Part shown: positions 1 through 64,000 of the stretch, in pieces
How positions within the stretch are numbered: position 1 is the first letter of the stretch
How the letters are laid out: every line of letters begins with the position of its first letter
Assembly (NCBI GenBank): GCA_964428015.1
Contig: CAYRWR010000008.1
Location: 8,916-72,915 of the forward strand
Direction of reading: 5' to 3'
DNA length: 64,000 nt
Origin: an uncultured Brevinematales bacterium
Lineage (GTDB): Bacteria > Spirochaetota > Brevinematia > Brevinematales > CAYRWR01
Made by a program: the position numbers and the translations under genes
The notes under the pieces: generated by a model
What the model saw: only the letters and a program-made list of their open reading frames with translations
Databases searched by the model: none
What the model was told of the DNA's origin: nothing

Positions 1-276
1 GACAGCGTACAAATCACAGCAGTAGAAAGAAGTCAAAAATGGCGTAATGTGCGGGGTGGAAAAGTACTGATAATGATATCCAGAGCTAATGAAGATATTC
101 ATGAAGATGAAGTAGCCAAACTGGTGGAACAGACTAAAATCATGCATGGTATTCGGGTTATAATCGTTTCAACCGGAAAATTTACCCCACAAGCTGTGCG
201 TTATAGTGAAAACAGGCCGGTTGATCTGTATGACCGTCAGAAGCTTTCTGCCGTCATGAAAAGCATGAAGAATTAA
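1..276 (+). CDS. Mrr/restriction-endonuclease-like domain protein, C-terminal part (5' end outside window)
   Basis: Frame 1 is open from nt 1 (DSVQITAVERSQKWRNVRGGKVLIMISRAN...IIVSTGKFTPQAVRYSENRPVDLYDRQKL) with stop at 274-276. The K-W...V..V and VSTGxFT..A layout resembles the Mrr_cat nuclease core. The N-terminus is missing. Confidence 0.45.
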   Translation, partial: DSVQITAVERSQKWRNVRGGKVLIMISRANEDIHEDEVAKLVEQTKIMHGIRVIIVSTGKFTPQAVRYSENRPVDLYDRQKLSAVMKSMKN

Positions 277-277
277 T

Positions 278-511
278 ATGAAAAAAAAGAAAGATTTCAA
301 AAAATTAATTCCCCGTCGGATATTACTGGCCTTTGTTATCGTAATCGGAATATTCATGGTCTATCAGATATTTATAGGGAATCCTTTTTATGATGAAGTG
401 TCCCCGGTATGGGTTTATGTCCTGTTTTTTATCATGGGTTTAGCCCTGTTAGTGGATTGGATAATCAAACAGAAAACTCAGGATAATGATAAAAAAGAAG
501 AAAAAGACTAG
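278..511 (+). CDS. small membrane protein (2 predicted TM helices), unknown function
   Basis: ATG lies 1 nt after the upstream stop (TAATATG coupling). 77 aa with a Lys-rich N-terminus, two hydrophobic helices (LLAFVIVIGIFMVYQIF, VWVYVLFFIMGLALLVDWII) and a charged tail. Confidence 0.45.
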   Translation: MKKKKDFKKLIPRRILLAFVIVIGIFMVYQIFIGNPFYDEVSPVWVYVLFFIMGLALLVDWIIKQKTQDNDKKEEKD

Positions 512-1365
512 ATTTCATGAAGATCAGGGGAATAGGCTTCTATCCGGTCTTTTCCCTGATATTTAGCCCGGTACAAGGCTTTTTCAGCCATTTCTAAAAT
601 TTCTATGGGGTCCTGACTGTCCTCTCCGAATGTCGCAATACCGATACTATAACTTATGCGGATTTCTTTATTTTCAATAGGAGTGACATGAGTATGGATG
701 GTGTCCATTAATCTGTGGGCCGAGTCCAGAGCCCCTTTTTTACCGGTTTCGGGTAAAATAATGATAAAAGCATCACCAGAATATCGGGCTACCACATCCT
801 CCACTCTGATATTTTCTTCTATCAGACGGGCATGGCTTTGCAGTACTTCGTCTCCGGCTAAAAGTCCATAATTATCATTAATAAACCGGAAATCATCCAC
901 ATCCAGCAGCATCAATGAATACTGTTTTTTATACCGGATACTGCGCTTAGTTTCTTTCCAGAGATATTCACGCAGAAAACGGTGATTATACATTCCGGTT
1001 AATTCGTCAGTCATTATATTGTAATGACTGCTTTCGTATAAGAATAATTCAACCAGGAAAGGATTTTGATACATGCCCAGATCAGATAAAAAATACTGTA
1101 ACATGGCAACTCTGAAAGCGACAGGCCTGACAAGTTGCTCTTCCATTTGCTGTTTTAACAAGGTAATTCTCTTCCAGTGCTCCAGCGATTCTTCAGGGCT
1201 GAATTCCAGATGACACAAAGTTTGAAAAATACGCTGGTAGACCTGTTCTTCAGAGTCTTCTTCAGTCACCAGTTCCTGGATGCGGGTAAAGAACTCATCC
1301 CTGCGCTCTAAATCCGGGTCAAATACAGCCATAATTTTTTCGTTAAGATGTTTGTGATCTTCCAT
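508..1365 (-). CDS. GGDEF-domain protein with degenerate active site (SGDAF) and intact RxxD I-site
   Basis: C-terminal GGDEF fold motifs are present (LMLLDVDDFRFINDNYGLLAGDEVL, RYSGDAFIIILPET, YRAKYQGKDR). nt 766-780 encode S-G-D-A-F instead of GG[DE]EF. RVED lies 5 aa upstream. SD AAGGA precedes ATG 1365. Confidence 0.85.
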   Translation of the reverse strand: MEDHKHLNEKIMAVFDPDLERRDEFFTRIQELVTEEDSEEQVYQRIFQTLCHLEFSPEESLEHWKRITLLKQQMEEQLVRPVAFRVAMLQYFLSDLGMYQNPFLVELFLYESSHYNIMTDELTGMYNHRFLREYLWKETKRSIRYKKQYSLMLLDVDDFRFINDNYGLLAGDEVLQSHARLIEENIRVEDVVARYSGDAFIIILPETGKKGALDSAHRLMDTIHTHVTPIENKEIRISYSIGIATFGEDSQDPIEILEMAEKALYRAKYQGKDRIEAYSPDLHEI

Positions 1366-1379
1366 TTTCTATCCTTGTT

Positions 1380-1406
1380 ATAAAACAGGCCCCCAGAGGG
1401 GGCCTG
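1380..1406 (-). terminator. rho-independent terminator after the malG-like permease
   Basis: Hairpin ACAGGCCCC-CAGA-GGGGCCTGT (1385-1406) is followed on the minus strand by UUUUA, about 20 nt downstream of the stop at 1427. Confidence 0.5.
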
Positions 1407-1426
1407 TCTGTTATATCAACAAGTCA

Positions 1427-2890
1427 TTAACCTTTTACAGCTCCCAGGGTTGAGGATTCAACCAGCTCTTTTTTCATACTCAGGAAAAGCAGTACTATTG
1501 GGATGGATACAATAATTGCCCCAGCTGCAAACCAGGCGATGTTCTGGTTGAAGCTGCCTGAACCACCCATAAGAGTCTGCAAGCCTACCGGAAGGGTTAA
1601 CATCTCCACCTTTGTCATAAACATGGACGAAATAGCATATTCATTCCAGGATTGTACAAAGGCAAAGAGGAATGCGGTAAACATAGCAGGACGGGCCAGG
1701 GGAAAGAGTATCAGGGCCAGTAATTGACCCAATGATGCACCATCGATAGCTGCAGCTTCTTCCAGATCAGTCGGAATAGTATCAAAATATCCCTTGAGCA
1801 TCCAGATAGAAAAGGGCAGTGCGGTAGCACTGTATATCAGAACCAGTCCCCAGCGGGTGTTCACAATAGAAAAACCGGGGATGGCCAAGGGGAGAATACC
1901 GGCTGCGAGAATATAAAAAGGAACAATCATCATGGCCAGGGGGAACAACTGGGTAGCAATAACCCAGAGCATACTGATCTGTCTTCCCGGGAATTTAAAG
2001 CGGGAGAATGAATATCCGGCAAAGAATCCTAATAGAACACTGATGAGAGCTGTAGCTATAGAAACCAGAAGACTGTTGGTCAGCCAGTTTCTAAAGTTCA
2101 GGTCGAAGATAATTTCACGGTAGTTTTTAATAGTCAGTACATTCAGATAAGTGACAAGCAACTGGTTGTTGACTTTAACCGGTCTTTTGATATTAGATGC
2201 CTGATCCAGATCAAAGGAAAGTATACCAAATTCCGGACGGAATTCCTTGTCAGCAAAAAAAGTTTCGATTTTCTTCGTAGATTCATTAAAGGAAAGCAAC
2301 ACCTGTTTGTTTTTATATTCCGGTCCAAAAACAAAATTCTGCTCAACTGTACTGTCTCCGGATCTGAAACTCACTTTTATAGCATTGGCTTTTTCTACTC
2401 CGGTATCAGTCTGAATGTCAACTTTATAAATCTGGATCCTCAGGTTGGCACCTTCACTTTTATTTTTGAGAATACTTTCATCTTCATCCGGGACCTGACC
2501 AATTCCACCTAATTGAAAATTGACCAGCCAGATATCAGGTTTTTTATCATATACTTTATAATCCAGGATCTGCTGAAACTGACTGAAACCGCCTTCTTCA
2601 TTTTTGGTTTCCTGCTCTGTGACCCTCACTTCCACATGTTTTCCGGCATATTCAGGCCCAAATTCAAATGTTTTTGAACCCTGCATACCCAGGTGAATAA
2701 TCTGATATTTTACATCCAGTTTATTACCTTTGATATCGGTACGTATAAAGTCCGGCCGGAAAATCCTTTCCACAACATAGGCTGCGTGAGTAGATTCAGT
2801 AAATGATGCCAGGATAATCCAGATGATAGGCAGCAGGATGATAAAAGCTAAAAGCATCAGGAAGGTGTGTGAAACTATCTTTTTTAACAT
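1427..2890 (-). CDS. carbohydrate ABC transporter permease, MalG-like, with ~230-aa periplasmic insert
   Basis: 487 aa. The C-terminal half has the EAA loop EEAAAIDGASLGQLLALILFPLARPAMF and 5 TM helices. One N-terminal TM is followed by a long hydrophilic segment. SD AGGAG. Lies 9 nt downstream of the MalF-like gene. Confidence 0.85.
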   Translation of the reverse strand: MLKKIVSHTFLMLLAFIILLPIIWIILASFTESTHAAYVVERIFRPDFIRTDIKGNKLDVKYQIIHLGMQGSKTFEFGPEYAGKHVEVRVTEQETKNEEGGFSQFQQILDYKVYDKKPDIWLVNFQLGGIGQVPDEDESILKNKSEGANLRIQIYKVDIQTDTGVEKANAIKVSFRSGDSTVEQNFVFGPEYKNKQVLLSFNESTKKIETFFADKEFRPEFGILSFDLDQASNIKRPVKVNNQLLVTYLNVLTIKNYREIIFDLNFRNWLTNSLLVSIATALISVLLGFFAGYSFSRFKFPGRQISMLWVIATQLFPLAMMIVPFYILAAGILPLAIPGFSIVNTRWGLVLIYSATALPFSIWMLKGYFDTIPTDLEEAAAIDGASLGQLLALILFPLARPAMFTAFLFAFVQSWNEYAISSMFMTKVEMLTLPVGLQTLMGGSGSFNQNIAWFAAGAIIVSIPIVLLFLSMKKELVESSTLGAVKG

Positions 2891-2899
2891 GGTTATCTC

Positions 2900-5353
2900 C
2901 TAGTAGGATTTTTCGGTCAGGTTAGTGCTGCGGGCAAAGATATAGATGTAGACTAAAAGTACTACAAAAATCAATGCCGAATAAGCACTGGCATAACCAT
3001 ACGACCAGTTGCGCTGTTCCGCTATAGCCGGCGATACCCGCACAAAGTCATAAATTCGCGTTATCAGAATATCATATTGGTCATTACCCCCAGTGAGCAG
3101 ATAGACCAGGTTGAAATTATTAAAAGTCCAGATCGAAGTTAAAAGCACAGAAGGAAGTACGGTAGGCCGGATCATGGGGATAACAATAGCAAATAAAGTC
3201 TGGAACCAGTTAGCACCGTCTATGAGAGCTGCTTCAAACACACTCTTAGGAATAGTCCCCAACGCGGATATGGTGACTAGCATGATAAAGGGGAAGGCAT
3301 ACCAGGCTGAGACAAAGGATACTATAAAGAAACCCATGGTAGGATCTCCAAACCAGCCGTTGCTTTTAGTGACGCCAGTGATGACTGTGATCAGCTGATC
3401 CAGCACCCCGTTATTGGAAAAGAAGGAATTCCACAGCAGACCGGAGATAAAAGTAGGTATGATCCAGGGCAGCATGAACACCACCTGGTAAAAACCTTTA
3501 AGACCTACGCCTTTTTCATTCAACACCACCGCAATCACCACACCCAGTACAGTCTGGATTACTACAGCTAATAGAGTATACAATAAAGTGAATCCCAGAG
3601 TGTAGTAAAAATTCTGAGTGATGAAAAAGGTGCGGTATGGCTCATACCTGACTATGTAGTGCCGGGATTTGCCCTGCTGATAGATACGGGAAACGTTACC
3701 TTCCAGCTTCAGTGCCTTACCCTTGGTGAGGTGGGATTTAGCCGGATTCTGAATGTCCGGCATATTGACCCAGAAGGTGCCTGAGATCAACATGCGGCCA
3801 CCTGCCTGAGTACTTTTAGGGTATAGGACAGTGGCTGAAATATCCCTGGAAATAACCTGATCCATGATGATAAAGTCTTCGGGAGTGTACATCAGGTCAT
3901 TGACTAATAACTGGGTCACTGCGGAAGAAGTACCCAGCTGCTGGAAACGGGACTTTGAAGTTATATAATACTGGTTTTCATGATTCATGTTAAAACCAGC
4001 GGGATCCTGCTGGTATATTTTATCCACTTTATTGAGTTTCTGATAATCATGGTTGCTGTCTACAACCCTGAAATCTCCCAGGATGCGGGTAAAGTTTTCC
4101 ACTCCTACAAAATAACGGCCTATTTTTAGATCCTGGATGACTTTGGGGAAAGCGGTAAAACCCAGGACCACTGAGAACATGATAGGTATAAACACCAGCA
4201 CCAGCATCCCCAGGATACCCGGGAGAATGAACAGGTAAGCCGTGGCAAAATTGTAGAGAGTGTTCAGGAATTTTTCAAATCCTCTCTTGCGGCTGAAGCC
4301 GATGAGTAATAAAGTACCGAATATTGCCCCCAGGAGCCAGCCCACAAATGAGAAACTGATAGCTCCGCCCCGGTTCTTTTTAGCACCGTCGGCATCTTCC
4401 ACCACTCTGGAAGGGGGTTGAAAAATATAGGAGTCTACTTCGGTATCGTATTCATCTTTATTAAACTCATTTACCAGGTTTTTATAATCCAGGGGTGTCA
4501 GATTGACGCCATAATTCTTAATCAGGGTGGTCTTTACAAAAGAAAGATTGTTATTATAAGAACTGGTAAGTCTTTCACTGTTGATCTGGTAGTCGGTGTT
4601 GGTGAAATTCATGACCAGGATCATAGTTAAAAGCGAATAGACTGTAAATAAGGCTATCATACTAACACGATGCAGTACTTTACGCTCATGCATGGCGGAA
4701 ATGAAATAGGCGCCTACCGCAAAAGCCAGAAGTAATACTCCCAGCATAGCCAGCTTACCCCAAATCTGGAATTGCCAGTTGTTGACATGGGTAATTTTAA
4801 CGGTATCGTAACGCCCCAGATTAAAGGCAAAAGTCTTCAGGTAGGCCCGGAATTCATTGGATTTTGTGTCAATTTCCAGCATTTGTTTGTTTCTGAAGCT
4901 TCGTGTACCGTCCTGGTAATGGGTGGTATAATTTTGCAGATTAGAGACATTTCCTCCCGGAGCGATTCCAGAGACCAGCTGGTTACCATTGTAGTAGAGT
5001 AGCTGTGTGATATTAGGATCAGACTCTTTCAGAGCTTCCATCAAACCCTGAATAGAGTTACTAAGACCGGGCACTTCGCCATCCGGTCCGGTTTTGATTT
5101 TTTTTCCGTCAGGACTGTTGTATTCATAGCTTACACCAGGTTTTTTTAAATATTTAATGGTGAAGCCCACTGTTTCCAGGATGGCTTTGGATTGTTTGAC
5201 ACTGGTGGACTCATAAAGACGCTTCATGCGGAACTGGTAAAATCCCAGGGCAAAAATAAAGACCAGAAGCATGGATCCTGCCATAGCGGCGAAGGAGTTA
5301 ATCCACTCTTTCCGGTCCTCAAATTTAAATTTCCGTTCATAAAAAGTTTTCAT
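2900..5353 (-). CDS. carbohydrate ABC transporter permease, MalF-like, greatly extended (817 aa)
   Basis: The C-terminal core has FEAALIDGANWFQTLFAIVIPMIRPTVLP (BPD_transp_1 EAA loop). The N-terminal ~360 aa add extra TM helices and two large loops, plus a ~190-aa loop between core TM helices. SD GAGGT. Confidence 0.85.
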   Translation of the reverse strand: MKTFYERKFKFEDRKEWINSFAAMAGSMLLVFIFALGFYQFRMKRLYESTSVKQSKAILETVGFTIKYLKKPGVSYEYNSPDGKKIKTGPDGEVPGLSNSIQGLMEALKESDPNITQLLYYNGNQLVSGIAPGGNVSNLQNYTTHYQDGTRSFRNKQMLEIDTKSNEFRAYLKTFAFNLGRYDTVKITHVNNWQFQIWGKLAMLGVLLLAFAVGAYFISAMHERKVLHRVSMIALFTVYSLLTMILVMNFTNTDYQINSERLTSSYNNNLSFVKTTLIKNYGVNLTPLDYKNLVNEFNKDEYDTEVDSYIFQPPSRVVEDADGAKKNRGGAISFSFVGWLLGAIFGTLLLIGFSRKRGFEKFLNTLYNFATAYLFILPGILGMLVLVFIPIMFSVVLGFTAFPKVIQDLKIGRYFVGVENFTRILGDFRVVDSNHDYQKLNKVDKIYQQDPAGFNMNHENQYYITSKSRFQQLGTSSAVTQLLVNDLMYTPEDFIIMDQVISRDISATVLYPKSTQAGGRMLISGTFWVNMPDIQNPAKSHLTKGKALKLEGNVSRIYQQGKSRHYIVRYEPYRTFFITQNFYYTLGFTLLYTLLAVVIQTVLGVVIAVVLNEKGVGLKGFYQVVFMLPWIIPTFISGLLWNSFFSNNGVLDQLITVITGVTKSNGWFGDPTMGFFIVSFVSAWYAFPFIMLVTISALGTIPKSVFEAALIDGANWFQTLFAIVIPMIRPTVLPSVLLTSIWTFNNFNLVYLLTGGNDQYDILITRIYDFVRVSPAIAEQRNWSYGYASAYSALIFVVLLVYIYIFARSTNLTEKSY

Positions 5354-5465
5354 ACCTTACCTCGCCTTAAAAGTGTTGAAAAGAAATCAAAACAGCTTAA
5401 ATAATAACTTATTTTATTATAAATAAAAGTATATTGCAAGCCTCTTCTATTAATAACATATAGTC

Positions 5466-5498
5466 AAAAAAAAAAGACGGCGGCTAAACAGCCGCCGT
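5466..5498 (-). terminator. intra-operon rho-independent terminator/attenuator after the binding-protein gene
   Basis: Hairpin ACGGCGGC-TAAACA-GCCGCCGT (5477-5498) with a 10-nt U-run on the minus strand (A-run 5466-5475), about 20 nt after the stop at 5519. Confidence 0.65.
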
Positions 5499-5518
5499 GT
5501 TTTGTTGGAATAGTTTAA

Positions 5519-6811
5519 TTAGTCTACACTGATCAGTTTCAGGCTATTATAATCATAGCCTTTGGATTTATAGAAGCCTGGGGCATTTTTACTCTTTTCG
5601 ATGAGCTTCATTAACTGTGCCTGGCGTTCTTTAAGAGCTTTTTCGGGATCGGTCCCTCCCAGGATGTCATTCAGACCGGAAGTAGCAGGATCCCAGGTCA
5701 GGGCCATTTCAGGGGCGTTGGGCATGGAGATAGCTACACCGGCAGCTTCCTTAAAAATGGCAGAAATTTCATCATTAGCCACCACTGAATATTTATAAGC
5801 GCCCTTGTTGGCAGGGGTCTGTTTTCCGACAGAAGCAAAAACTTTACCCATTGCGGCGGAAGTAAAATATTCAATAACCTTTACAGAATCAGGCTGATTC
5901 TTGGAACAGGAAGCCATAAAATATCCTTCTACAGTGATGAAGGGGATGGCGCGGCGTCCTACCTGGTCGATGATGGGCAGAGGTGAAAGGCCGTAATTGA
6001 TAGTCTTGTCGATTTCAGCACGGAACCACTGGCCGTTTACTACAAACATAGCGTTACCAGTGTTAAACAGCTGTGTAACCAGGGTACCGGAAGGTCCTAC
6101 CGGGCAGATGTTTTTTCGGATGACATTGTTCAGTACATAGTGACCGGCATCGATCATGGGCTGGGAGTAGAGCAGGGGCAGCAGCAGAGGTGAGCCTTTG
6201 TACAATCCCAGTGAACGGAAGATTTTGCCGCCGAATCCCTGGATCCACATGGTATGATAGTAGAAGTTTCCGGTTTCATAGACAAAACCCCATTGACCGA
6301 ACTGGCCTTTATTGGGTTTGGTAAAACCTTTGGCTACTTCAATAATCTCACTCATTTTCTGAGGAGGATTTTTGATCTTGTCTTTATTGTAATACATAGC
6401 AATATTTTTAAAGGATCCGGGAAGAGCCCAGACTGCTTCATCATACATGTAGTTAAACGCACCCATGGTCTTGGAGAAGTATTGATCTGTGACTCCGGGG
6501 GTCAGATAGGACTCCAGGGGAATGATCAGGCCCTGTTCTGCCCAGGCGCCTACGTAGTCCTGTGCGAAAACGAACACATCGGGGCCGGTACCCAGGGGGA
6601 TAGTTGAAGAGAGTTTGTCATTAAGAGCGTCAAAAGGAACAGCCAGCAGTTTGACCTGAATATCACTGTTCGCCAGATTAAAGGCGCGGGTCACATCTTC
6701 GATTGCCTTTTTTTCCTGTCCGCGATATCCGTGCCACAGATTGATGGTAGACGCAAAACTGGTGGATGCCATCAGTGTCACCAGAGCCAGCAGTGAGAAA
6801 AATCTTTTCAT
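5519..6811 (-). CDS. maltodextrin/oligosaccharide ABC substrate-binding protein (MalE-like, SBP family 1)
   Basis: The track ORF runs to 7036, but ATG 6811 has SD GGAGG (GGAGGTAAATATG) and starts a signal peptide MKRFFSLLALVTLMASTSFA. The mature sequence INLWHGYRGQEKKAIEDV...GPDVFVFAQDYVGAWAEQGL is typical of MalE-type SBPs. Confidence 0.85.
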   Translation of the reverse strand: MKRFFSLLALVTLMASTSFASTINLWHGYRGQEKKAIEDVTRAFNLANSDIQVKLLAVPFDALNDKLSSTIPLGTGPDVFVFAQDYVGAWAEQGLIIPLESYLTPGVTDQYFSKTMGAFNYMYDEAVWALPGSFKNIAMYYNKDKIKNPPQKMSEIIEVAKGFTKPNKGQFGQWGFVYETGNFYYHTMWIQGFGGKIFRSLGLYKGSPLLLPLLYSQPMIDAGHYVLNNVIRKNICPVGPSGTLVTQLFNTGNAMFVVNGQWFRAEIDKTINYGLSPLPIIDQVGRRAIPFITVEGYFMASCSKNQPDSVKVIEYFTSAAMGKVFASVGKQTPANKGAYKYSVVANDEISAIFKEAAGVAISMPNAPEMALTWDPATSGLNDILGGTDPEKALKERQAQLMKLIEKSKNAPGFYKSKGYDYNSLKLISVD

Positions 6812-6904
6812 ATTTACCTCCAGAATTAATACAAAATCAGGGAATGCCCGGTAACCACAGTTGAAAAAAATCTCTTTAATAAAGATTACCAACATTCTAT
6901 TAGA

Positions 6905-6933
6905 ATTATAAACTCTTTTCCAATCTTTTTCAA
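6905..6933 (-). promoter_or_regulatory. sigma-70-type promoter of the malEFG-like operon
   Basis: Minus strand reads TTGAAA-17 nt-TATAAT (-35 at 6928-6933, -10 at 6905-6910), about 90 nt upstream of ATG 6811. Confidence 0.55.
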
Positions 6934-7028
6934 AATAAAGAGGAGTAGATGCACATCTGTCACAAAGGAATATCCCCCTAGGGCAGTTTGCTGTGAGCAG
7001 GAATGCCTCTTTCCTCGAATACACTGAC

Positions 7029-7057
7029 TTGACCAAATTATTACCGCGATTTATACT
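7029..7057 (+). promoter_or_regulatory. sigma-70-type promoter of the CCC transporter gene
   Basis: TTGACC (7029-7034)-17 nt-TATACT (7052-7057). SD AGGAGG at 7069-7074 follows. Confidence 0.5.
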
Positions 7058-7080
7058 TCCTTTTTATCAGGAGGTTTTTT

Positions 7081-9372
7081 TTGGGGAGCCAGATGAAACG
7101 TTTCGGGACATTTTCCGGAGTATTTGTACCTAATGTGCTGACCATCTTCGGGGTGGTGTTATTCTTCGGGACGGGGTCTCTGGTCGGAAATGCCGGTCTG
7201 CTGGGCTCCCTGCTGATAATTGTCATTGCCAATCTGATTACATTTTTTACCGCCCTTTCCATGTCTGCTATTACCACCAATATCCGCATCAAAGGAGGAG
7301 GGGCTTATTTTCTGGTGAGCCGCAGCCTGGGACCGGAAATGGGGGGAGCTATCGGGCTGACCCTGTATTTTGCCCAGATTTTTTCTATCGCGTTTTATAT
7401 TACCGGCTTCAGTCTGTCGCTGCAGCCTTTTTTTCCTCAGGTTGATATCCTGTTCATCAAGTTTGTCACCCTGGGGGTTCTGACACTTTTATCTATTTTC
7501 AGTGCTGAAATAGCCATAAAGGTCCAGTACGTGATTCTGGCCGCGGTGATGGCGGCAATTTTCTCGTTTTTATTCGGAAATCTGCGCTTTGATGTGCGGC
7601 CGGTACTGATGGGGACCTTCCCGGAACAAGGCTTCTGGAAGACATTTGCCCTGTTTTTCCCGGCCGTGACCGGTATCTTCGCGGGACTGTCCATGTCAGG
7701 AGATCTCAAAGAGCCCCACCGTAATATCCCAAAGGGGACTGTTTCCGCTATTCTGTTCACTTTTGCGATTTACGTCCTGATCGCGCTCAGTTTTAACTAT
7801 AACTACAGCAGTGCCGACCTCCTGGCTCATGATAGGATCATGATTGAGTCCGCCCTGGTGCCTTTTCTGGTGGTGATAGGAATCTGGGCAGCTACACTTT
7901 CTTCAGCCATCGGTATGGTGCTGGGAGCCCCCCGTACCCTCCAGGCTCTGTCGCGCGACCAGATCATGCCGCGATTTCTGGGAAAGGGCAGCGGCCCGGC
8001 AGATGAACCGCGGGTAGCCATGGTGTTGAGTGTAGTCATCGCGGGAGGATTGCTGCTCATCCGCAGTCTGGATGATATCGCCAATATTCTGACTATGTTT
8101 TTCCTGTCTACTTATGGTATAGTAAATGTGATCGCCGCGGTGGAGCTCCTGATCAGCAATCCTGCCTACCGCCCCCGCTTCAGGGTGCCCTGGTACATCA
8201 GTCTTCTGGGAGGGTTAGGGTCCTTTACCGCCATGTTTTTTATTGATCATTGGGCCACCCTGGTAGCCATAGTAGTTATTGTATTGATTTACTTTTTTAT
8301 TGCCAGGCGGCAGCTGCGTACCGACTGGGGGGATATCCGTAAGGGGTTCTGGGCCAGTGTAGCCGAGATCGCCCTGCAGAAGTATGAGAAATATCAAGAA
8401 CACCCCCGGAACTGGCGACCCCATATCGCTATTTTTGAAAATATTCCTCATATGCGGGAATCTCTGTATGATATTGCCAGTCTGATAGCCGGAAAAAGCG
8501 GGCTGGTTTCCTATTACCGCTTTGTGCAGGCCAACCTGGATCATCTGGGAGAGAGCAGTGATGAATTGGAAGAATTGAAATCCAGTCTGGAAGAAAAGAC
8601 CAGAGGATATGTCTACCCTGAGATCATTTATACCCTGCAGGACAGGAATGCCCACCTGGTGGCTCTCCAGGCTGACGGGATCGGTACTTTCAAGGCTAAT
8701 ACCATAATCTCTGATTTTCAACTGGAGGGAAAGACCCTGGAAGAGCACCTGAGCCGCCTCAGCCACTATGATACCTTGAAAAAAAATGTGATCTTGGTCA
8801 TGGATTCTACCACTCAGGTAGAGCCGGAAGATCGTATTGATGTCTGGCTGTCCGGTTTTCAGGCTAATATTTCCCTGATGCTGATGCTGCCCTTTCTGAT
8901 AACCCGTAACGCGGACTGGTCTGGTACCCGGGTGGTGATCAGGATGGTAGTCCGCACTGACCAACAGAAAGAAAATTCTGAAAAAAGCCTGCGCGGATTC
9001 CTGGCACAGGGCCGTATAGATGCCGAAGTACAGGTCATTTCCTTGGGAATGGAAGAGGTTAACCAGGCTGAAAAAACTGTGGCCAGAGAAAATAATGCGG
9101 AAGAAAAGCAGATGAAGAGAAAAGGTGTGTTCCATCGCTTCCGGAATTTCCTGGAAAATCTGGAGCAGCGCCGCTATAGTGAAGTGGACAGACAGCGTAT
9201 CAGAGACATTATCAGGGAGAAGTCCCAGGATGCACGGTTGGTACTGCTAGGGGTGCATGTGCCTGATGCTTCTTCAGCGGGCAGCGCCGCCCGGGACCTG
9301 AAAAAACTGCTTGCCGGATTACCCCGTACACTATTGGTCAAGGGACGACACAATATAAATCTGTTTATATAA
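7081..9372 (+). CDS. cation-chloride cotransporter (SLC12/CCC)-like APC-superfamily permease with large cytosolic C-terminal domain
   Basis: 763 aa. The N-terminus FGTFSGVFVPNVLTIFGVVLFFGTGSLVGNAGL and about 12 TM helices match the CCC/AA_permease pattern. The ~330-aa hydrophilic C-terminus resembles the SLC12 C-terminal domain. TTG 7081 is 6 nt after AGGAGG; ATG 7093 is an alternative start. Confidence 0.8.
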   Translation: MGSQMKRFGTFSGVFVPNVLTIFGVVLFFGTGSLVGNAGLLGSLLIIVIANLITFFTALSMSAITTNIRIKGGGAYFLVSRSLGPEMGGAIGLTLYFAQIFSIAFYITGFSLSLQPFFPQVDILFIKFVTLGVLTLLSIFSAEIAIKVQYVILAAVMAAIFSFLFGNLRFDVRPVLMGTFPEQGFWKTFALFFPAVTGIFAGLSMSGDLKEPHRNIPKGTVSAILFTFAIYVLIALSFNYNYSSADLLAHDRIMIESALVPFLVVIGIWAATLSSAIGMVLGAPRTLQALSRDQIMPRFLGKGSGPADEPRVAMVLSVVIAGGLLLIRSLDDIANILTMFFLSTYGIVNVIAAVELLISNPAYRPRFRVPWYISLLGGLGSFTAMFFIDHWATLVAIVVIVLIYFFIARRQLRTDWGDIRKGFWASVAEIALQKYEKYQEHPRNWRPHIAIFENIPHMRESLYDIASLIAGKSGLVSYYRFVQANLDHLGESSDELEELKSSLEEKTRGYVYPEIIYTLQDRNAHLVALQADGIGTFKANTIISDFQLEGKTLEEHLSRLSHYDTLKKNVILVMDSTTQVEPEDRIDVWLSGFQANISLMLMLPFLITRNADWSGTRVVIRMVVRTDQQKENSEKSLRGFLAQGRIDAEVQVISLGMEEVNQAEKTVARENNAEEKQMKRKGVFHRFRNFLENLEQRRYSEVDRQRIRDIIREKSQDARLVLLGVHVPDASSAGSAARDLKKLLAGLPRTLLVKGRHNINLFI

Positions 9373-9437
9373 AAATCTTTTTAATCCCTGAAAAAAGATA
9401 GAATTAATAGGCTTGCAGAGTTTCAGATGCAAAATAC

Positions 9438-9465
9438 TTGATATTTAGTAGGCTTATGTTAATAT
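9438..9465 (+). promoter_or_regulatory. candidate sigma-70 promoter
   Basis: TTGATA (9438-9443)-16 nt-TAATAT (9460-9465), upstream of the gene at 9509. Confidence 0.4.
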
Positions 9466-9508
9466 ACAATATGTATTCATGGCTATAATAATAACAGGAG
9501 GCGTTTAC

Positions 9509-10783
9509 ATGAAGTCTTTAAAGTTTTTGATGATGCTGACCGTACTTAGCCTGGGGCTTGGTTATGCCGGGGCGGAAGACCCCGCACCTTCCAAACCTAA
9601 ATTCGGCTTTGGTATTGAATTTGGTAATGTTACTATTAACGGTACCAATTATAATCAAATCAGGATGCAGCCTGACCTCGCCCTGGGGAAATTCGGCATC
9701 GGGCTGGATCTCAATATCGAATTCGATGCCAATGGCAAGATCCGCGCTGAAGAATGGACCAGCTGGCAGGCCATACTGGCCAAGATCACCTATATCCGGT
9801 TTGGTAAAAAATTCGAGAAACCAGTCTATGTAAAACTAGGCGGTATCAACGATTTTACCCTGGGACACGGGCAGATCATGTATCAATACAACAATATGCT
9901 GAACTATCCCAACGTCAAGAAGCTGGGCCTGGCCTTTGATCTTGATTTAAAATATGCTGGATTTGAAAGCATGCTTGATAACATTTTAAATCCTGATATA
10001 TTAGGGATTCGTGTTTTTGGTCGACCATTAATCAATCTTAAACTTCCAATTATCAACTCTTTGGAAATTGGAGCTTCGTATGTAGTTGATACTGACCCCT
10101 TGAACACAGTTTCCAATGCCTCACCCTACCTTTTCACCGATAATCCTCTGTCCCGCCCTGTGGGTGTCTGGGGCCTGGATCTGGGTGCCATTGTCCTCAA
10201 GAATTTTGTGGTGGATATGCTGGCTTATGCTGACTTCGTAGCTATCGAAGGTAAAGGGACAGGAGAAATCATGGGTGTAGCCGGGAAACTGATCTCAGTG
10301 ATCCCCTACCGCCTGGAAGTCCAGATTCTGCAGTCAAAATTTATCACCCGCTATTTCGATACTTTTTATGACGGTTCCAGAGCAGCCCTGTACAATAAAC
10401 TGGACACCTATACCAATAGTTACGCCGGACTGCTATTCAGTTCCGGGTTGTCGATTCTGGATGATAAACTGGCTTTCCTCATCACGATTAGAGATGCCTT
10501 TAATGATTCCATTCTCCCTGAGCTCCAGTTTGATTTCAAGCTGAGCAAAGACCTGCTGAAAAAAGTGGGCTTCACATTCAGCTGGTATAGAAAGGAAATT
10601 TTCTTTTTCACCGATATTTTCAAATTTGAAGATGTTAATTCTGTCATGATGACAGAACTGCAGTATATGGTGTCTGATAACCTGGCTCTGATCATCAATT
10701 ACAAGAGGACTTTCGAACTGGATTCTTCCGGAAACGTAGTCCCCTTCACCACCACCAGTATCAGTACCAAGATGTCATTTTAG
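9509..10783 (+). CDS. secreted protein, probable outer-membrane beta-barrel, unknown family (paralog of the C-terminal part of the next gene)
   Basis: ATG 9509 follows AGGAGG. Signal peptide MKSLKFLMMLTVLSLGLGYAGA. Alternating-hydrophobic strands and a C-terminal ...STKMSF (terminal Phe). Clear similarity to residues ~330-420 of the FecR-domain protein. Confidence 0.6.
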   Translation: MKSLKFLMMLTVLSLGLGYAGAEDPAPSKPKFGFGIEFGNVTINGTNYNQIRMQPDLALGKFGIGLDLNIEFDANGKIRAEEWTSWQAILAKITYIRFGKKFEKPVYVKLGGINDFTLGHGQIMYQYNNMLNYPNVKKLGLAFDLDLKYAGFESMLDNILNPDILGIRVFGRPLINLKLPIINSLEIGASYVVDTDPLNTVSNASPYLFTDNPLSRPVGVWGLDLGAIVLKNFVVDMLAYADFVAIEGKGTGEIMGVAGKLISVIPYRLEVQILQSKFITRYFDTFYDGSRAALYNKLDTYTNSYAGLLFSSGLSILDDKLAFLITIRDAFNDSILPELQFDFKLSKDLLKKVGFTFSWYRKEIFFFTDIFKFEDVNSVMMTELQYMVSDNLALIINYKRTFELDSSGNVVPFTTTSISTKMSF

Positions 10784-10799
10784 GTAGAGGAGGCATATT

Positions 10800-12794
10800 A
10801 TGTTAAAAGCATTGAAACATTTATTACTGGCCTGGATGCTGCTGGGTGCCGGAGCTCTGTACGGAGCCAGCCTCAAAGTAGTATCCTTCACCGGTGATGT
10901 GGAATACAAAGTCCCCAGCCAGGAATGGGCTGCAGTGGAAGTAGATGGGACTATACCCGAAGGCGCCCTCATCCGCGTGAACGGCGGGTCCGATTCTGTG
11001 ACACTGTCTCTGCCGGATGGTTCTGAGATCAACCTTCTGGGTCTCACCAGTATCAAGGTGGATGCCATACTGCAGGAAAATAAAAACACAGGATTCCGTC
11101 TGTTTTCAGGAAAACTGTTCGCCAAGGTCAATAAAAAGACCGGACAATCTTTCAAAGTAGAGACAGATAATGCAGTTGCGGCTGTACGCGGCACAGAATT
11201 CGGTGTGGATACACTGCTGGGTAATGTAGTGGTGAAAAACGGTTCAGTTGAACTGCAGGACCCTAATGGAGTAAATCCTCCAGTAACTATCGGTGCCGGG
11301 ATGTTCAGTTCCTTTGGCGCTGGTATTCCCTTCTCTGCACCTAAACTGGCTCCAGCCAATCTTTTCTCTCAGTTCGGAGTGACCCCTCCTGCCGCTAATA
11401 CTACACCGGATAATGGCAATACTAAGCCTGACGACAGCGGAGTAAATGTACCCGATACTGATGTAGATATGAACAAAGGGGACGACAAAGGTACGACAAC
11501 TCCCACCTCTGATAAAAAAGCTCCGGTCAGCTCTGAGTGTTCCTCTGCCGGCTTCCACTGGAGTGTCTCTTCTGAAAACATCGGCGGAGCGGTATGGAAT
11601 AAAGTCCTGTTAAGCCCCACCATGAAACTGGGTAATGTGATGCTGTCTCTGTATCTGCCGGTCTATTTCCAGAACCTGGATGACCTGGGCAACCGCACTA
11701 CCTGGTACAATGGTGATGAATGGAACTTTGGTATCCTGCCTGATACTCCCTTTAACTTTGGAGATTTTCTGCAGGACCTGCTGCTCAAGATTCGCTATGT
11801 GGGTTATCAGTCCCCCAAGGGTAACAAAACCCAGGTTCTCTTCCGTGTAGGTTCTATGCCTAATATGAGCCTTGCTCAGGGCCTGTTAATCGATAACTAC
11901 GCTAATGATATCCAGTTCCCTGCGGTACGCAAAGTTGGCCTGCAGTTTAATCTGGATCTGGGTAAATTCGGGTTTGAAACCCTGGTTGGAGATATCTTCA
12001 ATTTTGAGATGGCCGGACTGCACCTTTACTTCCGTCCTTTCTTTGGTAAATTCCTGATTGGCAAGATGTCCTTTGGTTTATCCTACTTCCTGGATTATGA
12101 CCCTCAGGGTGTGAACAGCGGAAATGTCATGGGTTATGCCGCTGACATTCTCTTCCCCATAATTGACATCCTGGGTACGACTATCAATCTCTATACCGAA
12201 GGCGGCACCATGGGCTATATGCTCCCCGGACAGGATCAGGTCCTGGCTAAAGGACTGGGAGTCAATGCCGGTGTGAAAGGTACTATTCTGGGTCTGATTG
12301 ATTATAAAGCCGAATACCGTCACCTTCAGGGCGGTTTCGATGCCGGTTATGTCAACACCTTCTATGATGTAGATAGAAGTACCAAAGTCTATGCCCTGGC
12401 CAATAATGGTTCTACCAACTATGACGGTTTCATGATTGAAGCCGGTAAGACCTGGGAAAAAGTAGGCGGACTGGCTTTGAAATTTGAGCAGCTCTTCCCC
12501 AGTATACCCACTTCACTGTCACAGATAGTGGATTCTCCCAACAACTATCTGCATATCGAACTGTGGATAGACAAATGTCTGTTCAAAAAAGCCTATGGCC
12601 GTATCATGTATGACCGTCAGAACTTTGCTCCCCAGGATTTCTTCAACAATTTCTTCTCTTCTGCGGTTATTACTTCACAGGTGTTCTATCAGGTTTCGGG
12701 TGAAACTTATATTGGTATGACTTATAAGAAGTTTTATGATGCCCAGGGTAATGTCCAGGATACTTATGGTCTGGAAACATCCATGGGTCTCTAA
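10800..12794 (+). CDS. FecR-domain protein fused to the same putative outer-membrane domain
   Basis: SD GAGGAGG. Signal peptide MLKALKHLLLAWMLLGAGALYGA. FecR-like block VVSFTGDVEYK...GSDSVTLSLPDGSEINL...FKVETDNAVAAVRGTEFGV. Followed by a Thr/Pro/Asp-rich linker and a ~400-aa domain homologous to the upstream gene. Confidence 0.7.
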   Translation: MLKALKHLLLAWMLLGAGALYGASLKVVSFTGDVEYKVPSQEWAAVEVDGTIPEGALIRVNGGSDSVTLSLPDGSEINLLGLTSIKVDAILQENKNTGFRLFSGKLFAKVNKKTGQSFKVETDNAVAAVRGTEFGVDTLLGNVVVKNGSVELQDPNGVNPPVTIGAGMFSSFGAGIPFSAPKLAPANLFSQFGVTPPAANTTPDNGNTKPDDSGVNVPDTDVDMNKGDDKGTTTPTSDKKAPVSSECSSAGFHWSVSSENIGGAVWNKVLLSPTMKLGNVMLSLYLPVYFQNLDDLGNRTTWYNGDEWNFGILPDTPFNFGDFLQDLLLKIRYVGYQSPKGNKTQVLFRVGSMPNMSLAQGLLIDNYANDIQFPAVRKVGLQFNLDLGKFGFETLVGDIFNFEMAGLHLYFRPFFGKFLIGKMSFGLSYFLDYDPQGVNSGNVMGYAADILFPIIDILGTTINLYTEGGTMGYMLPGQDQVLAKGLGVNAGVKGTILGLIDYKAEYRHLQGGFDAGYVNTFYDVDRSTKVYALANNGSTNYDGFMIEAGKTWEKVGGLALKFEQLFPSIPTSLSQIVDSPNNYLHIELWIDKCLFKKAYGRIMYDRQNFAPQDFFNNFFSSAVITSQVFYQVSGETYIGMTYKKFYDAQGNVQDTYGLETSMGL

Positions 12795-12819
12795 AACATA
12801 ATTATTGTACAACAAGCAC

Positions 12820-12848
12820 AGGGCGTCCCTCGCGGGACGCCCTTTTTG
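12820..12848 (+). terminator. rho-independent terminator
   Basis: AGGGCGTCCC-TCGC-GGGACGCCCT (12820-12843) followed by TTTTT. Confidence 0.8.
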
Positions 12849-12870
12849 TGCCTGGATGGAGAGAAAGATT

Positions 12871-13245
12871 TTAATATCGGGTGGATACTTTTTCCTGTCG
12901 GCCGTCTTTGGGTGCGGCATTGGGTAGAAATTTCACATCCTGAGCAATGATCTGGACACGGCTGCGCGATTTGCCGTCATCAGATTTCCAGCGGGACTGC
13001 CGTAGTTTTCCGGATACGATCACTCTACGCCCTTTTTTAAGGTAGGTGGAGCAGATCTCAGCCAGTTTTCCCCAGGAGACGATGTCAAAATAATTGACGT
13101 CCTGGTTCTTTTCTCCGTTCTTGTAGCCGATACTGGATGTGGCGATGGAAAATTTGGAACAACCCAGTCCGTCTGAATTGTACACCAGTTCCGGATCTTT
13201 CACCACACCACCCTGTACTACCACAATGTTGACATAGTTTTCCAT
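12871..13245 (-). CDS. ssb: single-stranded DNA-binding protein (OB fold), short form without acidic C-terminal tip
   Basis: 124 aa. NIVVVQGGVVKDPELVY...FSIA...NYFDIVSWGKLAEICSTYLKKGRRVIVSGKLRQSRWKSDDGKSRSRVQIIAQDV matches the SSB pattern. SD AAGGAGG. Ends ...KDGRQEKVSTRY with no D-D-D-I-P-F-like tail. Confidence 0.8.
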   Translation of the reverse strand: MENYVNIVVVQGGVVKDPELVYNSDGLGCSKFSIATSSIGYKNGEKNQDVNYFDIVSWGKLAEICSTYLKKGRRVIVSGKLRQSRWKSDDGKSRSRVQIIAQDVKFLPNAAPKDGRQEKVSTRY

Positions 13246-13376
13246 GTCTTCCTCCTTGAAATATTTAAATACCTTAATCGGGAGGAGTTGTTAAAAGTTG
13301 TTAAATTGAGGGTTTTAATAAAAAAAATCTTGCTGGAAGACGGAATATTGATTATGCTTATAGTTACGGAGAATAT

Positions 13377-16226
13377 ATGAAAAAACTGATTTGGCTGCTG
13401 GTATGTTTTCTACCCTGGCAATGGGCAGGGGCTTTTGGAAAGAATAAAGTGACCTATCATGAATATAACTGGTATATTCTGGAATCTCCTCATTTCAGGA
13501 TCTATGTGACAGAACTGGACCAGAGCTTATCCAACCTGATACTGGATACTGCTGAACAAGCTTATGCTCTGCATGCCCGTCAATTTGGCTATCAACCCAA
13601 ATATAAAATAAAAGTCCTGTTATATCCCAACCAGATAGATTTCCAGCAAAACAATGTAACCACTGATTTTATTGGTGCCGGTACGGGCGGCTTTACGGAG
13701 TTTATTAAGGGCAGGGTGGTATTGCCTTTTTCCGGTGATTATGCCAACTTTGAGCACATTCTGTCACATGAGTTGACCCATGCTTTTCAGGGTTATACCT
13801 GGGGTCGGGGTTATATGGGTATCTCCGCTCTGATGGATATCAATGTGCCTCTCTGGTTTATAGAAGGCATGGCGGAATATGCCTCCATCGGCCTGGATAA
13901 TGAAGCTGAAATGATGGTCAGTGACGCTCTCTATCATGGTAATTTACCCAACCTGATGCAGTTAAGTTACCTAAATCTGCTTCCCCCCGATTACTATTTC
14001 TTTGTATATAAAGAAGGACAACTTTTTTTCTACTTTGCGGAACAGAAATATGGAACCAATATTCTGCCCCGTCTTAATGAATCAGTGGCATCCAACCGGA
14101 ATCTAAATGTCATTCTCACCAATGTCTTTCATAAGGATTTGGAAACTCTTAATGATGAGTTTTTTGATTTCCTTAAAGCACGCTATCTGCCTGAAAGTAT
14201 AGGCAAAGCCAATATCACTATGCAGGCCAAACGCATCTTGAATAAAGACACTCGCTTCAATATGAATCCGGTGTATGTGGACAGCAGCCGCATTGCCTTT
14301 ATCAGTGACAGACTGTTATATCCCTCAATTGTGATCGCCGACCGCAGGAAACAGACTCTGAAACGTCTGATAAAAGGCGGTTTTGATGAAAATTATCTGG
14401 AATTTCAGTATGGAAAAAGGAATAACCTTTCCATGGCCGGGACTAATATTCTGTGTTTTGTGAGCCGAAGCGGAGGCAGGGACGCTATTCAGTTATTAGA
14501 CATTAACACTCTAAAAGAGAAAACCCTGGATCTTCCCTTTAAAGTGATTCACTCACCGCAGATATCACCGGATGGAAAGAAGATAGTACTCTCCGCCAAC
14601 CGGGAGCATCAGGAAGATATCTTTATATATGAAATCGAGACAGGAAATCTGGTTCAGGTGACACAGGATATTTATTTTGATACCCAACCCCGCTGGCTGA
14701 GCAGTAATAAAATCGTTTTTGTGACCAGCCGGTATCATCCTCAGGACCAGGATAATAAGGATATCGTGATCTTTGACCTGGATAGTAATCAGGTGCTCAC
14801 CAGGCTGGATAGCGGATTTTCTGATGAATACCCTACCATTTCGCCGGACCAGCGTTATGTGGGATTTGTCAGTGCCAGCCGGCACCCCGTGCTGATGATT
14901 TATGACCGGGATAGCGCCCAGGTTTGGCAGGAGCTGGCACCCCGCGGGGGAATATTGTCTCCGCAGTTTGGCACCTCCAATCATATCATCCTGACTGCTT
15001 ACCGGGACAACCAGTTTAATATCTACGAATACAAGGCACAATTTAAAACCAAGGCCACCAATGTGGTTATCGAAGATATGGCAGGCCGTCAGGCAGGTGT
15101 GCCTCTGGAGTTTTTGTCACGAATGACGCTGCCCCCCCAGCCCTATAAACTGGAGCTGAGTATCGACAATCTGATAGGAGCTTTTGCCCTTAATTCTTCC
15201 CTCAAGGGTATGGCACTGGTAGGGATTATGAATGTGAGCGATCTGTTGGGTGATCACCGCTTTCAGCTGGTATTGGACTCACAGATTCAGATACAGACTA
15301 ATTTTTTTGATTATATCAATGCCGATCTCAGTTATCACAACGAGAAAAACAGGATCAATTATGGTTTCCGGTTTTTTAATTTTAGTAATTTCTTCTATGA
15401 ATTCCATACTTTTGAATCATTTACCCTGCTGGAGAGGAGTTATGCCTGGAGTGCGGGTCTATATGTTTTTGCCTCCTATCCTTTTTCAACATTCTCCCGT
15501 CTGGATCTGACCCTGGGCATCAGGGGATACAAATATATAGAAAATGTCACTCTGGTAGGCAGTAATTACCAGTATGAATACAGTCATCTGAACCGGGAAA
15601 CCCTGCAGCTGACCTGGGTCTATGATGCTACCCTGTGGGACTACACCGGCCCTGTTGACGGGATACGCATGGAAGCAGGGATAGAACAGTCATTCGCCAT
15701 TTTGTCTAATTCCATTCAATATACCCGTCTGCTGTTTGATTTCCGGCACTACATTATGCTGTTCCCCAATTATTCGCTGGCTTACCGGGCAGTGCTGGGT
15801 AAATCTCTGGGCAGAGACAGAATGGACTATCCTTACACCGTGGGGGGATTCAATTCTGTCCGGGGATATGATCTTTTCAGTTTCACCGGAGATAGTCTTT
15901 ACCTGATCAATCTGGAGTTCCGGTTTCCTCTGATCATAGACTGGACTATTGGATTTCCATTTCCGCTCCGGCTGCCTACTATCTGGGGAGTATTATTCTG
16001 GGATATGGGTTCAGCCTGGAAATGGGATGATGGATATAATCTTTATTATTACCAGGGAGAGAACCTGGTACTGGATGACCTGAAAATTGGTCTGGGTTTT
16101 GGTTTTCGACTGGTTCTTTTACCGGGGATTAAATTCATGGTGGATGTAGCTACACCCTATGACGGCCGGGGCGTACCCTCCTTATCCACCTGGAGGTCTT
16201 TCTGGCAGATAGGAGTCGATTTTTAA
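13377..16226 (+). CDS. large outer-membrane protein: HExxH peptidase-like domain + TolB/PD40-type beta-propeller + Omp85/surface-antigen (D15) beta-barrel
   Basis: Signal peptide MKKLIWLLVCFLPWQWAGA. HILSHELTHAF...WFIEGMAEY (gluzincin-like). PD40-like repeats (SPQISPDGKKIVLSAN, YPTISPDQRYVGFVSA). C-terminus GGFNSVRGYDLFSF...INLEFRFPL...GVLFWDMGSAW...WQIGVDF is typical of the Omp85 barrel. Confidence 0.75.
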   Translation: MKKLIWLLVCFLPWQWAGAFGKNKVTYHEYNWYILESPHFRIYVTELDQSLSNLILDTAEQAYALHARQFGYQPKYKIKVLLYPNQIDFQQNNVTTDFIGAGTGGFTEFIKGRVVLPFSGDYANFEHILSHELTHAFQGYTWGRGYMGISALMDINVPLWFIEGMAEYASIGLDNEAEMMVSDALYHGNLPNLMQLSYLNLLPPDYYFFVYKEGQLFFYFAEQKYGTNILPRLNESVASNRNLNVILTNVFHKDLETLNDEFFDFLKARYLPESIGKANITMQAKRILNKDTRFNMNPVYVDSSRIAFISDRLLYPSIVIADRRKQTLKRLIKGGFDENYLEFQYGKRNNLSMAGTNILCFVSRSGGRDAIQLLDINTLKEKTLDLPFKVIHSPQISPDGKKIVLSANREHQEDIFIYEIETGNLVQVTQDIYFDTQPRWLSSNKIVFVTSRYHPQDQDNKDIVIFDLDSNQVLTRLDSGFSDEYPTISPDQRYVGFVSASRHPVLMIYDRDSAQVWQELAPRGGILSPQFGTSNHIILTAYRDNQFNIYEYKAQFKTKATNVVIEDMAGRQAGVPLEFLSRMTLPPQPYKLELSIDNLIGAFALNSSLKGMALVGIMNVSDLLGDHRFQLVLDSQIQIQTNFFDYINADLSYHNEKNRINYGFRFFNFSNFFYEFHTFESFTLLERSYAWSAGLYVFASYPFSTFSRLDLTLGIRGYKYIENVTLVGSNYQYEYSHLNRETLQLTWVYDATLWDYTGPVDGIRMEAGIEQSFAILSNSIQYTRLLFDFRHYIMLFPNYSLAYRAVLGKSLGRDRMDYPYTVGGFNSVRGYDLFSFTGDSLYLINLEFRFPLIIDWTIGFPFPLRLPTIWGVLFWDMGSAWKWDDGYNLYYYQGENLVLDDLKIGLGFGFRLVLLPGIKFMVDVATPYDGRGVPSLSTWRSFWQIGVDF

Positions 16227-17104
16227 TCCTTTTTTTCCAGAGGATGAAAGCGGCTGTGGGTGTCCCGCAGCAGGCTGTTAGCTACATGGGTATAGATCTG
16301 GGTAGTGGAGATATCGCTATGTCCCAGCATCTCCTGCACCGCGCGCAGGTCTGCTCCGGCAGATACCAGATGGGTGGCAAAGGAATGCCTCAGAGTATGG
16401 GGGGATATCTCCAGACTGATATGGGCCTGCCTGGCTCTCTTTTTTACAATAGACCAGATACTGACCCGGGAGAGAGGCTCTCCCCTGCGGGATAAAAATA
16501 TTTCGTTTACAGGGGGGTGTCCGTTCAGGACTTCCCGGCGGAGAGGGAGATAGGCGCGGAGTCTTTGCAAAGCAGTTTTTCCCAGAGGCACCACTCTTTC
16601 TTTGTTTCCTTTGCCGATTACCCTCACTACACCGGATTCCAGTACAAAATCACCCAGTTTCAGATGGCACAGTTCAGATACCCTCAATCCCAGACTGTAC
16701 AGACACTCAATAATACAGCTGTCTCTAAGATCCTGGTATTCCTCTGTTTCACATTTCAGCATGGCTTCCACCTGCTTGATGCTGAGATAATGGGGTAAAG
16801 CCTTGTCATAGCGGGGAGAATCAATCAGATCAGCAGGATTGTCTTCCAGTTCGCCTGTACGCTGCAGATATTGGAAAAACCCTTTTAAGGCAGACAAATG
16901 GCGGGCTATACTGCGGGGATTTTGCCCCGCTTCATGCAAACTCACGATATAATCAAAAATGTCTTCTCGGGTCAGTTCCTGTGCGCTTTTTGGATGGATG
17001 AAATTGAAAAAGTGTTCCAGATCGCTTATATAAGCCTCTATGCTCAAAGTGGACAGCTGCCGTTCATACTGCAGGTAGAAAGCATAATCTTTTATCTGAT
17101 TCAT
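16223..17104 (-). CDS. xerD: tyrosine site-specific recombinase XerC/XerD family
   Basis: C-terminal catalytic motifs LGLRVSEL, HTLRHSFATHLVSAGADLRAVQEMLGHSDISTTQIYTHV. N-terminal SAM-like domain YLQYERQLSTLSIEAY. ATG 17104 aligns with XerD N-termini; the track ORF extends to a GTG at 17185. The 3' end overlaps the convergent gene by 4 nt. Confidence 0.85.
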   Translation of the reverse strand: MNQIKDYAFYLQYERQLSTLSIEAYISDLEHFFNFIHPKSAQELTREDIFDYIVSLHEAGQNPRSIARHLSALKGFFQYLQRTGELEDNPADLIDSPRYDKALPHYLSIKQVEAMLKCETEEYQDLRDSCIIECLYSLGLRVSELCHLKLGDFVLESGVVRVIGKGNKERVVPLGKTALQRLRAYLPLRREVLNGHPPVNEIFLSRRGEPLSRVSIWSIVKKRARQAHISLEISPHTLRHSFATHLVSAGADLRAVQEMLGHSDISTTQIYTHVANSLLRDTHSRFHPLEKKD

Positions 17105-17258
17105 GATACTAGTATCGGCGTATTTAGATAAGGTCTGAAAATCAGAAAAAGACGCAAAACCCCGGGGGTGTAAGTCATTTATCACAATACCATTTTATAA
17201 TTTGTTTAAACACAAAAAGGATGTTATATATATAGTAAGCCAAAATAAGGAGAAGAAG

Positions 17259-18371
17259 ATGAAGAAATTATTTGTTTTCCTGACTATGATATTTTTGACC
17301 ACGGCCCTGCATGCTGAACCTGGTCAGAGGGGTGAAGTGGACATGAGCCTCAATAACACCACCAAGTGGGGGTATCTCATCATCATTGACCAGAAGAAAG
17401 ATCAGATTATGTTTTATTCTACTGGGAAGAAACAAATGATGGCGGTTTATGACTACAAAAAAGGTTATTGGATCGAGACCAGCAAGTCTTTTGAAAAAAA
17501 GAACATCAATGAAGATGATCTTTTCCTCAAAAAACCAGTAGTTCTTCCCCCTGACCCCAACCGGCAGGAAATCGACTGGAACCTGAATAATACGGTTCAA
17601 TTCGGCTATCTCATTGAGATCCTCAAAGATAAGGACAATCCCCATATCCGTTTTTACACCACCAAGTCTAAAAAGATCATGGCCATCTGGGATTATCAGG
17701 CCAAAAAATGGGTGATCAAAGACCGGGATTTCAAGGAAGACGCTGTCGATATAAACAAATTCTATATAGTAAAAGTCAAACCGGTGGAAGAAATCAACTG
17801 GAGTCTGAATAACACGGTGCAATTCGGTTATCTTATTGAGATACTCAAAGATAAGGATAATCCCCATATCCGCTTCTACACCACCAAGTCTAAAAAGATC
17901 ATGGCCATCTGGGATTATCAGGCCAAAAAATGGGTCATCAAAGACAGAGATTTTAGTGAAGCCAGTGTCGATATCAATAAATTTTATGTGCAGGTACATA
18001 AGCCCTGGAAGAGAGGGAAGGTCAAACGTGCCCTGAATAATTCCGTGCAGTTTGGCTACCTCATTGAGATAAAACCTGAAGGCAACCCTCAGATACTATT
18101 TTACACCACCAAGTCCAAACGTCTCATGGGTATTTATGACTATATTCAGGATAAGTGGATCACCCGGGATAAAGATTTTAAAGACGACGGCATAGATATT
18201 AACCAGCTTTTTGATCCGGAAGAAACGGTTATTATCATTAAACCCGAAGATAAGAAACCGGAAAAGGAAGCAGATAAACCTGAACTGACTGATAAAAAGA
18301 AAAGTGAACAAAAGGAAAATAAACCGGGTGAACTGAAACCCTTTAAGCCTAAACTGAACAATCATAAATAA
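17259..18371 (+). CDS. secreted protein with four ~74-aa tandem repeats and Lys/Glu/Pro-rich tail, unknown function
   Basis: ATG 17259 follows AAGGAG. Signal peptide MKKLFVFLTMIFLTTALHA. Four units share the pattern (D/N)W.LNN(T/S)VQFGYLIEI...FYTTKSK..M.I.DY...KW..(K/R)D(R/K)DF...DIN. Tail KPEDKKPEKEADKPELTDKKKSEQKENKPGELKPFKPK. Confidence 0.7.
   Translation: MKKLFVFLTMIFLTTALHAEPGQRGEVDMSLNNTTKWGYLIIIDQKKDQIMFYSTGKKQMMAVYDYKKGYWIETSKSFEKKNINEDDLFLKKPVVLPPDPNRQEIDWNLNNTVQFGYLIEILKDKDNPHIRFYTTKSKKIMAIWDYQAKKWVIKDRDFKEDAVDINKFYIVKVKPVEEINWSLNNTVQFGYLIEILKDKDNPHIRFYTTKSKKIMAIWDYQAKKWVIKDRDFSEASVDINKFYVQVHKPWKRGKVKRALNNSVQFGYLIEIKPEGNPQILFYTTKSKRLMGIYDYIQDKWITRDKDFKDDGIDINQLFDPEETVIIIKPEDKKPEKEADKPELTDKKKSEQKENKPGELKPFKPKLNNHK
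17571..18014 (+). repeat. two near-identical 222-bp in-frame tandem repeat units (units 2 and 3 of the four-repeat protein)
   Basis: Unit starts ATCGACTGG at 17571 and ATCAACTGG at 17793 give a 222-nt period. A ~57-nt block (CACCACCAAGTCTAAAAAGATCATGGCCATCTGGGATTATCAGGCCAAAAAATGGGT) is identical in both units. The flanks differ mostly at third codon positions. Confidence 0.9.
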
Positions 18372-18386
18372 ATTCTATACAAATAG

Positions 18387-18425
18387 AAAAACCGGGACTG
18401 GAAATTCCAGCCCCGGTTTTTTTTC
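18387..18425. terminator. bidirectional rho-independent terminator
   Basis: CCGGGACTGGA-AAT-TCCAGCCCCGG hairpin (18392-18416) flanked by an A-run (18387-18391) and a T-run (18417-18425). Confidence 0.75.
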
Positions 18426-18597
18426 ACATATATTATTGGGGGAGGGGACTGCCGTCCCTGTTTGTGTCCCCAGTGAGGCTGTGGGGGGCGGCGGTAGGAC
18501 GGGCTTGATTCCAGGATGGTTCAGAGTCACCAGGATATGGCTCCCCTGACCCTTTCCGGAAGTTTTTGGTGCCGTTACTATTAAGGCTCCGCCCTCA

Positions 18598-19395
18598 TTA
18601 CCGGGCCGGGGGTGTGTACACCTTGCGGCGGATGATCTGGAGGATCACGCCCAGGCTCAGTACGGTGATACAGCCCGCGGTCACACCCAGCAGTGTGGTG
18701 AGAGGAGTTGTATCTATTACGGAGCGCTTCAGGTAGATGCCGATCAGAGCCCAGTCTACGACCAGAGTATAAAAAATATCATTATGTATAAACAGAAACA
18801 CCAATCCCAGTATCGCGGCAATGCTGACCATAACGATGGTCCAGACCTGTTGAGATATTCCCCAGCCTGTCCACTGGTATTTGACCAGGGCGGCTGTGAT
18901 ATTAGCGATGGTAGCTACAGATATCCAGCCCAGGTAGACGGAAAAAGTGGCATGTATACAGCTTTTTCTGGAATTATCGCCCCGGCCCTGTCCAATCCCC
19001 AGGCGCTGGTACAGGACGATCAGGCTGGCCAGGAGGCCCAGCATAGCTAGGATGGAGACGATCATCAGTTCATAGTGCCAGGCAAAAATCCACCCGATAT
19101 TGAAGATACTGGACAGTATAAACCAGTAGGAGATATCCTTCAGTACCTGCTTTTCGTCTCCCTTTAAGGCCAGCATGAACTGATAAATGACAAATGCGGC
19201 CAGCTGCAGATAAATCACTCCCCAGATGGCAAAAGTCAGTCCTGAGGGTACAAACAGGTTGACATACAGATCGGATAATTCACCGGGGGTTTTGCCGTTG
19301 ATGGGCAAAATGGCTGACAAAGCATTGACCACCAATACAGATATCACTGCGGTCACATTGCCCATAGCCATAGAAATCTTTTGTGATGTACTCAT
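18598..19395 (-). CDS. polytopic membrane protein, TspO/MBR-related (tentative)
   Basis: 265 aa with about 7 TM helices. N-terminus VNALSAILPINGKTPGELSDLYVNLFVPSGLTFAIWGVIYLQL resembles the long TspO-like family. SD AAGGAG. ATGA-type 4-nt overlap with the upstream gene. Confidence 0.45.
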   Translation of the reverse strand: MSTSQKISMAMGNVTAVISVLVVNALSAILPINGKTPGELSDLYVNLFVPSGLTFAIWGVIYLQLAAFVIYQFMLALKGDEKQVLKDISYWFILSSIFNIGWIFAWHYELMIVSILAMLGLLASLIVLYQRLGIGQGRGDNSRKSCIHATFSVYLGWISVATIANITAALVKYQWTGWGISQQVWTIVMVSIAAILGLVFLFIHNDIFYTLVVDWALIGIYLKRSVIDTTPLTTLLGVTAGCITVLSLGVILQIIRRKVYTPPAR

Positions 19396-20030
19396 GGAGT
19401 TTCTCCTTCTTTTTTAGTTAAATCTATCAGCATAAATTCATTGCCTATGACTTTGACTGAATAGAGCGGCCAGAAATATTTCAAGTCGCATTCTCCCGTG
19501 AGGCTTAATTCTGTCATATCTTTTCGGGCTGCTTCATTCTGGTATAGTTTTTCAAGATTGGTGCAATCGGGATATCTTTCGGCTAGTTTTATTAATCCGG
19601 AGTAATGCGCTGGTACATAGAAATGTCCTGAACTTTCCTGATAGGAAAAACCGATCTTCTGGATGTATAACTGTACCATATTTTGTTTAGAAATTAATTT
19701 CTCCCTCCTGATAAAGTGTTTTAATATCTTCATCCATAAACGCATCTCTTCTTTCAGGAGATGGCGGTTGGTGATCACTGAGAGCGGGGCGTTCTGGGGA
19801 GAAATGTTCATTACAGTCCAGTGACTATTACTGTCTAAAAACATACTGCCCCCGGAATATTGCAGCCCGGAAGGGGATAGATAAAACACCTGTTGATTTA
19901 TCCAGGTTTTTGTAATACCAAATTGCTGTAAAATGTTTTCATATTCCGGCCACATTACCAGTGCATCATTTTTAAAGGAAAATAAAAGCACAGCAGGAAT
20001 TAACCATATCAGGACTATCAGTGTTTTCAA
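19392..20030 (-). CDS. hypothetical exported protein
   Basis: TTG start 6 nt after GGGAG. N-terminal hydrophobic helix MKTLIVLIWLIPAVLLFSF. No recognisable motif. Translationally coupled to the downstream membrane protein. Confidence 0.55.
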   Translation of the reverse strand: MKTLIVLIWLIPAVLLFSFKNDALVMWPEYENILQQFGITKTWINQQVFYLSPSGLQYSGGSMFLDSNSHWTVMNISPQNAPLSVITNRHLLKEEMRLWMKILKHFIRREKLISKQNMVQLYIQKIGFSYQESSGHFYVPAHYSGLIKLAERYPDCTNLEKLYQNEAARKDMTELSLTGECDLKYFWPLYSVKVIGNEFMLIDLTKKEGETP

Positions 20031-20146
20031 AACAGACTCCCGGGTAACAAAATAACAATGGCTGCAAAAAAAAGCAAGAAAGTCGGTGTGAGACTGGACT
20101 TCATCCCTTATACTTCATTATTATATGGATAATATAAGGAGGATAT

Positions 20147-20668
20147 ATGCGATTGCAATATAAAACTATTGGAATGCTGATAGGCCCAGGATATGAAGAA
20201 TTGGAACACTGGGTACCCTATATGCGCATGCGTGAGGAGGGAGCGCATGTGATCGTCATCGGAGAGTCAGCCGGCACCCGGTATATGAGCAAGCACGGCT
20301 GCTATCCTGCTACCAGTGAAAAAGCGGCAGCGGAGGTCAACCCGGCTGAACTGGACGCGCTCCTGATACCTGGGGGTCATTGTCCCGATAAAATCCGGCG
20401 TGATCCGTCAATTAAGAAACTGGTTAAAGATATGCATGCGCTGAATAAAATAATAGGTATGATCTGTCACGCCGGATCGGTAGGTATATCTGCCGGCATT
20501 ATCGGGTCCAAGGCTACCGGAAGTGATGGTATTCGGGATGATCTGGAATTGGCGGGGGCACAGTGGGTGGATGAACCTGCATTTAGAGATGGAAATATCG
20601 TGTGGGGGAGGGTGGTCGAGGATATTCCTGCTTATATGGCAGAACTGATCAAGGCCTTAACCCTGTAA
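20147..20668 (+). CDS. DJ-1/PfpI family protein (class I glutamine amidotransferase-like)
   Basis: 173 aa. LLIPGGHCPDKIR...IGMICHAGSVGISAG shows the nucleophile-elbow Cys-His. SD AAGGAGG. Confidence 0.85.
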   Translation: MRLQYKTIGMLIGPGYEELEHWVPYMRMREEGAHVIVIGESAGTRYMSKHGCYPATSEKAAAEVNPAELDALLIPGGHCPDKIRRDPSIKKLVKDMHALNKIIGMICHAGSVGISAGIIGSKATGSDGIRDDLELAGAQWVDEPAFRDGNIVWGRVVEDIPAYMAELIKALTL

Positions 20669-20749
20669 AACAGGGCAGACACTGAACTTCAAAATGACAG
20701 AAATTTAAACTGATGCTATTATTAGGGCAAAGAAATCCAGGATTTTATC

Positions 20750-21187
20750 ATGAGACTCAAACCGCTGCTAATTTTTTTTCTCATTTCCGGTGTGGGGTGC
20801 AGCCGTCCCAATCCGCTGAAAAGTGATGGGATTCTGACCCCTCACAACAGAGTAAAGATCTTGCTCAAATATATGCATTTACCGGAAGGAATCAGAGATT
20901 GTGAATTTATTTTGTATGATGTGAATCAGGGAGGTAGTAGACTGCTTCCCGGTCCTACCGATTTGGACTATCAGGTTGTTATGAAAGTTGACAGAAATTT
21001 TTTAGATACCTGGATGACTAATTTGCATCCTGCGGTCGGTCTGGATTACACTTGGCTAAAAAGTATGAAATGGCTGAAAAGAGATTATTTTCCACATTCA
21101 GAATCAAATATGTACACCAATACCCATCTACAATTGACGGTCTTTAGGGAGTCAGGTCTGGTGTACCTACGGTATATACAACATTAA
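20750..21187 (+). CDS. hypothetical lipoprotein
   Basis: Signal peptide plus lipobox MRLKPLLIFFLISGVGC. No recognisable domain. Confidence 0.55.
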   Translation: MRLKPLLIFFLISGVGCSRPNPLKSDGILTPHNRVKILLKYMHLPEGIRDCEFILYDVNQGGSRLLPGPTDLDYQVVMKVDRNFLDTWMTNLHPAVGLDYTWLKSMKWLKRDYFPHSESNMYTNTHLQLTVFRESGLVYLRYIQH

Positions 21188-21202
21188 GAGAAGGAATCTA
21201 TT

Positions 21203-22060
21203 ATGGAAATAAGAAAATGTCTGCTGGACGAGATGAATAGAATCGTGGATTTAGTTCGTCTAAACGGTCTGGATATATCAGATAGGGAGGATTGGTCAGA
21301 AAACGATTATTTTGTGGCAGTTAACAATGGACAGATCATAGGCTGTATTGGACTCCAGAGTGTCAGCAATTCTGGATTAGTCAGATCAGTAACAGTTGAT
21401 CGGGAATTCAGAAGCCAGGGTGTTGCCAGAAAGATGCATAGTTTTCTCAAGGGAGAAGCCAGAAAAAGAGAGGTGACAGACCTGTATCTATTAACTGAAA
21501 CAGCCAGGGATTTTTTTCTCAAGCTGGGATACCAGGATTGGGACAGAGAACAAGTCCCTGAATTCATAGGACAGACCCGTCAATTCAGTGAATCCTGTCC
21601 GAAATCAGCCGTTCTGATGAAAAAATCACTTACCACTATGGGTGAGATTGCCATGGGAAATTTCGAAAAGGGCTGGTTTTGTGCTGAGAGCCTCCTGCTG
21701 GCTGCGGCAGATAGGTACAATATTCCCTCTGGAAATCTGATTTCACTGGCCAGCGGATTTTGCAGCGGTATTGCCCGAACGGGTGGACTATGCGGCGCGG
21801 TTACAGGATCCATCCTGGCTTTGAGTCTGGTCTTCGGTCGTAAATCGCCCCAGGAAACGATGGATGTATTATATGAGAAAGTCCGCAACTTTCAGGATAA
21901 ATTCCGGGCGGAGTATGGCACTTTGACCTGCAGTGGCCTGCTGGGACTGGATCTGGCTACACCTGAGGGCCAGGCCGGTTTCAAACAGGAATTGTGGGGA
22001 TTGTCCTGTAGAGAATATGTGGCTAGAGCGGGTGACATACTGGAAGCATTTCTGTATTGA
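21203..22060 (+). CDS. GNAT N-acetyltransferase fused to a C_GCAxxG_C_C-family domain
   Basis: The N-terminal ~140 aa carry the GNAT motif A (VTVDREFRSQGVARKMHSF). The C-terminal ~140 aa read FCAESLLLAAA...GFCSGIARTGGLCGAVTGSILAL...TCSGLLG...CREYV, matching the C_GCAxxG_C_C pattern. Confidence 0.7.
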   Translation: MEIRKCLLDEMNRIVDLVRLNGLDISDREDWSENDYFVAVNNGQIIGCIGLQSVSNSGLVRSVTVDREFRSQGVARKMHSFLKGEARKREVTDLYLLTETARDFFLKLGYQDWDREQVPEFIGQTRQFSESCPKSAVLMKKSLTTMGEIAMGNFEKGWFCAESLLLAAADRYNIPSGNLISLASGFCSGIARTGGLCGAVTGSILALSLVFGRKSPQETMDVLYEKVRNFQDKFRAEYGTLTCSGLLGLDLATPEGQAGFKQELWGLSCREYVARAGDILEAFLY

Positions 22061-22157
22061 CAAAGTGATTTACAGGTATAAAATAGACATATATGCTTGG
22101 AAAAAAATTTTATTCAGGTTATGATATAAAAGAATAAGATGCAATAGAGGGTGTGAA

Positions 22158-22883
22158 TTGCCAATCCGCTATGATAATATCGTCCCCTGGGGTAGGAATT
22201 ACCAGGAATATGTACGTATGTTTGACCTCAGTCAGGTAGAACTTCATTCCAGAATATTGGATTGTGCCGGTGGGCCTTCCAGTTTTAATACGGAATGTAA
22301 TGACCGTATGGGACAGGTAGTATCCATAGACCCTTTATATAATCTGACCAGAGATAAAATCTCAGAGCGGATTTATGATACCTGGGAAAAAGTCCTGCAG
22401 GAAACACAGGAGAATATGAATAAATACATCTGGGATGAAATTGGCTCTGTGATCCAGCTGGGCAATATCCGCATGGGGGCCATGAGAAAATTCCTGTGTA
22501 CATATGAAAAAGGTAAAAAAGAAAAAAAATATATCCCCGGTGAATTACCTGTCCTGTCTTTTCCACCGGAAAGTTTTGATTTAGCTGTATGTTCCCATTT
22601 TTTATTTTTGTACAGCGATCAGCTGGATTACGACTTTCATCTCAAATCTCTTCGGGAAATGTTAAGAGTCGCCAAAGAAGTACGCATTCACCCCCTGCTC
22701 GATCATAACGGCAAACCTTTCACACAAATGGATAAACTATTAGAAGAGTTAAAACCTTTTAATCCTGAGATCCGGACCGTTAATTATGAATTTTTAAAAG
22801 GGGCAAACCAGACCCTTTTTCTAAAAAATCCTCCGCCAGCTAAAAAAAGCGATGATTACAAACCCCCCAAGCTCAGGATATAA
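22158..22883 (+). CDS. SAM-dependent methyltransferase-like protein
   Basis: TTG start 6 nt after GAGGG. Motif I-like ILDCAGGPSSF. Acidic post-I residue (VVSIDP). 241 aa. Confidence 0.55.
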   Translation: MPIRYDNIVPWGRNYQEYVRMFDLSQVELHSRILDCAGGPSSFNTECNDRMGQVVSIDPLYNLTRDKISERIYDTWEKVLQETQENMNKYIWDEIGSVIQLGNIRMGAMRKFLCTYEKGKKEKKYIPGELPVLSFPPESFDLAVCSHFLFLYSDQLDYDFHLKSLREMLRVAKEVRIHPLLDHNGKPFTQMDKLLEELKPFNPEIRTVNYEFLKGANQTLFLKNPPPAKKSDDYKPPKLRI

Positions 22884-23028
22884 ACAGGGGATGAAGTCAT
22901 TAAATAAGCTATCAAAAAACTTTGCGTTTTCAAAGCAGAAAAGATAAAATAACACTTAAATAGTAGGAATATGTTTTTCTGGAATTGTATTCTGGGAAAA
23001 TAATTCAAAAAAAAGAATGAGGGCAATA

Positions 23029-24456
23029 ATGATAACAACCGGTCTTATTATCATGACAATTACCGCTATTGTATTTTCCATTGCGGGGATGTTCTACTCC
23101 AGAGGTAAAAAACTCACGCCGGAGCAATTCATTTCCGCCCGGAACACGGTGTCTCTATCCGCTCTGATTGCAACTATCGTGGCTTCTTCCATGGGCGCCT
23201 GGATTCTTTTTTCTCCCGCGGAAACCGGAGCGACCGCGGGACTAGCCGGGATTCTGGGCTATGCGCTGGGCAGCGCTTCCGCGGCCATTATTTTTATCTG
23301 GCTAGGCAGGGTGCTACGTGACAGGATGCCGGGAGGCTATACCCTTACAGAATTTGTAGGGCAGCGATACGGCAGATTGATGTATGTACTGGTACTGCTG
23401 ATCATGACATTCTATATGGGGGTCTACCTGTCCGCCGAACTGACGGGGATAGCCCTGGCTTCACAATTGATGTTTCATATCCCGTTTTGGGTCACATCAG
23501 TCCTCATAGGAGCAGCTACTCTGAGCTATACAGTATTTGGAGGTATCCAGGCTACCGTATTCACTGACCGGGTACAGAGTATGATCATTCTCCCCTTGTT
23601 AGCTGTCCTTTTTGTGGCCGCGATTGTATTTTTAGGTGACGCGCATTTTATCACAGATTTGAATACCAGAGATAGCGCTCTCTTGAATCCTTTATGGCCT
23701 TCCGGGCTGGAATTTGGAGCCTCTCTTATCATCGCCATTGTGGCAGCTGAGCTATTCAATCAGGGAAACTGGCAAAGGGTGTACCTCGCCAAAGACACCA
23801 CTGTTATGAAAAAAGGATTCCTGGCCGCAGGGCTGATTATCCTGCCGGTCATATTGATCGCAGGTTCTTTTGGTTTTTTCGCCGCATTTAAAGGCCAGAC
23901 CCAGGATCCCTCTGTATCCCTGTTTGCTTATGTGATGGGGAGTATGCCTGCCTGGACTGCCCTGATAGTCCTGGTATTGGCAGTAGCCTTGATCATGAGC
24001 AGTATGGATACACTGCTGAATGGACTGGTCAGTCTGTATACGGTCAATTTTGTCCGGCTGAGGCCCCAGGCATCTCAAAGGAGTATACTGATTTTTGCCA
24101 AACTCATCACTATAGCTATAGCTGGAGCCGCAGTGTTTGTTTCAACTAAAGGCTGGAGTGTACTGTATCTTTTTCTGGTAGCAGATCTGGTCTGCGCGGC
24201 AGCTGTCTTCCCGGTATTTTACGGTTTATTTTCCCGCAAACATAGCTCCTGGTCGGCTTTAGTGTCCATCATTATAGGGATCGTTCTGGGAGCACTGGTT
24301 TTTCCTGATCCAGGATTTAGCCAGGGTAATCTCTTGTATGCCTTTGCTATAGCTCTGGGGTCATCCCTGGTGGTTTCTGTTATTCTGACACCCTGGGGCA
24401 AACCTTATGAGATGGAGCGGTTAAAAGAAAACCCCACCATTTTGGGTAGTGAATAA
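23029..24456 (+). CDS. sodium:solute symporter (SSF) family transporter
   Basis: About 13 TM helices. FISARNTVSLSALIATIVASSMGAWILFSPAE...GYTLTEFVGQRYG is typical of SSF. ATG 23029 has GAGGG 6 nt upstream; the track start 23017 is an alternative. Confidence 0.8.
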   Translation: MITTGLIIMTITAIVFSIAGMFYSRGKKLTPEQFISARNTVSLSALIATIVASSMGAWILFSPAETGATAGLAGILGYALGSASAAIIFIWLGRVLRDRMPGGYTLTEFVGQRYGRLMYVLVLLIMTFYMGVYLSAELTGIALASQLMFHIPFWVTSVLIGAATLSYTVFGGIQATVFTDRVQSMIILPLLAVLFVAAIVFLGDAHFITDLNTRDSALLNPLWPSGLEFGASLIIAIVAAELFNQGNWQRVYLAKDTTVMKKGFLAAGLIILPVILIAGSFGFFAAFKGQTQDPSVSLFAYVMGSMPAWTALIVLVLAVALIMSSMDTLLNGLVSLYTVNFVRLRPQASQRSILIFAKLITIAIAGAAVFVSTKGWSVLYLFLVADLVCAAAVFPVFYGLFSRKHSSWSALVSIIIGIVLGALVFPDPGFSQGNLLYAFAIALGSSLVVSVILTPWGKPYEMERLKENPTILGSE

Positions 24457-24474
24457 CTAAAACCCACCCGTATA

Positions 24475-24503
24475 TTGCATTCGGGGGATAGAGAGGATAT
24501 AAT
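24475..24503 (+). promoter_or_regulatory. candidate sigma-70 promoter of mntH
   Basis: TTGCAT (24475-24480)-17 nt-TATAAT (24498-24503), 45 nt upstream of ATG 24548. Confidence 0.5.
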
Positions 24504-24547
24504 AGAAAAAACGGTATGCAGAAGGAAACATTTTTCAGGATGAATAT

Positions 24548-25804
24548 ATGACAAAGGTACAGAAAAAACAAAACAATAAGATGAGCATCGGTAATATCCT
24601 GCGTTTTCTGGGGCCTGGTTTTCTGGTCACCATAGGCTTTATTGACCCCGGAAACTGGGCAACCAATATTGAGGGCGGCTCCAAGTTCGGATATGACCTG
24701 TTATGGGTAATCACCCTGAGTACTCTCATGCTGATCATTATTCAGAATATGGCCGCCAAGCTGGGTATTGCCACCGGAAAATCCCTGGCGGTCAATATTC
24801 GCACCCATTTTCCCAAACCGGCCAGCGCCACTATCGGAGTCACTATCATTCTGGCGTGTGTGGCTACCGATGTAGCTGAACTCCTGGGAGGTGCCATAGG
24901 TTTTGCGCTGCTCTTTCACTTTCCCCTGTGGCTGGGGGCCCTGGCTACGATTATTCTGGAGGTTTTCTTCATCATCAGCCAGCGGTATCATAAGCTGGAA
25001 AAAATCATTATCGGTTTTCTGGCGGTCATAGGGCTTTGCTACATAGTGGAATTATTCATTGTCAGACCGGTGTGGGGGCAGGTTCTGCCTGCTATGGTTG
25101 TACCCAAGCTGGACCGGTCCACTATCTATATCGCCATGGGTATCCTGGGTGCTGTGGTCATGCCCCACAATATTTTCCTGCATTCCAATGTCATCCATTC
25201 CCGAAAATGGGGTTTATCCGATGATGAAAAGTTGGAGACTCTGAAATTTGAAAAGATCGATACTTATGTCTCTATGTTTGTAGGCTGGCTCATCAACTCC
25301 GCCATGATTATAGTAGCAGCAGCTGTATTTCATAAGAACGGGGTATTGGTGGACAGTATTGAACAGGCTTCTCTGACTCTCACCCCCCTGGCCGGAGCAT
25401 TAGCCGGACTGCTGTTCTCCATAGCTCTGGTATTCGCGGGTGTGAGCTCTTCTATAACATCTTCCATGGCTGAGGTCAATGTCATCACCGGATTTCTGGG
25501 TAAGCCGGAAGATCCCAAGACACTGCTGTACCGTATCGGAGTATTTGCTACCGCTATACCGTCCTTTTTTATCATACTGTTCAGCTCCAACAGTATCTAT
25601 AATATCCTGATTTTCAGCCAGGTTGTCCTAAGCATACAACTGCCTTTTACCCTCATACCTCTGGTGATCTTATCCCGCAACAAAAAGATAATGGGCAGTT
25701 TCAGGACCAAGCTGCCGGAATTCATCACTGCTATTGCGATATCCGCTCTGGTCATAGGCTTGAATATATATCTGTTGTATAGTACACTATTCCCGGGAGC
25801 GTAG
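24548..25804 (+). CDS. mntH: Nramp-family divalent metal (Mn2+/Fe2+) transporter
   Basis: LRFLGPGFLVTIGFIDPGNWATNIEGGSKFGYDLLWV and VMPHNIFLHS are the canonical Nramp DPGN/MPH motifs. 418 aa, 11 TM helices. Confidence 0.9.
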   Translation: MTKVQKKQNNKMSIGNILRFLGPGFLVTIGFIDPGNWATNIEGGSKFGYDLLWVITLSTLMLIIIQNMAAKLGIATGKSLAVNIRTHFPKPASATIGVTIILACVATDVAELLGGAIGFALLFHFPLWLGALATIILEVFFIISQRYHKLEKIIIGFLAVIGLCYIVELFIVRPVWGQVLPAMVVPKLDRSTIYIAMGILGAVVMPHNIFLHSNVIHSRKWGLSDDEKLETLKFEKIDTYVSMFVGWLINSAMIIVAAAVFHKNGVLVDSIEQASLTLTPLAGALAGLLFSIALVFAGVSSSITSSMAEVNVITGFLGKPEDPKTLLYRIGVFATAIPSFFIILFSSNSIYNILIFSQVVLSIQLPFTLIPLVILSRNKKIMGSFRTKLPEFITAIAISALVIGLNIYLLYSTLFPGA

Positions 25805-25807
25805 AAG

Positions 25808-26218
25808 ATGAGTTTATACCATAAAATACTGGTGACTCTGGACTGCAGTGATGTTGACCTGGTAATCATCAGCCATATAGTAGAATTAGCCAAAATTCAC
25901 CACTCCCGTGTGGATCTGATACATGTCCTGCATTCCCACACCCTGGATCAGAAGCAGTACATGATGGAAAAAGCTACAGAATATACTCAGTCTTATCAGA
26001 AACAGTTTCAGGATGAAAAAATCCCGGTAGAGATCATCATCAGGGTAGGCGAACCGGAAGAAGAAATTTTGAAAGTAATAGAAAAAGGCAGCTATGATCT
26101 GGTGGCTCTGGCAACACATGGACACCATTTTTTCATGGATATCCTGTACGGCAGTGTCTCTGACAGTCTTAAACACAAGATTGATGTACCCATCCTGCTT
26201 ATCAAGGGCAAGAAATAA
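25808..26218 (+). CDS. universal stress protein (UspA family)
   Basis: 136 aa. YHKILVTLDCS...DLIHV...DLVALATHGHHFFMDILYGSVSDSLKHKIDVPILLI is the Usp ATP-binding pattern G-x2-G-x9-G(S/T). Starts 3 nt after the mntH stop. Confidence 0.85.
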   Translation: MSLYHKILVTLDCSDVDLVIISHIVELAKIHHSRVDLIHVLHSHTLDQKQYMMEKATEYTQSYQKQFQDEKIPVEIIIRVGEPEEEILKVIEKGSYDLVALATHGHHFFMDILYGSVSDSLKHKIDVPILLIKGKK

Positions 26219-26237
26219 ATCTAAAAAAATCCCGGAT

Positions 26238-26729
26238 TTAATGTCCTATAGCTTTGACCCATTCCAGCAGGCGTTCTTTTTCTGCTTCACTTTCAATTAT
26301 ACGTAGGGGTAGAAAACGGGCGAATTGTTTATTGGCACGGTTAATCATGAACAAACAGTCTTTTTTAATGAACCATCGGCTGAATTCATCCCAGGCAAAT
26401 GTCTCCCGCAAGAACTCAGTCTCCAATATAAACCCTTTTTCATGGAAAGTCCAGGTCACACTGGCCTGAAGTTTGGGGTCACGCTTATAAATTTTACCTA
26501 TGCGCAGAGGCATCAATAAAAAGGTCAGCAATACCGCAGCCAGGGGCAGGGTATAGTACAGCGAAAAAGACCAGTCTCCGCCTATAAAAGAGAAAAACAA
26601 GCCAATTGCCAGAAGTACTGCAAAGATGATGAGCAGAATACGGATGGATTTCATATTCAAAAACATGACTCTTTGCGCTGTGATGTACTCATCTGCTGTC
26701 AATTGCGCTGAAACTTTTATTTCCTGCAT
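26238..26729 (-). CDS. YcxB-like membrane protein (two TM helices + small cytosolic domain), unknown function
   Basis: 163 aa. Hydrophobic pair ILLIIFAVLLAIGLFFSFI / YYTLPLAAVLLTFLLMPL, then WTFHEKGFILETEF...FAWDEFSRWFIKKDCLFM. Confidence 0.5.
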   Translation of the reverse strand: MQEIKVSAQLTADEYITAQRVMFLNMKSIRILLIIFAVLLAIGLFFSFIGGDWSFSLYYTLPLAAVLLTFLLMPLRIGKIYKRDPKLQASVTWTFHEKGFILETEFLRETFAWDEFSRWFIKKDCLFMINRANKQFARFLPLRIIESEAEKERLLEWVKAIGH

Positions 26730-27099
26730 GACTGATACCTGCTATTTGTTTTGAAAAATATTAGCGGTAAAGATCCATTATGTCAAATCGAAAGTATATA
26801 TTCACTTTAAATGTGCGCGGCAGCGTTAAAAAAAACGGCACCGCCACCCGGTATATCCTCGCCTGCCCCTCAGGCACAGAATCCAGGGTTAAATATCCCG
26901 TCCCCGTGAGAGGGGAAAACCGCACCCCACACTTTACGGAACTGAACAGACGCGCCGGAAGGCGCCCCGTCCCGGCAGACCAGGGTGAATAAAACAGGGC
27001 TTTTTAAAAAATAATACAATCTGTCTAGAGAATCTCCTGGGTTTACGTAAAGAAGAGTTTACTTTTCACCTGGTATCCAACAGGGTTAAAACCAGGTGG

Positions 27100-27816
27100 T
27101 CAGGCTTCCTTCACCGCCAGACTTTTCCACAGGGATGATTTGGATAAACCCAGATTTGCGGCTTCTCTAAACAAAGCCGGAAATTGAGGCTCCAGCTCCC
27201 GGTAGCACCGGGTAAAAAAATCCACATAAACCTGGTCATTAAAATCAGCCAGACCCTCGATGGAGACCCGGCGGGAGAGGCGGTCCAGGAATAAACGGAT
27301 GTTGGAAAAGTCCCCGTATTCTCCCAGGAATCCGGCGTAGGCAAACCCGCGGGTCACTTCCAGAAAACGGGCAGAATCAAAACCGCTGAAGGGTTGGAAT
27401 AGGGGAAAAGTTTTCCTGAAATCAAAAGAACGGTACAGCCTGTAAAAATCATCAGCCAGACCAGGATCCTGCAGCAGGAGATAGCGGTCTACCAGGATCT
27501 CACAGAGCACATGGGCATGAAAACTGTCCAGGGGCTGCCCGGTCATTTCCTTGAAAAATGACTGCAAGAGAGCCGTGCTGTCCTTGAAAAACACGGAGCG
27601 GTGAAACCAGCGGTCGATCTGGTAATGGATCACCATGCCGGTAATCAGGGACTGTATGCCCGGTGTAAAGCTGTGAAATTCCAGGGAACGGAGCAGCTTT
27701 TCACTAAAACGGAGCGTCCTGCGGAAAAAAGACAGGATGTCAGGCAGGGTCAGACCGATAGTAAAGAATTCGTCTGATGAATCCCGGTGAAGATAAAAGT
27801 GAGATAAATAATTCAT
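27100..27816 (-). CDS. acyl carrier protein phosphodiesterase (AcpH)-like protein
   Basis: N-terminus MNYLSHFYLH and ...HYQIDRWFHRS... follow the AcpH pattern (MNFLAHLHLA...H..ID). 238 aa. Confidence 0.5.
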   Translation of the reverse strand: MNYLSHFYLHRDSSDEFFTIGLTLPDILSFFRRTLRFSEKLLRSLEFHSFTPGIQSLITGMVIHYQIDRWFHRSVFFKDSTALLQSFFKEMTGQPLDSFHAHVLCEILVDRYLLLQDPGLADDFYRLYRSFDFRKTFPLFQPFSGFDSARFLEVTRGFAYAGFLGEYGDFSNIRLFLDRLSRRVSIEGLADFNDQVYVDFFTRCYRELEPQFPALFREAANLGLSKSSLWKSLAVKEA

Positions 27817-27979
27817 AGTGTAGTTTATCTATTTTACACACTTTGGTCAATGGCTGTCTGATTATACTCTGAGATTTCTACATAACTGATTTGCCTGTAA
27901 TTAAAAATAAATCTTTCTTTTTTCCACAAATAATAGTATGATTTTAACTGGGTGAAGACCAGTTCAGGGAGGATACGCC

Positions 27980-29434
27980 ATGCCGGGTCCGGAAAAAGTG
28001 AATGAATTTAAATTCGATATTGTTGATAATAAGGCCACGGAACAGGTTATTACCCGGCTCAGGCAGATCCTGGAGCAAAGCGGAAAAAGCTTCATGCTGG
28101 AAGAGGTCATCTTTTTTATCCGTGAATTGCTCACCAATGCCAATAAAGCCAACCTGAAAAAGGTTCATTTTTTGGTCAACGGCCTGGATATTTATAATGC
28201 TGAACATTATAAAAAGGGTATGGAATCCTTTGTAAAGGATTTCCATGAAAAACTTCAGGAATATCAGGATCATATCCGGCAGGATTCTTTTTATACCCGG
28301 GTACAGCTGGAGGAAGAAGAAGAGGTTCTGGTAGTCAAGGTCCGTAATAGCGGGGAACTGACCCGCCAGGAAACCAGCCGTATTGATAACCTGATCGAAA
28401 AATCACGGGCTATTCGGGATATCGCCCAGGCCTATATGATGCTGGCGGATGATTCCGAAGGGGCTGGTTTGGGTACCATCTCTATTATGCTGATGCTGCG
28501 CTCTCTGGGGCTGGATGAGTCCATGTACAGCTTTTTCTCTGATCCCATACGTAAAGAAACTATTTTTGCCATTAAAGTCCCCTATAACAGCGTAACAGTG
28601 AAACAGGCAGAAGAGATTTCTGACCTGATATTCAAAGAAATCGACACATTGCCTGTCTTCCCGGAAAATCTGGCTCAGCTCCAAAAGCTCCTATCCAATC
28701 CGGAGGTACATCTCCAGGATGTGGCCCAGGTCATAGAAAAGGACTTTACTTTGTCAACAGAGATACTGAAAATAGTAAACTCAGCCCAGTATATGCTGCC
28801 CAACAAGGTCAGCAGTATCAATAACGCGGTCTCCCTGATGGGGATCAAAGGGTTGAATAACCTGCTGTTTTCAGTGGGAGCACAGAAAGCTATGGATAAA
28901 AAATACGGCAGATTGGAGCCGTTGTGGGAGCATTCCTATCGTTGTGCCTCTTATGCCTATAATATCGCTAAAAAGTTTAAGATGGCGGCAAAAGCCGATG
29001 ATGCCTATATCGGAGGTATCCTTCATGATGTAGGTAAGATACTGGTCTCCCATCTCTTTCCGCATCTGCTGGATACTATCAACAAACATTGCCGGGATAA
29101 AGGTTACGGTAATACCCTCATGGAAAATCTGGCTATTGGTGGAGCGCATGACAAGATTGGAGAAGAGATCACCCGGCGTTGGAATTTCCCGGAGATTATT
29201 ACCGACATGATCGGTTATCATCATAAACCTCTGCTGGCTTCGGAGGAAAACCAGGATCTGGTGGATATAGTTTACCTGGCTAATATCCTGTCTCATGTTC
29301 ATGACCGTGAATTTTTGTTTGCCGCAATGGAGCCATCCATCCAGGAAAAATTCCAGCTTAAGTCAGAAGCCGATGCTTTGGCCCTGGAAGATTTTCTCAA
29401 TACCAGCTATAAAAAACAGCAGCTCAAACAGTAG
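27980..29434 (+). CDS. HDOD-domain signalling protein with N-terminal HATPase/anti-sigma-kinase-like region
   Basis: SD GGAGG. N-terminus ELLTNANKANLKK...GAGLGTISIMLMLRSLG (GHKL-like N and G boxes). C-terminal HDOD: LPVFPENLAQLQKLLSNPEVHLQDVAQVIEKDFTLSTEILKIVNSAQY...GILHDVGKIL...GGAHDKIGEEITRRWNFPE. Confidence 0.8.
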   Translation: MPGPEKVNEFKFDIVDNKATEQVITRLRQILEQSGKSFMLEEVIFFIRELLTNANKANLKKVHFLVNGLDIYNAEHYKKGMESFVKDFHEKLQEYQDHIRQDSFYTRVQLEEEEEVLVVKVRNSGELTRQETSRIDNLIEKSRAIRDIAQAYMMLADDSEGAGLGTISIMLMLRSLGLDESMYSFFSDPIRKETIFAIKVPYNSVTVKQAEEISDLIFKEIDTLPVFPENLAQLQKLLSNPEVHLQDVAQVIEKDFTLSTEILKIVNSAQYMLPNKVSSINNAVSLMGIKGLNNLLFSVGAQKAMDKKYGRLEPLWEHSYRCASYAYNIAKKFKMAAKADDAYIGGILHDVGKILVSHLFPHLLDTINKHCRDKGYGNTLMENLAIGGAHDKIGEEITRRWNFPEIITDMIGYHHKPLLASEENQDLVDIVYLANILSHVHDREFLFAAMEPSIQEKFQLKSEADALALEDFLNTSYKKQQLKQ

Positions 29435-29681
29435 GATAAAATTTCTCCAGGATAATACAGTCTGGAATATTTTTTTCACCGGGATTTTCCATCGAAGAAA
29501 AATAGGGGAAAGACAATTTGTATCACATTTGAAAAAATATAACGGGGACTTGTTTTATCTCTAATTCCGAGTTATATTTAGTCATATAAACATAGAAATA
29601 ATCTATGAATTAAAAATTTTGATTTTTTTGGATATCTACTGGACAATATGATAGTATTTGCATAATGCGGGTGGTAAAATA

Positions 29682-31574
29682 ATGGCAGTCCCTGATCACT
29701 TAAAGAAAAAGCTGGGTGTGGAAAGACTTAATCTGGACAAAAAATCTGAAATGTTTACCAAATTCCGTAAAGTAGGCGGTAAAATCGTCGAAGTAGAGGA
29801 AGATGAAGCCGCGGCTAAAGCCCGTAAACTTCAGACAGCTATTTCAGGGATTGAAGTGGAATTTGAGGATGATCTGGATCCTGCAGAAAAAAAACGGCTG
29901 GAATCAGCAGAACGTGTCAAACAGAAGATGAATAAATATGGTGTGAGCAGCGGCGGATCCGCTACTGTTTCAGCCGGTGATGTAGAAGATACGGAACGTC
30001 AGGGAAAGGGTAAAAAATCTTCCAATCGGTTTAATGTCCTCATGGCCAGGCTGATGTGTAAACTCTACGGTGCCTTACGCTTCTTCGGGAATAAATACTC
30101 CAGAACTTTTCTGTATATATTATCAGACCGCATGAAAGAAATAGTCCAATATGGGAAGCGCATTCTTTCCTCCCTTCTATATCAGGATGAAGAATTTTCC
30201 CGAAGCCTGAAAGAAAGACTGGATGGTTTGGGGTTACAGTATCATTATGAACTGGTATTCAGATTCTTTCATCTGTTGGATGATGCTGATGTGGCCAATC
30301 TGGAAAAAATCAAAACCTATAATGCCGGACAGGTCAATAAAGGCAAACCTGCCGTCATTAAAGTATATAAACAGCTCCTGATACTGAAAAGGCATGTGGG
30401 TATGCTCAAAGATGCTCTGCAAAAAGCTATGCGCATCGAAGCTGAAATTCGAAAGTTGCGTCAGGATGTATACGTAAATAATCTGCGAGTCCTTTATAAA
30501 AACATCGACTTTTTATATCAGACCGTCTTTCCCCGTCTTCAGTTACTGGTGGAATACTTCTACAAGGATGAACAGTCCAAGGGTTATAGACACCGTTTTT
30601 CTGAGTATATCGGATTTACAGATAATGACAGGATAGGGTACTACTCTCAGCAGTGGAAAGAACAGGAAGAAGCCGAAAAAAAGAAAAAAGAACTGGAAGA
30701 AGCTCAGGCTCAGGAAGAGAAGAAAAATGAACAGGCAGCTTCTGAAGACGTCCTGGATAATATAGATATGATGGAAGGAGTGCCTGAAGCCGCCCGTGAA
30801 GGCCTCAGAATCATATACAAATTTCTTGATTTTGATGAAGCTGTGGTGGCCATCCAGGAAGAGATTGATAAAAAGCAGTTTTTCAGAATGGATGATAAAG
30901 TTTTCCTGATGCACTCAGTCCTGGATTTCTTTGATAAACAATTCTCTTTTCTTTTTGCTACCAATCTGGTACAGTATAATATGTTTATGGATGGGGGCGG
31001 CAAGAGAGTGGATCTCAAAAGCACCTTCCGCGACCTGTATTACAAGATCAACTCCATTTATCAACGGACCAGGGAATATGTGGAATATTTGGGAGAATAC
31101 CGCAAGTATTCCCGGGCTACAAATATGCTGATCTCAAAAAATGATCCTGAAGTCCAGCGAATTCAGCGCAATCTGGTAAGGGTGCAGAGGCTGATTCATA
31201 CCGAGACTAAACAGCTCATGGAAAAGTTTTCCCAGCTGCTCTTTGTATTGATCACCGATATGAAGTCACACAAAAAGATTCTGAACAATGCCGATGAGAA
31301 AGTACATGTGGACCACAGGCTTAATACCAAGGGGCTGTTTACCGACAAAACCATTGGGGATGTGTTGGAAATGTCCTATTATGTCAGTACCGGGATACAG
31401 TTCCTGTTGGCTGACGGAGATCTGATGTGTGACTCACTGGAGCTGCATCATCCCTTATATCTAAAGATCGTCACTTTGGGAATGGAAGAAGAAACACAAA
31501 CGGATATTCCGGCCACCGGACCTACCATTCCTCCTTCCGGGCGTCCTTCTGGCCCTTCAGGGACCCAGGGCTAA
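29682..31574 (+). CDS. hypothetical 631-aa protein, charged/coiled-coil rich, Pro-rich C-terminus
   Basis: ATG 29682 (the track ORF starts at TTG 29658). No recognisable motif. EEAEKKKKELEEAQAQEEKKNEQ coiled-coil segment. Ends ...PATGPTIPPSGRPSGPSGTQG. Stop lies 3 nt before the next gene. Confidence 0.6.
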   Translation: MAVPDHLKKKLGVERLNLDKKSEMFTKFRKVGGKIVEVEEDEAAAKARKLQTAISGIEVEFEDDLDPAEKKRLESAERVKQKMNKYGVSSGGSATVSAGDVEDTERQGKGKKSSNRFNVLMARLMCKLYGALRFFGNKYSRTFLYILSDRMKEIVQYGKRILSSLLYQDEEFSRSLKERLDGLGLQYHYELVFRFFHLLDDADVANLEKIKTYNAGQVNKGKPAVIKVYKQLLILKRHVGMLKDALQKAMRIEAEIRKLRQDVYVNNLRVLYKNIDFLYQTVFPRLQLLVEYFYKDEQSKGYRHRFSEYIGFTDNDRIGYYSQQWKEQEEAEKKKKELEEAQAQEEKKNEQAASEDVLDNIDMMEGVPEAAREGLRIIYKFLDFDEAVVAIQEEIDKKQFFRMDDKVFLMHSVLDFFDKQFSFLFATNLVQYNMFMDGGGKRVDLKSTFRDLYYKINSIYQRTREYVEYLGEYRKYSRATNMLISKNDPEVQRIQRNLVRVQRLIHTETKQLMEKFSQLLFVLITDMKSHKKILNNADEKVHVDHRLNTKGLFTDKTIGDVLEMSYYVSTGIQFLLADGDLMCDSLELHHPLYLKIVTLGMEEETQTDIPATGPTIPPSGRPSGPSGTQG

Positions 31575-31577
31575 CTG

Positions 31578-33275
31578 GTGCACAGACTCCGCACTCTTCT
31601 TTCCCGTTTTCATAACAATTCTTACCATCTTTATAAAAATTTGACTGAAACCTTTCTTTTTGAGAATTTTGATTTACACTTTGACCGGATTCAAGCGGAT
31701 CCTTTTGCTCCTCCTTCCCAATTGACCATCAGAATAGCACTAAAACAGACTGGATTCTCCCCTGATTTCTATCTAAACCAGCACCGCAGTACCGCGTTCC
31801 GGGATTTTTTAGCCCGGACATTGGCCCGTTCCATACGCAAGCTGACCAAAGGCGGGGGAGGCAGCGGAAATGGAGGGGTCTGGGCCATCAATTACGGCAG
31901 ACAAAAAATATTAGACCGTAATAGCGTCGCAGTAGAAGGTGAGCATCTGGTGGTAAGATTGATGGCTGGTCTACCTGGTCAGGGCCGTAAAATTGACGGG
32001 CGTCTGGCAGAAGAGATGCTGCTCCGTGAATTACCCGGATTGGTACAGGATGCCTTGTCCTGGAAGAGTGCTGACCAGGCGGGACTGCAGGATGTTATCC
32101 ATTTAGCGGATGAACAGCAATTCCTGCGCAGGCAGCTGCGGGAAAAAGACCTGTTGTGCTTTATCGCTGATGGTTCTGTTCTGCCCAGGGATAGCGGTGT
32201 CACGGACACGCCTTTGCCGGATGCAGTGCCTTTTGTCAGCCCGAAAGAGCTGAGCTGTGAAATGGATCTACCGGATGGAAAAATGATAAAAGGGATGGGT
32301 TTACCCCGTGGAATAGTCCTAATTACAGGTGGTGCCTACCATGGCAAGTCCACTTTACTCCGGACCATCCAGGACGGTATCTATGACCACATCCGGGGCG
32401 ACGGCCGCGAATATGTGGTGTCCAGTCCGGACCTGGTCAAGGTAAGGGCTGAAGACGGACGAGCTGTAAATAATCTGGATATCTCACCCTTTATCGGTGA
32501 ATTACCCGGAGGAAAATCCACCCAGGCATTTAATACCGAAAATGCCAGCGGATCTACCTCTCAGGCCGCTGCAATTATAGAAGCTATGCAAATGGGATGC
32601 CGTTGTCTGCTCATGGATGAGGATAGTTCTGCTACCAATCTCTTGATTCGTGACCGGAAAATGAGGGCTCTCATACCGGAGAAACTGGAACCGGTCACAC
32701 CTTATCTGGATCTGGCAGTTTCGCTGCGTGATAAAAAGAAGGTCTCCACGATTATAGCTTTGGGGGGTAACGGGGATTTTCTGGATATAGCGGATACAGT
32801 AATTATTATGGAAGAATACCGGGCAGTTTTTGGTAATGAAGCCGCCAGCCGGGTAGTCAAACAATATCCCCGTATGTCACCGGATCTGGAATGGAAGGAA
32901 AGTGGGGGATATAATCGTCAGGTTGAGGATTTTGATCCCAGCCGGCGTAAACGCGCAGTAAGTGTGGAACGAACAGAGACAGGTTTTGAATTAGGCAAGG
33001 ATAGGGCTGAATTAAGGTATTATGAACATATCACAGATGTGACTCAATACGATACCCTGTCGTATTGCCTGGTATATGCCCGGCAGCAGGGCTATTTTAG
33101 TAAATTTGATGGATTACAGCCTGTTATGGAGAAGGTTATAGCTGATATCAGGGAATCCGGCTGGCAGGTGTTGTATCAGGGCATCTACCCTCACTGGAAC
33201 TACTGCTGTCAGGTACGTCCTATGGATATCGCAGCGGCCCTCAACCGTCTAAGAAAAGTAAAATGGGTCCGGTGA
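31578..33275 (+). CDS. ABC-class ATPase of unknown function (COG3044 / ABC_ATPase family)
   Basis: GTG start. N-terminus ...YHLYKNL...FDLHFDRIQADPFAPPSQLTIRI is the family hallmark. Walker A GGAYHGKSTLL. LLMDEDSSATNLL Walker B-like motif. Confidence 0.8.
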   Translation: MHRLRTLLSRFHNNSYHLYKNLTETFLFENFDLHFDRIQADPFAPPSQLTIRIALKQTGFSPDFYLNQHRSTAFRDFLARTLARSIRKLTKGGGGSGNGGVWAINYGRQKILDRNSVAVEGEHLVVRLMAGLPGQGRKIDGRLAEEMLLRELPGLVQDALSWKSADQAGLQDVIHLADEQQFLRRQLREKDLLCFIADGSVLPRDSGVTDTPLPDAVPFVSPKELSCEMDLPDGKMIKGMGLPRGIVLITGGAYHGKSTLLRTIQDGIYDHIRGDGREYVVSSPDLVKVRAEDGRAVNNLDISPFIGELPGGKSTQAFNTENASGSTSQAAAIIEAMQMGCRCLLMDEDSSATNLLIRDRKMRALIPEKLEPVTPYLDLAVSLRDKKKVSTIIALGGNGDFLDIADTVIIMEEYRAVFGNEAASRVVKQYPRMSPDLEWKESGGYNRQVEDFDPSRRKRAVSVERTETGFELGKDRAELRYYEHITDVTQYDTLSYCLVYARQQGYFSKFDGLQPVMEKVIADIRESGWQVLYQGIYPHWNYCCQVRPMDIAAALNRLRKVKWVR

Positions 33276-33279
33276 CGGA

Positions 33280-34257
33280 ATGTCTGATTGGGTGAAAATC
33301 CTGAATACCTATGGTGCAAGACGGGAACCCTGTCTGTTTGTGCTGGATTATGAATTATTGTCCCCCCGTATCTACCCTTTATCTGAATTAAACCGGGAAG
33401 ATATATATTATATTCTGCCTTCCGGTGGAAACGCCACCGGTCAGACTTTAAATCACAATTTTAGTTTTAAAAAATATCCCGTAGCCCCGGAAATTTATCA
33501 GTACTCTTTTGATCAAGTGAAAGAAGAATTTATAAAGGGCAACACCTTTCTTTTGAACCTGAGTTTTCCTACTCCAGTAGAATGTGATCTGACGCTGCGT
33601 GAAATTTTTCAGGCCAGTCAGGCACCTTACCGCCTGCTGTTTAGGGATGAATTTGTGGTATTTTCACCTGAAAGTTTTGTGCGAATACAGAACGATACCA
33701 TTTCTACTTTTCCCATGAAGGGTACCATTGACGAGGGACTGCCTCATGCCCGCAAACAGCTCCTGGATGACCCTAAAGAACTAGCCGAGCACACCGCCAT
33801 AGTGGATCTCCTGCGTAATGATCTCAGCAGGGTAGCCCGAAATGTCCGGGTCCCGCGCTTCCGGTATATAGAAGCCATTAACGCTATGGATAAAACCCTG
33901 CTTCAGGCCAGCTCCGAGATCAGGGGAGACCTGGCGCCGGACTGGAGGGACCGCTTGGGTGATATATTTGCGGAACTTCTGCCGGCGGGATCAATTAGCG
34001 GTACTCCCAAGATCAGTACCTGTGCAATTATTTCAAGGGTAGAAAATTACCGGAGGGGATACTTTAGCGGTGTGTTTGGGGTATTTGACGGGGAGAGTGT
34101 AGACAGTGGAGTGATGATACGCTACCTGGAACGTCAGAATCAACAACTGGTATTTAAAAGCGGAGGCGGACTGATGGTGTACAGTGAATGGGAAAAGGAA
34201 TACCGGGAAATGCTGGAGAAGGTCTATGTACCGATTTTTAGAAACCATTCGATGTAA
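33280..34257 (+). CDS. pabB: aminodeoxychorismate synthase component I (short chorismate-binding enzyme)
   Basis: 325 aa. FPMKGTI...ELAEHTAIVDLLRNDLSRVA...LPAGSISGTPK...RGYFSGVFGVFDG...DSGVMIR are the chorismate-utilising enzyme motifs. Confidence 0.8.
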   Translation: MSDWVKILNTYGARREPCLFVLDYELLSPRIYPLSELNREDIYYILPSGGNATGQTLNHNFSFKKYPVAPEIYQYSFDQVKEEFIKGNTFLLNLSFPTPVECDLTLREIFQASQAPYRLLFRDEFVVFSPESFVRIQNDTISTFPMKGTIDEGLPHARKQLLDDPKELAEHTAIVDLLRNDLSRVARNVRVPRFRYIEAINAMDKTLLQASSEIRGDLAPDWRDRLGDIFAELLPAGSISGTPKISTCAIISRVENYRRGYFSGVFGVFDGESVDSGVMIRYLERQNQQLVFKSGGGLMVYSEWEKEYREMLEKVYVPIFRNHSM

Positions 34258-34822
34258 AGACGGGGTGTTTCAAGCACTGGATCTGCACCAATCCCGCCTG
34301 GATAGGACATTTTCTGAAGTGTGGGGGCAGTCAGCTCCCTGGAAAATCTCCCACATGCTTCCTCTAGTCCCTCCTGTAGGGCTTTTTAAGTGTTCTCTGA
34401 GATATGATAGAGAAAATCTGGATTGGAGAGTTATACCTTATTTGCGTCAGGACATTTCAGCCTTAAAGATAAAAGAAGCACCCCATCTCGATTATCACCT
34501 CAAATACAGCGACCGGGGGGCTTTGGAGGCTTTGCGCGGAGAACTTTTACCTGGTCAGGAAGTTTTAATCACTCAAAAGGGATTTTTGACAGATACCACG
34601 TTTTGCAATATTGCTCTCTTTAACGGACATAGTTGGATTACACCACGGCACTGCCTGCTGGCAGGCACCCAGAGAGAAACCTTGCTGAAACAGGGAGTAG
34701 TGCAGGCTGGTGATATTTCTGTGCAGGACATCTGCCATTTTCAAAAAATAGCTTTGTTCAATGCCTTAATGATCTGGGATGAAAGGATTGAACTGGATAC
34801 CGAACGCATCAGTCTGGATTAA
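34226..34822 (+). CDS. pabC: aminodeoxychorismate lyase-like (fold-type IV PLP enzyme)
   Basis: ATG 34226 gives MYRFLETIRCKDGVFQALDLHQSRL, typical of short PabC, and overlaps pabB by 32 nt. ...GFLTDTTFCNIALFNG...TPRHCLLAGTQR. The track ORF starts earlier at 34184. Confidence 0.65.
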   Translation: MYRFLETIRCKDGVFQALDLHQSRLDRTFSEVWGQSAPWKISHMLPLVPPVGLFKCSLRYDRENLDWRVIPYLRQDISALKIKEAPHLDYHLKYSDRGALEALRGELLPGQEVLITQKGFLTDTTFCNIALFNGHSWITPRHCLLAGTQRETLLKQGVVQAGDISVQDICHFQKIALFNALMIWDERIELDTERISLD

Positions 34823-34989
34823 GATACATTTTTAACCCATTTGATGCACTAAAATGCCTAATATTTAATCATATAAATCAGGTGTGATTGTAAATCGTTC
34901 AATTATTCTCCGTAATTTCTTATCCAAAGCGCTGTACAATATTTTTAATTGTATATATATAAAAGAATTAGAAAATATTCTTATATAGT

Positions 34990-35005
34990 TGGCACAGCTT
35001 TTGCA
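34990..35005 (+). promoter_or_regulatory. sigma-54 (-24/-12) promoter
   Basis: TGGCAC-AGCTT-TTGCA is an exact match to TGGCAC-N5-TTGCW. It lies in an AT-rich intergenic region and is the only such match I found on either strand. Confidence 0.55.
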
Positions 35006-35014
35006 ATATATAAT

Positions 35015-35137
35015 ATGAATATGAGAAAAGGAGGATTTGTTAAAAAATCCGGTTCTCAAGGAGGCATTGATGGTTCTGTGTTCTACCGTCCCTGCCATCG
35101 TAAGAAAACAATGACAGGGTACAGTTCCTGGTTTTAA
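35015..35137 (+). other. mini-transcript downstream of the sigma-54 promoter: small basic ORF (38-40 codons) or sRNA
   Basis: The predicted start site falls near 35015-35017, at ATGAATATG. The reading frame gives M(NM)RKGGFVKKSGSQGGIDGSVFYRPCHRKKTMTGYSSWF*. Two AAGGAGG motifs lie inside it; the second sits 5 nt before an alternative 14-codon ORF (35070-35114). An intrinsic terminator starts 3 nt after the stop. Confidence 0.3.
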
Positions 35138-35139
35138 AA

Positions 35140-35176
35140 ATGCCGGCTCTCACCGGCCGGCTGTTTTCATTTTTTT
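35140..35176 (+). terminator. rho-independent terminator of the mini-transcript
   Basis: GCCGGC (35142-35147)/GCCGGC (35156-35161) stem followed by TGTTTTCATTTTTTT. Confidence 0.55.
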
Positions 35177-35216
35177 CAAAGACACACCTCCCAAAGAAAA
35201 CGCACCTCCAAATCAA

Positions 35217-35250
35217 AGAAAAGGGGACGCCTTCAGGCGCCCCCCTTTTC
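35217..35250. terminator. bidirectional terminator (serves the GH31 gene on the minus strand)
   Basis: GGGGACGCC-TTCA-GGCGCCCC hairpin (35223-35245) flanked by an A-run and a T-run, 16 nt from the GH31 stop at 35266. Confidence 0.75.
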
Positions 35251-35265
35251 TATTTATGCCGTAAA

Positions 35266-37626
35266 TTAAAATTTTATTGTAGCTTTATCATCCTTTACCG
35301 GAAACTCTTTGTCTTTAAAGACCACTCTGTTGACCTGAGCCGGGACATGCAGCACCAGTGCCGGATGGGGCTGGGCCTTTCCCTCGGACAGCGATACTTC
35401 CAGATAAAGTGAATCACCTGAGAGACTGGTTTTGTATTGCCACAGGGAAAAATTGCCTGCCTGGTATCCCAGGCTGATGGTGTCATCCTGATAGCGCAAG
35501 CCTACTGCTTGTCCTTTTTCATCCGGCTGTATCCACAGGCCTATGACACTGTCGGATTTGATATTCATGGTGGAATCATGATCCTGCTCATAAACCGGGA
35601 TTATAGAGCCAGCGCGAAGGTATACCGGAATATCTTCCAGGGTAATGACCTGATCCATTGTACCCTGATAATACTTACCGTCCCTCAGGCTTTTCCAGCT
35701 GCCGGCTGGCAGAGTGACAGTCAGGGTGTCGGATTTTTTCAGGGGCTGCAGGATAGGTGCTACCAGAATATCCCGTCCCAGCAGGAATTCCTGATCTATA
35801 TCCAGGAAATCCCGGCCGTATTCCAGCCACAGGGGTCTTACCATAGGCAGTCCGGAGGTATGGCTCTGTCTGGCCAGGGTATATATGTAGGGCAGCAGCC
35901 GATAGCGCAGCCGCATATATTTGCGGATGATAGGGAGCTCCTTTTGGAACTGGTAGGGTTCCTGCATGCGGGTACCCTGTTCAGTATGGTCACGCAGGAA
36001 GGGAAGAAATACCCCCAGCTGTATCCAGCGGGTAAACAGTTCGCCATTGGGACTGCCGGTATAGCCGCCCACATCTGCCCCGGAAAAAGGCACACCGGAA
36101 AGTCCCAAATTCAGGGTCATGGACAGATTCATCCCCAGATGTTCCCAACTGGCGGTATTGTCTCCTGTCCAGATAAATGCATAACGCTGCAAGCCGGCAT
36201 AGCCGGAACGGGTGAGCAGAAATACCCTCTGGTCCTTCAGGAGTTTCTGCACTTCGGTATGAGTGGCATTTATCATGGTATGCCCGTATATGTTGTGCAG
36301 ATACTTATGTTCCCGGGGATAGCCCTGGTTGTTTTGAATGACACGGTTGGGGAGGGTTCCATTAGGCCCTGAAAAGACAGAGGGTTCATTCATGTCATTC
36401 CAGAATCCACTGATACCCAGTTTAAGTAGGCGGCTATAATACTTTCCCCACCAGGAGGCGGTCTGTGCGGCAGTAAAATCGGGGAAATAACACATGCCCG
36501 GCCAGACTGCTCCTTTGTAAGGAGAGCCCTTGTACATCACGTAGACCTGTTCCCGAAGACCCTGTTCACAGACATCATAGGCCGGATCAGCTTTGATTCC
36601 TGGGTCTACTATAGCTACTGTCCTGACTCCAAAAGTCTGGAGCTGCTGATTCATCTTTTGGGGCTGGGGATAGGCCTGAGGGTCATAGGTAAAGGACATC
36701 TTGTTGCTCATAAAACCGATATCCAGATAAAGGACATCCAGGGGCAGATCATGGGACCGGAACGCCTGGACTACTTCCATTACCTGGGCCTGATTTGTAT
36801 AGCTGTAGCGGGATTGATGAAAGCCGAATCCATAGAGAGGAGGGAGGTAAGCATGGCCGGTAAGATCAGCGTATTTTCCCAGAATGGCGGGGGTATCACC
36901 TCCCAGCACATGGATCCTGGTATAATAATCGTTGACGGTAATTTCATGGCCCGAAGTTTTGAAATCGTATTCCTGACGGCCGGGATTATCCACCAGCATC
37001 CCGTATTGGTAATCTGTACCCAGTCCCAGGTAGAAAGGGATAGCAGAGTAAATGGGGTCGGTCTCAGAAGTGTATTTATAGGTATCGCTGTTGTATAGAC
37101 CGAATTTGCGGCCGGTCAGTTCAAATTTTCCGGTCTTTTCCCCCAAGCCGAAGACTCTTTCTTTATTAGAGCCACCTAGTATTAAGATCTTTTCTTTATC
37201 TGCCTGATAAAACACCTGGAAACGATGGGTCAGCTTATCTTTCTGGAAACAGCTTAATTCCAGTGCCGAACGGCTGATCTCCCATGTGTTCTCTCCTTGT
37301 CGCAATACCAGGGTGTCTTTTTCCTCCTGCCAGTCTGGTTTTATCCCTGTCAGCGGTGTGACTACCGCGTAAGAGGGATAGGGCGGCAGTTGATTGGTAA
37401 AGGCACATTCCAGGTATAGGTCACCCTGGCCGCTGACCCTGACCCGAGCCAGGGCCTGCTCATATTTAAGCATCAGATCATTGCGGTCATAGGTGATTTC
37501 CAGCAGCCTGCCGCTACTGGTCCAATCCGGTCCGCTGGGTTTGAGGTTGCGTCTGGCCATAGCACAGGCAGCCATGCTGAGTATGCTCAGGCCAGCTGCT
37601 AAAATGATTAAAAAGGTGGGCTTCAT
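35266..37626 (-). CDS. glycoside hydrolase family 31 alpha-glucosidase (lipoprotein/secreted)
   Basis: 786 aa. Signal MKPTFLIILAAGLSILSMAAC. Catalytic region GISGFWNDMNEPS and PFSGADVGGY. SD AGGAG. 14 nt downstream of the LacI-family gene. Confidence 0.9.
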   Translation of the reverse strand: MKPTFLIILAAGLSILSMAACAMARRNLKPSGPDWTSSGRLLEITYDRNDLMLKYEQALARVRVSGQGDLYLECAFTNQLPPYPSYAVVTPLTGIKPDWQEEKDTLVLRQGENTWEISRSALELSCFQKDKLTHRFQVFYQADKEKILILGGSNKERVFGLGEKTGKFELTGRKFGLYNSDTYKYTSETDPIYSAIPFYLGLGTDYQYGMLVDNPGRQEYDFKTSGHEITVNDYYTRIHVLGGDTPAILGKYADLTGHAYLPPLYGFGFHQSRYSYTNQAQVMEVVQAFRSHDLPLDVLYLDIGFMSNKMSFTYDPQAYPQPQKMNQQLQTFGVRTVAIVDPGIKADPAYDVCEQGLREQVYVMYKGSPYKGAVWPGMCYFPDFTAAQTASWWGKYYSRLLKLGISGFWNDMNEPSVFSGPNGTLPNRVIQNNQGYPREHKYLHNIYGHTMINATHTEVQKLLKDQRVFLLTRSGYAGLQRYAFIWTGDNTASWEHLGMNLSMTLNLGLSGVPFSGADVGGYTGSPNGELFTRWIQLGVFLPFLRDHTEQGTRMQEPYQFQKELPIIRKYMRLRYRLLPYIYTLARQSHTSGLPMVRPLWLEYGRDFLDIDQEFLLGRDILVAPILQPLKKSDTLTVTLPAGSWKSLRDGKYYQGTMDQVITLEDIPVYLRAGSIIPVYEQDHDSTMNIKSDSVIGLWIQPDEKGQAVGLRYQDDTISLGYQAGNFSLWQYKTSLSGDSLYLEVSLSEGKAQPHPALVLHVPAQVNRVVFKDKEFPVKDDKATIKF

Positions 37627-37640
37627 TGACTACTCCTGTA

Positions 37641-38591
37641 TCAGTCATCCCTTCGGATTAAAGTGGGGATGAAGCTTTTTTGAATTTTATTTCTACTATC
37701 TTTTTGCAGTGAAGCTATCATTTCACTGGCTCCGGAAAAACCCATTTCAAAAGCCGGCTGGGCAATGCTGGAAAGCCCCAGGTACTGTGATGCTTCCTTG
37801 TCATCATAGCCCAGGATCAGGGGGTGAAGACCGGATTTGCGTCGCGCCTTGAGACCGCCATAGGCCAGTTCATCACAGAAATAAAATATCCCGTCGGGGG
37901 AATATTTCTGCATGGCCTGGAGGGTAGCTTCCAGGCTATCCAATTCATTAATAGGTATCCGCATATCACCAACCAATTCCAGCCCTTCCTGTTGAATAAC
38001 TTCTTCAAATCCCTGAAAGCGTTCGTCCTGTTGTTGAGTCTGCGTGTTTTCTCCGATGTATAGAATATTCCGGCAGCCCTGATCTAAGAGGTGACGGGCA
38101 GCTATTCTACCGCCCTGATGGTTATCGATAAAAAAGCTGGGATCATTTTCATCAAAATAATCGATATAGTAATAGAGTGTCCGGCTGTCGTTCAGGGCTT
38201 TTCGGGCTGTTTCGGGCAGAGCACAGGCTACGATTAATAGTCCGGGCAGGGCTTCATCCAGAATGTGTTCATATACTTCTTCTTTTTCTTCACCCAGGTT
38301 AAAAATCATGATATTGTAGTCTAGTTCAGAGACCGCGGAGTAGATCCCTTTAAGGATTTCAAAATAGAAAGGATGCACTGCCACCGGCAGGACCACCCCT
38401 AAAGTATGTCGCGAATATTCTCCCCGGGCCAGACTACGGGCCGCCTGATTGGGGCGAAAGTTGAGACTCCTGGCTGCTTCCATGACTTTTTGATAAGTCT
38501 CCGGGCTGACACTCTTGCCCCCATTAATCACCCGGGAGACAGTACCCAGTCCCACACCTGCCAGACGTGCTATATCCTTGATGGTCGCCAT
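37641..38591 (-). CDS. LacI-family transcriptional regulator (MalR-like)
   Basis: N-terminal HTH MATIKDIARLAGVGLGTVSRVINGGKSVSPETYQKVMEAARSLNFRPNQAARSLA, followed by a periplasmic-binding-protein-like sugar-binding fold. Confidence 0.9.
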   Translation of the reverse strand: MATIKDIARLAGVGLGTVSRVINGGKSVSPETYQKVMEAARSLNFRPNQAARSLARGEYSRHTLGVVLPVAVHPFYFEILKGIYSAVSELDYNIMIFNLGEEKEEVYEHILDEALPGLLIVACALPETARKALNDSRTLYYYIDYFDENDPSFFIDNHQGGRIAARHLLDQGCRNILYIGENTQTQQQDERFQGFEEVIQQEGLELVGDMRIPINELDSLEATLQAMQKYSPDGIFYFCDELAYGGLKARRKSGLHPLILGYDDKEASQYLGLSSIAQPAFEMGFSGASEMIASLQKDSRNKIQKSFIPTLIRRDD

Positions 38592-38608
38592 ATGACCTCC
38601 ATTCCCAA

Positions 38609-38637
38609 ATTATACTCTGGAAACGTTTCCATGTCAA
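38609..38637 (-). promoter_or_regulatory. sigma-70 promoter with embedded LacI-type operator (autoregulated regulator-GH31 operon)
   Basis: Minus strand reads TTGACA-TGGAAACGTTTCCA-GAG-TATAAT (17-nt spacer), then GGAGG and ATG 38591. The 14-bp perfect palindrome is at 38618-38631. Confidence 0.65.
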
Positions 38638-38755
38638 GGACTGAAGACCGCTTTTTCTCTGAGTATATCATAACTAATATTGTATTAAAATTACGCTTGT
38701 TCTAATATAAATTAAGCTTTGATGTAATTCGAGAACTTTTTAAGGAGTTGTTGAC

Positions 38756-39184
38756 ATGAAAAATATTGCATTAATTGTAGTCTTATTCATTTTAACGGTT
38801 AGCTGTACTTTCAGAGATCCCAATGAAATTATTATGCAGGATGGGCGGTGGGAAGGTACTAATGTCCAGTTTAACATTTTTGATAATAAAATCACTCCGG
38901 ATGGTAGTACACTCTATTATGGATACTGTATGTTAATTACTCTGGTGCTGACCAATACCAACCAGATATATAATTATACATTTGGGTATGGCGGAGAGTC
39001 ATTTCATGTCGTTTATATCACCGATAATCATTTCAGTGTGGATGTTTATGGATGTAAGGTCACAGGTACTGTGATCAGTCCGACCTCTATGATAGGCACA
39101 GCTCATTATGTAAACGAAGATTCTTATTATGGGCATGAAGAAGGTTATATTGATTGGTCAGCAAACCTGATCCAGGCCCGCTAA
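38756..39184 (+). CDS. hypothetical lipoprotein
   Basis: SD AAGGAG. Lipobox MKNIALIVVLFILTVSC. 142 aa with no recognisable domain. Confidence 0.55.
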   Translation: MKNIALIVVLFILTVSCTFRDPNEIIMQDGRWEGTNVQFNIFDNKITPDGSTLYYGYCMLITLVLTNTNQIYNYTFGYGGESFHVVYITDNHFSVDVYGCKVTGTVISPTSMIGTAHYVNEDSYYGHEEGYIDWSANLIQAR

Positions 39185-39297
39185 TCTCAGCATTCCAAAA
39201 ATAAAAAAATGTATACATCTCTGGTTCAAATCGGAAATACTTTAACGTATTTCCTGTGACTTCCGTTACACTATTCCGCCTGAGGACCTCTATTCGG

Positions 39298-39326
39298 TTG
39301 ACATGGAAACGTTTCCATGCTAATAT
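39298..39326 (+). promoter_or_regulatory. sigma-70 promoter with embedded LacI-type operator (GH13-GH13-GH63 operon)
   Basis: TTGACA (39298-39303)-TGGAAACGTTTCCA (39304-39317)-TGC-TAATAT (39321-39326). The first 20 nt are identical to the promoter at 38618-38637. Confidence 0.65.
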
Positions 39327-39351
39327 GGATATACCCTATAGGAGGTTCTCT

Positions 39352-41427
39352 ATGAAAAATCTCATTCTGATTTTAATCACATTTTTAGCATTTACCGCCT
39401 GTCAACAGCCTAAGACAGACAGCACTCAGGTCCAGGTCAGAGCAGACGTCTACCCCGACCTGGATACCCGCATCAATCTGGGCAGTCTGTACTTCAACAG
39501 CCGGGACCTGGCCTGCAAGAGCCCCTTCGGCGCGGTGACGATAGGCCAGAGTGTGACCCTCCATATCTATACCGGAAAGGGGGACGTCAGAAAAGTCAAC
39601 GCCGTCCTGACCCGCCAGGACATGGTGGGGAATTCCACCATGGAAAAATATCAAAAATATAAGACCCTGCCTATGAGTATCACCGGACAAACTAATGGAC
39701 AGGATATCTGGGAAGTCACCTTTAGTATTGACAAACTGGGGGTATATGGGTACCATTTTGAGCTGTTCAAAACAGACGAAGATGCCATCGTTCTGGCGGA
39801 TAACCAGAATCAGGTCAAGGTCCCTTACGTCAACATCAAAGGTACCGGCGGAGAGGGCCGTATCACTCCCCTTAAAAAGTATAAACTACCCTACACCCTG
39901 ACCGTGTACCAGCCTGATGATAAACTGGCTCCCTGGACTGCCAACATGATCATCTATTACATCTTTCCTGACCGCTTTAAAAACGGTAATAAAAAGAACG
40001 ACCCCATTCCCGGAAAAACCCTGTTTTATGACCAAAAGACTGTGGAATTTCACGCCAACTGGAATGACCCCAAACCCTGGGTGCCGGGAAAATCCGACGG
40101 TAATGAGACTGATGATAAGGAATATTGTAACGATTTTTACGGTGGTGATCTGGAGGGAGTCATCCAAAAGCTGGACTATCTTAAAACTCTGGGGGTCAAT
40201 GTCATCTACCTTAACCCCATCTTTTTCGCCCCTTCCAACCATAAATATGACACTGCCGACTATAAAAAAATAGATCCTGCCTTTGGAGACCTGGCTGTTT
40301 TTAAAAAGCTGGTAGCGGAAGCCAAAAAACGGGATATCCACATCATCCTGGATACCTCACTCAACCATTCCGGCAGTGATTCGGTGTACATGGACCGCTA
40401 TGGTAAATACCCTGGCCTGGGAGCCTTTGAAAAAGAGGTCATCCATACCGATTCTCCTTACTATGACTGGTATGAGTTTAATCCCAAAGCCACCAACCCC
40501 GACCAGATGTACAACCAATGGGCTAACCCCACTCTGGCTAATCTTAAGGAAAGCGACTCTTACAAAAAATTCGCCTATAAAGATTCCGACAGCGTGACCC
40601 GTTACTGGCTGACTCAGGGCGCGGGAGGCTGGCGTATGGATGTGACACCCTGGGTCAGCGATGACTTCTGGCGGGAATGGCGAAATGCCATCCGAATTGA
40701 TAATCCCGAGGCTCTTACTGTCTCTGAAGTCTGGTTTGACGCTTCCAAGTACCTGGTAGGGGATATGTTTGATACCACTATGAACTATATTTTCCGGCAG
40801 TGTGTGCTGGATATGGCCCGGGGCAAGAGCGCGGAAACCGCTATGCAGGGTCTGGAAATGATCCGGGAAAATTATCCAGCTCCGGCCTTTAAACGGGCTA
40901 TGAATCTGTTGTCCAGTCATGACCTGCCCCGGGTACTGTGGGAAGTGGGCTATAAAGAATATGGTCAGACGGATTATGCAGAATTCCGGGCCCGGATGCT
41001 GCTGGCAGTCTCCTTTCAGTTCACCTATCCCGGCGCACCTACCATCTATTACGGTGATGAGATCGGCCTGACCGGGGGCAATGACCCCTTCAACCGGGGC
41101 CCCTATCCCTGGAAAGAAGACGGCGGCAATTATGGCGACCCCAGTCTGTTGGCTGATTTCCAGAAGCTGGCTGCTCTGAGGCGGTCCCACCCTGTCTTTC
41201 AGGAAGGAGAGCTGAAACTGCTCTATACTGATAAAAATCTGGTAATTATCCAGCGGCAGGATAAACAGGAAAAGATTGTGCTGGTATTTAATAATTCCAA
41301 ACAGGAAAAAGGCCTCCCTGCAGGAATCATTCCCATGAATGAATACAGGGACCTGTTCCGTGACTCTACACTCAGCATTTCTGACACTACCATGATACCG
41401 GCCCTGTCCTTTTTTATCTTGAAATAA
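39352..41427 (+). CDS. GH13 alpha-amylase-family enzyme (neopullulanase/cyclomaltodextrinase-like) lipoprotein
   Basis: ATG 39352 follows AGGAGG (the track ORF starts at 39256, upstream of the promoter). Lipobox LITFLAFTAC. GH13 regions ILDTSLNHSG, GGWRMDVTPW, VSEVW, LLSSHD. Confidence 0.9.
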   Translation: MKNLILILITFLAFTACQQPKTDSTQVQVRADVYPDLDTRINLGSLYFNSRDLACKSPFGAVTIGQSVTLHIYTGKGDVRKVNAVLTRQDMVGNSTMEKYQKYKTLPMSITGQTNGQDIWEVTFSIDKLGVYGYHFELFKTDEDAIVLADNQNQVKVPYVNIKGTGGEGRITPLKKYKLPYTLTVYQPDDKLAPWTANMIIYYIFPDRFKNGNKKNDPIPGKTLFYDQKTVEFHANWNDPKPWVPGKSDGNETDDKEYCNDFYGGDLEGVIQKLDYLKTLGVNVIYLNPIFFAPSNHKYDTADYKKIDPAFGDLAVFKKLVAEAKKRDIHIILDTSLNHSGSDSVYMDRYGKYPGLGAFEKEVIHTDSPYYDWYEFNPKATNPDQMYNQWANPTLANLKESDSYKKFAYKDSDSVTRYWLTQGAGGWRMDVTPWVSDDFWREWRNAIRIDNPEALTVSEVWFDASKYLVGDMFDTTMNYIFRQCVLDMARGKSAETAMQGLEMIRENYPAPAFKRAMNLLSSHDLPRVLWEVGYKEYGQTDYAEFRARMLLAVSFQFTYPGAPTIYYGDEIGLTGGNDPFNRGPYPWKEDGGNYGDPSLLADFQKLAALRRSHPVFQEGELKLLYTDKNLVIIQRQDKQEKIVLVFNNSKQEKGLPAGIIPMNEYRDLFRDSTLSISDTTMIPALSFFILK

Positions 41428-41440
41428 ACAGGAGTATATA

Positions 41441-43219
41441 ATGAAAAATTTCATTAAAGTGATTGCCTTATTGTTTTCTGTGCAGCTCTTAGTCAGCTGC
41501 GGGAGCGGGTTCCAGTCCACTTTTCCGGAAGAAAAACCGGTCAGTCTGCCTCAGGCTGGAAAGGGTGCTCCCCGGGTGGTGGGGGATAAGGTAGTTTTTA
41601 CCTATACCACCAAAGGGAAAAAGAAATCGGTGAATCTGGCAGGTACGTTCAATAATTGGGATAAGGAGAATCTTCCCATGCAGGAGATAAGTGAAGGGGT
41701 CTGGCAGACCAGCCTGGCTCTGAAAGAAGGAAAATATGAATATAAGTTTTATATCAACGGCAGTATGTGGGTAGCCGATCGTGACAATCCCGCGGTAACC
41801 TCAGACGGCTGGGGAAACAGCATCATCATAGTGGACCAAAAGGGCCAGGTCAAACTGATGTCGGTAGGCCTGTCTGAAAAATATCCTTCCTACCTCTATG
41901 CCAATACCGCTGCCCCGGAGAGCCCGCAGTGGATAAAAGATGCGGTTATTTACGAACTGTTCCCCCGTACCTTTACCTCACAGGGTTACCAGGGATTGAT
42001 AAAAAAACTGGATTATCTGGCTGATCTGGGGGTTACCACTCTGTGGATCATGCCTACTTTCCCCATAGGCAAAAAAAACCGTAAAGGAAGTCTGGGCAGC
42101 CCCTATTCTGTCAAAGACTATACCGATATCAATCCTGAATTTGGTACCAAAAAAGACTTCAAGGCTTTTGTAGAAGGGGCGCATAACCGGGGGATGAAAG
42201 TCATACTGGACTGGGTGCCTAATCATACCGCCTGGGACAATGACCTCACCAAAAAGCATCCCGAGTTTTATCTCAAGGATGCCAAAGGCAATATCCAGGT
42301 CCCGCCTGATACAGACTGGACCGATGTGGCCCAGCTGGATTATTCCAACGAGGGACTGAGAGAATACATGATTTCCGCCCTCAAGTACTGGGTCACTGAA
42401 TTCGGTGTTGACGGGTATCGTATGGATGTAGCCGGACGTGTGCCCCACAGCTTCTGGGATCAGGCCCGTTCTGAACTGGCCAAGGTCAGACCAGATTTGC
42501 TGCTCCTGGCTGAATCTGAAGAACCGGAACACCATCTGCATGGTTTTGATCTGACCTATTCCGGAAGTGTCAAAGGAGTGGTACAGGGTATAGCCCGCTC
42601 CAGTCAGAAACAGCATGATTTTTTCCAGGTATATAACAAACAGAAATATAATTTCCCCAAAAAAGCGCTGCGTATGAACTGGATGGAAAATCATGACCAG
42701 GTACACGCGCTCAAGAATCTGGGTGCCAAGGCCATTTATCCTGGTGCCGTCATCCATTTGACGATGGATGGGGTACCCTTGATCCTGATGGGACAGGAGA
42801 TAGGCGATACCAACTGGCAGGACTGGCACTCTTTATTTGATCCTGTACAGCTCGACTGGGAACACAGCGACACTAATCTCCAGCAGTTTTATAAGAGTCT
42901 CATCCATCTGAGACGGGAACATCCGGCCCTGCTCCACGGGGATCTTCAGCTTATCCAGACCGACCAGGAAAAAGTGGTGGCCTATGTTCGCATAGCTGAC
43001 CAGGAAGCTATACTGGTCGTGGTAAATCTCTCAGCCAAGCCTCATACTGTAAATCTTAAACCAGCTGACCTGAAAAAAGCGGGTTTTCTTCTAAAAAAAG
43101 GTCTCACCCTGAAAAGTTACTCTCCGGGAGTAGAAAAAGACAGTATACTGGAATCTCTACCCCTGGAACTGGCACCCTGGCAGTCTCTGATCCTGATGGA
43201 AGGCAGGGCTGATAAATGA
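41441..43219 (+). CDS. GH13 alpha-amylase-family enzyme with N-terminal CBM48/E-set glycogen-binding domain, lipoprotein
   Basis: Lipobox LFSVQLLVSC. VVFTYTTKGKKKSVNLAGTFNNWDKENLPMQEISEGVWQTSLALKEGKYEYKFYING (AMPK-beta-like CBM). GH13 regions ILDWVPNHTA, GYRMDVAG, LLAESEE, WMENHDQ. Confidence 0.9.
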   Translation: MKNFIKVIALLFSVQLLVSCGSGFQSTFPEEKPVSLPQAGKGAPRVVGDKVVFTYTTKGKKKSVNLAGTFNNWDKENLPMQEISEGVWQTSLALKEGKYEYKFYINGSMWVADRDNPAVTSDGWGNSIIIVDQKGQVKLMSVGLSEKYPSYLYANTAAPESPQWIKDAVIYELFPRTFTSQGYQGLIKKLDYLADLGVTTLWIMPTFPIGKKNRKGSLGSPYSVKDYTDINPEFGTKKDFKAFVEGAHNRGMKVILDWVPNHTAWDNDLTKKHPEFYLKDAKGNIQVPPDTDWTDVAQLDYSNEGLREYMISALKYWVTEFGVDGYRMDVAGRVPHSFWDQARSELAKVRPDLLLLAESEEPEHHLHGFDLTYSGSVKGVVQGIARSSQKQHDFFQVYNKQKYNFPKKALRMNWMENHDQVHALKNLGAKAIYPGAVIHLTMDGVPLILMGQEIGDTNWQDWHSLFDPVQLDWEHSDTNLQQFYKSLIHLRREHPALLHGDLQLIQTDQEKVVAYVRIADQEAILVVVNLSAKPHTVNLKPADLKKAGFLLKKGLTLKSYSPGVEKDSILESLPLELAPWQSLILMEGRADK

Positions 43220-45588
43220 AAAGACTTTCATTAATTTTAATAGTGCTCTTTTCCCAAGCCATGGCCTTTGCCAAAGAGATGGTGCTGATATTTCAGGACA
43301 AAGACACCCTGCAAGGTTTGGATAAAGTCAGTGTTATTCTGATGAAGGACGGAAAACGTGATAAACTGGGGAGCAGCGACGGGAGCGGTAAAGTCAGTAT
43401 CACCTATGATAAAAAAGCCACGGGTAATAAAGTGATGTTTTTCCGTAAAGGCTATAAAAAAGAGTGTATGGCATACGAGGATATCATGAAACAGAAAGAA
43501 CCGTTACTGCTGCAGGAAAAAATGCCCCCTCTGGAAGTTAAGAATCTCAGAGTACTGCAGGAAGATGGAAAGACCTGGCTGGTTTGGGACGCGTCGGCAT
43601 CACCGGATACGGATTATTACCAGATCTACTACCGGGAGGGCCTGAATCCCTACCAGAGACTGAAGGATAAATATACTTCTACCCGTCTGGAAATTGTCCC
43701 CCTGGAAGAGGCAAGGGATTATTACTTCCAGGTCAAAGCCCAGGATAAGAATAAAAATAAAAACAAAGGAACAGAACTGCATTACTACCACCAGTCCGAC
43801 TACCCCATGCTACCCCAGACTGCTTCAGTGAGTGGTACTGTCTCCGGACTGGAAGGGCAGAATGGCCTGGTCATATTTTATCCTGTCAACCTGGGAGATA
43901 CACTACAGGTGGATGCCGCTCCGCGAAAAATAAAATGTGATGCCTCCGGTGGTTTTCAGATCAAAGATCTCCCTGAGGGACGTTATACCGTAAAAGCCTT
44001 TGCTGATATGAATGGCAACGGAGCCTGGGATGGTAACTGGCTCAAGGCCCTGCCTGAACCAAGAGCTATTCTGTATGATATTAGGGTCAGCAAAAAAACA
44101 CCTCTAAAACTAAATCTGAAACTGGAAAAAAAGTTCACGGGTATGCCCAAGGTAATCTATGATGAATCACCCGGTTACATCGATCTCTACCAGGCTGCCT
44201 GGCAAATGGCCAGAGCCAAAATCACCCCCGGTCATACTGAGAACGGATTTGTCACGGCCTATATGGACGAAGGTTTCAATAACCACATATATCAGTGGGA
44301 CACCTGCTTTATGATGTTTTTTGGCATCTACGGCGGGGATGACTTTCCGGCTATGAACAGCCTGGATAATTTCTATCTCAAACAGCGCCCCAATGGATAT
44401 ATCTGCCGGGTCCAGAATGAAGATACCGGGAAGGACTACGATCCCAGCCTAAACGATCCTAGTGTGAACCCGCCTCTCTATGCCTGGCTGGAATGGACCT
44501 ATCTGCGGGTCACCGGTGATGACAGCCGTCTGCTGTGGGCTCTGACTCATCTGGACCGCTATTATCACTGGCTCAAGAATAATGTTAGAAGGGAGGGAGG
44601 CTGGTACTTCACTTCGAACCTGGGCTCCGGCATGGATAATTCTCCCCGGGAGGGGCAGGCCTGGGGCTGGGTGGATATGACCGCGCAGATGGCATTGTTT
44701 GCCGACCGGATGGCAGCCCTGGCCAGACAGGCGGGGATACCTTCAGCAAAGGCATATTATGAAAAGGAATACCAGGATCTCAGCAGTCTGATAAATACTA
44801 CCATGTGGGATGAGGATAAGCAGATTTACTTTGACGTGAAAAAAAATTCTTCTCTGCATCGTAAGAAAACCATCGCTTCTTTCTGGCCTATGCTGGCCCG
44901 TATTGTTTCAGCAGACCGGCTCAAAGGCCTGGTGTCTCATCTGGAAAACCCGGCGGAATTTAAAACCCTGCATGTTTTCCCCACACTGGCCAGGGACGAA
45001 GCGGAATATGACCCTAAAGGATACTATTGGAGAGGGGGAGTGTGGGCGCCCACTACATTTATGGTGATAAAGGGGCTGGAAGCAAACGGTCTGTATGACC
45101 TGGCCCGCCGGTCCGCACTCAATCATGTCCATAATATGTGGAAGATATACCAGAACTGTGTGCCTGATAAAAATAAACTACCCTACAAAGAAAGTAATAT
45201 CCCCTTCCCGGCACACCTGGACGGCACAAAACAAATCTGGGAATTGTACAGCCCGGAAAAAGAAGAACCCGGTACCCGCTGGGATAACCAGTTTTATGGC
45301 CGGCCGGAATTTGTGGGCTGGAGCGGTGTGGGTCCCATAGTACTTTTCATCGAAAATATCCTGGGGATTGTACCGGATGCCCTTTCCAAAAAAATAGTCT
45401 GGAGAGTGAACAGTGGCAAAAAGCACGGTATCCAAGGTCTGGGCTTTTTGGGAGGAAGGGTAGACCTGGTCATGGAAGGTATCAAGGACGGACAGCCCAG
45501 TTTTACTATACATTCCAGCCGTGATTTTGAACTGGAGGTGTGGTATCTGAACAAAAAGAGGGTGATTCCTGTAACAGCCGATCTTTGA
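43216..45588 (+). CDS. multidomain glycoside hydrolase: Ig/Fn3-like N-terminal modules + GH63-like (alpha/alpha)6 catalytic domain
   Basis: ATGA overlap with the upstream gene. Signal peptide. Fn3-like LEVKNLRVLQEDGKTWLVWDAS...YYFQVKAQD. DUF2141-like GRYTVKAFADMNGNGAWDGN. C-terminus YQWDTCFMMFF...NPPLYAWLEW...GSGMDNSPR...GGVWAPTTFMVIKGL is typical of GH63/MGH-type six-hairpin hydrolases. Confidence 0.7.
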   Translation: MKRLSLILIVLFSQAMAFAKEMVLIFQDKDTLQGLDKVSVILMKDGKRDKLGSSDGSGKVSITYDKKATGNKVMFFRKGYKKECMAYEDIMKQKEPLLLQEKMPPLEVKNLRVLQEDGKTWLVWDASASPDTDYYQIYYREGLNPYQRLKDKYTSTRLEIVPLEEARDYYFQVKAQDKNKNKNKGTELHYYHQSDYPMLPQTASVSGTVSGLEGQNGLVIFYPVNLGDTLQVDAAPRKIKCDASGGFQIKDLPEGRYTVKAFADMNGNGAWDGNWLKALPEPRAILYDIRVSKKTPLKLNLKLEKKFTGMPKVIYDESPGYIDLYQAAWQMARAKITPGHTENGFVTAYMDEGFNNHIYQWDTCFMMFFGIYGGDDFPAMNSLDNFYLKQRPNGYICRVQNEDTGKDYDPSLNDPSVNPPLYAWLEWTYLRVTGDDSRLLWALTHLDRYYHWLKNNVRREGGWYFTSNLGSGMDNSPREGQAWGWVDMTAQMALFADRMAALARQAGIPSAKAYYEKEYQDLSSLINTTMWDEDKQIYFDVKKNSSLHRKKTIASFWPMLARIVSADRLKGLVSHLENPAEFKTLHVFPTLARDEAEYDPKGYYWRGGVWAPTTFMVIKGLEANGLYDLARRSALNHVHNMWKIYQNCVPDKNKLPYKESNIPFPAHLDGTKQIWELYSPEKEEPGTRWDNQFYGRPEFVGWSGVGPIVLFIENILGIVPDALSKKIVWRVNSGKKHGIQGLGFLGGRVDLVMEGIKDGQPSFTIHSSRDFELEVWYLNKKRVIPVTADL

Positions 45589-45595
45589 TAACAGG

Positions 45596-45624
45596 CAGGG
45601 AGTTGTATACTCCCTGTTTTTTTT
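45596..45624 (+). terminator. rho-independent terminator of the GH operon
   Basis: CAGGGAG-TTGTATA-CTCCCTG (45596-45616) followed by TTTTTTTT. Confidence 0.8.
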
Positions 45625-45636
45625 CGCTCTGAAACT

Positions 45637-45664
45637 TTGACAGGATTTCCTGTTTCGATATAAT
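45637..45664 (+). promoter_or_regulatory. consensus sigma-70 promoter
   Basis: TTGACA (45637-45642)-16 nt-TATAAT (45659-45664). The -10 hexamer overlaps the ATG at 45663 used by the ORF track, which argues for a downstream start. Confidence 0.6.
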
Positions 45665-45695
45665 GTATACAAAAATAATAGTACGAGGTATGGCT

Positions 45696-46139
45696 ATGGA
45701 ACAGGTTTTCCACATTATTCCACCCCGTCAATCACCCTATCTGGCAGTTATCAGTATCATCACATTCCTTCTAATCTTAATGATAATGTTTGTGATTATG
45801 AGCTTTTCCATGAAGAAGGTAAAGTATATAGTCAATGACAGCAGCCTCATTATTAAGGGACTGTTTTCAGCAAAAACATTCGCTCTGTCTGATCTGCAAA
45901 AAGATGCTATCCGGGTGGTGAACCTGAAGACTGCAGATGAGCTGCAGCCGGTTTATCGAATGAACGGAGTGGGCCTGCCCGGTTTTCAGAGCGGCTGGTA
46001 CCGTCTTAAAAATAATCATAAGGCATTGTTATTTCTTAGTGACCACGCTCAAGTGGTCTACATTCCCACAGTTAAGGACTTTGTACTCCTGCTCAGCGTG
46101 GACGATCCTTCAGCCATGGTTAAAGCCCTGCAGAATTAA
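45696..46139 (+). CDS. membrane-anchored bacterial PH-domain-like protein, unknown function
   Basis: ATG 45696 lies 7 nt after GAGG and downstream of the predicted transcription start. One or two N-terminal TM helices (YLAVISIITFLLILMIMFVIMSF), then SSLIIKGLFSAKTF...GWYRLKNNHKALLFLSDHAQVVYIP. Confidence 0.5.
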   Translation: MEQVFHIIPPRQSPYLAVISIITFLLILMIMFVIMSFSMKKVKYIVNDSSLIIKGLFSAKTFALSDLQKDAIRVVNLKTADELQPVYRMNGVGLPGFQSGWYRLKNNHKALLFLSDHAQVVYIPTVKDFVLLLSVDDPSAMVKALQN

Positions 46140-46170
46140 TCCAAAAATATTTTTATAACAAGGAATTACT

Positions 46171-46575
46171 ATGCTAAAAACATGGCTGCTGGTACTGACA
46201 ATATTCCTGATTGCAGGGTGCAAGGGGGCAAAAACAGTGGAATACAGCTATTTTGACGGGAGCGGAAACCAATACCGTCTGACTTTGGATCCCCTGGTAC
46301 TGGAGTATAATCCCATCCAGCCCCTGGAGAGTTCTTCCGGTGAATACAGCGGAGGGGAAGCATATCGCTATGTATTAACCAGTGAGCAATTGGATGCTTT
46401 AAAAAACGCGATCGATATCGCGGTTAGTGACACCATACACCATATCTCCAACCGGGTGATGATGTCCGGGATGATCAGGATAAAAAATGAACACAGCAGT
46501 GAAGTATATATCCTCAGCCCTGGTGCGCCTTCCAAAGCCAGGATAGAGGAATTATTACATTCCTATAAACCTTAA
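46171..46575 (+). CDS. hypothetical lipoprotein
   Basis: Lipobox MLKTWLLVLTIFLIAGC. 134 aa. Confidence 0.55.
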   Translation: MLKTWLLVLTIFLIAGCKGAKTVEYSYFDGSGNQYRLTLDPLVLEYNPIQPLESSSGEYSGGEAYRYVLTSEQLDALKNAIDIAVSDTIHHISNRVMMSGMIRIKNEHSSEVYILSPGAPSKARIEELLHSYKP

Positions 46576-46605
46576 CCTTTAGCAAACAAATTTTGGAGAG
46601 ATGAA

Positions 46606-47052
46606 ATGGACGCTGGGGAACTGCAGAGTTATATCTACGAGCATATTCCAGTTATCGCACAAAACCATTTTGAGATCCAGGAAATAAAAGATGAACAGGT
46701 TTTTTTTAAAGGCAGCCTCAAAGAACATATAAATCACAGGGACTCCGCTTTTGGAGGCAGTCTTTCTTCTCTCATGATACTTACAGCCTGGTCTGCCGTC
46801 AGGATTATGACGGATAAACTGAAAAATGTGGTCATTGTCATCCAGAATTCCCATGTGGATTTTCTGAAACCGGTTCTGGCAGATTTTACTGCTGTAAATC
46901 ATCAGCTGCCCCCGGCTATCAGGCAAAAGTTATTCCAGAGTCTGCAACGTTTTGGCAAGGGCAGAGTGACAATGAATGTCGATCTCTATACCAATGACCC
47001 TCATGATATACTGGCATCTTTCAAAGGTGATTTTGTAGTGGTGCAAAAATAA
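46606..47052 (+). CDS. hot-dog-fold thioesterase (YiiD C-terminal-domain-like)
   Basis: 148 aa. ...HINHRDSAFGGSLSSLMILTAWSAVRI...IQNSHVDFLKPV... resembles the YiiD_C/4HBT thioesterase family. Confidence 0.55.
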   Translation: MDAGELQSYIYEHIPVIAQNHFEIQEIKDEQVFFKGSLKEHINHRDSAFGGSLSSLMILTAWSAVRIMTDKLKNVVIVIQNSHVDFLKPVLADFTAVNHQLPPAIRQKLFQSLQRFGKGRVTMNVDLYTNDPHDILASFKGDFVVVQK

Positions 47053-47068
47053 ATCGGTACTAATTTCA

Positions 47069-47656
47069 TTAAATAAACAGATATTCCTGACGGATAATAG
47101 GTTCTCCGATTTCCAGTTCCAGAGCACTGATCTCATTATCATCCACCCACTTGGGTACCCGGGTACACCGGAACTGGTGTTCCAGACCGGATTGACGGAT
47201 CAATTCTATAGAACGTTTGATGCGGCGGATGTCAATATCAGGTAAATCTACAGTCTTTCCGTATTTGCTCCAGGAGTTTTTAATATCCATGGCGATAAAG
47301 TCCACCAGCCCGGAATCGATGGCTTCTTCCAATACCTCAGGTAGATACCCGTTGGTGTCAAGTTTGGTTTTAAAAGCATGCTGCTGGCACCAGCGGAAGA
47401 ATTTTTTCAGTCCTTTCCAGCTGAGGCTGGGCTCACCCCCGGTCACACATACCGCCTGGATTTTTCCGCGCCGGGCTATGAGGTAATCCTGAATATCTTT
47501 GACTTCCAGGTCGGGGAGTTTTTCGTACTGGTGAGGGTAAATCAAATCCTGATTGTAGCACCAGGGACAGCGGAAATTACAGCCGGCTGTGAACAGAGTA
47601 CAGCAGGTCAGCCCGGGATAATCCACCAGACTGACCCTTTCCATGCCTTTAAACAT
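47069..47656 (-). CDS. nrdG: anaerobic ribonucleoside-triphosphate reductase activating protein (radical SAM)
   Basis: VSLVDYPGLTCCTLFTAGCNFRCPWCYNQDL (CxxxCxxC cluster) and GVCVTGGEP-like QAVCVTGGEPS. An alternative start ATG 47644 (MERVSL...) would avoid overlap with the small upstream ORF. Confidence 0.9.
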   Translation of the reverse strand: MFKGMERVSLVDYPGLTCCTLFTAGCNFRCPWCYNQDLIYPHQYEKLPDLEVKDIQDYLIARRGKIQAVCVTGGEPSLSWKGLKKFFRWCQQHAFKTKLDTNGYLPEVLEEAIDSGLVDFIAMDIKNSWSKYGKTVDLPDIDIRRIKRSIELIRQSGLEHQFRCTRVPKWVDDNEISALELEIGEPIIRQEYLFI

Positions 47657-47807
47657 GCGCGCGGGAATCCAGGCACTTATCGTAATGATTTCGTTCCTGA
47701 AATTCCTGCTTTTTTCCTACGTTCCAGTTCTGTACAGGGCGGTAGTAACCTACCACGCGGGAGTACACTTCAGTGGGGATGACGATCTTTTTTTCAGTGG
47801 TTTCCAT
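47649..47807 (-). CDS. 52-aa stand-alone glycyl-radical domain of class III RNR (not in ORF track)
   Basis: My translation: METTEKKIVIPTEVYSRVVGYYRPVQNWNVGKKQEFQERNHYDKCLDSRAHV. EVYSRVVGYYRPV..WN.GK..EF..R is the conserved NrdD C-terminal radical-Gly motif. SD AAGGAG lies 10 nt upstream. ATG is 4 nt after the nrdD stop and in another frame. The stop overlaps the nrdG ATG. Confidence 0.7.
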   Translation of the reverse strand: METTEKKIVIPTEVYSRVVGYYRPVQNWNVGKKQEFQERNHYDKCLDSRAHV

Positions 47808-47811
47808 GTTT

Positions 47812-49953
47812 TTAAATCTCCTTATTCATTTCCAATGTATCTAAATATACTCCATACTTTTCCAGTTCTGCTTCGCTATGAGGGAGAGGACAGTGCGCGT
47901 GCTCTCCTCCGATATAGCCATGCACCGGGCAGACGGAAAAAGTGGGGGTGATAGAGAAATAGGGCAGACGGTATTGGCTGGCGATGATCCGGACCAGATT
48001 GGACATGGATTCCGGCCGGATATTTTTTTCACCCAGAAAGACGTGTATTACCGTGCCGCCGGTAAATTTGGACTGGAGGCTGTCCTGATGGTCCAGCAGC
48101 TCAAAAATGTCCGTAGTATGGTGGACGGGAAGATGCACAGAATTGGTATAGTAGGGGACCTCATGGGTACCGGAGTGCAGTATATCGGGCCAGGTCTTTT
48201 TATCGTTTTTAGCCAGACGGTAGGATGCCCCTTCCGCGGGGCTGGCTTCCAGATTGTAAAGATGACCTGTCTCTTCCTTATACTGGTCCATTCGGTTCAG
48301 CATAAAGTCCAGTACTTCTTCCGCAAAATCTTTGGCTTCGGGTTGGGCATAGTCTTTTTTGAGGAGGTTCATTACTGCCTCGTTCATACCCAATAGCCCT
48401 ATGGTAGAAAAATGATTGGTCCAGTAGTGCCCCGTGCGTCTTTTAATTTCCGCCAGGTAGACGCTGGTAAAGGGATATAGACCTTTTTCCGTTAATTCCT
48501 CCACCATCTTACGCTTGATCTCCAGTGAAGAGCGGGCTTTGTCCATGACTCCCCCCAGCAGCTGGAAGAATTCCCGCTCTGACTGAGCCTGGTAGGCCAG
48601 GCGAGGGAGGTTAATAGTCACTACCCCGATACTGCCGGTCATAGGATTGGCTGAAAACAATCCGCCCCGTTTAACTCCGCTATCGTGACTGGTTTCTGCA
48701 GATTTACCCAGCATCTGTTTTTTGACCTGTCGGTTATCGAGACGGAGGCGGCAGCACATGGAGCGCGCGTCTTCTTCGCTCATGTCGGAATTGATAAAAT
48801 TGCTGAAATAGGGTGTACCGTACTTGGCGGTCATTTCCCACAGAGGCTGGTAGGCAGGATTGGTCCAGTCAAATTCGCGGGTGATGTTATAAGTAGGGAT
48901 AGGAAAGGTAAAAGGCCGGCCATGTTTATCGCCCTCCAGCATCACTTCCGCGAAGGCACGGTTGATAAGGGTCATCTCTTCAGTATAATCCGCATAGGCA
49001 CTGTTATGTAATTTTCCCCCGATGATCACAGCCTGTCTGGCCAGATAGGAGGGTACAGTCAGGTCAAAGGTCAGATTGGTAAATGGTGTCTGAAAACCGA
49101 CCCGGGTGGGTACATTCAGGTTGAACACAAATTCCTGCATGCACTGCTTTACATCTTTATATTCCAGGCGGTCATGCCGGATAAAAGGGGCCAGCAGGGT
49201 GTCAAAATTAGCAAAAGCCTGGGCTCCGGCGGCTTCACCCTGAAGGGTGTAGAAAAAGTTTACGATCTGGCCCAGGGCGGTGCGTAAATGACTAGGTGGA
49301 CCTGAAGATATCTTGCCACTCACTCCCCCGAACCCCATCATCAGGAGCTGTTCCAGATCCCAGCCCACGCAGTAGGCAGACAGTAGCCCCAGGTCATGAA
49401 TATGAAAATCTCCCCTGCGGTGTGACTCGCCGATCTCCGGGGTGTAGATACGGGTTAGCCAGTAGTTGGCGGTCAGCGATGAAGCTATGTGTGAATTTAG
49501 ACCCTGCAGAGAATAGCTCATGTTGGAGTTTTCATTGACTCTCCAGTCCTGGAGCTGAAGATAATCATCGATTGTTTTGAGACTTTCCTGAAAGGCCTGA
49601 TCCATATGTCGGGCTTCACTCCGTTTGGACCGGTACAGGATATAGGCTTTGGCAGTACGCCGGTAGCCCATATTCATGAGGGTGTCTTCCACCATATCCT
49701 GAATATGTTCGATGTCTACTACTTCTGTTTCCAGCCGGTGAATCACAAAACCGGCACATTGCCAGGCTTCTCCCGGGCTGCCTTCACCACAAGCCTCAAA
49801 AGCCTTGGCTACTGCGCCAGCTATACGGCTGATGTCAAAGTCGACGACTCGCCCGTCCCGTTTCCGGACCAGACTGGCTTTACCTTCGGTTTTTTTGTTT
49901 TTCTGAATCTCCAATACTAACTGTTCCACGATATCCCCTCCGCTTATTTGCAT
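47812..49953 (-). CDS. nrdD: anaerobic ribonucleoside-triphosphate reductase, large (catalytic) polypeptide lacking the glycyl-radical tail
   Basis: 713 aa. N-terminal ATP-cone (LVRKRDGRVVDFDISRIAGAVAKAF). Core motifs MCCRLRLD, NLPRLAYQ, PYYTNS. Ends after CPVHGYIGGEHAHCP... with no RxxGY motif. Confidence 0.9.
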   Translation of the reverse strand: MQISGGDIVEQLVLEIQKNKKTEGKASLVRKRDGRVVDFDISRIAGAVAKAFEACGEGSPGEAWQCAGFVIHRLETEVVDIEHIQDMVEDTLMNMGYRRTAKAYILYRSKRSEARHMDQAFQESLKTIDDYLQLQDWRVNENSNMSYSLQGLNSHIASSLTANYWLTRIYTPEIGESHRRGDFHIHDLGLLSAYCVGWDLEQLLMMGFGGVSGKISSGPPSHLRTALGQIVNFFYTLQGEAAGAQAFANFDTLLAPFIRHDRLEYKDVKQCMQEFVFNLNVPTRVGFQTPFTNLTFDLTVPSYLARQAVIIGGKLHNSAYADYTEEMTLINRAFAEVMLEGDKHGRPFTFPIPTYNITREFDWTNPAYQPLWEMTAKYGTPYFSNFINSDMSEEDARSMCCRLRLDNRQVKKQMLGKSAETSHDSGVKRGGLFSANPMTGSIGVVTINLPRLAYQAQSEREFFQLLGGVMDKARSSLEIKRKMVEELTEKGLYPFTSVYLAEIKRRTGHYWTNHFSTIGLLGMNEAVMNLLKKDYAQPEAKDFAEEVLDFMLNRMDQYKEETGHLYNLEASPAEGASYRLAKNDKKTWPDILHSGTHEVPYYTNSVHLPVHHTTDIFELLDHQDSLQSKFTGGTVIHVFLGEKNIRPESMSNLVRIIASQYRLPYFSITPTFSVCPVHGYIGGEHAHCPLPHSEAELEKYGVYLDTLEMNKEI

Positions 49954-50040
49954 AAGACCTGGTCAATACCGTGAGCCGGCACAGGATTTTCCACAATGGG
50001 AAAGCTGATTGATCAGATCTTTCAATCCACCCCGAATGAA

Positions 50041-50228
50041 AGTTGTCTGCAGCAACACGAACAGGTCTTCCGACTTATGAGGCTAAGGTCTTTCCTGGGA
50101 AGCAAGCTGTTCTCCCGACCTTCGCGGTTTCCCACTGGACAGGTGCTGGCTTCCTTGTTCCTCATTTACGGCTGCGGGGGCAGTCGGGGATTCTCACCCC
50201 ATTCCCTTCGAATATCCGCGTGCTGTGA
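50041..50228 (-). promoter_or_regulatory. cobalamin (B12) riboswitch in the nrdD leader
   Basis: The minus strand reads GAAGGGAAUGGGGUGAGAAUCCCCGACUGCCCCCGCAGCCGUAA (50209-50166). This matches the conserved AGGGAA / GGUG..AAUCC / CCCGC..C.GUAA core. It is followed by the B12-box-like GAAGCCAGCACCUGUCC (50153-50137). Confidence 0.8.
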
Positions 50229-50233
50229 TTCTT

Positions 50234-50262
50234 ATTATGCCGGACAGTTCTGAAAAACGCAA
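50234..50262 (-). promoter_or_regulatory. sigma-70 promoter of the riboswitch-nrdD transcript
   Basis: Minus strand TTGCGT (50262-50257)-17 nt-CATAAT (50239-50234), immediately upstream of the riboswitch. Confidence 0.5.
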
Positions 50263-50284
50263 GACTTTTCAAAAAAAATCTTAT

Positions 50285-53068
50285 TCAAAACTGTCTGTCT
50301 GAAAAATATTCTCCCACCTGTTTTTGCAAGGGGGATATTCGTTGGGGAATTTTATCATCCTGGAATAAATATCCCGCGTCATAGGAGATGCCCCAGTGAT
50401 AACCCCATCTGTTGTCATTGATGGCATAGTAGACTTCACCGGCTACCCGGAGACCGATATACTGGAAGAGCACCATGTTGAGGCTCATGGAAACATACAA
50501 GCTATGGTAATAATCCTGCAGCAGACTGGCGGCACGGTAGCCTGCCAGAGAGTATAGCCTCTGGATGTAAAAGGGTAGAGCACCCAAACCTCTTTGTATT
50601 TCCAGACTAAACAGATTCATCCTGGCATTGGCGTAGAGGTAGAGAGTCCCGCTATCCGGCCGCAGGGCATATTCAGATAGGAGAGGTTTGTAATGGTAGT
50701 AAAAATCAAAATCACTCCCGCTCAGCGATAAACTACTGTTCAGCACCCAGGCGGCATGCATGGTCACGAATAGAGGCAGGGCCTGAGGGGAAAAGAAGGT
50801 GTCTGCTTCTATCTTCCACTTATCGCCCTGGAAAGGGTGATCCAGATAGAGACTGAACTGTATGCCTCTGGCCCGGGGAAAAGGATACAAACCGGTATAA
50901 CTGGATATCCGGGCCCATATTCCCCATTGAGTAGTCAGGAAGCTGTAGGGTGTGGCATATACCTGAGGAGAGTCAATGCTGATAAAGCTGAAGGCATCAT
51001 GTATCAGACTAAAACCCAGATGCAGGAAATGATTCACAGGCAGAAAATACCAGGTATGGCCTATGTCCAGGGAGATACTGGTACTGCGGAATTTATACGC
51101 GCTCAAATCAGGTTTAAAGAGTTCATCTTTAAAGCTGATCATCCAGGGTAATTCCGTAGCGGTATTCTGCCAGGTGATATCCAGATTGACAAATGGGGCC
51201 AGCAGGCTGTAATCCAGGTAGGGCATGATAATATTATTGCGGGAGGGGTCAGCCAGGTAGGTGACCAGTCCGATCCCCTGCAGGGATGTCCCGTACAGGT
51301 GGGGCCAGGGTGCCCATAATTGGGGCTTGAGAAAAGCCAGTGTTTTGTAGGGTTTCTCTGTGAGGTGAGTGACTGGAGGTAATGGAGCTTGATTGGTCAG
51401 ATTCAGCTCTTGCCACTGGACCCTGCTGGTGAGCGGGTGTATACCTGAGGGTAGCTGCATCAGTTTGTCACCCCGGGAAAACTGTCCCAGATAATACAAC
51501 CGGTCTGAAGTAATCAGGGGCAGGTGAATGCCACCCAGAATCTGATTGGTATATTGATAGAGGATGTCTCCTTCTATATAGGCTCCCTGACTCAAACCTC
51601 TGCCGTCATGCCAGGAAAAACAAATCTGATTAGAATGGACAGAGATATCCCTTATCTGAGGCAGAAGGGGTGTATTCGGACTTTCCGGTTGCGTCATAAT
51701 TTCCACAGAATTATTGTCCGGGTTAAATCGCGCGATATACTTTAATCCATGCAGACGCAGTGAAAAAAGGATACTGCCGTCCTGCCGGGAGGAAGGGCTC
51801 CCGAAATACATTTCCGGTTCACCCTGGAGTAGCACCTTTACTCCTTCCGGAGAGAGAAAGACCAGATCGGTGAGAAACCCCCGGGGCTGTACGGCGACGA
51901 TGCCGTCCCGGTAAAACCCGGCTTCTCTCACACCCGTCCATTGAACTTTTTCCCAGTGATGCCGTCTCAGGTCAAAAACCTGGACCAACAGACGGGGCTT
52001 GCCTCTTAACAGTGAAGACCGGCTGACCAGCAGGCGCCTACCGTCTGGGTGTAGTACCAGGCGGTCTATATAAGCATCAGTTTTTACTACCAGTTTTTCT
52101 TTGTGAGTGGCGGTGTCATAGCTGTATATAGCCTGTCGGAAGCCATCCTGATAGTATAGCAACCTGCCGTCACTGACTATTGAATCGACAGACAGGTAGG
52201 GCTTTAGGATGATATTGGTATTGGTGAGGAGGGGGAAATCCAGGATCATTGTCTTCCGGAAATCCTGCCATTCCTGTCTCAGACTATTGGTATAGGTGAG
52301 ACGGAAGCTGCCGGGCAGCATCAAAAAAGGATTACCCCCTCCGGTCCGGTGCCAGAGTTCCCGGTACTTATCCAGGCCGTATTTGCCAATCAAAAACCGG
52401 TTGAAATATCCCCCGTAGTGATAAATGATCCTCCCTCCAGGGTAGAGGTCAAAACCTCCGCTAGCCTGACTCAAGGATTTAAATCTGCCCTCAGCCTGAT
52501 CCTGGCGCAGTTCATCCTTAACTATATTTAAATTACCCCGGCCGAAACCGTCCAGACTTTCTACACTGACGGTCACCCCTTCTACCATAAAGCCGGGTAT
52601 CATGTACATCTGAGGCAGGACCCAGCTGCCGAAAAGGTGGTAGGCAAATTCCATCAAGGGGCCCCGGATGGTCAGAGATACGGCATGAGCGAGTTCATGG
52701 ATAAATAGTGCCTGGAGGTAGTCGGGATTATGGGCGATGACTGAATCGTTTTCGGAAGGATAGACATAAAGCACAATATGATTTTGAGGGAGGGGCAGAG
52801 AGTAGCCATTAGCCCCCTGATAATCATCAGAGAGCAGGACAGTGATGCGGTCAGTGCTGGCCCGCTGCAGCAAGCCCTGGACTCTTTCATAATAACTGTC
52901 GGCAAATCCAGCCAGACGCTGCGCTTCATAGCGACTGTAGTCTGAGTATAGTATATCAAAATATTTGGTACTGATTTGGAATAACCGTGTGCCGGGGGCT
53001 GTTTCGCCGCTAAAGGAAAAAGTGGTCAATAGAAAGATTAGCAGCAGAAAGTAAACAGATTTTTTCAT
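50285..53068 (-). CDS. large outer-membrane protein, distant paralog of 13377-16226 (HExxH peptidase-like N-terminus, beta-propeller-like middle, beta-barrel-like C-terminus)
   Basis: Signal MKKSVYFLLLIFLLTTFSFS. FIHELAHAVS...FMVEGVTVS. Same N-terminal layout as the other protein (F.I.Y...A.......I.VLL...HELxHA). Aromatic-rich alternating C-terminal third ending ...YFSDRQF. Confidence 0.65.
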   Translation of the reverse strand: MKKSVYFLLLIFLLTTFSFSGETAPGTRLFQISTKYFDILYSDYSRYEAQRLAGFADSYYERVQGLLQRASTDRITVLLSDDYQGANGYSLPLPQNHIVLYVYPSENDSVIAHNPDYLQALFIHELAHAVSLTIRGPLMEFAYHLFGSWVLPQMYMIPGFMVEGVTVSVESLDGFGRGNLNIVKDELRQDQAEGRFKSLSQASGGFDLYPGGRIIYHYGGYFNRFLIGKYGLDKYRELWHRTGGGNPFLMLPGSFRLTYTNSLRQEWQDFRKTMILDFPLLTNTNIILKPYLSVDSIVSDGRLLYYQDGFRQAIYSYDTATHKEKLVVKTDAYIDRLVLHPDGRRLLVSRSSLLRGKPRLLVQVFDLRRHHWEKVQWTGVREAGFYRDGIVAVQPRGFLTDLVFLSPEGVKVLLQGEPEMYFGSPSSRQDGSILFSLRLHGLKYIARFNPDNNSVEIMTQPESPNTPLLPQIRDISVHSNQICFSWHDGRGLSQGAYIEGDILYQYTNQILGGIHLPLITSDRLYYLGQFSRGDKLMQLPSGIHPLTSRVQWQELNLTNQAPLPPVTHLTEKPYKTLAFLKPQLWAPWPHLYGTSLQGIGLVTYLADPSRNNIIMPYLDYSLLAPFVNLDITWQNTATELPWMISFKDELFKPDLSAYKFRSTSISLDIGHTWYFLPVNHFLHLGFSLIHDAFSFISIDSPQVYATPYSFLTTQWGIWARISSYTGLYPFPRARGIQFSLYLDHPFQGDKWKIEADTFFSPQALPLFVTMHAAWVLNSSLSLSGSDFDFYYHYKPLLSEYALRPDSGTLYLYANARMNLFSLEIQRGLGALPFYIQRLYSLAGYRAASLLQDYYHSLYVSMSLNMVLFQYIGLRVAGEVYYAINDNRWGYHWGISYDAGYLFQDDKIPQRISPLQKQVGEYFSDRQF

Positions 53069-53156
53069 AGTTACCCCGGAGTTTTTATTTATTTTAACAT
53101 GTAACTCCTGCTAATAAAAGAAAAACCGGATACACCTAAAATATTTCTGAAAAAAA

Positions 53157-53185
53157 TTGACAAAATTAACCAACTCTCTTATCAT
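53157..53185 (+). promoter_or_regulatory. candidate sigma-70 promoter
   Basis: TTGACA (53157-53162)-17 nt-TATCAT (53180-53185). An 8-bp hairpin ATGCACTG-AAT-CAGTGCAT (53197-53215) lies in the leader. Confidence 0.5.
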
Positions 53186-53255
53186 ATTCCCGCATGATGC
53201 ACTGAATCAGTGCATACAGCATTAAAAAAGTGATAAAAAATTTCGGAGGAAAGTA

Positions 53256-53801
53256 ATGAAAATGAGGTTATGGTTGACTGTGGTGGTCGCGGCTCTGGCT
53301 CTGAGTACTGGTTGTTCTTTAAACGATGTTAAGGCTTATGGCCCTGGTGAAGTGGTGGTATATGATGATGGTGACCTGGTCATCACTTCAGAAAAACTGT
53401 CTGATATTTCTGTTCCTGAAGTTGGACAGGCTCAGACTATGGGTGTGACTGCACCGTCTACTGCTAATGTCTGGCGTATATCCCAGGAAGTCCTGCGTTA
53501 CTACCGCCAGGGTGGAACTCTGTATGTTTCCGGTCAGCTCAAAGTTGACGCTGGTGTCAAGAATCTGGCTTATTCCAAGACTGTAGGTATCCGTTATACT
53601 GTAAATAACTGGGCCAGCTGGACTGATTCCAATGGCAGCTGGAGCTATCATGTCGACTCCAATAATACTGACGTGTTCACCATTTATTCCGCGTCTACTA
53701 TCAATCCTGGAGCTACTATGAAGTATGCTATCTACTTCAAGGTAAGCGGTCAGACCTACTGGGACAACAATAACTCTGCTAATTACACTGCCCAGTTCTA
53801 A
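53256..53801 (+). CDS. lipoprotein with CBM21-like starch/glycogen-binding module
   Basis: Lipobox LALSTGC. The C-terminal VKNLAYSKTVGIRYTVNNWASWTDS...DVFTIY...MKYAIYFKVSGQTYWDNNNSANY follows the CBM21 pattern (V.N..F.K.V.VRYT.D.W....D......F.......LEFAI.Y.V.G..YWDNN.G.NY). Confidence 0.65.
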   Translation: MKMRLWLTVVVAALALSTGCSLNDVKAYGPGEVVVYDDGDLVITSEKLSDISVPEVGQAQTMGVTAPSTANVWRISQEVLRYYRQGGTLYVSGQLKVDAGVKNLAYSKTVGIRYTVNNWASWTDSNGSWSYHVDSNNTDVFTIYSASTINPGATMKYAIYFKVSGQTYWDNNNSANYTAQF

Positions 53802-53812
53802 ACATTTCTATT

Positions 53813-53846
53813 AAAAAAAGCCCCCTGTAAAGGGGGCTTTTTTTTT
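53813..53846. terminator. bidirectional rho-independent terminator
   Basis: A-run, then GCCCCC-TGTAAA-GGGGGC (53820-53837), then a T-run of 9. Confidence 0.85.
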
Positions 53847-53914
53847 GTCCTTAAACTTGTTGGTATTGGCTTAATATGGTAAAGTTACAAATCTGAAAAG
53901 AGCGGAGGTGAATA

Positions 53915-54274
53915 GTGGCAGATGATGTGGAATACCTGGGAAATGACCGGAGAAGGGCATCCGGTCCCATTCTGAACTGTACCCGGACTTTTTATTCTAC
54001 CGATACAGAACCTTGTGTTATGACTGAGTTCCAGGGCCAGGAGTGGTACCATGGTACAGGAGTCAGGCCGGAGGATCATCCCGGTCGCTCAGTTTTACGT
54101 ATTCTGGACCAGCACCTTCCGGGGACAGAGTGCGGGTTTTGCCAAAGTAAAAACGTACTGGTGATTTCCCTGCAGGGCTGTGTGTCCTGGAATTCCGGAG
54201 ATGCCTATTATGACTATGAAGTGAAATGCCAGGACTGCGGGAAATTTTCGTCATTTTCTTATTCTGAGAATTAG
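53915..54274 (+). CDS. hypothetical protein with C-terminal Cys-pair (zinc-ribbon-like) motifs
   Basis: GTG 53915 lies 6 nt after GGAGG. 119 aa. ...GTECGFCQSKN...VKCQDCGKF. No homolog recognised. Confidence 0.4.
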   Translation: MADDVEYLGNDRRRASGPILNCTRTFYSTDTEPCVMTEFQGQEWYHGTGVRPEDHPGRSVLRILDQHLPGTECGFCQSKNVLVISLQGCVSWNSGDAYYDYEVKCQDCGKFSSFSYSEN

Positions 54275-54284
54275 ATATTAGTGC

Positions 54285-54647
54285 TCAGTCATTTCTATGT
54301 TTTAAACCCAGCCCTTCCGCCAGTGTATAATATTCCTCTGCCTTGTCACGGTTACCGTTGATCTCCCAGGAGTGCCCCATATTGACATAGAGTGAAGGCA
54401 GAAATTCATTTATGGAGTCATTATCTGTACGCAGGGCGCAGTCCAGAGCGGTCTGGTTCCAGTGCAGTGTATCCTGGGGAGTATCCTGAAACCTGGCTAC
54501 ATAATGAGCGGCGATACAGCGTTCATAGTCATCCTGAGCCGAGTCCCAGGCCTGCTGATACAGGCGGCGGGCATCCTCACTGTGATGCTCGAATTCAGCG
54601 CGTGTACCCTGCATACAAAGCTGTATAATAGGATTATGTATATCCAT
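54285..54647 (-). CDS. hypothetical helical (TPR-like) protein
   Basis: SD AAGGA. 120 aa. Helical-repeat character (ARRLYQQAWDSAQDDYERCIAAHYVARF...DKAEEYYTLAEGLG). Confidence 0.5.
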   Translation of the reverse strand: MDIHNPIIQLCMQGTRAEFEHHSEDARRLYQQAWDSAQDDYERCIAAHYVARFQDTPQDTLHWNQTALDCALRTDNDSINEFLPSLYVNMGHSWEINGNRDKAEEYYTLAEGLGLKHRND

Positions 54648-54692
54648 AGTGATTCCTTATCAAAGGGGATTACTCCCGGGACAGAGCGGCAT

Positions 54693-55037
54693 CTAGCGGG
54701 GATTTTTACACTCTTTGCATTGACTTTCCGGGATATGGGTGACAAAGGCCCCGAGATGGGTAGAGTCGGCCACGCCATCATATTCCGCGAAGTTGTTGCG
54801 GATCACGCATTTGAACCAGGCCAGGGGATCTGCAAAGTCTGAGTCCAGGTCTCGTCCGCACTGGCAGCGGCCTGATTGACGGTAGGCGGAGATATCCGCG
54901 TCGATGAGGGTTCGTCCCATATCTTCTTTATAAAAATCATCCAGGGTCATAGCTTCATGCGCCTTGCCCAGCCACAGTTCTACCCAGATTTCGTCCTCGT
55001 GTACAAAATATTCCAGGCTGATCCTGCCCCTATCCAT
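54693..55037 (-). CDS. hypothetical protein
   Basis: ATG directly abuts the murF stop (AAA TAG ATG) with GGAG 8 nt upstream. 114 aa. C-terminal CKEC pair. Confidence 0.5.
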   Translation of the reverse strand: MDRGRISLEYFVHEDEIWVELWLGKAHEAMTLDDFYKEDMGRTLIDADISAYRQSGRCQCGRDLDSDFADPLAWFKCVIRNNFAEYDGVADSTHLGAFVTHIPESQCKECKNPR

Positions 55038-56396
55038 CTATTTTGCTCCTGTCAGGGCTTTGACCACCTCTTCCAGGTGCATGCCCCGCGAGGCCTTGAC
55101 CAGCACGGTATCCCCGGATCTGACCTGCTCTCTGCTCAGCTTGACCAGGCCGTCCAGGTCATCGGCCCACATTGTCTGTATGGAGGCATGACGCAGAACC
55201 GACTCGATCTCCCGGCTGAGAGGGCCGTAGCCCAGTACCAGATCGGCAGCCTGCTCAGCCCCGATGAATTCACCTATCATACGGTGCAGAGGAGCGGCAT
55301 GGCGGCCCAGCTCCAGCATGTCCGACAGGATGGCTACCCGCCGGGGCTTGAGACCGGACAGTAGACGCAGCGCCGCCTGCATGGAGGAGGGGTTGGCATT
55401 ATAGCAGTCGTTTATGAGAGTGATATCATTTTTTTTGATTATCTCGCTGCGCTGGGCTACGGCAGAGAATTTCTGTACCGCGTCGATACGATCGGCGAGA
55501 CCTACCTGGTAAAATTCACCCACAGCCAGTCCGGCCGCCAGGTTTTCCAGGTTGTGCTGACCCGGCAGGGGAAAACGGAACTCCTGACCCTGGTAGGACA
55601 ACAGATAGCCCTCCAGCCCCAGGTCCTGCACTATGGTGAGATCTGATTTGCCGTATTCGATCACGGTAGCCGGGCATTTGGCCTGAAAGTAGCTGAAGTA
55701 GCTGTCGTCCCGGTTCAGGAACATAAAGCCCCGGGGATTGAGCCCGGTGAAGATCTCGCTCTTGGCGTCGGCGATGGCATCCTGTGAGCCCAGCAGTCCG
55801 ATGTGCGCGTAGCCCACGTTAGTGATCAGCCCCACCAGCGGCTCCGACATCTGGGACAGACGCATGATCTCCCCGGTATGATTCATACCCATCTCCAGTA
55901 CCATGATGTGACTGGTGGGAGGTGCCTCCAGCATGGTGAGGGGCAGACCGATTTCATTATTGAGATTTTTACGGGCGCTATGGATATTGTATTTCCGGGA
56001 CAGGATGGCCACGATCAGCTCCCGGGTAGTGGTCTTGCCCGAGCTGCCGGTGAGTGCCATTACCGAGCAGAAGATCTCGTTCTTATAGGTCTTAGCCAGT
56101 TGGCCCAGCGCGGTCAGACTATCATTGACCAGCCACACCCGGCTGTCAGTGAGCAGAGGCAGTACTTTTTTGCCGCCTTTCTTTTCGAGGATAAAGATCC
56201 GCACTCCCTGCTGCCAGGCCTGCACCGCAAAGGCATTGCCGTCGAAATTATCCCCTTTGATCCCGATGAAGCACTGTCCCGGCTGAATAGTCCGGCTATC
56301 GGTGGAAAAGCTGTCTACTCTGAACTCCCCGGGAGTTCCCTGTTCCATGGGAGGGTTTTTCAGAGCCTGTTCAAAAAAACGCTGGTCAAATATCAT
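55038..56396 (-). CDS. murF: UDP-N-acetylmuramoyl-tripeptide--D-alanyl-D-alanine ligase
   Basis: 452 aa. Mur ligase P-loop ALTGSSGKTTTRELI. VLEMGMNHTGEI. NDCYNANPSSM. LGDMLELG-like ILSDMLELG. Confidence 0.9.
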   Translation of the reverse strand: MIFDQRFFEQALKNPPMEQGTPGEFRVDSFSTDSRTIQPGQCFIGIKGDNFDGNAFAVQAWQQGVRIFILEKKGGKKVLPLLTDSRVWLVNDSLTALGQLAKTYKNEIFCSVMALTGSSGKTTTRELIVAILSRKYNIHSARKNLNNEIGLPLTMLEAPPTSHIMVLEMGMNHTGEIMRLSQMSEPLVGLITNVGYAHIGLLGSQDAIADAKSEIFTGLNPRGFMFLNRDDSYFSYFQAKCPATVIEYGKSDLTIVQDLGLEGYLLSYQGQEFRFPLPGQHNLENLAAGLAVGEFYQVGLADRIDAVQKFSAVAQRSEIIKKNDITLINDCYNANPSSMQAALRLLSGLKPRRVAILSDMLELGRHAAPLHRMIGEFIGAEQAADLVLGYGPLSREIESVLRHASIQTMWADDLDGLVKLSREQVRSGDTVLVKASRGMHLEEVVKALTGAK

Positions 56397-56420
56397 TTGG
56401 ATACCTCTTTCCTGATTCTG

Positions 56421-56449
56421 ATTATAGCATTTTCAGGGAAAATTGACAA
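56421..56449 (-). promoter_or_regulatory. sigma-70 promoter of murF
   Basis: Minus strand TTGTCA (56449-56444)-17 nt-TATAAT (56426-56421), then AAGAGG and ATG 56396. Confidence 0.55.
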
Positions 56450-56895
56450 TTCAAACAGGGTTAATCTCTGGTTTATATATCCCACATTTCTGTCGAAGTC
56501 GAGCCCTCCCGTAGAGCTCCTCCGCGGGATGGGTCAGCGGCAGGTCAGCCGCGGGGATATATCCCAGTACCCCGGAGGGGTACGCTCCCGGGTGCGGCGG
56601 TAGGGGCAGGGCCCTGGAGGTTTTCCCTGGGAATGAATCCTCTTTCAGGCAGTGAAGGGTAATGCCGGTACAGGATTAATTCAGCAGACCCTCAATTTCT
56701 CAAGAGGACTTTTCAGGTTACTTTTTCATAGGTTGCCCGGGGCCGTTGGTAGGAAATACCGTAGACAGAGAAAAGGGAAGGGGAAAGGACTAGGGAAGGG
56801 AACTTTTCCAAGTAAAGTTTTAAGATACATTTATGATTTTTTAAAAAGACAGTTTCTGAGGTCTTCTGTGGCTATATTGGCCCCAGCGGTCTCCG

Positions 56896-57255
56896 CTATT
56901 GGGACAGCCTGTGCAGCGCTTCCTGAACATGCGGCACAAAACAGACCTGTCCCCCCCGGTTGGATTCCCGGATAAAGTCTCTGAGGCTCCGGCTCTCGAT
57001 CTGCTCCCAGTCTCCCACTATGGCAAGGCGAAGCTGGTAGTTGGAGTATTTCTGCAGGATCTCCCCGGCCAGGCCGCTGGACAGCTGAAAAAAGCTATCA
57101 TCCAGATCAGCCGCGTGCAGGATGTGGCAGGATGCTCCCATCTCCGAGGCTTCCGCCAGAAAGTCCAGAGCATCCTGGGGAGTAATGATTTTTGTGGATC
57201 CCGGGGTCAGCTCCGCGATCCGGACCGGTCCCAGAGGATGAAGTATGATCTCCAT
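56896..57255 (-). CDS. DUF4180-domain protein
   Basis: ATG 57255 follows GGGAG (the track ORF extends to 57411 across the promoter region). MEIILHPLGPVRIAELTPGSTKIITPQDALDFLAEA...DLDDSFFQLSSGLAGEILQKYSNYQLRLAIVGD is the DUF4180 pattern. Confidence 0.65.
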   Translation of the reverse strand: MEIILHPLGPVRIAELTPGSTKIITPQDALDFLAEASEMGASCHILHAADLDDSFFQLSSGLAGEILQKYSNYQLRLAIVGDWEQIESRSLRDFIRESNRGGQVCFVPHVQEALHRLSQ

Positions 57256-57362
57256 GATATGCTCCCGTTTCAAAAAAATCAGGGTATACTCTATTATAAA
57301 AAAGATTTTTGGGCAAGAAACAGTAACCACTACTCTCAAGTCCTTAAAATAAAAAAAAACAC

Positions 57363-57391
57363 TTGACAGAAGAGGTTTCACCCTGTATATT
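57363..57391 (+). promoter_or_regulatory. sigma-70 promoter of the TetR-ABC operon
   Basis: TTGACA (57363-57368)-17 nt-TATATT (57386-57391). Confidence 0.5.
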
Positions 57392-57395
57392 ATAG

Positions 57396-57442
57396 TTGAC
57401 CATGTGGTCAATAATTTGGCTTAATTTTGACCATGTGGTCAA
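57396..57442 (+). promoter_or_regulatory. two copies of a TetR-type operator palindrome
   Basis: TTGACCA-TG-TGGTCAA occurs at 57396-57411 and again, identical, at 57427-57442 (31 bp centre to centre). The copies lie between the -10 hexamer and the SD of the TetR gene. Confidence 0.65.
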
Positions 57443-57453
57443 AAGGAGGATAT

Positions 57454-58098
57454 ATGCCTTCCACGATGTTTTTTAACCTCAGTCCGGAGAAACAAGAGCA
57501 CATTCTGGACAATTGCCTGGAAGTCTTTATTGAAAAAGGTTATTTTCAGGCATCTACCAATGACATGGTCAGACGTACCGGAATCTCCAAGGGCAGTATC
57601 TGGCACTATTTTGACTCCAAGGAAGACTTATATTTTTATCTGCTGCGTAAATCCGGTCAGGTAATCTCTGAGGTCCTGTCTTTGCACCGGGATACCTTTT
57701 CCGGTGACCCTTTTACCCGCATACGGGAAATGAGTATAGCCGGACTGGATGTCTATATCCGCTATCCCCGCTATTATCAGTTATCCCTGACTCTGACTCA
57801 GCCCGGGATGGAGGAGATCCGACAACGGTTTATCGGACAGGAAGCGGGGAGCTCTATGGACGAATTTGCGGCATTATTTCAGGATCTGGATGACAGTTAT
57901 TTTAAATACGGAAAAGCGGCGACTCTGCCGGCATTACGCTGGATGTATCTGGGGATCAAGACAGAGATGATCTACAATCCTGTCCAGCTGGAGCCGGAAC
58001 AGTTTAAGAAAAAATTTCTGGAGGACCTGGATCAGGCCATGCTGATCCTGAAATATGGAGCTCTGCAGTATAAATTCAGGACCGGGGAGGAAAAATGA
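57454..58098 (+). CDS. TetR/AcrR-family transcriptional regulator
   Basis: ATG 57454 follows AAGGAGG. HTH ILDNCLEVFIEKGYFQASTNDMVRRTGISKGSIWHYFDSKEDLYFYLL. Confidence 0.85.
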   Translation: MPSTMFFNLSPEKQEHILDNCLEVFIEKGYFQASTNDMVRRTGISKGSIWHYFDSKEDLYFYLLRKSGQVISEVLSLHRDTFSGDPFTRIREMSIAGLDVYIRYPRYYQLSLTLTQPGMEEIRQRFIGQEAGSSMDEFAALFQDLDDSYFKYGKAATLPALRWMYLGIKTEMIYNPVQLEPEQFKKKFLEDLDQAMLILKYGALQYKFRTGEEK

Positions 58099-58949
58099 TA
58101 GACGTCAAAAACCTGTGCCATGATTACGAAGGAAAGGGACAGCTGGCAGTGAACCATGTCACATTTCACATTGAAAAGGGCCAGATATTCGGCTTTCTGG
58201 GACCCAGCGGGGCGGGAAAATCCACTGTACAGAATATCATGACCGGTCTCCTCAACCTGCAGCAGGGGGAGATCAGCTATGAAGGTCAGGATATCCGGAC
58301 TGTCAGGACCAGTTTTTTTAACACTATCGGGGTCTCATTTGAGCATCCTTATCTCTATACCAAACTGTCGGGCTATGAAAATTTAAAGTACTATGCCGGT
58401 TTATTTGACGTCAGGACGGAAGATCCCCTTAAACTGCTGGATAAGGTAGGACTGGGACAGGCTGCTCATAAAAGTGCCGGATCGTATTCCAAAGGGATGA
58501 AACAAAGATTGGTATTTGCCCGGGCCCTGCTCAATAATCCCAGGATTCTGTTTCTGGATGAGCCCCTGTCAGGTCTGGACCCTGCCACTGCAAAAGTAAT
58601 CAAGGATATCATCCAGGATAAAAGTGATAGTGGGACCACCATCTTTCTTACCACTCACAATATGTATGTAGCCGATGAACTATGTCACCAGGTCGCTTTT
58701 CTCCACGCGGGTAAGATAGTGGCTATGGATACTCCCCGTGATCTCAAGCTGCGTTACGGGGAGCGTTCCGTCAAGGTCGAATATCTGGAAAAAAATAAAG
58801 TACATTCTGAAATTTTATTCACAGACCAGGAAAAGGACAAAAAGCAGCTCCAAAAGCTGCTGGATGAAAAAACTATCCAGACTATCCATAGTCAGGAGGC
58901 ATCCCTGGAGCAAATCTTTATCAAAATGACAGGCAGAGGTCTGTCATGA
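58095..58949 (+). CDS. ABC transporter ATP-binding protein (ABC-2/DrrA-like exporter)
   Basis: Walker A GPSGAGKST. Signature YSKGMKQRL. Walker B ILFLDEPLSGLD. H-loop TTHNM. ATGA overlap with the TetR gene. Confidence 0.9.
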   Translation: MIDVKNLCHDYEGKGQLAVNHVTFHIEKGQIFGFLGPSGAGKSTVQNIMTGLLNLQQGEISYEGQDIRTVRTSFFNTIGVSFEHPYLYTKLSGYENLKYYAGLFDVRTEDPLKLLDKVGLGQAAHKSAGSYSKGMKQRLVFARALLNNPRILFLDEPLSGLDPATAKVIKDIIQDKSDSGTTIFLTTHNMYVADELCHQVAFLHAGKIVAMDTPRDLKLRYGERSVKVEYLEKNKVHSEILFTDQEKDKKQLQKLLDEKTIQTIHSQEASLEQIFIKMTGRGLS

Positions 58950-59983
58950 TGCGCAAAATCCTGAGCATGATCCGGCAGGACTTTATCCTGACTCTCAGAA
59001 ACGGATTCATGTGGGTATTGCTGGGACTAATGGTGCTGATGATCGTTCTGGTCAATCTCCTGCCCCGTGAGATGACCAGCCCGGTCCGTACCCTGATATG
59101 GGATCAGTCCCAGGGACAGATCCTGCGAGGGGAGCTGCTCCGGCAGGGGGCCCATACCAATGAGTTTGTCATCAGTTACAGCCAGCTCTCCAATGCGGCA
59201 GCCACCAACCGGAGTATTATGGGGGTGATTTTTTCCGGCACTCTGGCTGATCCCCGGTTTACTCTGATTTATCAGGATACCCGGGACAGACAGACTGTCA
59301 ATACCTATAAGCTGCTCATGGACCAAATCATCCGGCAGATGAGGGGGGAAGCAGTCCGGGTAGGTACCCTCCAGCTGAGACCGGTTCCCCAGCCCCGTCC
59401 ACTCAATCTGAGAGCAGTGCCGGTGCTGTTGGTATTTGAAGTTCTCATCCTGGGGTTTTTAATTGTGGCTGTCACCATCTTCGCGGAAAAAGACCAGGGC
59501 AGTATCAGAGCCTACCGGGTGTCTCCGGGAGGGGTAGGCGTCTATATTCTGTCCAAGACTGTGGTATTTACCGCATTGGGACTGGTATATGGGCTGCCCA
59601 TGGTGCTGTTTACAGTAGGGATGGGTATCCATTACGGACAGCTCCTCTTGGTACTCACTGTGTCCATCGCGATGTTTACACTGCTGGGGCTGGGACTGGC
59701 AGTCTATTTTCAGAACATCTCTGAATGGTTTTTTATGGGTGTGATGGTACTGATCATCAATATTCTGTCTCAGGTTTCCTATATCTTTCCTAATTTTGCG
59801 CCGGGTTGGATCAGCTGGCTGCCCTCCTATCCCGCGCTCACCGGTATCACTGAGATTCTCTTTCCCAGCGGCAGGCCTGATTTTCTGGGCCCGGTTTTAG
59901 CCCAATTGGGGGCTTATCTGGCGGTTACGGCGGTTTTTGCCTATTTCTCGGTACGCCGGAAGCTTTTCAGGGAGGGCCGGTAA
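58946..59983 (+). CDS. ABC-2-type transporter permease
   Basis: 345 aa. N-terminal TM, ~130-aa external loop, then 5 TM helices. ATGA overlap with the ATPase gene. Confidence 0.7.
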   Translation: MMRKILSMIRQDFILTLRNGFMWVLLGLMVLMIVLVNLLPREMTSPVRTLIWDQSQGQILRGELLRQGAHTNEFVISYSQLSNAAATNRSIMGVIFSGTLADPRFTLIYQDTRDRQTVNTYKLLMDQIIRQMRGEAVRVGTLQLRPVPQPRPLNLRAVPVLLVFEVLILGFLIVAVTIFAEKDQGSIRAYRVSPGGVGVYILSKTVVFTALGLVYGLPMVLFTVGMGIHYGQLLLVLTVSIAMFTLLGLGLAVYFQNISEWFFMGVMVLIINILSQVSYIFPNFAPGWISWLPSYPALTGITEILFPSGRPDFLGPVLAQLGAYLAVTAVFAYFSVRRKLFREGR

Positions 59984-59984
59984 G

Positions 59985-60986
59985 ATGTTGAAAAAGATCA
60001 GGAATTTTCTGGGACTGGATACCGCGCTGTCACTCAAAGACAATATCGCGCTGTATATGATACTTTCTCCTCTGCTGCTGGCGCTGGGAGCCAGGGCTTT
60101 TGTCCCCACCCTGCATAATATACAGAGTACGGTAGCAATAGAACAGAGTCTGGACCCGCGCGTCAGAAATGAATTTACCAATTATATGCGGGTGGAGGTA
60201 TTGCCTGACTCCCAGGCGGTTATCAGACGGGTGGAAAAACCGGACGATATCCCCGGAATAATATTGCGGGAAGGGCAGCCGGTAGTGGTATTAGAGGGTA
60301 ATGAACAGGGGATGACGGTACAGGGTTTTGCCATGATGGCGGACCATATTATCCAGGGACCCTATGTCTCCCGCTTTGAGGAGACTATCTTACCCGGAAA
60401 AAAAATACCCATTGCGGAATATATCACTATATCCCTCATTATGCTGGGTATACTGCTGGGCAGTCTGGTAGCCGGGTTCAATATCGTCCATGAACGGGAA
60501 AAAGGTGCCATTAAAGCACTGACGGTGGCACCGCTGAAATTCAGCCTCTATATCCTGAGCCGGGGTATCTTTTCTCTCCTGACCGGATTGATTATCAGTC
60601 TGGGATCCGCGCTGATCATGATGGGGACACAAGCCCCCTTTATCAGTATCCTGCTGACCAGCTGTGCCGGGGTGGGGGTAATCATAACGGTGGGTTTACT
60701 CATCGGAGGTCTGGCATCCAACCAGGTCCAGGCTCTGGGGGTGATCAAGATCCTGATGACGGTCTTTCTTTCCCTGCCTGTTATCTCAATTTTTATCCCT
60801 CAGAAATGGCACTTTGTATTTTATCCCCTGCCCAATTATTGGCTGTTCCGGGCCTATGAATCGGGTATCATGGGAGATTTCCGGGGGATCAGCTATCCCG
60901 TGGAGCTGCTCATCCTGGGAGGCAGTAGTGTGGTGCTGCTCCTGATCCTGGGACCATTCATCCGAAAAAAATTACATTTTCGATAA
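59985..60986 (+). CDS. ABC-2-type transporter permease (second subunit)
   Basis: ATG 59985 lies 1 nt after the upstream stop (MLKKIRNFLGLD...). Same topology as the preceding permease. The track ORF starts earlier in overlap. Confidence 0.7.
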   Translation: MLKKIRNFLGLDTALSLKDNIALYMILSPLLLALGARAFVPTLHNIQSTVAIEQSLDPRVRNEFTNYMRVEVLPDSQAVIRRVEKPDDIPGIILREGQPVVVLEGNEQGMTVQGFAMMADHIIQGPYVSRFEETILPGKKIPIAEYITISLIMLGILLGSLVAGFNIVHEREKGAIKALTVAPLKFSLYILSRGIFSLLTGLIISLGSALIMMGTQAPFISILLTSCAGVGVIITVGLLIGGLASNQVQALGVIKILMTVFLSLPVISIFIPQKWHFVFYPLPNYWLFRAYESGIMGDFRGISYPVELLILGGSSVVLLLILGPFIRKKLHFR

Positions 60987-60996
60987 GGAGGAAGAT

Positions 60997-61131
60997 ATGA
61001 GTTCAATTCCTGTATGGGTATGGATCGTGGGGGGTGTGGTCCTGATAGCTATAGTATTGCCCCTCAAGCTGCGCATCCTGAAAAAACTCATGGGCGGTAA
61101 AAAAGATCAGGAAAGCAAAGACGACTTTTAA
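60997..61131 (+). CDS. 44-aa single-TM peptide (not in ORF track)
   Basis: AAGGAGG lies 6 nt upstream of the ATG. MSSIPVWVWIVGGVVLIAIVLPLKLRILKKLMGGKKDQESKDDF. Starts 10 nt after the permease stop. Confidence 0.4.
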   Translation: MSSIPVWVWIVGGVVLIAIVLPLKLRILKKLMGGKKDQESKDDF

Positions 61132-61608
61132 GGGCATGTTTGCAGTTGAAGGGGTTGTCCCGGGGGATAACCCCTCAGGCCAGAGAAGGTGTGCCAATAT
61201 AGACAATATCTCCCGGTGGGATTATTTGTCTCCGTAGTCCCTAAGGCCTTTGTTTTCTCTGTCCCAGGTCTTAATAGTGCAGGGCCGGGAAAAATTATAA
61301 AAAGCCCGGTTTATAAATTCCCGTGGTAGGTACCCCGCATGGACAGGGCGGGAGCGCCCCCTACCCATCCGCCTGAAGCTGACTGGGGGTACAGGATACG
61401 GCGGCAGCCGGCAGTACCGCAAGTAAAGCGGATAATCAGCGGGGGCTCAGCCTGGGGAGCCAGCGTTTATATAATTTTCTATATTTACAAAGCAGTAATC
61501 TTTTTTTTTCAAAAGCAATTTTTTCACCACCCCTATGTTTCCAATAGTTTACTTTTTTTGTGGGATTATATTATACTAATGCCATCATTCCCGAGGATTA
61601 ATTGGAAT

Positions 61609-62490
61609 ATGAGTTTTAAGGATATTCTGATACATTTTCGCTTCCCCTTTTCCCTGTTTCTGCTGCCGGTCTACCTCTTTGGAATTTCTCTGGCTGTCCC
61701 GGTGAATATCCTGTCCCTGGTCTATATCGGCATCGCGCTTCATGTTTTTCTTTACCCTGCCAGTAATGCTTTTAATTCTTATTATGACAAGGATACCGGT
61801 CCAATCGGCGGCATACACGAGCCTCCCTCGGTGGACCGGAAACTGCTCGGCGCCAGTCTGATCTGGGAAGTACCCGGTTTGGTACTGCTGTTCCTGGCGG
61901 GATGGGTAGTGGGAGTGATGGGTCTGTTTTACAGTGTTTTTTCCAAAGCCTATAGCTGGGATAAAACACGCTGGAAACGCTACCCGGTGTTCAGTCTGAG
62001 CGGTATTGCCCTGGTGCAGGGCAGTCTGGTGGTGCTCATGGTCAACACTTCCTTAATGGAAATGAGCCGTCTGGCCCTTTTGCTTACAGCCTGTGTCACC
62101 GCGGCGCTGTTTTTGTTGGCGGTCTATCCCCTGACCCAGGTCTATCAACACCGGCAAGACCAGTTGCATGGAGACCGGACTTACAGCATGCTGGTGGGGA
62201 TACGGGGGACGTTTATTCACGCTCTGATCTGTCTGCTGCTCTCCGGGGGAGGCTTCGCGGCGGTGTTTTTCCTGTCCGGGAGAGACAGCGCGCTTTTTTA
62301 TATTACTGTGCTGCTGGTACTGCTGCTGCCGGCGCTGCTGTATTTTATCAGCTGGATGCGAAAAGTATGGCAGGATGAAGGTACGGCCGATTTTTTTCAT
62401 ACTATGCGCATGAATACCCTGGCCTCAATGTCCCTGAATGTTTTTTTTATTTTTAAAATAACCTATTCCTATTTTCAAAACAGGAGCTAA
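61609..62490 (+). CDS. UbiA-family aromatic prenyltransferase
   Basis: ATG 61609 (MSFKDILIHFRFPFSLFLLPVYLFG...). First Asp-rich motif NAFNSYYDKDTG. About 8 TM helices. The stop lies 2 nt before cydA. The track ORF extends upstream through non-coding-looking sequence. Confidence 0.7.
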   Translation: MSFKDILIHFRFPFSLFLLPVYLFGISLAVPVNILSLVYIGIALHVFLYPASNAFNSYYDKDTGPIGGIHEPPSVDRKLLGASLIWEVPGLVLLFLAGWVVGVMGLFYSVFSKAYSWDKTRWKRYPVFSLSGIALVQGSLVVLMVNTSLMEMSRLALLLTACVTAALFLLAVYPLTQVYQHRQDQLHGDRTYSMLVGIRGTFIHALICLLLSGGGFAAVFFLSGRDSALFYITVLLVLLLPALLYFISWMRKVWQDEGTADFFHTMRMNTLASMSLNVFFIFKITYSYFQNRS

Positions 62491-62492
62491 AC

Positions 62493-63968
62493 ATGCCGAC
62501 TGCAATACCTATCGATCACTTGTCTTTTATCCTGAGCCGGATCCAGTTCGGCCTGACCGTGGGAGTACATTTTCTCTTCCCCATAGCCACACTGGGACTG
62601 GGATTGTATATCCTTATTTTTGAATTCATGTACGTCAGGACCAATAGTGAAACCTATAAGACTATTTCCACCATGGGTACTAAACTGCTGGGCATTATCT
62701 TCGCGGTGGGTGTAGCCACAGGGCTGATTATGCCCTTTTCCTTCGGTACAAATGTAGCCGGATTCGTGGAATTTTCCGGTAATATTTTCGGTGTCCAGCT
62801 GGTACTGGAGGTGATCATCGCCTTTATGCTGGAATCGGTATTTCTGGGGATACTCCTGTTCGGCAGGAATAAAGTCAGTAAAGGTGTGTACCTGATGTCA
62901 GTATTTTTTGTATTTCTGGGCAGCCACCTTTCCGCCTTTTTTATCATCAGTGTCAACAGCTGGATGCAGACCCCTTTTCACTCCCTGGCTACCCTCTCCA
63001 CCGGGATACCTATTCCAGCGGTAGACGGATTCCATCTGGAGCAGGTCATCAATGGTAAAGCTGTGATCATACAAACCGCGGACCAGATAGTGCAGGGTAT
63101 CAAGACCCGGGCCGTCCTGGATAATGTATGGAAGACCATGTTCACACCTTCCTGGGGTATCCGCTTCATCCATACAGTGTTTGCCTGCTGGGTTACAGGA
63201 TCAGTGATCTTTGCTGCCATCGCAGCCGGGCTTTTTATCAAAAAGAAACATCTCGATGCCGCTAAAATCATGCTCCGTCTGTCGGTTATCATCGGTTTCA
63301 TTACATCCTTAGCTATGCCCCTTTTGGGACATTTTCACCTGCTGATGCTGGGAAAATGGCAGCCGGTAGAAAATGCCGCCATGGAAGGTACATTCAAGAC
63401 ACAGAAAGGTGCTCCCCTCTATGCCCTGGGCTGGGTGGACCCCAAGACCCGCAAAACTTATGGCTTTGGACTGCCCGGAGTATTGAGCTTTCTGGATTCC
63501 GGACGTTTTGATGCTCAGGTTGAGGGTCTGGATGATATGCTGGAAAAGGGCAGGGCCAATCTCTCCAATAATGGCAAAGATCAGTACCTGGCCTTTGAAC
63601 CTCCTCTGCAGGCTTTGTTCCAGACCTTTCATATTATGGTATTTCTGGGTATTGCCCTCCTGGGGGTTTTCGGCCTGGGCCTGTTCCTGCTCATCAAGAA
63701 GAAATGGGAAGTCAAGCCATGGATCTGGAAGATTTTTATCATCGCTCTGCCTCTGCCCTTCCTGGCCTCAGAGCTGGGCTGGATCAGTGTGGAAATCGGC
63801 CGGCAGCCCTGGCTGATCTATGGTCTGTTCAAAACCATAGCCGGTATTTCTATCATTCCTTCCAGTTATGTTGCCTTTTCTCTCATTGTCTATTCTCTGG
63901 TTTATGTGATTCTGTTCCTGATATTAAGAAAATGGATACCCAAAATCATTAAGGAGAGCCTGGCATGA
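62493..63968 (+). CDS. cydA: cytochrome bd-type quinol oxidase subunit I
   Basis: LSRIQFGLTVGVHFLFPIATLGLGLYI...GVATGLIMPFSFGTN...EVIIAFMLESVFLG...WMQTP is the canonical CydA N-terminus. C-terminal GWISVEIGRQPW. Confidence 0.9.
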   Translation: MPTAIPIDHLSFILSRIQFGLTVGVHFLFPIATLGLGLYILIFEFMYVRTNSETYKTISTMGTKLLGIIFAVGVATGLIMPFSFGTNVAGFVEFSGNIFGVQLVLEVIIAFMLESVFLGILLFGRNKVSKGVYLMSVFFVFLGSHLSAFFIISVNSWMQTPFHSLATLSTGIPIPAVDGFHLEQVINGKAVIIQTADQIVQGIKTRAVLDNVWKTMFTPSWGIRFIHTVFACWVTGSVIFAAIAAGLFIKKKHLDAAKIMLRLSVIIGFITSLAMPLLGHFHLLMLGKWQPVENAAMEGTFKTQKGAPLYALGWVDPKTRKTYGFGLPGVLSFLDSGRFDAQVEGLDDMLEKGRANLSNNGKDQYLAFEPPLQALFQTFHIMVFLGIALLGVFGLGLFLLIKKKWEVKPWIWKIFIIALPLPFLASELGWISVEIGRQPWLIYGLFKTIAGISIIPSSYVAFSLIVYSLVYVILFLILRKWIPKIIKESLA

Positions 63969-64000
63969 CTACAGAAATATTGTGGTTTTTTCTGGTAGGC
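63965..64000 (+). CDS. cydB: cytochrome bd oxidase subunit II, 5' fragment (continues beyond window)
   Basis: ATGA overlap with cydA. MTTEILWFFLVG is a typical CydB start. Only 12 codons fall inside the window. Confidence 0.6.
   Translation, partial: MTTEILWFFLVG

Follow-up and report, generated by a model that had tools for sequence, protein, structure and literature searches.

Omp85 proteins are central to building the outer membranes of bacteria, mitochondria and chloroplasts, and to our knowledge all characterised members insert or translocate proteins. Previously, Heinz and Lithgow (2014, Front Microbiol 5:370) catalogued a 'WD40-like' Omp85 subfamily with members such as H1XQ58, D0MEQ5 and B0VIY2, for which their Pfam tally gives PF01103 together with PF07676 repeats; judging by the accessions, Rhodothermus, Myxococcus, Caldithrix and Sorangium are among the genera listed. 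Their Table S3 assigns to these members a BamA-type barrel (4k3b, 4c00), a TolB propeller (2w8b, 2ivz) and, as the 'best aminopeptidase hit', 1z5h, 4kxd, 4fgm and 4ar1. Of these parts, only the propeller is taken up in the main text of that report, in terms of a 'BamA-BamB fusion'; conserved catalytic residues, an invariant mature N-terminus and gene neighbours are not discussed there. Later papers cite the subfamily as uncharacterised, and it has been flagged, along with two further Omp85 branches that carry enzymes or propellers, among the uncharacterised 'intriguing targets' of the field. We found no functional study of the peptidase-propeller-Omp85 architecture in the literature.

The present study concerns a 64,000-nucleotide stretch of DNA from an uncultured Brevinematales bacterium (hereafter the window), which encodes a member of this subfamily, ORF1. 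Compared with Tables S2 and S3 of Heinz and Lithgow (2014), ORF1 has the same three parts, a barrel, PD40/TolB repeats before it and an N-terminal aminopeptidase-like region, and shows no essential difference. Thus, the union of protease, propeller and barrel to which the initial annotation drew attention is real, but it had already been catalogued and is not new. Pfam searches and structure prediction both confirm that ORF1 is a real 949-residue outer-membrane protein with three modules, namely a zinc peptidase, a TolB-like propeller and a BamA-type barrel. The reading frame runs exactly as first annotated, and the motifs quoted at that time are all in place (HELTH at aa 131-135, EGMAEY at aa 163-168, GGFNSVRGY at aa 823-831, FWDMG at aa 874-878 and the terminal F949). 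The features of the gene are the following.

13377..16226, plus strand: whole ORF1 gene from the ORF list, 949 aa, stop codon included; peptidase-propeller-Omp85 protein
13377..13433, plus strand: candidate signal peptide, aa 1-19, MKKLIWLLVCFLPWQWAGA, read from the sequence
13434..13469, plus strand: near-invariant mature N-terminus, aa 20-31, FGKNKVTYHEYN, from family conservation
13470..14225, plus strand: clan-MA gluzincin peptidase module, aa 32-283, Pfam Peptidase_MA_2 above cut-off
13767..13781, plus strand: HELTH, predicted zinc-binding and catalytic motif, aa 131-135 (H131, E132, H135), from conservation
13863..13877, plus strand: EGMAE, with E163 the predicted third zinc ligand and E167 also invariant, from conservation and PDB profile alignment
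14007..14021, plus strand: YKEGQ, with Y211 the candidate catalytic Tyr, from conservation and a weak PDB alignment
14256..15077, plus strand: six-bladed TolB/PD40-type beta-propeller, aa 294-567, from the model and profile matches
15078..15155, plus strand: variable linker, aa 568-593, pLDDT 56-74 in the AlphaFold2 model
15156..16223, plus strand: 16-stranded Omp85 barrel, aa 594-949, from the model, Pfam, Foldseek and a profile match
15858..15869, plus strand: VRGY motif of loop L6, aa 828-831, between strands 11 and 12, from conservation and position in the model
15996..16010, plus strand: strand-13 FxDxG motif (F874, D876, G878), on strand 869-881 of the model

A GGAG Shine-Dalgarno sequence lies 7 nt 5′ of the ORF1 ATG. 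In line with the exported polypeptide of the initial annotation, the N-terminus resembles a Sec signal peptide, with FGKNKV following the candidate cleavage point. The AlphaFold2 model (pLDDT 87.5, pTM 0.85) comprises a helical N-domain, the propeller, a low-confidence linker and the barrel; its pLDDT is below 50 over aa 1-18, and conservation among homologs begins at F20. Residue conservation, here and below, was computed over 120 homologs. F20, G21, N23 and K24 are 97-99% conserved, and aa 20-31 form the most conserved segment of the whole protein (mean top-residue frequency 0.72); comparison of the two families shows that this segment is absent from the family of ORF2, a second protein of the window described below. 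The nearest relative of ORF1 in a reference genome is 67% identical. More than 1,500 full-length homologs of the same layout are present in the protein database, and a genome-wide search based on a 12-sequence alignment confirmed relatives at 292 places in species-representative genomes, across many phyla. Carriers include Cloacimonadota, Latescibacterota and Ignavibacteria, and the homologs include Cloacimonas and myxobacteria, lineages shared with the list of Heinz and Lithgow (2014).

The N-terminal module carries the HExxH motif and the downstream Glu in an 'EG' context that are common to gluzincins (Peptidase_MA_2, M1, M9) of clan MA(E). Peptidase_MA_2 (PF13485) matched full-length ORF1 with 35.5 bits over aa 58-267 and the isolated N-domain with 39.4 bits (cut-off 32.4 in both cases), as well as 18 of the 18 family N-domains tested (best E 9.2e-16). 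The module is modelled as a mixed strand/helix fold with a pLDDT of about 90 and, at ~250 aa, it is small; the domains flanking it in M1 and M9 enzymes are missing. H131, E132 and H135 are 100% conserved and are invariant in the family alignment (A1); E163, G164 and E167 are likewise 100% conserved. Against PDB profiles, the module gave weak matches to M9 collagenases and M1 aminopeptidases (E 0.03-0.07 for M1), in which HExxH is aligned as well and the counterpart of E163 is the Glu of 'NEG' for the M1 aminopeptidase 3cia and of 'SEGVAEY' for the collagenase 7wss. Y211, also 100% conserved, sits in Y-x-x-G and aligns with the Tyr of 'PYVKGQ' in 3cia through a weak match (E 0.03); we take the latter to be the residue that serves M1 enzymes as catalytic Tyr (Tyr383 in LTA4H). 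The M1 aminopeptidases possess a GxMEN exopeptidase motif and HExxH-X18-E spacing. In contrast, the spacing from HExxH to Glu in ORF1 is 27 residues and GxMEN is absent from its peptidase module, which places the protein outside the M1 family proper. A conserved strand, GGFTE, precedes HELTH and probably occupies the place where M1 enzymes have GxMEN. Judged from the invariant residues and the Peptidase_MA_2 matches, the ORF1 peptidase is evidently a zinc gluzincin that is predicted to be catalytically intact. The gluzincin-like module of the initial annotation is thus borne out, its HExxH motif being invariant in 120 of 120 homologs.

The TolB-type propeller also proved correct. In the model, it consists of 24 strands in six groups of four, and Pfam PD40 scores exactly at its cut-off (20.9 bits against 20.9). 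TolB structures gave the best sequence-profile matches of the PDB profile search (3.7e-29) and were found by Foldseek as well (2e-10). The NCBIfam TolB model TIGR02800 (E 2.7e-22; 79.3 bits against a cut-off of 343) aligned through profile positions 205-299, the propeller part only. ORF1 therefore shares the six-bladed PD40 propeller with TolB but lacks the N-terminal alpha/beta domain that completes a full-length TolB, and no Tol-Pal genes were seen in the gene context of the window or at the loci of its relatives. Precomputed Pfam matches for ORF1 include Tricorn_N and Tricorn_2nd. The linker that follows the propeller has the lowest conservation (0.19) and the largest insertion load of the family alignment, being hypervariable in both length and sequence.

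ORF1 resembles BamA and TamA in that its barrel has 16 strands, ends in an aromatic residue and carries both the L6 (V/I)RG(F/Y) and the strand-13 FxDxG motifs. The barrel is modelled with 16 long strands and matches Pfam Omp85 (PF01103) with 49.8 bits against a cut-off of 24 (aa 692-912), BamA barrels in Foldseek (about 1e-11) and Fusobacterium nucleatum BamA in the PDB profile search (3.9e-17). In L6, R829 is 96% and G830 100% conserved, and F874, D876 and G878 are 98-100% conserved; both the L6 motif and the strand-13 motif, (F/G)xDxG across the superfamily, lie in the expected loop and strand. ORF1 thus belongs to the Omp85 superfamily. It falls outside BamA/TamA, as the NCBIfam BamA equivalog model scores only 12 bits against a cut-off of 1050. 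As originally annotated, the barrel comes without POTRA domains: Pfam POTRA (PF07244) gave no match at E up to 1, and the stretch from propeller to barrel in the AlphaFold2 model shows no beta-alpha-alpha-beta-beta unit. Instead, the peptidase and the propeller would fill the periplasmic position that POTRA domains have in BamA/TamA. Since Pfam matched neither a patatin nor a POTRA domain, ORF1 is not a type Vd (PlpD-like) protein either.

The initial annotation further reported a second, highly diverged copy in the same window. That reading frame, ORF2, exists, and its peptidase and propeller are homologous to those of ORF1, but its barrel shows no detectable sequence similarity to Omp85. The features of ORF2 are the following.

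50285..53068, minus strand: ORF2, remote paralog of 927 aa, hhalign 99.7%, E 3.4e-26
52685-52699, minus strand: HELAH, with H124, E125 and H128 invariant in the ORF2 family
52568-52582, minus strand: E163 of ORF2, invariant in the ORF2 family
52421-52423, minus strand: Y216 of ORF2, at least 90% conserved in the ORF2 family
51404-52189, minus strand: propeller, by hhalign to the ORF1 propeller
50378-51319, minus strand: 16-strand barrel of unrecognised type, from the AlphaFold2 model
50288-50377, minus strand: disordered tail, from the AlphaFold2 model

Direct BLASTP between the two proteins gave only E 0.046 over 43 residues; hence, their kinship is shown only through profile-profile comparison (hhalign), at 99.7% probability and E 3.4e-26 over 646 aligned columns. 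By domain, the peptidases matched at 99.4% (E 1.7e-21) and the propellers at 96.8% (E 2.5e-10). By this profile evidence, ORF2 is a true remote paralog of ORF1 in its peptidase and propeller. ORF2 has no Pfam or NCBIfam match and stands for a small family whose named matches all come from Spirochaetota; Breznakiella homolactica is a cultivable carrier of the ORF2 type. Treponema pallidum TP0304, which has been reported to carry a peptidase_MA_2 domain and is described in the literature only as a variable locus, was considered as a member and set aside, since T. pallidum proteins were missing from the results of both the single-sequence and the profile search. The AlphaFold2 model of ORF2 (pLDDT 84.6, pTM 0.86) matches tricorn and prolyl oligopeptidase structures. 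As to its barrel, all sequence-based attempts to connect it with Omp85 were negative. hhalign against the ORF1 barrel gave E 0.3; a search with the barrel HMM through intermediate sequences matched no ORF1-type barrel; the barrel profile, run against 1.84 billion proteins, returned only 216, all of ORF2's own kind; the PDB profile search with ORF2 returned no BamA; and Pfam scans of distant ORF2-family members gave no Omp85 match. The terminal Phe of ORF2 lies on the variable, disordered tail and not on the last strand.

In tricorn, prolyl oligopeptidase and DPP-IV, a propeller limits entry to the active site. BepA, for its part, is described as a metalloprotease that uses zinc and works at the BAM complex. 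These systems offer a functional analogy only: tricorn and prolyl oligopeptidase are serine peptidases, BepA belongs to M48, has TPR repeats and is a separate soluble protein, and no homology links the catalytic domains, whereas ORF1 is a single fused chain. Our preferred reading, to which as a whole we assign a probability of about 0.5, is that ORF1 is an outer-membrane-anchored, propeller-gated periplasmic zinc peptidase whose substrates would be envelope proteins in an unfolded state or peptides. The variable linker would tether the peptidase and the propeller to the POTRA-less BamA-type barrel, and the propeller would bind or filter substrates so that the active site is open to unfolded chains or peptides only. 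The barrel would be an anchor and possibly a docking site for beta-barrel substrates. The most likely job of such an enzyme, for a substrate class that we infer, would be to clear unassembled or stalled outer-membrane or periplasmic proteins, and ORF1 could then be regarded as a single-chain analogue of the BamA-BepA partnership.

Several observations are counted in favour of this reading, the architecture and the invariant catalytic residues among them. The 96-100% conservation of the L6 RGY and strand-13 FxDxG residues suggests a functional barrel, and the gene neighbourhood hints at a link to barrel assembly. Among the 80 loci compared, no neighbour is universal; however, the gene that comes directly downstream, in the same orientation, encodes a BamB-type PQQ_2 propeller lipoprotein in 14 of them, spread over several phyla, and it is absent from the remaining 66 as well as from beside ORF1 within the window. 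An unannotated lipoprotein is the second commonest neighbour (12/80 loci). PQQ_2 propeller lipoproteins are common in general.

Alternatively, ORF1 could be a periplasmic nutritional peptidase that trims oligopeptides which have entered the periplasm, with the barrel as a mere anchor and no role in quality control. Its closest enzyme relatives, both by our weak PDB matches and by Table S3 of Heinz and Lithgow (2014), are M1-type aminopeptidases and M9 collagenases, and the conserved GGFTE strand would stand where M1 enzymes have GxMEN, if the two positions are equivalent. Besides, an amino-acid permease gene lies ~4 kb upstream of ORF1 within the window, and the family is enriched in peptide-fermenting lineages. 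Yet the GxMEN exopeptidase motif itself is missing, and across the 80 loci there is no conserved linkage of ORF1-type genes to peptide transporters. Furthermore, a complete Omp85 barrel with invariant motifs has been kept across phyla though a lipid anchor would do, and the recurrent BamB-like neighbour is left unexplained. We therefore consider a purely nutritional role rather unlikely.

The periplasm is where strand 1 of an Omp85 barrel begins. In the family alignment, the turns on the N-terminal side of the barrel are both short and conserved (0.51) and contain no gaps (0%), whereas the opposite loops, L6 excluded, are variable (0.29, 20% gaps, many insertions); such a pattern is generic for outer-membrane proteins and bears on the orientation of the barrel, not on the final location of the N-domain. 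The one comparable Omp85 protein of the non-POTRA or enzymatic-N-domain kind to have been studied is PlpD, a patatin-like Omp85 (type Vd). Like ORF1, it joins an N-terminal enzyme domain to an Omp85 barrel, although its domains are a patatin lipase and one POTRA instead of a metallopeptidase and a propeller without POTRA, and its enzyme domain has been shown to be periplasmic. From the barrel topology, the conservation of turns and loops and this analogy, we infer that the peptidase-propeller unit of ORF1 lies on the periplasmic side, under the barrel. The 'surface-anchored protease' of the initial annotation is, on this evidence, the less likely topology. Such surface display would require the barrel to export its own peptidase-propeller passenger, in a type V-like self-translocation, so that extracellular proteins could be digested for nutrition or cell interaction. 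Omp85/TpsB barrels can indeed translocate polypeptides, a possibility that Heinz and Lithgow (2014) discussed for enzymatic Omp85 subfamilies, and many carriers (Cloacimonadota, Latescibacterota, Ignavibacteria) degrade protein or amino acids in anoxic habitats. The ORF1 linker of 26 residues is long enough in principle to cross the barrel lumen, and linkers of at least this length could span the barrel; its hypervariability, however, fits a tether that hangs free better than a segment running through the pore. Moreover, ORF1 lacks the POTRA domains present in all characterised translocating Omp85/TpsB proteins, it keeps intact the L6 and strand-13 motifs that lock a BamA-type barrel in its closed form, PlpD, the paradigm for such export, retains its enzyme domain in the periplasm, and a passenger of ~550 residues in two folded domains would be large for this route. 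Export to the surface thus appears distinctly unlikely.

A further alternative is a non-catalytic assembly scaffold, 'BamA plus BamB in one chain', in which the propeller recruits partners and the HExxH domain is a pseudo-enzyme. The BamA-BamB idea is that published by Heinz and Lithgow (2014), and the intact barrel motifs would suit it. However, H131, E132, H135, E163 and Y211 show no variation among the 120 homologs, which come from many phyla, and are kept even in the diverged ORF2 family, as would not be expected of a dead enzyme, and the pseudo-enzyme reading was set aside for this reason. In addition, the propeller of ORF1 is six-bladed and of TolB/PD40 type, not the eight-bladed PQQ type of BamB, and a separate BamB-type gene often adjoins. 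A scaffold role is therefore highly improbable. Finally, ORF1 as a chimera from mis-assembly, or as a frameshift joining separate genes, has no evidence in its support and can be ruled out, since the same unbroken layout of ~920-1,050 aa recurs in the more than 1,500 database proteins, relatives were confirmed at the 292 genomic places, and an identical protein is on record from an independent assembly.

Returning to the envelope-clearing peptidase, a bolder version of it can be envisioned, unlikely as it may be in its entirety. The family could be a self-contained 'degrading' counterpart of BAM, in which the barrel seam engages stalled or misfolded beta-barrel substrates and passes them to the propeller-gated peptidase below, possibly together with the BamB-type lipoprotein whose gene is adjacent in some phyla. 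The ORF2 family would then be a second version, its barrel diverged beyond recognition or replaced, and FGKNKV might regulate the active site intramolecularly. If true, this would represent a type of quality-control machine that has so far not been described for the outer membrane.

To the catalogued subfamily, our analysis adds a complete list of the catalytic residues that are invariant, the likewise invariant N-terminus of the mature protein and the recurrent BamB-like neighbour, and also a sister family (ORF2) without any Pfam match, seen only in Spirochaetota and with an unrecognisable barrel. Should the ORF1 peptidase work at the periplasmic face of its barrel, a degradative function would be added to the Omp85 repertoire. 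ORF1 would then provide a single-polypeptide model for quality control coupled to the outer membrane in little-studied phyla.

ORF1 is an uninterrupted reading frame with a ribosome-binding site (GGAG) 7 nt 5′ of its ATG, and a protein identical to its product has been recorded from an independent assembly. A Sec signal peptide, read from the sequence, is predicted at the N-terminus (MKKLIWLLVCFLPWQWAGA), followed by FGKNKV. The AlphaFold2 model, for which the input alignment comprised 56 homologs, is confident (pLDDT 87.5, pTM 0.85) and has the following layout:

13377-16226, forward strand: ORF1, 949 residues
aa 32-283: N-terminal domain, mixed strand and helix
aa 294-567: propeller, 24 strands making six four-stranded blades
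aa 568-593: linker, low confidence
aa 594-946: barrel, 16 long strands

Pfam assigned Peptidase_MA_2 to aa 58-267 (35.5 bits against a curated cut-off of 32.4), PD40 at 20.9 bits, equal to its curated cut-off of 20.9, and Omp85 (PF01103) to aa 692-912 (49.8 bits, cut-off 24); precomputed Pfam matches to tricorn propellers are also on record. The NCBIfam matches to a TolB propeller (partial, 2.7e-22) and to the Omp85 family were under their full-length cut-offs. Against the PDB, Foldseek matched the model to BamA barrels (about 1e-11) and TolB (2e-10), and the family profile matched TolB structures (3.7e-29) and Fusobacterium BamA (3.9e-17). These results support the three modules proposed in the initial annotation, and all the motifs that it quoted are in place. 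No POTRA domain was found, either as a β-α-α-β-β unit in the model or as a Pfam match.

The architecture itself is less novel than had been claimed. Heinz and Lithgow (2014) split the Omp85/TpsB superfamily into subfamilies, one of which, termed WD40-like, has a TolB-like propeller. Its members appear in their Table S3 with a BamA-type barrel, a TolB propeller and a "best aminopeptidase hit" (1z5h, 4kxd, 4fgm, 4ar1), and in their Pfam tally with PF01103 plus PF07676 repeats. A 2024 paper sums up the subfamily as "divergent WD40 and peptidase domains", and, according to Hanson et al. (2024), the Omp85 subfamilies of the metalloprotease, WD40-like and patatin-like types "have not been well characterized". 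We found no functional study of the WD40-like architecture in the literature searched. Therefore, ORF1 is a further member of a catalogued, functionally unexplored subfamily.

A protein database search with ORF1 gave 1,530 significant matches, the best 120 being mostly 920 to 1,050 aa long with >90% query coverage. With each species represented by one genome, a scan confirmed relatives at 292 places, the nearest in Brevinematales (67% identity); on this distribution, the window comes from an uncultured Brevinematales-like spirochaete. They span Brevinematales, Leptospirales, Latescibacterota, Eisenbacteria, Krumholzibacteriota, Ignavibacteria, Cloacimonadota, Zixibacteria, Acidobacteriota, and others. 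The surroundings of ORF1 are ordinary (divergent ssb, a convergent xerD-like recombinase, transporters, glycoside hydrolases), and no neighbour was universal among 80 loci around ORF1 homologs. Genes near ORF1 and the recurrent neighbours of its homologs are listed below.

9479-12794, forward strand: two co-oriented genes upstream of ssb
16223-17185, reverse strand: xerD-like tyrosine recombinase gene
17202-18371, forward strand: gene for a 389-aa exported protein
locus L061, 8673-9860, same strand as the ORF1 homolog: BamB-type lipoprotein gene, starting about 100 nt past the homolog
locus L080, 5150-5893, same strand as the ORF1 homolog: upstream lipoprotein gene

The commonest neighbour, immediately downstream on the same strand at 14 of the 80 loci (L028, L032, L036, L038, L047, L049, L051, L054, L056, L057, L061, L064, L066, L075), is a BamB-type PQQ_2 propeller lipoprotein (PF13360, 180 bits; BamB equivalog, 147 bits, under the cut-off of 285). 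It occurs in Ignavibacteria, Cytophagia, Eisenbacteria, Zixibacteria, Neomarinimicrobiota, and one gammaproteobacterium, and is absent beside ORF1 within the window. At twelve loci, mostly of Acidobacteriota (L055, L058, L062, L063, L070-L074, L077, L080, L081), the gene directly upstream, in the same orientation, codes for a lipoprotein of about 230 aa that neither Pfam nor NCBIfam matches. In the window, the gene pair preceding ssb encodes a 434-aa protein with no Pfam match and an exported protein of 664 aa, in which a FecR domain at the N-terminus is followed by a long C-terminal region that lacks annotation; an independent contig, L001, likewise has this pair ahead of ssb and ORF1. The xerD-like gene ends with a 4-nt overlap at the stop codon of ORF1, and the convergent arrangement is repeated in the closest Brevinematales relative (L002). 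The 389-aa protein has no convincing Pfam match and is built from a repeating unit of about 74 aa; two neighbouring copies (17568-17987, period 222 bp) are 88% identical in DNA and apparently flanked by more diverged ones; its C-terminal tail is rich in lysine and glutamate.

The peptidase assignment had been made to depend on conservation of HExxH among orthologs, and the motif is kept in 120 of the 120 homologs listed. In their alignment, H131, E132, H135, E163, G164, E167, and Y211 are 100% conserved. When Peptidase_MA_2 was compared with the profile of the isolated N-terminal domain, 18 of 18 members matched (best E 9.2e-16). Against the PDB, this profile matched M9 collagenases and M1 aminopeptidases weakly (E 0.02 to 0.07), with HExxH aligned and E163 placed on the glutamate of "NEG" or "SEG". 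Y211 ("YKEGQ") is aligned there with the Tyr of "PYVKGQ" in an M1 enzyme, which we take to be the catalytic Tyr of this family (Tyr383 of LTA4H). Considering the conserved residues, the Peptidase_MA_2 match and the M1/M9 alignments, the N-terminal module is a gluzincin with an apparently complete catalytic set. Membership of M1 itself is ruled out: M1 enzymes have a GxMEN motif and a spacing of 18 residues between HExxH and the third-ligand Glu, whereas ORF1 lacks the motif and has a spacing of 27.

The best-conserved stretch of the whole protein is the predicted mature N-terminus, FGKNKV.Y (aa 20-31; 13434-13469), in which conservation of G21, N23, and K24 across phyla reaches about 99%. The model gives this stretch high confidence but no regular secondary structure, and the ORF2 family lacks it. 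The segment might act as a regulator or plug of the active site.

A second gene of the window had been described as a highly diverged copy of ORF1:

50285-53068, reverse strand: ORF2, 927 aa

ORF2 has no Pfam or NCBIfam match. Profile-profile comparison of the two families gave 99.7% probability (E 3.4e-26, 646 columns), with 99.4% for the peptidase (E 1.7e-21) and 96.8% for the propeller (E 2.5e-10), whereas the barrels did not match (E 0.3). The ORF2 family keeps a gluzincin catalytic set: H124, E125, H128, and E163 are invariant, and conservation of Y216 is 90% or higher. By these profiles, ORF2 is a genuine remote paralog in its peptidase and propeller modules, whereas its barrel shows no sequence similarity to any Omp85. 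The AlphaFold2 model (pLDDT 84.6, pTM 0.86) repeats the layout of ORF1, again with 16 strands in the barrel. Strands 11 and 12 are connected by a loop of 33 residues, and the barrel is followed by a disordered tail 25 to 30 residues long. Among the best 50 structural matches of the model, the sole Omp85-type one was weak (SAM-complex chain 7vku_A). Conserved motifs of the barrel's own include "LYFNR....GYRG" and E799, an invariant Glu of the strand 11-12 loop; on the model, the likeness of the barrel to Omp85 is confined to the number of strands, and its membership of Omp85 is unproven. In Treponema-type members, the protein stops at the barrel and its last residue is aromatic; since Brevinematales members carry a variable tail past the barrel, the terminal Phe of ORF2 is incidental.

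The ORF2 family has about 60 full-length relatives, and the named ones are all Spirochaetota (Brevinematales, Treponemataceae, Termitinemataceae, Breznakiella). The two types co-occur: for two pairs of matches, the longest contig has an identical length (171,364 and 110,088), and one pair comes from the same MAG. A barrel-only profile retrieved 216 cluster representatives (50% identity) among 1.84 billion proteins; almost all the matches listed were about 900 to 1,000 aa with a C-terminal barrel, or shorter fragments, and distant family members had no Pfam domains. A peptidase_MA_2 domain has been reported for the Treponema pallidum TP0304 ortholog, a highly variable locus (PMC4222731, PMC12482175). 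Its membership of the ORF2 family is unsupported, as neither family search returned a T. pallidum protein.

In Omp85 proteins such as BamA, TamA, and FhaC, the first barrel strand starts on the periplasmic side. We assigned the sides of the ORF1 barrel by putting this register on the model strands. The loops assigned as extracellular, L6 excluded, have a mean conservation of 0.29 with many gaps and insertions, against 0.51 for the short, gapless turns on the side of the N-terminus. No part of the protein varies more than the linker. In the 120 homologs, the L6 motif VRGY between strands 11 and 12 (R829 96%, G830 100%) and FxDxG of strand 13 (F874, D876, G878; 98 to 100%) are conserved. Conserved turns with variable loops are normal for outer-membrane proteins, and on the modelled strands this pattern puts the peptidase and propeller at the periplasmic face. 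A precedent is PlpD, the one Omp85 with an N-terminal enzyme domain that has been studied; this domain, long assumed to be exported, has now been shown to be periplasmic (Hanson et al. 2024). On both grounds, we favour ORF1 as a periplasmic metallopeptidase tethered to the outer membrane, with a probability of roughly 0.5 for the model as a whole, including the propeller gating and the role set out below.

The peptidase-propeller unit would be tethered to the outer membrane and work in the periplasm. Propellers restrict access to the active site in tricorn, prolyl oligopeptidase, and DPP-IV, and the ORF2 model matches tricorn and prolyl oligopeptidase structures. By analogy, the ORF1 propeller may limit access to unfolded chains or peptides. 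The most attractive role would be quality control of the envelope or of OMPs, much as in the BepA-BAM partnership, because the Omp85 barrel is retained whole, with its functional motifs invariant, and a BamB-like neighbour recurs. The same predicted peptidase could serve instead as a trimmer of nutritional peptides, which we consider unlikely. Surface display of the unit, proposed earlier as a "surface-anchored" protease, is distinctly improbable given the conserved turns on the N-terminal side, the variable opposite loops and the periplasmic PlpD domain. A non-catalytic scaffold is scarcely credible beside an HExxH motif kept in every homolog listed.

As a side finding, the window reveals a sister family of the ORF1 type, with named members all from Spirochaetota and an unrecognisable barrel. 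The interest of ORF1 itself lies in the role that a predicted-active zinc peptidase would have when joined to an Omp85 barrel.

Follow-up and report, generated by a model that had tools for sequence, protein, structure and literature searches.

A conserved sigma-54-type promoter and intrinsic terminators predict a small, probably regulatory RNA unit in Brevinematales

An intergenic segment of an uncultured Brevinematales genome is predicted to hold an independent, conserved sigma-54-type transcription unit whose product would be a regulatory RNA or mini-mRNA instead of a roughly 40-residue protein, a reading to which we assign a probability of about 0.65. Judged from sequence comparison, the unit is probably genuine and specifies a small RNA under regulation, not the protein of 40 residues that was proposed at first. 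The DNA analyzed was a stretch of 64 kb (the window), and its MurF homologs, which were from Brevinematia, Brevinematales and Thermospira, placed the source genome in Brevinematia (Spirochaetota). This genome also encodes Omp85. Sigma-54 is common among cultivated spirochetes.

The unit lies in an AT-rich gap between the pabC stop codon (34822) and a convergent GH31 gene (35266-37626, minus strand), and the gene order of LacI-GH31 facing pabC-pabB was common to the window and three other genomes (L086, L087 and L089). Two of these, L086 and L087, in which GH31 was 65% and 56% identical to that of the window and synonymous sites were saturated, retained the entire unit, i.e., the promoter, AGGAGGATTTG with its hairpin, the SD site and mini-ORF, a first terminator (T1), two CACCTCC motifs and a second terminator (T2). 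In the fourth syntenic genome, L089, the gap was just 71 nt long with one hairpin and the unit was missing, which indicates that it is dispensable. Three more distant Brevinematales, L095 (GCA_013177895.1), L097 (with L098, Spirochaetes bacterium GWF1_51_8) and L099, kept the promoter, SD site, CCTCCAAATCA and terminator around a gene for 66 amino acids. Among relatives, the promoter and terminator end were kept in five genomes and the interior in two. Window-type sequences are hence those of the window, L086 and L087, and the six-genome set adds L095, L097 and L099.

Other searches for relatives were uninformative with respect to this locus. All matches in a genome-collection scan with GH31 were at most 42% identical and mostly reflected a generic GH31 motif, exact look-ups of GH31 and of a 40-aa ORF in the unit returned no match, and pabC homologs pointed to Bacteroidota loci without synteny. 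A placement in Bacteroidetes, which do not use SD sites, was rejected because AGGAGG stands ahead of real starts in the window, Omp85 is encoded and MurF points to Brevinematia. A metagenome scan for TTGGCAC-N5-TTGCA-N18-27-AGGAGGATTTG gave four matches, all unrelated. Contigs of the same organism in Logan ended inside the AT-rich stretch; that this stretch is a repeat was ruled out, there being no second copy in the window.

The sigma-54-type promoter, TTGGCACAGCTTTTGCA, was located at 34989-35005 on the plus strand, with a -24 element TTGGCAC (34989-34995), a variable 4-nt spacer AGCT and a -12 element TTTGCA (35000-35005). In a scan of both strands of the 64-kb window, TGGCACAGCTTTTGCA (34990-35005, plus strand) was the sole site with 0 or 1 mismatch to TGGCAC-N5-TTGCW, which confirmed the exact and unique -24/-12 match claimed in a preliminary description of this DNA. 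The chance expectation of an exact match was 0.09 per window, and sites with up to 2 mismatches occurred at chance level (31 seen versus 29.4 expected). Since dinucleotide shuffling also gave at least one exact match in 8 of 100 cases, a lone match to the consensus is just a mild surprise and, by itself, weak evidence. The GG at -24/-25, the GC at -12/-13 and the fixed spacing that define such promoters (YTGGCACGR-N3-TTGCW) were all present. In the six-genome alignment, TTGGCA and T-N-TGC were invariant, the 4-base spacer had fully diverged and no indel separated the -24 and -12 blocks, the sole indel being downstream of -12. The promoters of L086 and L087 read TTGGCAC-N4-TTTGCA with all four spacer bases different, and a search of 160 kb of DNA from Brevinematales with a relaxed pattern, TGGCA[CT]-N6-TGC[ATG], matched the six orthologous promoters and nothing else. 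This conservation of elements at fixed spacing in six genomes, across a spacer that varies, supports the earlier proposal of a sigma-54 promoter.

Conservation extended downstream of the -12 element to an AT block and TGAATA (35006-35021, plus strand); the TATATA of this block, invariant in the six-genome alignment, falls outside the sigma-54 consensus. It is conceivable, though rather unlikely, that the promoter is of an ordinary sigma-70 type (TTGGCA, a spacer of 15-16 nt and TAATAT), that its likeness to a sigma-54 promoter is coincidental and that the transcript is constitutive or repressor-controlled. A scan did give TTGGCA-16-TAATAT at 34989-35016, TAnnnT was at the same position in five of the six genomes, and the housekeeping promoters of the clade look similar (amylase promoter, TTGACA-N17-TAATAT); moreover, neither an enhancer-binding protein in the window nor an activator site in the upstream comparison was found. 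However, the invariant T-N-TGC would fall in the sigma-70 spacer, where conservation is not expected, and no indel has arisen between TTGGCAC and TGC although the sequence between them is fully turned over. In addition, the spacer of L086 is 15 nt, the -10 element of L097 (TAGGTG) is without the key final T while its -24/-12 elements are intact, and a near-perfect YTGGCAC-N4-TTGCW would be unlikely to arise by chance and last in six genomes. Both promoter types can also coexist, as in the overlap of a sigma-70-type with a sigma-54 promoter attributed to glmY (Reichenbach et al. 2009, as cited in PMC3162934), and a similar overlap may exist in the unit.

Evidence for an activator site was sought upstream. 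The AT-rich inverted repeats TACAAT-N7-ATTGTA and AAGAAT-N8-ATTCTT (34935-34982, plus strand) are present as previously described, but their suggested role as activator or IHF sites did not hold, since they were not conserved and the proximal repeat lies too near to -24; they are probably due to chance. A moderately conserved block, ACTAAAATGC.CAA...TAATCA (34845-34872, plus strand; columns 26-50 of the three-genome alignment), about 140 nt upstream of -24, is the only candidate activator site and is unproven. It had no conserved dyad, its distance differed in the loci with the 66-aa gene, and the comparison of relatives yielded no conserved upstream dyad or activator site. The statement that no enhancer-binding-protein gene is nearby was borne out for all 64 kb, in which no GAFTGA or RpoN-box motif was found in any frame and no sigma-54 activator domain among ORFs scanned with Pfam. 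Sigma-54 activators can be encoded elsewhere in a genome.

By standard sigma-54 geometry, transcription is predicted to start at about 35016-35018, i.e., 12 nt past the -12 C at 35004. A 40-codon ORF (35015-35137, plus strand) that starts with ATGAATATG at 35015 and stops at 35135-35137 had been regarded as a possible leaderless, basic micro-protein of 38-40 residues. This ORF is present and opens at the predicted transcription start; nevertheless, such a protein is a highly improbable product, and as a conserved gene it is already refuted. Neither its frame nor its start codons were conserved, the second ATG being unique to the window and the first being TTG in L087, and the frame in L086 yielded an unrelated peptide. 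A search of 1.84 billion representative proteins gave 0 homologs at E≤0.001, and the codon-usage score was 1.5 as compared with 11.95 ± 5.4 for real 40-codon windows (96% of real genes scored above 2). The ORF was never called as a gene in any annotation, and a start at 35016-35018 would cut off its first ATG. ORFs of 77 and 58 amino acids on the minus strand were likewise rejected for poor codon scores; the minus-strand frame across the unit was open in the window and L086 and closed after 15 codons in L087, and the NTG ahead of ATT-TGG-AGG on that strand takes all four bases and is therefore not a start codon.

Two terminators follow. The intrinsic terminator noted earlier behind the 40-codon ORF, T1 (GCCGGCU-loop-GGCCGGC followed by a U-run; 35142-35176, plus strand), is present as a hairpin (35142-35161) and T-run. 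Its stem was identical in the window, L086 and L087, with a varying loop and a U-rich plus-strand tail; because the minus-strand tail of L086 was not U-rich, T1 appears to serve the plus strand. Beyond it is T2 (35216-35256, with the terminator proper at 35219-35248), a bidirectional terminator that the unit shares with the convergent GH31 gene and that was absent from the first list of features. It had a U-rich tail on both strands, and its paired bases showed compensatory exchanges from genome to genome (GCC/GGC to UCC/GGA, C-G to A-U and A-U to C-G). The body of the unit without terminator folded with z = -2.0, and the covariation term of the three-sequence consensus fold was +1.34. Two structures were considered and discarded: an antiterminator formed by a 19-nt T1-like repeat, which was window-specific and not conserved, and pairing of the 5' end with the 3' arm of T2, for which there was one coordinated change in L086 and for which the A-tract needed by a bidirectional terminator explains the similarity.

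With four-fold degenerate sites of GH31 as the neutral yardstick (35-46% identity among the window, L086 and L087), identities were 76-85% for the promoter, 73-86% for T1 and 59-67% from the T1 tail to the second anti-SD-like motif; the stretch between the ORF end and T1 was 30-48% identical, and DNA of the pabC 3' half next to the unit was not alignable across relatives. The earlier idea of a small terminator-bounded unit gains from this comparison, given identities of 73-86% for promoter and T1 in the two closest syntenic relatives against 35-46% for the yardstick; of the conservation asked about in the preliminary description, that of promoter and terminator was found and that of the 40-codon ORF was not. 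The comparative evidence supports a sigma-54 promoter with a small terminator-bounded transcript, and the unit has what is looked for in a small-RNA gene, i.e., an orphan promoter and an intrinsic terminator that lie between genes and are better conserved than neutral sites. Rfam gave no match on its strand, even at E≤10.

A terminator scan found none on the plus strand between the pabC stop (34822) and T1, so that pab transcripts probably run through the unit. This is compatible with there being no internal promoter, in which case the pabB-pabC operon would have a long 3' UTR with structure that includes the conserved sequence, but that account is very unlikely. In L095, L097 and L099, the gene ahead of the same promoter-to-terminator module is not pabC but a 496-aa ORF that has a terminator of its own; L089 keeps pabC without the module; and the architecture of the conserved block is exactly that of a sigma-54 promoter.

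The three distant genomes show what a related module can contain. A profile of the unit matched both its ends in L095, and the ORF between homologous promoter, 5' UTR, SD site, CCTCCAAATCA box and terminator in L095, L097 and L099 was conserved with a wobble-position substitution pattern. It encodes a 66-aa four-cysteine protein for which there was no significant Pfam, NCBIfam or PDB match. In L095 and L099 this cassette is convergent with GH31, as in the window. Unlike the cassette, the window, L086 and L087 have no 66-aa coding sequence and instead carry a hairpin (hp1), a second SD-like motif, a mini-ORF, T1 (absent from the cassettes) and a second anti-SD box; comparisons at the DNA and protein levels detected no trace of the 66-aa gene in the window-type interior.

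The heptamer AAGGAGG, which has only 10 copies on both strands of the window, was at 35028 and 35058. The first SD-like motif (35028-35034, plus strand), within AGGAGGATTTG that was identical in the three window-type sequences, aligns with AGGAGG-N5/6-ATG, the ribosome-binding site of the 66-aa gene, and in the window is followed by no start codon at usable spacing. The hairpin hp1 (GGAUUU/AAAUCC; 35033-35050, plus strand) is predicted to sequester the 3' end of this motif. Its stem was kept in all three sequences, around loops of 6 nt (window), 4 nt (L086) and about 19 nt (L087), and showed no covariation because it was invariant. A CsrA sponge was considered unlikely, the GGA motifs being too few and the second SD-like motif of L087 being without GGA.

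The second SD-like motif (35058-35064, plus strand) is 5 nt ahead of the ATG at 35070 that opens the mini-ORF, MVLCSTVPAIVRKQ (14 codons; 35070-35114, plus strand). The pairing of a second AAGGAGG with a short ORF that had been pointed out earlier recurs in L086 and L087 (MVFGTLVPALGKKA and MVRFAQQAQSATALKQW, respectively), giving 14, 14 and 17 codons with AAGG(A/G)GG-N5-ATGGT kept in all three genomes. An upstream extension (25 aa from TTG 35037) fails since L086 has TGA right before the ATG. We regard it as unlikely that the functional product is the 14- to 17-residue peptide or its translation, as a regulatory mini-ORF, and not the RNA itself. In its favor are the conserved start region in an organism with strong SD use (AGGAGG stands 4-7 nt ahead of ATG at real genes elsewhere in the window), the nearly constant length with a sole indel of 6 nt, and differences between the window and L086 that rank 3>1>2 by codon position (8:6:4) and include R/K, I/L and S/T replacements. 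On the other hand, nucleotide identity in the body of the mini-ORF was 41-59%, i.e., near neutral, which indicates weak constraint on the peptide sequence, and L087 has a polar version with 3 additional residues. An open frame of 14 codons may well arise by chance, a leader peptide would have no gene to control beyond T1, and the peptide is too short and insufficiently hydrophobic for a type I toxin.

Two CACCTCC motifs (35185 and 35203) between T1 and T2 had been overlooked in the preliminary description. Anti-SD-like motif 1 (35185-35191, plus strand), half of an 18-nt tandem repeat, was kept in the window, L086 and L087, and anti-SD-like motif 2, CGCACCTCCAAATCA (35201-35215, plus strand), has a core, CCTCCAAATCA, that was invariant in six genomes. 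This second box belongs to the plus-strand RNA because it is kept in L097, which is without the convergent GH31 gene. Copy numbers co-vary, with one SD to one anti-SD motif in the 66-aa-gene cassettes and two to two in the lineage of the window, and CCUCC inside the invariant CCTCCAAATCA complements the SD site of its own RNA. The predicted probability of SD:anti-SD pairing was 0.45-0.62 in the three window-type RNAs, 0.89-0.96 in L095 and about 0 in L097 and L099, and pairing in the window, L086 and L087 was not above that of context-shuffled controls. Base-pair covariation was lacking because the motifs are invariant, with three window-type sequences only. Possibly, the unit is self-masked through this modeled pairing. 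Base pairing between 5' and 3' UTRs masks the SD site in icaR mRNA of Staphylococcus aureus (PMC3868564) and hbs mRNA of Bacillus subtilis (PMC5737220), and, as in those mRNAs, the unit has a conserved, C-rich anti-SD box 3' in the same RNA, just ahead of the terminator and complementary to GGAGG. In contrast to those mRNAs, the unit has a pairing that is predicted only and not consistently, that extends over just 5 bp and that leaves the AAAUCA part of the box unexplained, and the lineage of the window has no substantial protein to regulate.

The absence of the 66-aa coding sequence from the window, together with the 71-nt, one-hairpin gap of L089 and a mini-ORF body and pre-T1 segment that are near neutral and where no gene is called, might suggest a functionless, decaying relic of the cassette in which T1 and T2 merely terminate pabC and GH31. 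We consider this quite unlikely. Decay to the neutral level would be expected of a relic, whereas identities were 60-86% for the promoter, the SD motifs, the stem of hp1, T1 and both anti-SD boxes versus 35-46% at synonymous sites, with many invariant blocks, and the structured insertions (T1, second SD and second anti-SD) were common to three lineages.

In the proposed explanation, an independent regulatory unit, RNA polymerase with sigma-54 would bind TTGGCAC-N4-TTTGCA and, upon activation by an enhancer-binding protein, would start near 35016-35018, and the transcript would end at T1 (about 155 nt) or read through to T2 (about 240 nt). The promoter, 5' UTR, SD site, CCUCCAAAUCA box and terminator that flank the 66-aa four-cysteine gene in distant relatives would have been retained in the window's lineage as a UTR "shell" from which the coding sequence is gone. 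To this shell would have been added a second SD-like motif, a weakly constrained 14- to 17-codon ORF, a terminator inside the unit and a second copy of the anti-SD box; the product would therefore most likely be a regulatory RNA or mini-mRNA. As a working hypothesis, CCUCC boxes may pair with GGAGG motifs, such that the ribosome-binding site would be open in T1-ended transcripts and self-masked in read-through transcripts. A more detailed and distinctly tentative proposal, with odds well short of even, is that a small RNA arose when a small-protein gene under sigma-54 control lost its 66-aa coding sequence and kept its UTR shell, by duplication of both the SD and the anti-SD motif (CACCUCC, a mimic of the 16S rRNA 3' end) and addition of the internal terminator, and that the choice of terminator sets self-masking or seed exposure; exposed SD-like or anti-SD-like seeds would then meet ribosomes or target mRNAs.

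To our knowledge, sigma-54-dependent small RNAs come almost exclusively from Proteobacteria. Like them, the unit stands alone between genes and combines a promoter of the -24/-12 type and an intrinsic terminator with an RNA that is short and structured. It differs from them in phylum (Spirochaetota, Brevinematia), in having no Rfam sequence or structure homology and no adjacent activator gene, in a sigma-54 dependence that is predicted from sequence, and in its SD-like and anti-SD-like motifs and mini-ORF. The mini-ORF, which has a strong SD site and is followed by a terminator 21-27 nt later, also recalls leader-peptide attenuators; in contrast with these, no gene lies beyond T1 on that strand, where only the anti-SD boxes and T2 come before the antisense strand of GH31, and regulatory codon runs and a conserved antiterminator are absent. 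Type I toxin-antitoxin systems differ in that the peptides of the unit are 14-17 aa long, poorly conserved and, in L087, polar, and no minus-strand promoter/terminator pair for an antisense RNA was found over the unit.

Practical value is modest while expression and sigma-54 dependence remain predictions. Brevinematia are a class of spirochetes that has hardly been studied and is mostly uncultured; a conserved candidate there would nevertheless extend the sigma-54 small-RNA design and, if true, would provide a first handle on the sigma-54 regulon of this class, including the conserved, uncharacterized 66-aa four-cysteine protein. The co-duplicated SD and anti-SD boxes offer a simple, testable model of terminator-dependent self-masking, and the comparison of genomes captures a likely route by which regulatory RNA may arise from the UTRs of protein genes.

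The gap at 34823-35265 between a pabC-like gene (34226-34822, + strand), which has the Pfam domain Aminotran_4 and is the same as database protein P0001, and the convergent GH31 gene (35266-37626, - strand) carries, on the pabC strand, a sigma-54-type promoter match, TGGCACAGCTTTTGCA (34990-35005), a 40-codon ORF (35015-35137), Shine-Dalgarno (SD)-like AAGGAGG motifs at 35028 and 35058 (SD1 and SD2), a 14-codon ORF (35070-35114) and an internal terminator, T1 (35142-35176). All of these features, and the upstream AT-rich inverted repeats, were present as listed in the preliminary description. The promoter match was also, as claimed, the only one of its kind, 34990-35005 being the sole site in the window that fits TGGCAC-N5-TTGCW with 0 or 1 mismatch. 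By itself this match is suggestive, not compelling, since at least one exact match (0.09 expected per window) was present in 8 of 100 shuffles and sites with up to 2 mismatches were at chance level (31 observed, 29.4 expected in the window). No GAFTGA or RpoN-box peptide is encoded in the window, and no sigma-54 activator domain was present among approximately 49 scanned window ORFs. The + strand of the unit matched no Rfam family even at E<=10.

Stronger evidence came from syntenic loci reached through GH31 homologs. The gene order amylases-LacI-GH31 facing pabC-pabB was common to the window and to L086 (Logan DRR438484), L087 (GCA_964537555.1) and L089 (JGI), the GH31 genes of which were 65%, 56% and 56% identical to that of the window, respectively. 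GH31 and pabC are separated by 443 nt in the window, against 435 and 458 nt in L086 and L087, respectively, and the whole unit was found on the pabC strand in both of these relatives. The L089 gap (10308-10378) was just 71 nt with one bidirectional hairpin; thus, relatives about equally far removed differ in having or lacking the unit. Features retained in the window, L086 and L087 were the promoter TTGGCAC-N4-TTTGCA (N4 spacers AGCT, ATTG and GTCC) followed by (A)TATATA and TGAATA, a hairpin near SD1 (hp1; AGGAGGATTTG ... AATCC, with a loop of 6, 4 or approximately 19 nt), AAGG(A/G)GG-N5-ATGGT, T1 (GCCGGCC-loop-GGCCGGC and a U-rich tail) and, 3' of T1, CACCTCC, CGCACCTCCAAATCA and T2, the terminator common to the unit and GH31. 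Identity among these sequences was 76–85% for the promoter block, 73–86% for T1, 59–67% from the T1 tail to the second anti-SD (CACCTCC) box and a neutral 30–48% from the 14-codon ORF to T1. Four-fold degenerate GH31 sites were saturated (35–46%) and the 3' half of the neighbouring pabC gave no DNA-level alignment between relatives. These comparisons indicate a real, conserved element under purifying selection. A functionless relic was rejected on account of conservation well above neutral, and a repeat or mobile element on account of the single copy in the window. Three Logan contigs from the same organism (SRR13617029, SRR13617030 and SRR13617047) all stop within AT-rich positions 34841-34919, which, without a second copy in the window, is probably a drop in coverage rather than a repeat. 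The organism of L087 was also found in neighbouring run SRR13617028.

A profile built from the three units matched both of its ends in L095 (Brevinematales bacterium, GCA_013177895.1), weakly but in collinear order. In L095, L097/L098 (GWF1_51_8) and L099, which are more distant Brevinematales loci with a second, older form of the cassette, the promoter TTGGCA(C/T)-N4-TATGC(A/T/G) and then TATATA precede an AGGAGG site 5–6 nt upstream of the ATG that opens a 66-aa protein gene (- strand; L095 9179-9379, L097 12298-12498, L099 about 10074-10274), and the stop codon is followed by AATGCCTCCAAATCATACA and a terminator. The protein (MCPLKE.C.FY...VFCDSELFLLNKDC...RPRPMHM.PLG) has four invariant cysteines and third-position substitutions typical of coding sequence, and matched nothing significant in Pfam, NCBIfam or PDB; in its place, the L099 annotation has an opposite-strand ORF of 57 aa. 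Six-way alignments showed TTGGCA, T-N-TGC and TATATA to be invariant at the 5' end and CCTCCAAATCA immediately 5' of the terminator, and the relaxed pattern TGGCA[CT]-N6-TGC[ATG] was confined to the six orthologous sites in 160 kb of Brevinematales DNA. Inside the window-type unit, neither DNA nor protein resembles the 66-aa gene. With its homologous ends, the window's unit is thus the shell (promoter, UTR and terminator) of a small-protein gene cassette, built around another interior. L097 retains the 3' box with no convergent GH31 gene after it; the box therefore belongs to the promoter-strand RNA. A pab 3' UTR alone was rejected, as L089 has pabC without the module and the gene that precedes the module in L095, L097 and L099 is another one.

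The six genomes also bear on the class of promoter. The sequence is near-perfect against the sigma-54 consensus, all six have the same GG and GC dinucleotides at the same spacing, the four bases between the blocks are completely turned over, and the only indel of the region (L086) lies downstream of -12. A sigma-70 promoter, TTGGCA-N15/16-TAnnnT, is compatible with five of the six genomes, is favoured by an invariant TATATA outside the sigma-54 consensus, and is in keeping with the clade's housekeeping promoters, which resemble TTGACA-N17-TAATAT; however, it would place T-N-TGC in the spacer, where its conservation is unexplained, and its -10 in L097 would be TAGGTG. Overlapping promoters of both types are documented for glmY (PMC3162934). 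A literature search on Brevinematia sigma-54 biology returned nothing relevant. The preliminary description was probably correct in naming the promoter, and we assign sigma-54 dependence, alone or dual, a probability of about 0.7. The inverted repeats did not hold up as binding sites for an activator or IHF, since they are not conserved in relatives. On an unrelated metagenome contig (L093, JGI Ga0256405_10000603, 1238-1283, - strand), TTGGCAC-N5-TTGCA lies 24 nt upstream of an AGGAGG that leads into the ATG of a DnaJ/CbpA-like ORF, possibly a sigma-54-controlled chaperone gene.

The leaderless 38–40-codon micro-protein previously proposed does not hold, and the 40-codon ORF is not a gene. The second ATG of the 40-codon ORF occurs in the window alone, the first is TTG in L087, and the frame in L086 yields an unrelated peptide. 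Its product had 0 matches among 1.84 billion representative proteins, its codon score was 1.5 (11.95 +/- 5.4 for real genes), no annotation calls it, and the predicted sigma-54 start at 35016-35018 would leave out the first ATG. The 14-codon ORF (14, 14 and 17 codons, with a sole indel of 6 nt) stands behind the conserved SD-N5-ATGGT, and a TGA immediately before its ATG in L086 rules out a longer upstream start. Its body, by contrast, is near neutral (41–59% identity); if the ORF is translated, the act of translation is likelier to matter than the peptide sequence. Several other candidates were rejected. Genes on the minus strand have poor codon scores, and their frame is closed in L087; an attenuator with a leader peptide lacks a gene downstream; for a type I toxin the peptide is too short, is polar in L087 and has no antisense unit; and GGA motifs are too few for a CsrA sponge.

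At the level of a predicted RNA, T2 showed several compensatory changes between genomes, and hp1 and T1 had invariant stems and variable loops. The body without terminator folded modestly better than shuffles (z = -2.0), and a consensus fold of three sequences gave no positive covariation signal. A 19-nt direct repeat (35040-35058 and 35134-35152, 84% identical), by which the hp1 3' arm resembles the T1 5' arm, could permit alternative pairing; neither L086 nor L087 retains it. Counted over the two strands together, the window has 10 AAGGAGG and 9 CACCTCC motifs, and two of each, as short tandem or direct repeats, fall within 190 nt at the unit. The best argument that these boxes may pair is copy-number covariation, the 66-aa-gene cassettes having one SD and one CCUCC box as opposed to two of each in window-type units. 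Partition-function folding of full-length RNAs, from start to T2, gave SD:anti-SD pairing probabilities of 0.45–0.62 in the three window-type RNAs, no higher than in context-shuffled controls, with nested pairing (SD1-aSD2 and SD2-aSD1) in L086 and L087; values were 0.89–0.96 in L095 and approximately 0 in L097 and L099. By analogy with the 5'-3' UTR pairing of icaR and hbs (PMC3868564, PMC5737220), RNA terminated at T1 would leave the SD open and RNA read through to T2 would be masked. We hold this model tentatively, at rather under even odds, because pairing results are mixed, complementarity spans just 5 bp and the invariant AAAUCA is left unaccounted for.

An affiliation with Bacteroidetes, in which SD motifs would be meaningless, was considered from pabC matches (<=40% identical, Paludibacter-like Bacteroidales) and found to be wrong. 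AGGAGG lies 4–7 nt upstream of ATG in many real window genes, the genome encodes Omp85, FecR, HDOD and GGDEF proteins, and MurF homologs 45–72% identical were from Brevinematia, Brevinematales, Thermospira aquatica and "Spirochaetes bacterium GWF1_51_8". All window proteins tested were singletons at 90% identity and the lineage is therefore rarely sampled. Outside the syntenic relatives, the nearest homologs of pabC in pabB-pabC (33280-34822) are from Bacteroidales (Paludibacter, approximately 40%) in non-syntenic contexts, and the pair may reflect old horizontal transfer into a Brevinematia genome. Elsewhere in the window, the anaerobic ribonucleotide reductase operon, with nrdD (47812-49953, - strand) and the gene of a radical-SAM activase (47069-47656, - strand), is immediately preceded by a full-length cobalamin riboswitch (50043-50233, - strand; RF00174, 62 bits), and this B12-independent reductase is presumably under repression by B12. 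The LacI-type operator palindrome TGGAAACGTTTCCA occurs before the lacI-like gene and within the amylase operon promoter (38618-38631 and 39304-39317); this promoter (39298-39326) is near-consensus sigma-70, TTGACA-N17-TAATAT, within a block (39298-39364) 78–94% identical in L086 and L087. A 949-aa protein (13377-16226, + strand) is an unusual fusion of a Peptidase_MA_2 domain and an Omp85 barrel.

Conservation, layout and homology to a small-protein gene cassette are established for the unit, as is the lack of a conserved 40-aa protein; its dependence on sigma-54, the ends of its transcript, a function at the RNA level and SD/anti-SD masking are inferred. Small RNA units of the sigma-54 type, to which the present one would belong, are a kind already known, and what is of interest here is the evolutionary origin of the unit.

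Follow-up and report, generated by a model that had tools for sequence, protein, structure and literature searches.

A predicted two-subunit class III ribonucleotide reductase with its glycyl-radical loop encoded by a separate small gene

The 64,000-nucleotide stretch of DNA analysed here (the window) encodes a class III (anaerobic) ribonucleotide reductase (RNR) that, judged from its sequence, is very probably an obligate two-subunit enzyme. Its radical subunit would be a separate translation product, which NrdG activates and which docks in trans on an NrdD that lacks the radical loop. Comparison with related loci, in which the split, the start codon and the Shine-Dalgarno (SD) sequence of the small gene are conserved, supported this reading, which was the first of three that had been offered in a preliminary description of the locus. 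A two-piece class III RNR with a separate radical peptide is apparently an undescribed variant of a known enzyme, as the literature searched, which left most subscription journals out of reach, did not describe any stand-alone radical protein of NrdD. In the textbook view, a glycyl radical enzyme is one chain with a radical domain that swings out to the activase and back for catalysis, and the only detachable radical domain known to us is GrcA, an emergency spare for pyruvate formate-lyase.

Organization of the nrdD-nrdG operon

The genes are located on the minus strand in the order nrdD, 52-codon ORF and nrdG, preceded by a cobalamin riboswitch. The nrdD gene (47812..49953) encodes a protein of 713 amino acids with an ATP-cone, a catalytic barrel and a Cys/His metal site but without the glycyl-radical loop. 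The barrel and the N-terminal ATP-cone scored above family thresholds, with 589 bits for PF13597, 72 bits for PF03477 (ATP-cone) and 980 bits for NF006126 (cutoff 548; positions 4-654 of 684), and the sequence matched the solved NrdDs 8P23 and 4COI. The PF13597 match covers positions 1-531 of 562, the radical loop being on the 52-aa ORF. A search for the pattern R..GY found no occurrence in the 713 residues, as the preliminary description had claimed.

The missing part was found on the small ORF (47649..47807, minus strand), which encodes the NrdD radical loop and the helix that follows it as a stand-alone protein. It matched only the last 30 positions of PF13597 (533-562 of 562, E 1.1e-9) and positions 592-623 of NF006358 (E 4.2e-12), and together NrdD and the 52-aa ORF tile NF006126 almost exactly (positions 4-654 and 651-682). 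These matches and the coordinates bear out the claim that the radical domain is encoded as a separate ORF between nrdD and nrdG. The interval first given for it, 47649-47814, was right at its lower end, while its upper end takes in the nrdD stop codon. The motif RVVGY is at residues 17-21, and Gly20, the predicted radical glycine (codon GGT, 47748..47750, minus strand), is among the 16 residues that were invariant in an alignment of 36 stand-alone homologues. Only NrdD models matched the small ORF in the Pfam and NCBIfam searches (E up to 0.1), in which PF01228, the radical domain of the pyruvate formate-lyase type, was absent. A phmmer search of the ORF against PDB sequences gave no match with an E value of 1 or less, such a query being too short.

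The MCCR finger loop (residues 399-402; 48748..48759, minus strand) contains the presumed thiyl-radical cysteine. In alignment A2, made of 46 sequences of split bodies and fused relatives, this motif (M391, C392, C393 and R394) and many barrel residues were invariant. The MGCR and MCCR classes of finger loop, the latter with its double cysteine, have been described (PMC9669993), and we assigned the NrdD subtype on the MCCR motif as in that work. The region CPVHG...HCPLPH (residues 675-692; 47878..47931, minus strand) is a predicted metal site, in which the equivalents of C670, H673 and C683 were invariant and H687 was at least 90% conserved in the same alignment. By its motif this region would form a metal-binding ribbon in which the predicted fourth ligand is a histidine rather than a cysteine, CPxPH replacing the usual second CPxC knuckle. 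Compact fused relatives have CPxCGxxTEVY at this position, and the CxxxHx6CxxC motif of Thermotoga maritima indicates that Cys/His variants of the metal site exist.

The minus strand at the junction reads AAT AAG GAG ATT TAA aaac ATG. The nrdD stop codon TAA and the 4-nt spacer AAAC occupy 47808..47814, and the small ORF is in the +1 frame relative to nrdD, in a frame closed by a TGA six codons before its ATG. Its SD sequence, AAGGAG (47818..47823, minus strand), lies within the final nrdD codons, 10 nt before the ATG. Downstream, the stop codon of the small ORF and the ATG of nrdG share 8 nt (ATGTTTAA). Direct reading thus confirmed the spacing, the change of frame, the SD sequence and the overlap that had been described. 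The 361 nt around the junction (47600-47960) were 100% identical across three independently assembled contigs, whose source data are separate sequencing runs (SRR13617030, SRR13617047 and SRR13617032); this disposes of a 1-nt assembly indel, which had been named as one of the findings that would overturn the two-piece reading. No mobile element separates the coding pieces, no intron was matched in the window by Rfam at gathering thresholds, and no tRNA genes were present in the window. A promoter and terminator scan of 46500-50600 found no terminator among nrdD, the small ORF and nrdG, but with counts at or below those of shuffled controls it was uninformative.

The nrdG gene (47069..47656, minus strand) encodes a radical-SAM activase of 195 amino acids with the cluster motif CNFRCPWC. 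It scored 163 bits against TIGR02495 (NrdG2; cutoff 131) and also matched PF04055 and PF13353, and with its 8-nt overlap it is the adjoining cognate activase gene of a class III RNR. The cobalamin riboswitch (50043..50233, minus strand) belongs to the leader, where some 90 nt separate it from the nrdD start codon, and matched RF00174 over the full length of the model (62.4 bits, gathering score 31.5, E 4.8e-13). Riboswitches of this kind ahead of RNR genes are a pointer to a B12-dependent alternative RNR. The presence of this one suggests that the organism also has a B12-dependent class II RNR. The cobalamin riboswitch was also found ahead of the split nrdD of three relatives (L084, L085 and L086).

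Conservation of the split and nature of the junction

The peptide had 160 database relatives, each of them a stand-alone protein 46-89 aa in length; they came from Brevinematales, Thermospira aquatica, Latescibacterota, Aminicenantes, Acidobacteriota and others. The split was present in 36 of the 80 closest genomic loci, cultured isolates included (e.g. Thermodesulfatator autotrophicus S606). Beyond those 80 loci, it was also present in two complete genomes, that of Thermospira aquatica (CP073355, L004) and that of Brevinematales bacterium NS (CP053071, L087). Approximately 98 of the 120 best homologues of a fused relative stop at about residue 700. The small ORF starts with ATG at 41 of 41 split junctions, and an SD-like sequence was found at 39 of them (at least 5 nt in 33, 4 nt in 6). 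The split, the ATG and the SD sequence are therefore kept among relatives, while the frame offset is not.

This last result bears on the second reading of the preliminary description, a programmed frameshift. This would be a +1 shift of the prfB type, in which a pause at AUU-UAA followed by a slip would give a single fused NrdD and the small ORF would be only apparent. In prfB, the SD sequence and the shift codon are 3 nt apart, and re-pairing of the P-site tRNA is good. The window junction, alone among those compared, resembles prfB in having an SD-like sequence, a slippable codon, an in-frame stop and a downstream ORF in the +1 frame. The AAGGAG directly before AUU UAA A formally allows a +1 slip within the short open stretch bounded by the stops of the two frames, and the product would read ...NKEI-KNMETTEKK... 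(junction peptide EMNKEIKNMETTEK). A minor fused product may thus arise at the window locus alone. However, the AAGGAG is 0 nt from the candidate shift codon, where Ile-tRNA would be required to re-pair on UUU, yet it is at a workable 10 nt from the small-ORF ATG. Unlike in prfB, neither the site nor the offset is conserved, the SD spacing is different and the downstream ORF has start signals of its own, since each small ORF has its ATG and nearly all have an SD sequence. The site differs even in the nearest relatives: the L085 junction is CAA TAA ATG, with an in-frame ATG directly after the stop, L086 has a 36-nt spacer containing a second in-frame stop (TAG), and the spacers of L087 and L004 are 18 and 21 nt long, in frame 0. 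Over the 36 junctions with the body in view, frame offsets of 0, 1 and 2 occurred 11, 15 and 10 times, and spacers ranged from -8 to +66 nt, with longer ones of 322 and 1205 nt. In L005, an IS630-type transposase gene is located between the NrdD body and the small ORF. As frame offset and site vary among homologues, a programmed frameshift is unsupported, and we consider it very improbable.

We judge it equally improbable that the small protein is a facultative spare part, which would repair oxygen-damaged enzyme while routine activity came from a full-length NrdD encoded elsewhere. GrcA/YfiD provides a precedent for pyruvate formate-lyase, and one orphan small ORF (L022) was found between rhodanese genes, the 4 kb around it containing no NrdD. 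Nevertheless, at nearly all loci the peptide is encoded inside the nrdD-nrdG operon, with gene boundaries that overlap or nearly abut, and the adjacent large subunit, having no radical loop, would be useless without it. In the 64-kb window, the large ORFs that lie closest to the operon did not include another nrdD.

One close relative of the window locus, L006, has a fused NrdD. It retains an in-frame GAGGAGG-N5-ATG at the position of the small-ORF start, a sign that the fusion is secondary and the fused state not ancestral, and in a neighbour-joining tree, the only tree made, three fused members nest within the split clade. The third reading, that of a recent inactivating indel or assembly error leaving a decaying class III RNR pseudogene tolerated beside another RNR, could call upon this fused relative and upon the riboswitch, as the B12-dependent alternative RNR that the latter implies probably exists and could relax selection, but it is the least credible of all. 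It is refuted by the comparison, on the criterion that the preliminary description had itself set, because dozens of lineages keep the split with intact ATG and SD sequence, the catalytic and metal-site residues of split bodies and the core of the peptide are invariant, the riboswitch and nrdG are intact, as are the gene boundaries that overlap, L006 itself is probably a secondary fusion and the junction is identical in the three assemblies. On the evidence of the sequences, then, assembly error, pseudogene and frameshift site can all be set aside as explanations of the junction.

Proposed two-subunit enzyme

In the enzyme that we propose, a riboswitch-controlled three-gene operon would produce a class III RNR made of two polypeptides together with its activase. 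The 713-aa NrdD would contribute the allosteric ATP-cone, the Cys/His metal site and the barrel, in which the MCCR finger loop is found. The 52-aa product, made from its own SD sequence and ATG with translation presumably coupled to that of nrdD and nrdG, would contribute the hairpin bearing Gly20. NrdG and S-adenosylmethionine would abstract the Gly20 hydrogen of the small protein, which would dock non-covalently in the barrel, where the glycyl radical would convert the finger-loop cysteine to a thiyl radical; from that point, the nucleotide would be reduced as in single-chain NrdD. Expression of the peptide, its assembly in trans and its activation by NrdG are all deduced from the gene arrangement. 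Mobility of the radical domain has a precedent, since in known enzymes activation requires that this domain leave the core by flipping outwards (PMC12662201).

The position of the break was examined on an AlphaFold2 model of a fused relative, P0126, as a single chain (pLDDT 83.7), which matched solved NrdDs by Foldseek with E values of 1e-32 to 1e-21. In this model, Gly735, the equivalent of Gly20, is predicted at the tip of a beta-hairpin, and the sole low-confidence stretch of the C-terminal part is residues 702-718, where split relatives have the stop, the SD sequence and the ATG. The linker of the fused members of the split clade varies from approximately 12 to more than 100 residues. According to the model, the break is in a flexible surface linker of variable length in fused relatives, which would explain why fission was tolerated and is now the majority state of this NrdD subclade.

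The split could be beneficial by making the radical piece cheap to replace once oxygen has cleaved it, or by giving the activase readier access. A bolder version, in which the small protein is a consumable and exchangeable radical cartridge, charged free by NrdG, plugged into NrdD and swapped after cleavage by O2, would remove the need for a domain to flip out of the barrel and would make class III RNR cheaply repairable. In several other lineages, the small subunit also bears either a glutaredoxin-like domain or a pair of C-terminal Cys residues, and such subunits may deliver reducing equivalents along with the radical, which would make them functionally analogous to the class I beta subunit and the redox-active tail of alpha combined. 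We hold the cartridge and this dual delivery, taken jointly, to be possible but doubtful.

If the two-subunit reading is correct, an obligate and widespread two-piece class III RNR would mean that a radical loop can be a true subunit. Activation could be separated from catalysis, a 6-kDa peptide could be labelled, mutated or titrated alone, and one could ask whether exchange of the radical piece confers tolerance to transient oxygen. Many NrdD entries in databases are 'truncated' bodies, with a partner that either has no annotation or is called hypothetical, and RNR censuses demanding the glycine motif would therefore misjudge such genomes.

Comparison with known systems

We compared the window locus with the single-chain NrdDs and NrdGs of T4, E. 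coli, T. maritima (4U3E/4COI), Prevotella copri (8P23) and Streptococcus thermophilus (9D3X). It has in common with them the ATP-cone, the barrel, the finger-loop cysteine, a predicted metal-binding ribbon, the RVxGY loop and an adjacent radical-SAM activase, and it shares the MCCR type of finger loop with the T. maritima lineage. It differs from them in having the radical loop on a separate 52-aa polypeptide and a second metal knuckle of CPxPH instead of CPxC, and from compact fused enzymes in an extra helix (SEAELEKYG) and a tail after the second knuckle.

Interruptions of phage nrdD reported so far are introns, inteins and unexplained fragmentations, with no conserved radical-loop gene (PMC3653736). 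In other RNR classes, the class II NrdJa/NrdJb of Pseudomonas aeruginosa and the NrdA-a/NrdA-b of phage Aeh1 are encoded by two adjacent genes whose products assemble non-covalently (PMC4520616; PMC3653736). In P. aeruginosa the small piece is a C-terminal functional module, as at the window locus, but in both of these systems the separated part does not carry the radical, unlike the window peptide. The Aeh1 gene was split by a homing-endonuclease gene, whereas the 4-nt spacer of the window locus is without a mobile element.

GrcA acts in trans for pyruvate formate-lyase, and a 2026 review gives spare-part proteins as known only for formate lyases (PMC13450708). The window peptide, by its sequence, would resemble GrcA/YfiD and Y06I of phage T4 as a small stand-alone radical-loop protein that works in trans with a large barrel subunit and, like GrcA/YfiD, would presumably be activated by the cognate activase. 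Homology places GrcA with the C-terminus of pyruvate formate-lyase (PF01228), whereas the sole match of the window peptide is to PF13597, the NrdD model. The two also differ in both size and location, GrcA having approximately 127 aa and being encoded away from pflB while the 52-aa peptide is encoded between nrdD and nrdG. The likeness to GrcA/YfiD that the preliminary description had drawn therefore holds as a concept but not as a role: GrcA is a back-up whose partner keeps its own radical domain, whereas the window NrdD has none, for which reason the peptide would be an obligate subunit.

Organization and constraint of the operon

The minus-strand nrdD gene of the window (47812..49953) encodes a 713-aa product with an ATP-cone, whose family-model matches (PF13597, 1-531 of 562; NF006126, 4-654 of 684) stop short of the radical loop; a motif search of this ORF found no R..GY. 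A small ORF of 52 codons (47649..47807, minus strand) starts at an ATG in the +1 frame, 4 nt past the nrdD TAA, with AAGGAG located 10 nt upstream. Its product contains RVVG20Y and matches no more than the final 30 positions of the models (PF13597 533-562, E = 1.1e-9; NF006358 592-623, E = 4.2e-12), so that a single NrdD is tiled by the two ORFs. The small ORF shares its last 8 nt with the beginning of the activase gene nrdG (47069..47656, minus strand; TIGR02495, CNFRCPWC). The preliminary description had placed the glycyl-radical domain in its own 52-codon ORF between nrdD and nrdG, and it proved right in all particulars, including the Shine-Dalgarno (SD) sequence, the gap and the overlap. 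The 361 nt across the junction were identical in three contigs from independent assemblies and separate sequencing runs, and the junction is not an artefact.

A full-length cobalamin riboswitch (RF00174, 50043..50233, minus strand) lies directly upstream of nrdD, after the preceding gene, and the gene beyond the 3' end of nrdG is convergent; the unit is therefore riboswitch-nrdD-small ORF-nrdG. The preceding 927-aa ORF (50285-53068, minus strand), immediately upstream of the riboswitch, gave no Pfam match with an E-value of 0.001 or lower. A glycoside-hydrolase cluster (35266-45588; GH31, two alpha-amylase family members and an MGH1/trehalase-like protein with fn3) flanks the operon and appears unrelated to the split RNR. 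The riboswitch is also directly upstream of split nrdD in three relatives (L085, 1047-1265; L086, 1052-1232; L084, 1666-1801). B12 riboswitches often repress B12-independent isozymes. This arrangement suggests that B12 represses the class III enzyme here, that a B12-dependent class II RNR is encoded elsewhere in the carrier genomes, and that the operon is regulated and used.

Alignment of 46 bodies (NrdD chains lacking the loop) and fused relatives showed invariance of S-M-C-C-R-L in the finger loop, of the presumed metal ligands C670, H673 and C683 and of many barrel residues; H687 is conserved in at least 90%. By its MCCR motif, the enzyme belongs to the double-cysteine lineage of class III RNRs exemplified by T. 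maritima, which is associated with thioredoxin-type reduction (PMC9669993).

Spread of the split and its junctions

The 52-aa query found 160 proteins of 46-89 aa, all with only an NrdD C-terminal match, from sources including Brevinematales, Thermospira aquatica, Latescibacterota, Aminicenantes, Acidobacteriota and Spirochaetota. Sixteen positions are invariant in the core that they share, (V/I)xPTEVYSRVVGYYRPVQNWNxGKxxEFxER, and both termini are variable. When a single genome from each species was scanned for E[VI]YSR[VI]VGY, 598 relatives were obtained; among the best 80 loci, the loop was in a short separate ORF at 36 and fused at 44. Split loci were found in Thermodesulfatator autotrophicus S606, Aquificales, Caldimicrobium, Thermodesulfobacterium, WOR-3, Fermentibacteria and relatives, Chloroflexota and DPANN archaea, and, outside the best 80, in the complete genomes of Thermospira aquatica (CP073355) and Brevinematales bacterium NS (CP053071). 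About 98 of the 120 best homologues of a fused relative's NrdD had only 88-92% coverage of it and a length of 690-710 aa; they are loop-less bodies. Judged from these searches, the split is conserved and widespread. Some small ORFs are labelled 'anaerobic ribonucleoside-triphosphate reductase' or 'hypothetical protein' in databases; their sequences are public yet, as far as can be seen, uninterpreted.

Comparison of 41 split junctions showed that every small ORF starts with ATG and that, 3-11 nt from it, 33 have an SD-like match of 5 nt or more; six have a 4-nt match and two have none. The frame offset, taken from the 36 junctions with the body in view, was 0, 1 or 2 in 11, 15 and 10 cases, respectively. 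Apart from a single spacer of 322 nt, the range was between an overlap of 8 nt and +66 nt. The split was conserved among relatives and the SD mostly so, but the frame offset was not. In one Spirochaetota locus (L005), the gene of a 355-aa IS630-type transposase (2839-3906; DDE_3 and HTH domains) separates the body from the small ORF, which retains GGAGG-ATG and is followed by an intact nrdG.

A programmed frameshift yielding a fused NrdD had also been proposed for the window, whose AAGGAG-AUU-UAA-A superficially resembles the prfB shift site. However, no feature of this site is conserved in relatives, the offsets are scattered over all three frames and each small ORF has its own ATG, and we rejected this reading. 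The junctions of the nearest relatives are already unlike that of the window: CAA TAA ATG, in frame, in L085; a spacer of 36 nt that contains another in-frame stop, TAG, in L086; and spacers of 18 nt in Brevinematales bacterium NS and 21 nt in T. aquatica. Some fused product may arise at trace level in the window's organism alone, but the junctions indicate that frameshifting is not the family's mode and point to separate translation of the small ORFs. A recent inactivating indel, the third proposal, is contradicted by the three identical assemblies and by the retention of the split and its start signals across relatives, and we rejected it as well.

Position of the break and recurrent variants

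Compact fused relatives read ...TPTFS(I/V)CxxHGYxxGEHxxCPxCGxxTEVYSRVVGY, with the radical loop immediately after the metal site. In the window's subclade, CP(Y/L)PH forms the second knuckle, and a helix ((S/T)EEEL..YG) and then a variable tail come after it. When 67 NrdD cores were placed in a neighbour-joining tree, 19 split and three fused members (L006, L068, L013) fell in this subclade, in which linkers of fused members span ~12 to >100 low-complexity residues. The fused P0126 (the 765-aa NrdD of L006), folded from a 46-sequence alignment, gave a model (mean pLDDT 83.7, pTM 0.79) that agrees with solved NrdD structures, with Gly735 predicted at a hairpin tip (hairpin, residues 728-739) and a helix directly after the hairpin. 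Its sole low-confidence C-terminal stretch, residues 702-718 (ESTYFITKEEGKMKEKK), coincides with the position of the stop, SD and ATG in split relatives. According to the model, the gene is cut within a flexible tether, which would be why fission is tolerated. The linker of L006, a Brevinematia locus, keeps an in-frame GAGGAGG-N5-ATG (3960-3985) at the small-ORF start position, which suggests a secondary fusion of a formerly split gene; dual expression is possible, as is an assembly indel.

On the same tree, the split was also seen beyond this subclade. Three Spirochaete loci (L037, L061, L065) retain CPxC and have a coiled-coil-like body tail and small-protein head. In two DPANN loci (L011, L015), the cut falls within the second knuckle (after ...CP and before xCGK.TEVY); one metal ligand would derive from the small protein, so that only the two subunits together would complete the metal site. 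Their fused counterparts (L083, L024) carry insertions at the same spot. L072 has a split of yet another type, and fission probably arose several times. Two split bodies are unusually long (L021, 1076 aa; L069, 1310 aa); the database relatives P0129 and P0186, of similar length, contain intein and LAGLIDADG domains (PF14890, PF14528), which makes it probable that this clade combines intein insertion with gene fission. At L022, an orphan radical-loop ORF (~3967-4150) with a GGAGGT SD is flanked on each side by a rhodanese-domain gene, and no NrdD body was found within 4 kb; this ORF may encode either a subunit unlinked to its partner or a genuine spare part.

Small proteins of 158-221 aa in Spirochaetes (L037, ~3928-4426; L060, 3280-3867; L061, L065, L009, L038, L043, L071) carry a C-terminal glutaredoxin-like domain (PF00462, CPxCP) past the loop; the coiled-coil-like NrdD tail and small-protein head accompany it. 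In three archaeal loci (L030, L066, L056), a full-length fused NrdD has a glutaredoxin/thioredoxin-like domain past the loop, a site at which reductant modules seem to have been attached repeatedly. Nine short small subunits (L007, L010, L011, L014, L015, L016, L045, L047, L078) have at least two cysteines past the loop, most terminating in a cysteine pair (CGC, CAC, CC, CEC); among 45 fused relatives, only the three glutaredoxin-like fusions have two or more cysteines there. The window peptide has a single Cys45, kept in its two closest relatives. The post-loop cysteines may act as a redox shuttle.

Proposed mechanism and comparison with known systems

Two genes with independent start signals, conserved across relatives and divided at this position, confirm the initial observation, and its first reading, a two-piece class III RNR, is supported. 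The small peptide would be produced as its own protein, NrdG would abstract the Gly20 hydrogen, the hairpin would enter the barrel beside the MCCR loop, and the chemistry would then proceed as in single-chain NrdD. Activation of single-chain enzymes requires the radical domain to exit the core (PMC12662201; PMC4493059), a need that a free radical subunit would remove. Oxygen breaks the chain of glycyl radical enzymes at their radical glycine, after which GrcA rescues pyruvate formate-lyase (PMC13450708); in the split enzyme, replacement could be limited to a 6-kDa piece. Full-text searches of a literature collection that includes few subscription journals yielded no account of an NrdD radical protein that stands alone, and a 2026 review (PMC13450708) gives formate lyases as the only enzymes with known spare-part proteins. 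A two-piece RNR should clearly interest specialists in RNRs and in radical enzymes.

In its features, the enzyme is otherwise a class III RNR; it departs from the single-chain form in having the loop off the catalytic chain. Like GrcA, the small ORF would supply a trans-acting radical piece, as predicted from the genes, but it is non-homologous to GrcA and would be obligate rather than spare. P. aeruginosa has a split class II RNR and phage Aeh1 a split NrdA, each likewise encoded in two genes; unlike the small ORF of the window, however, the part separated in those enzymes does not carry the radical.
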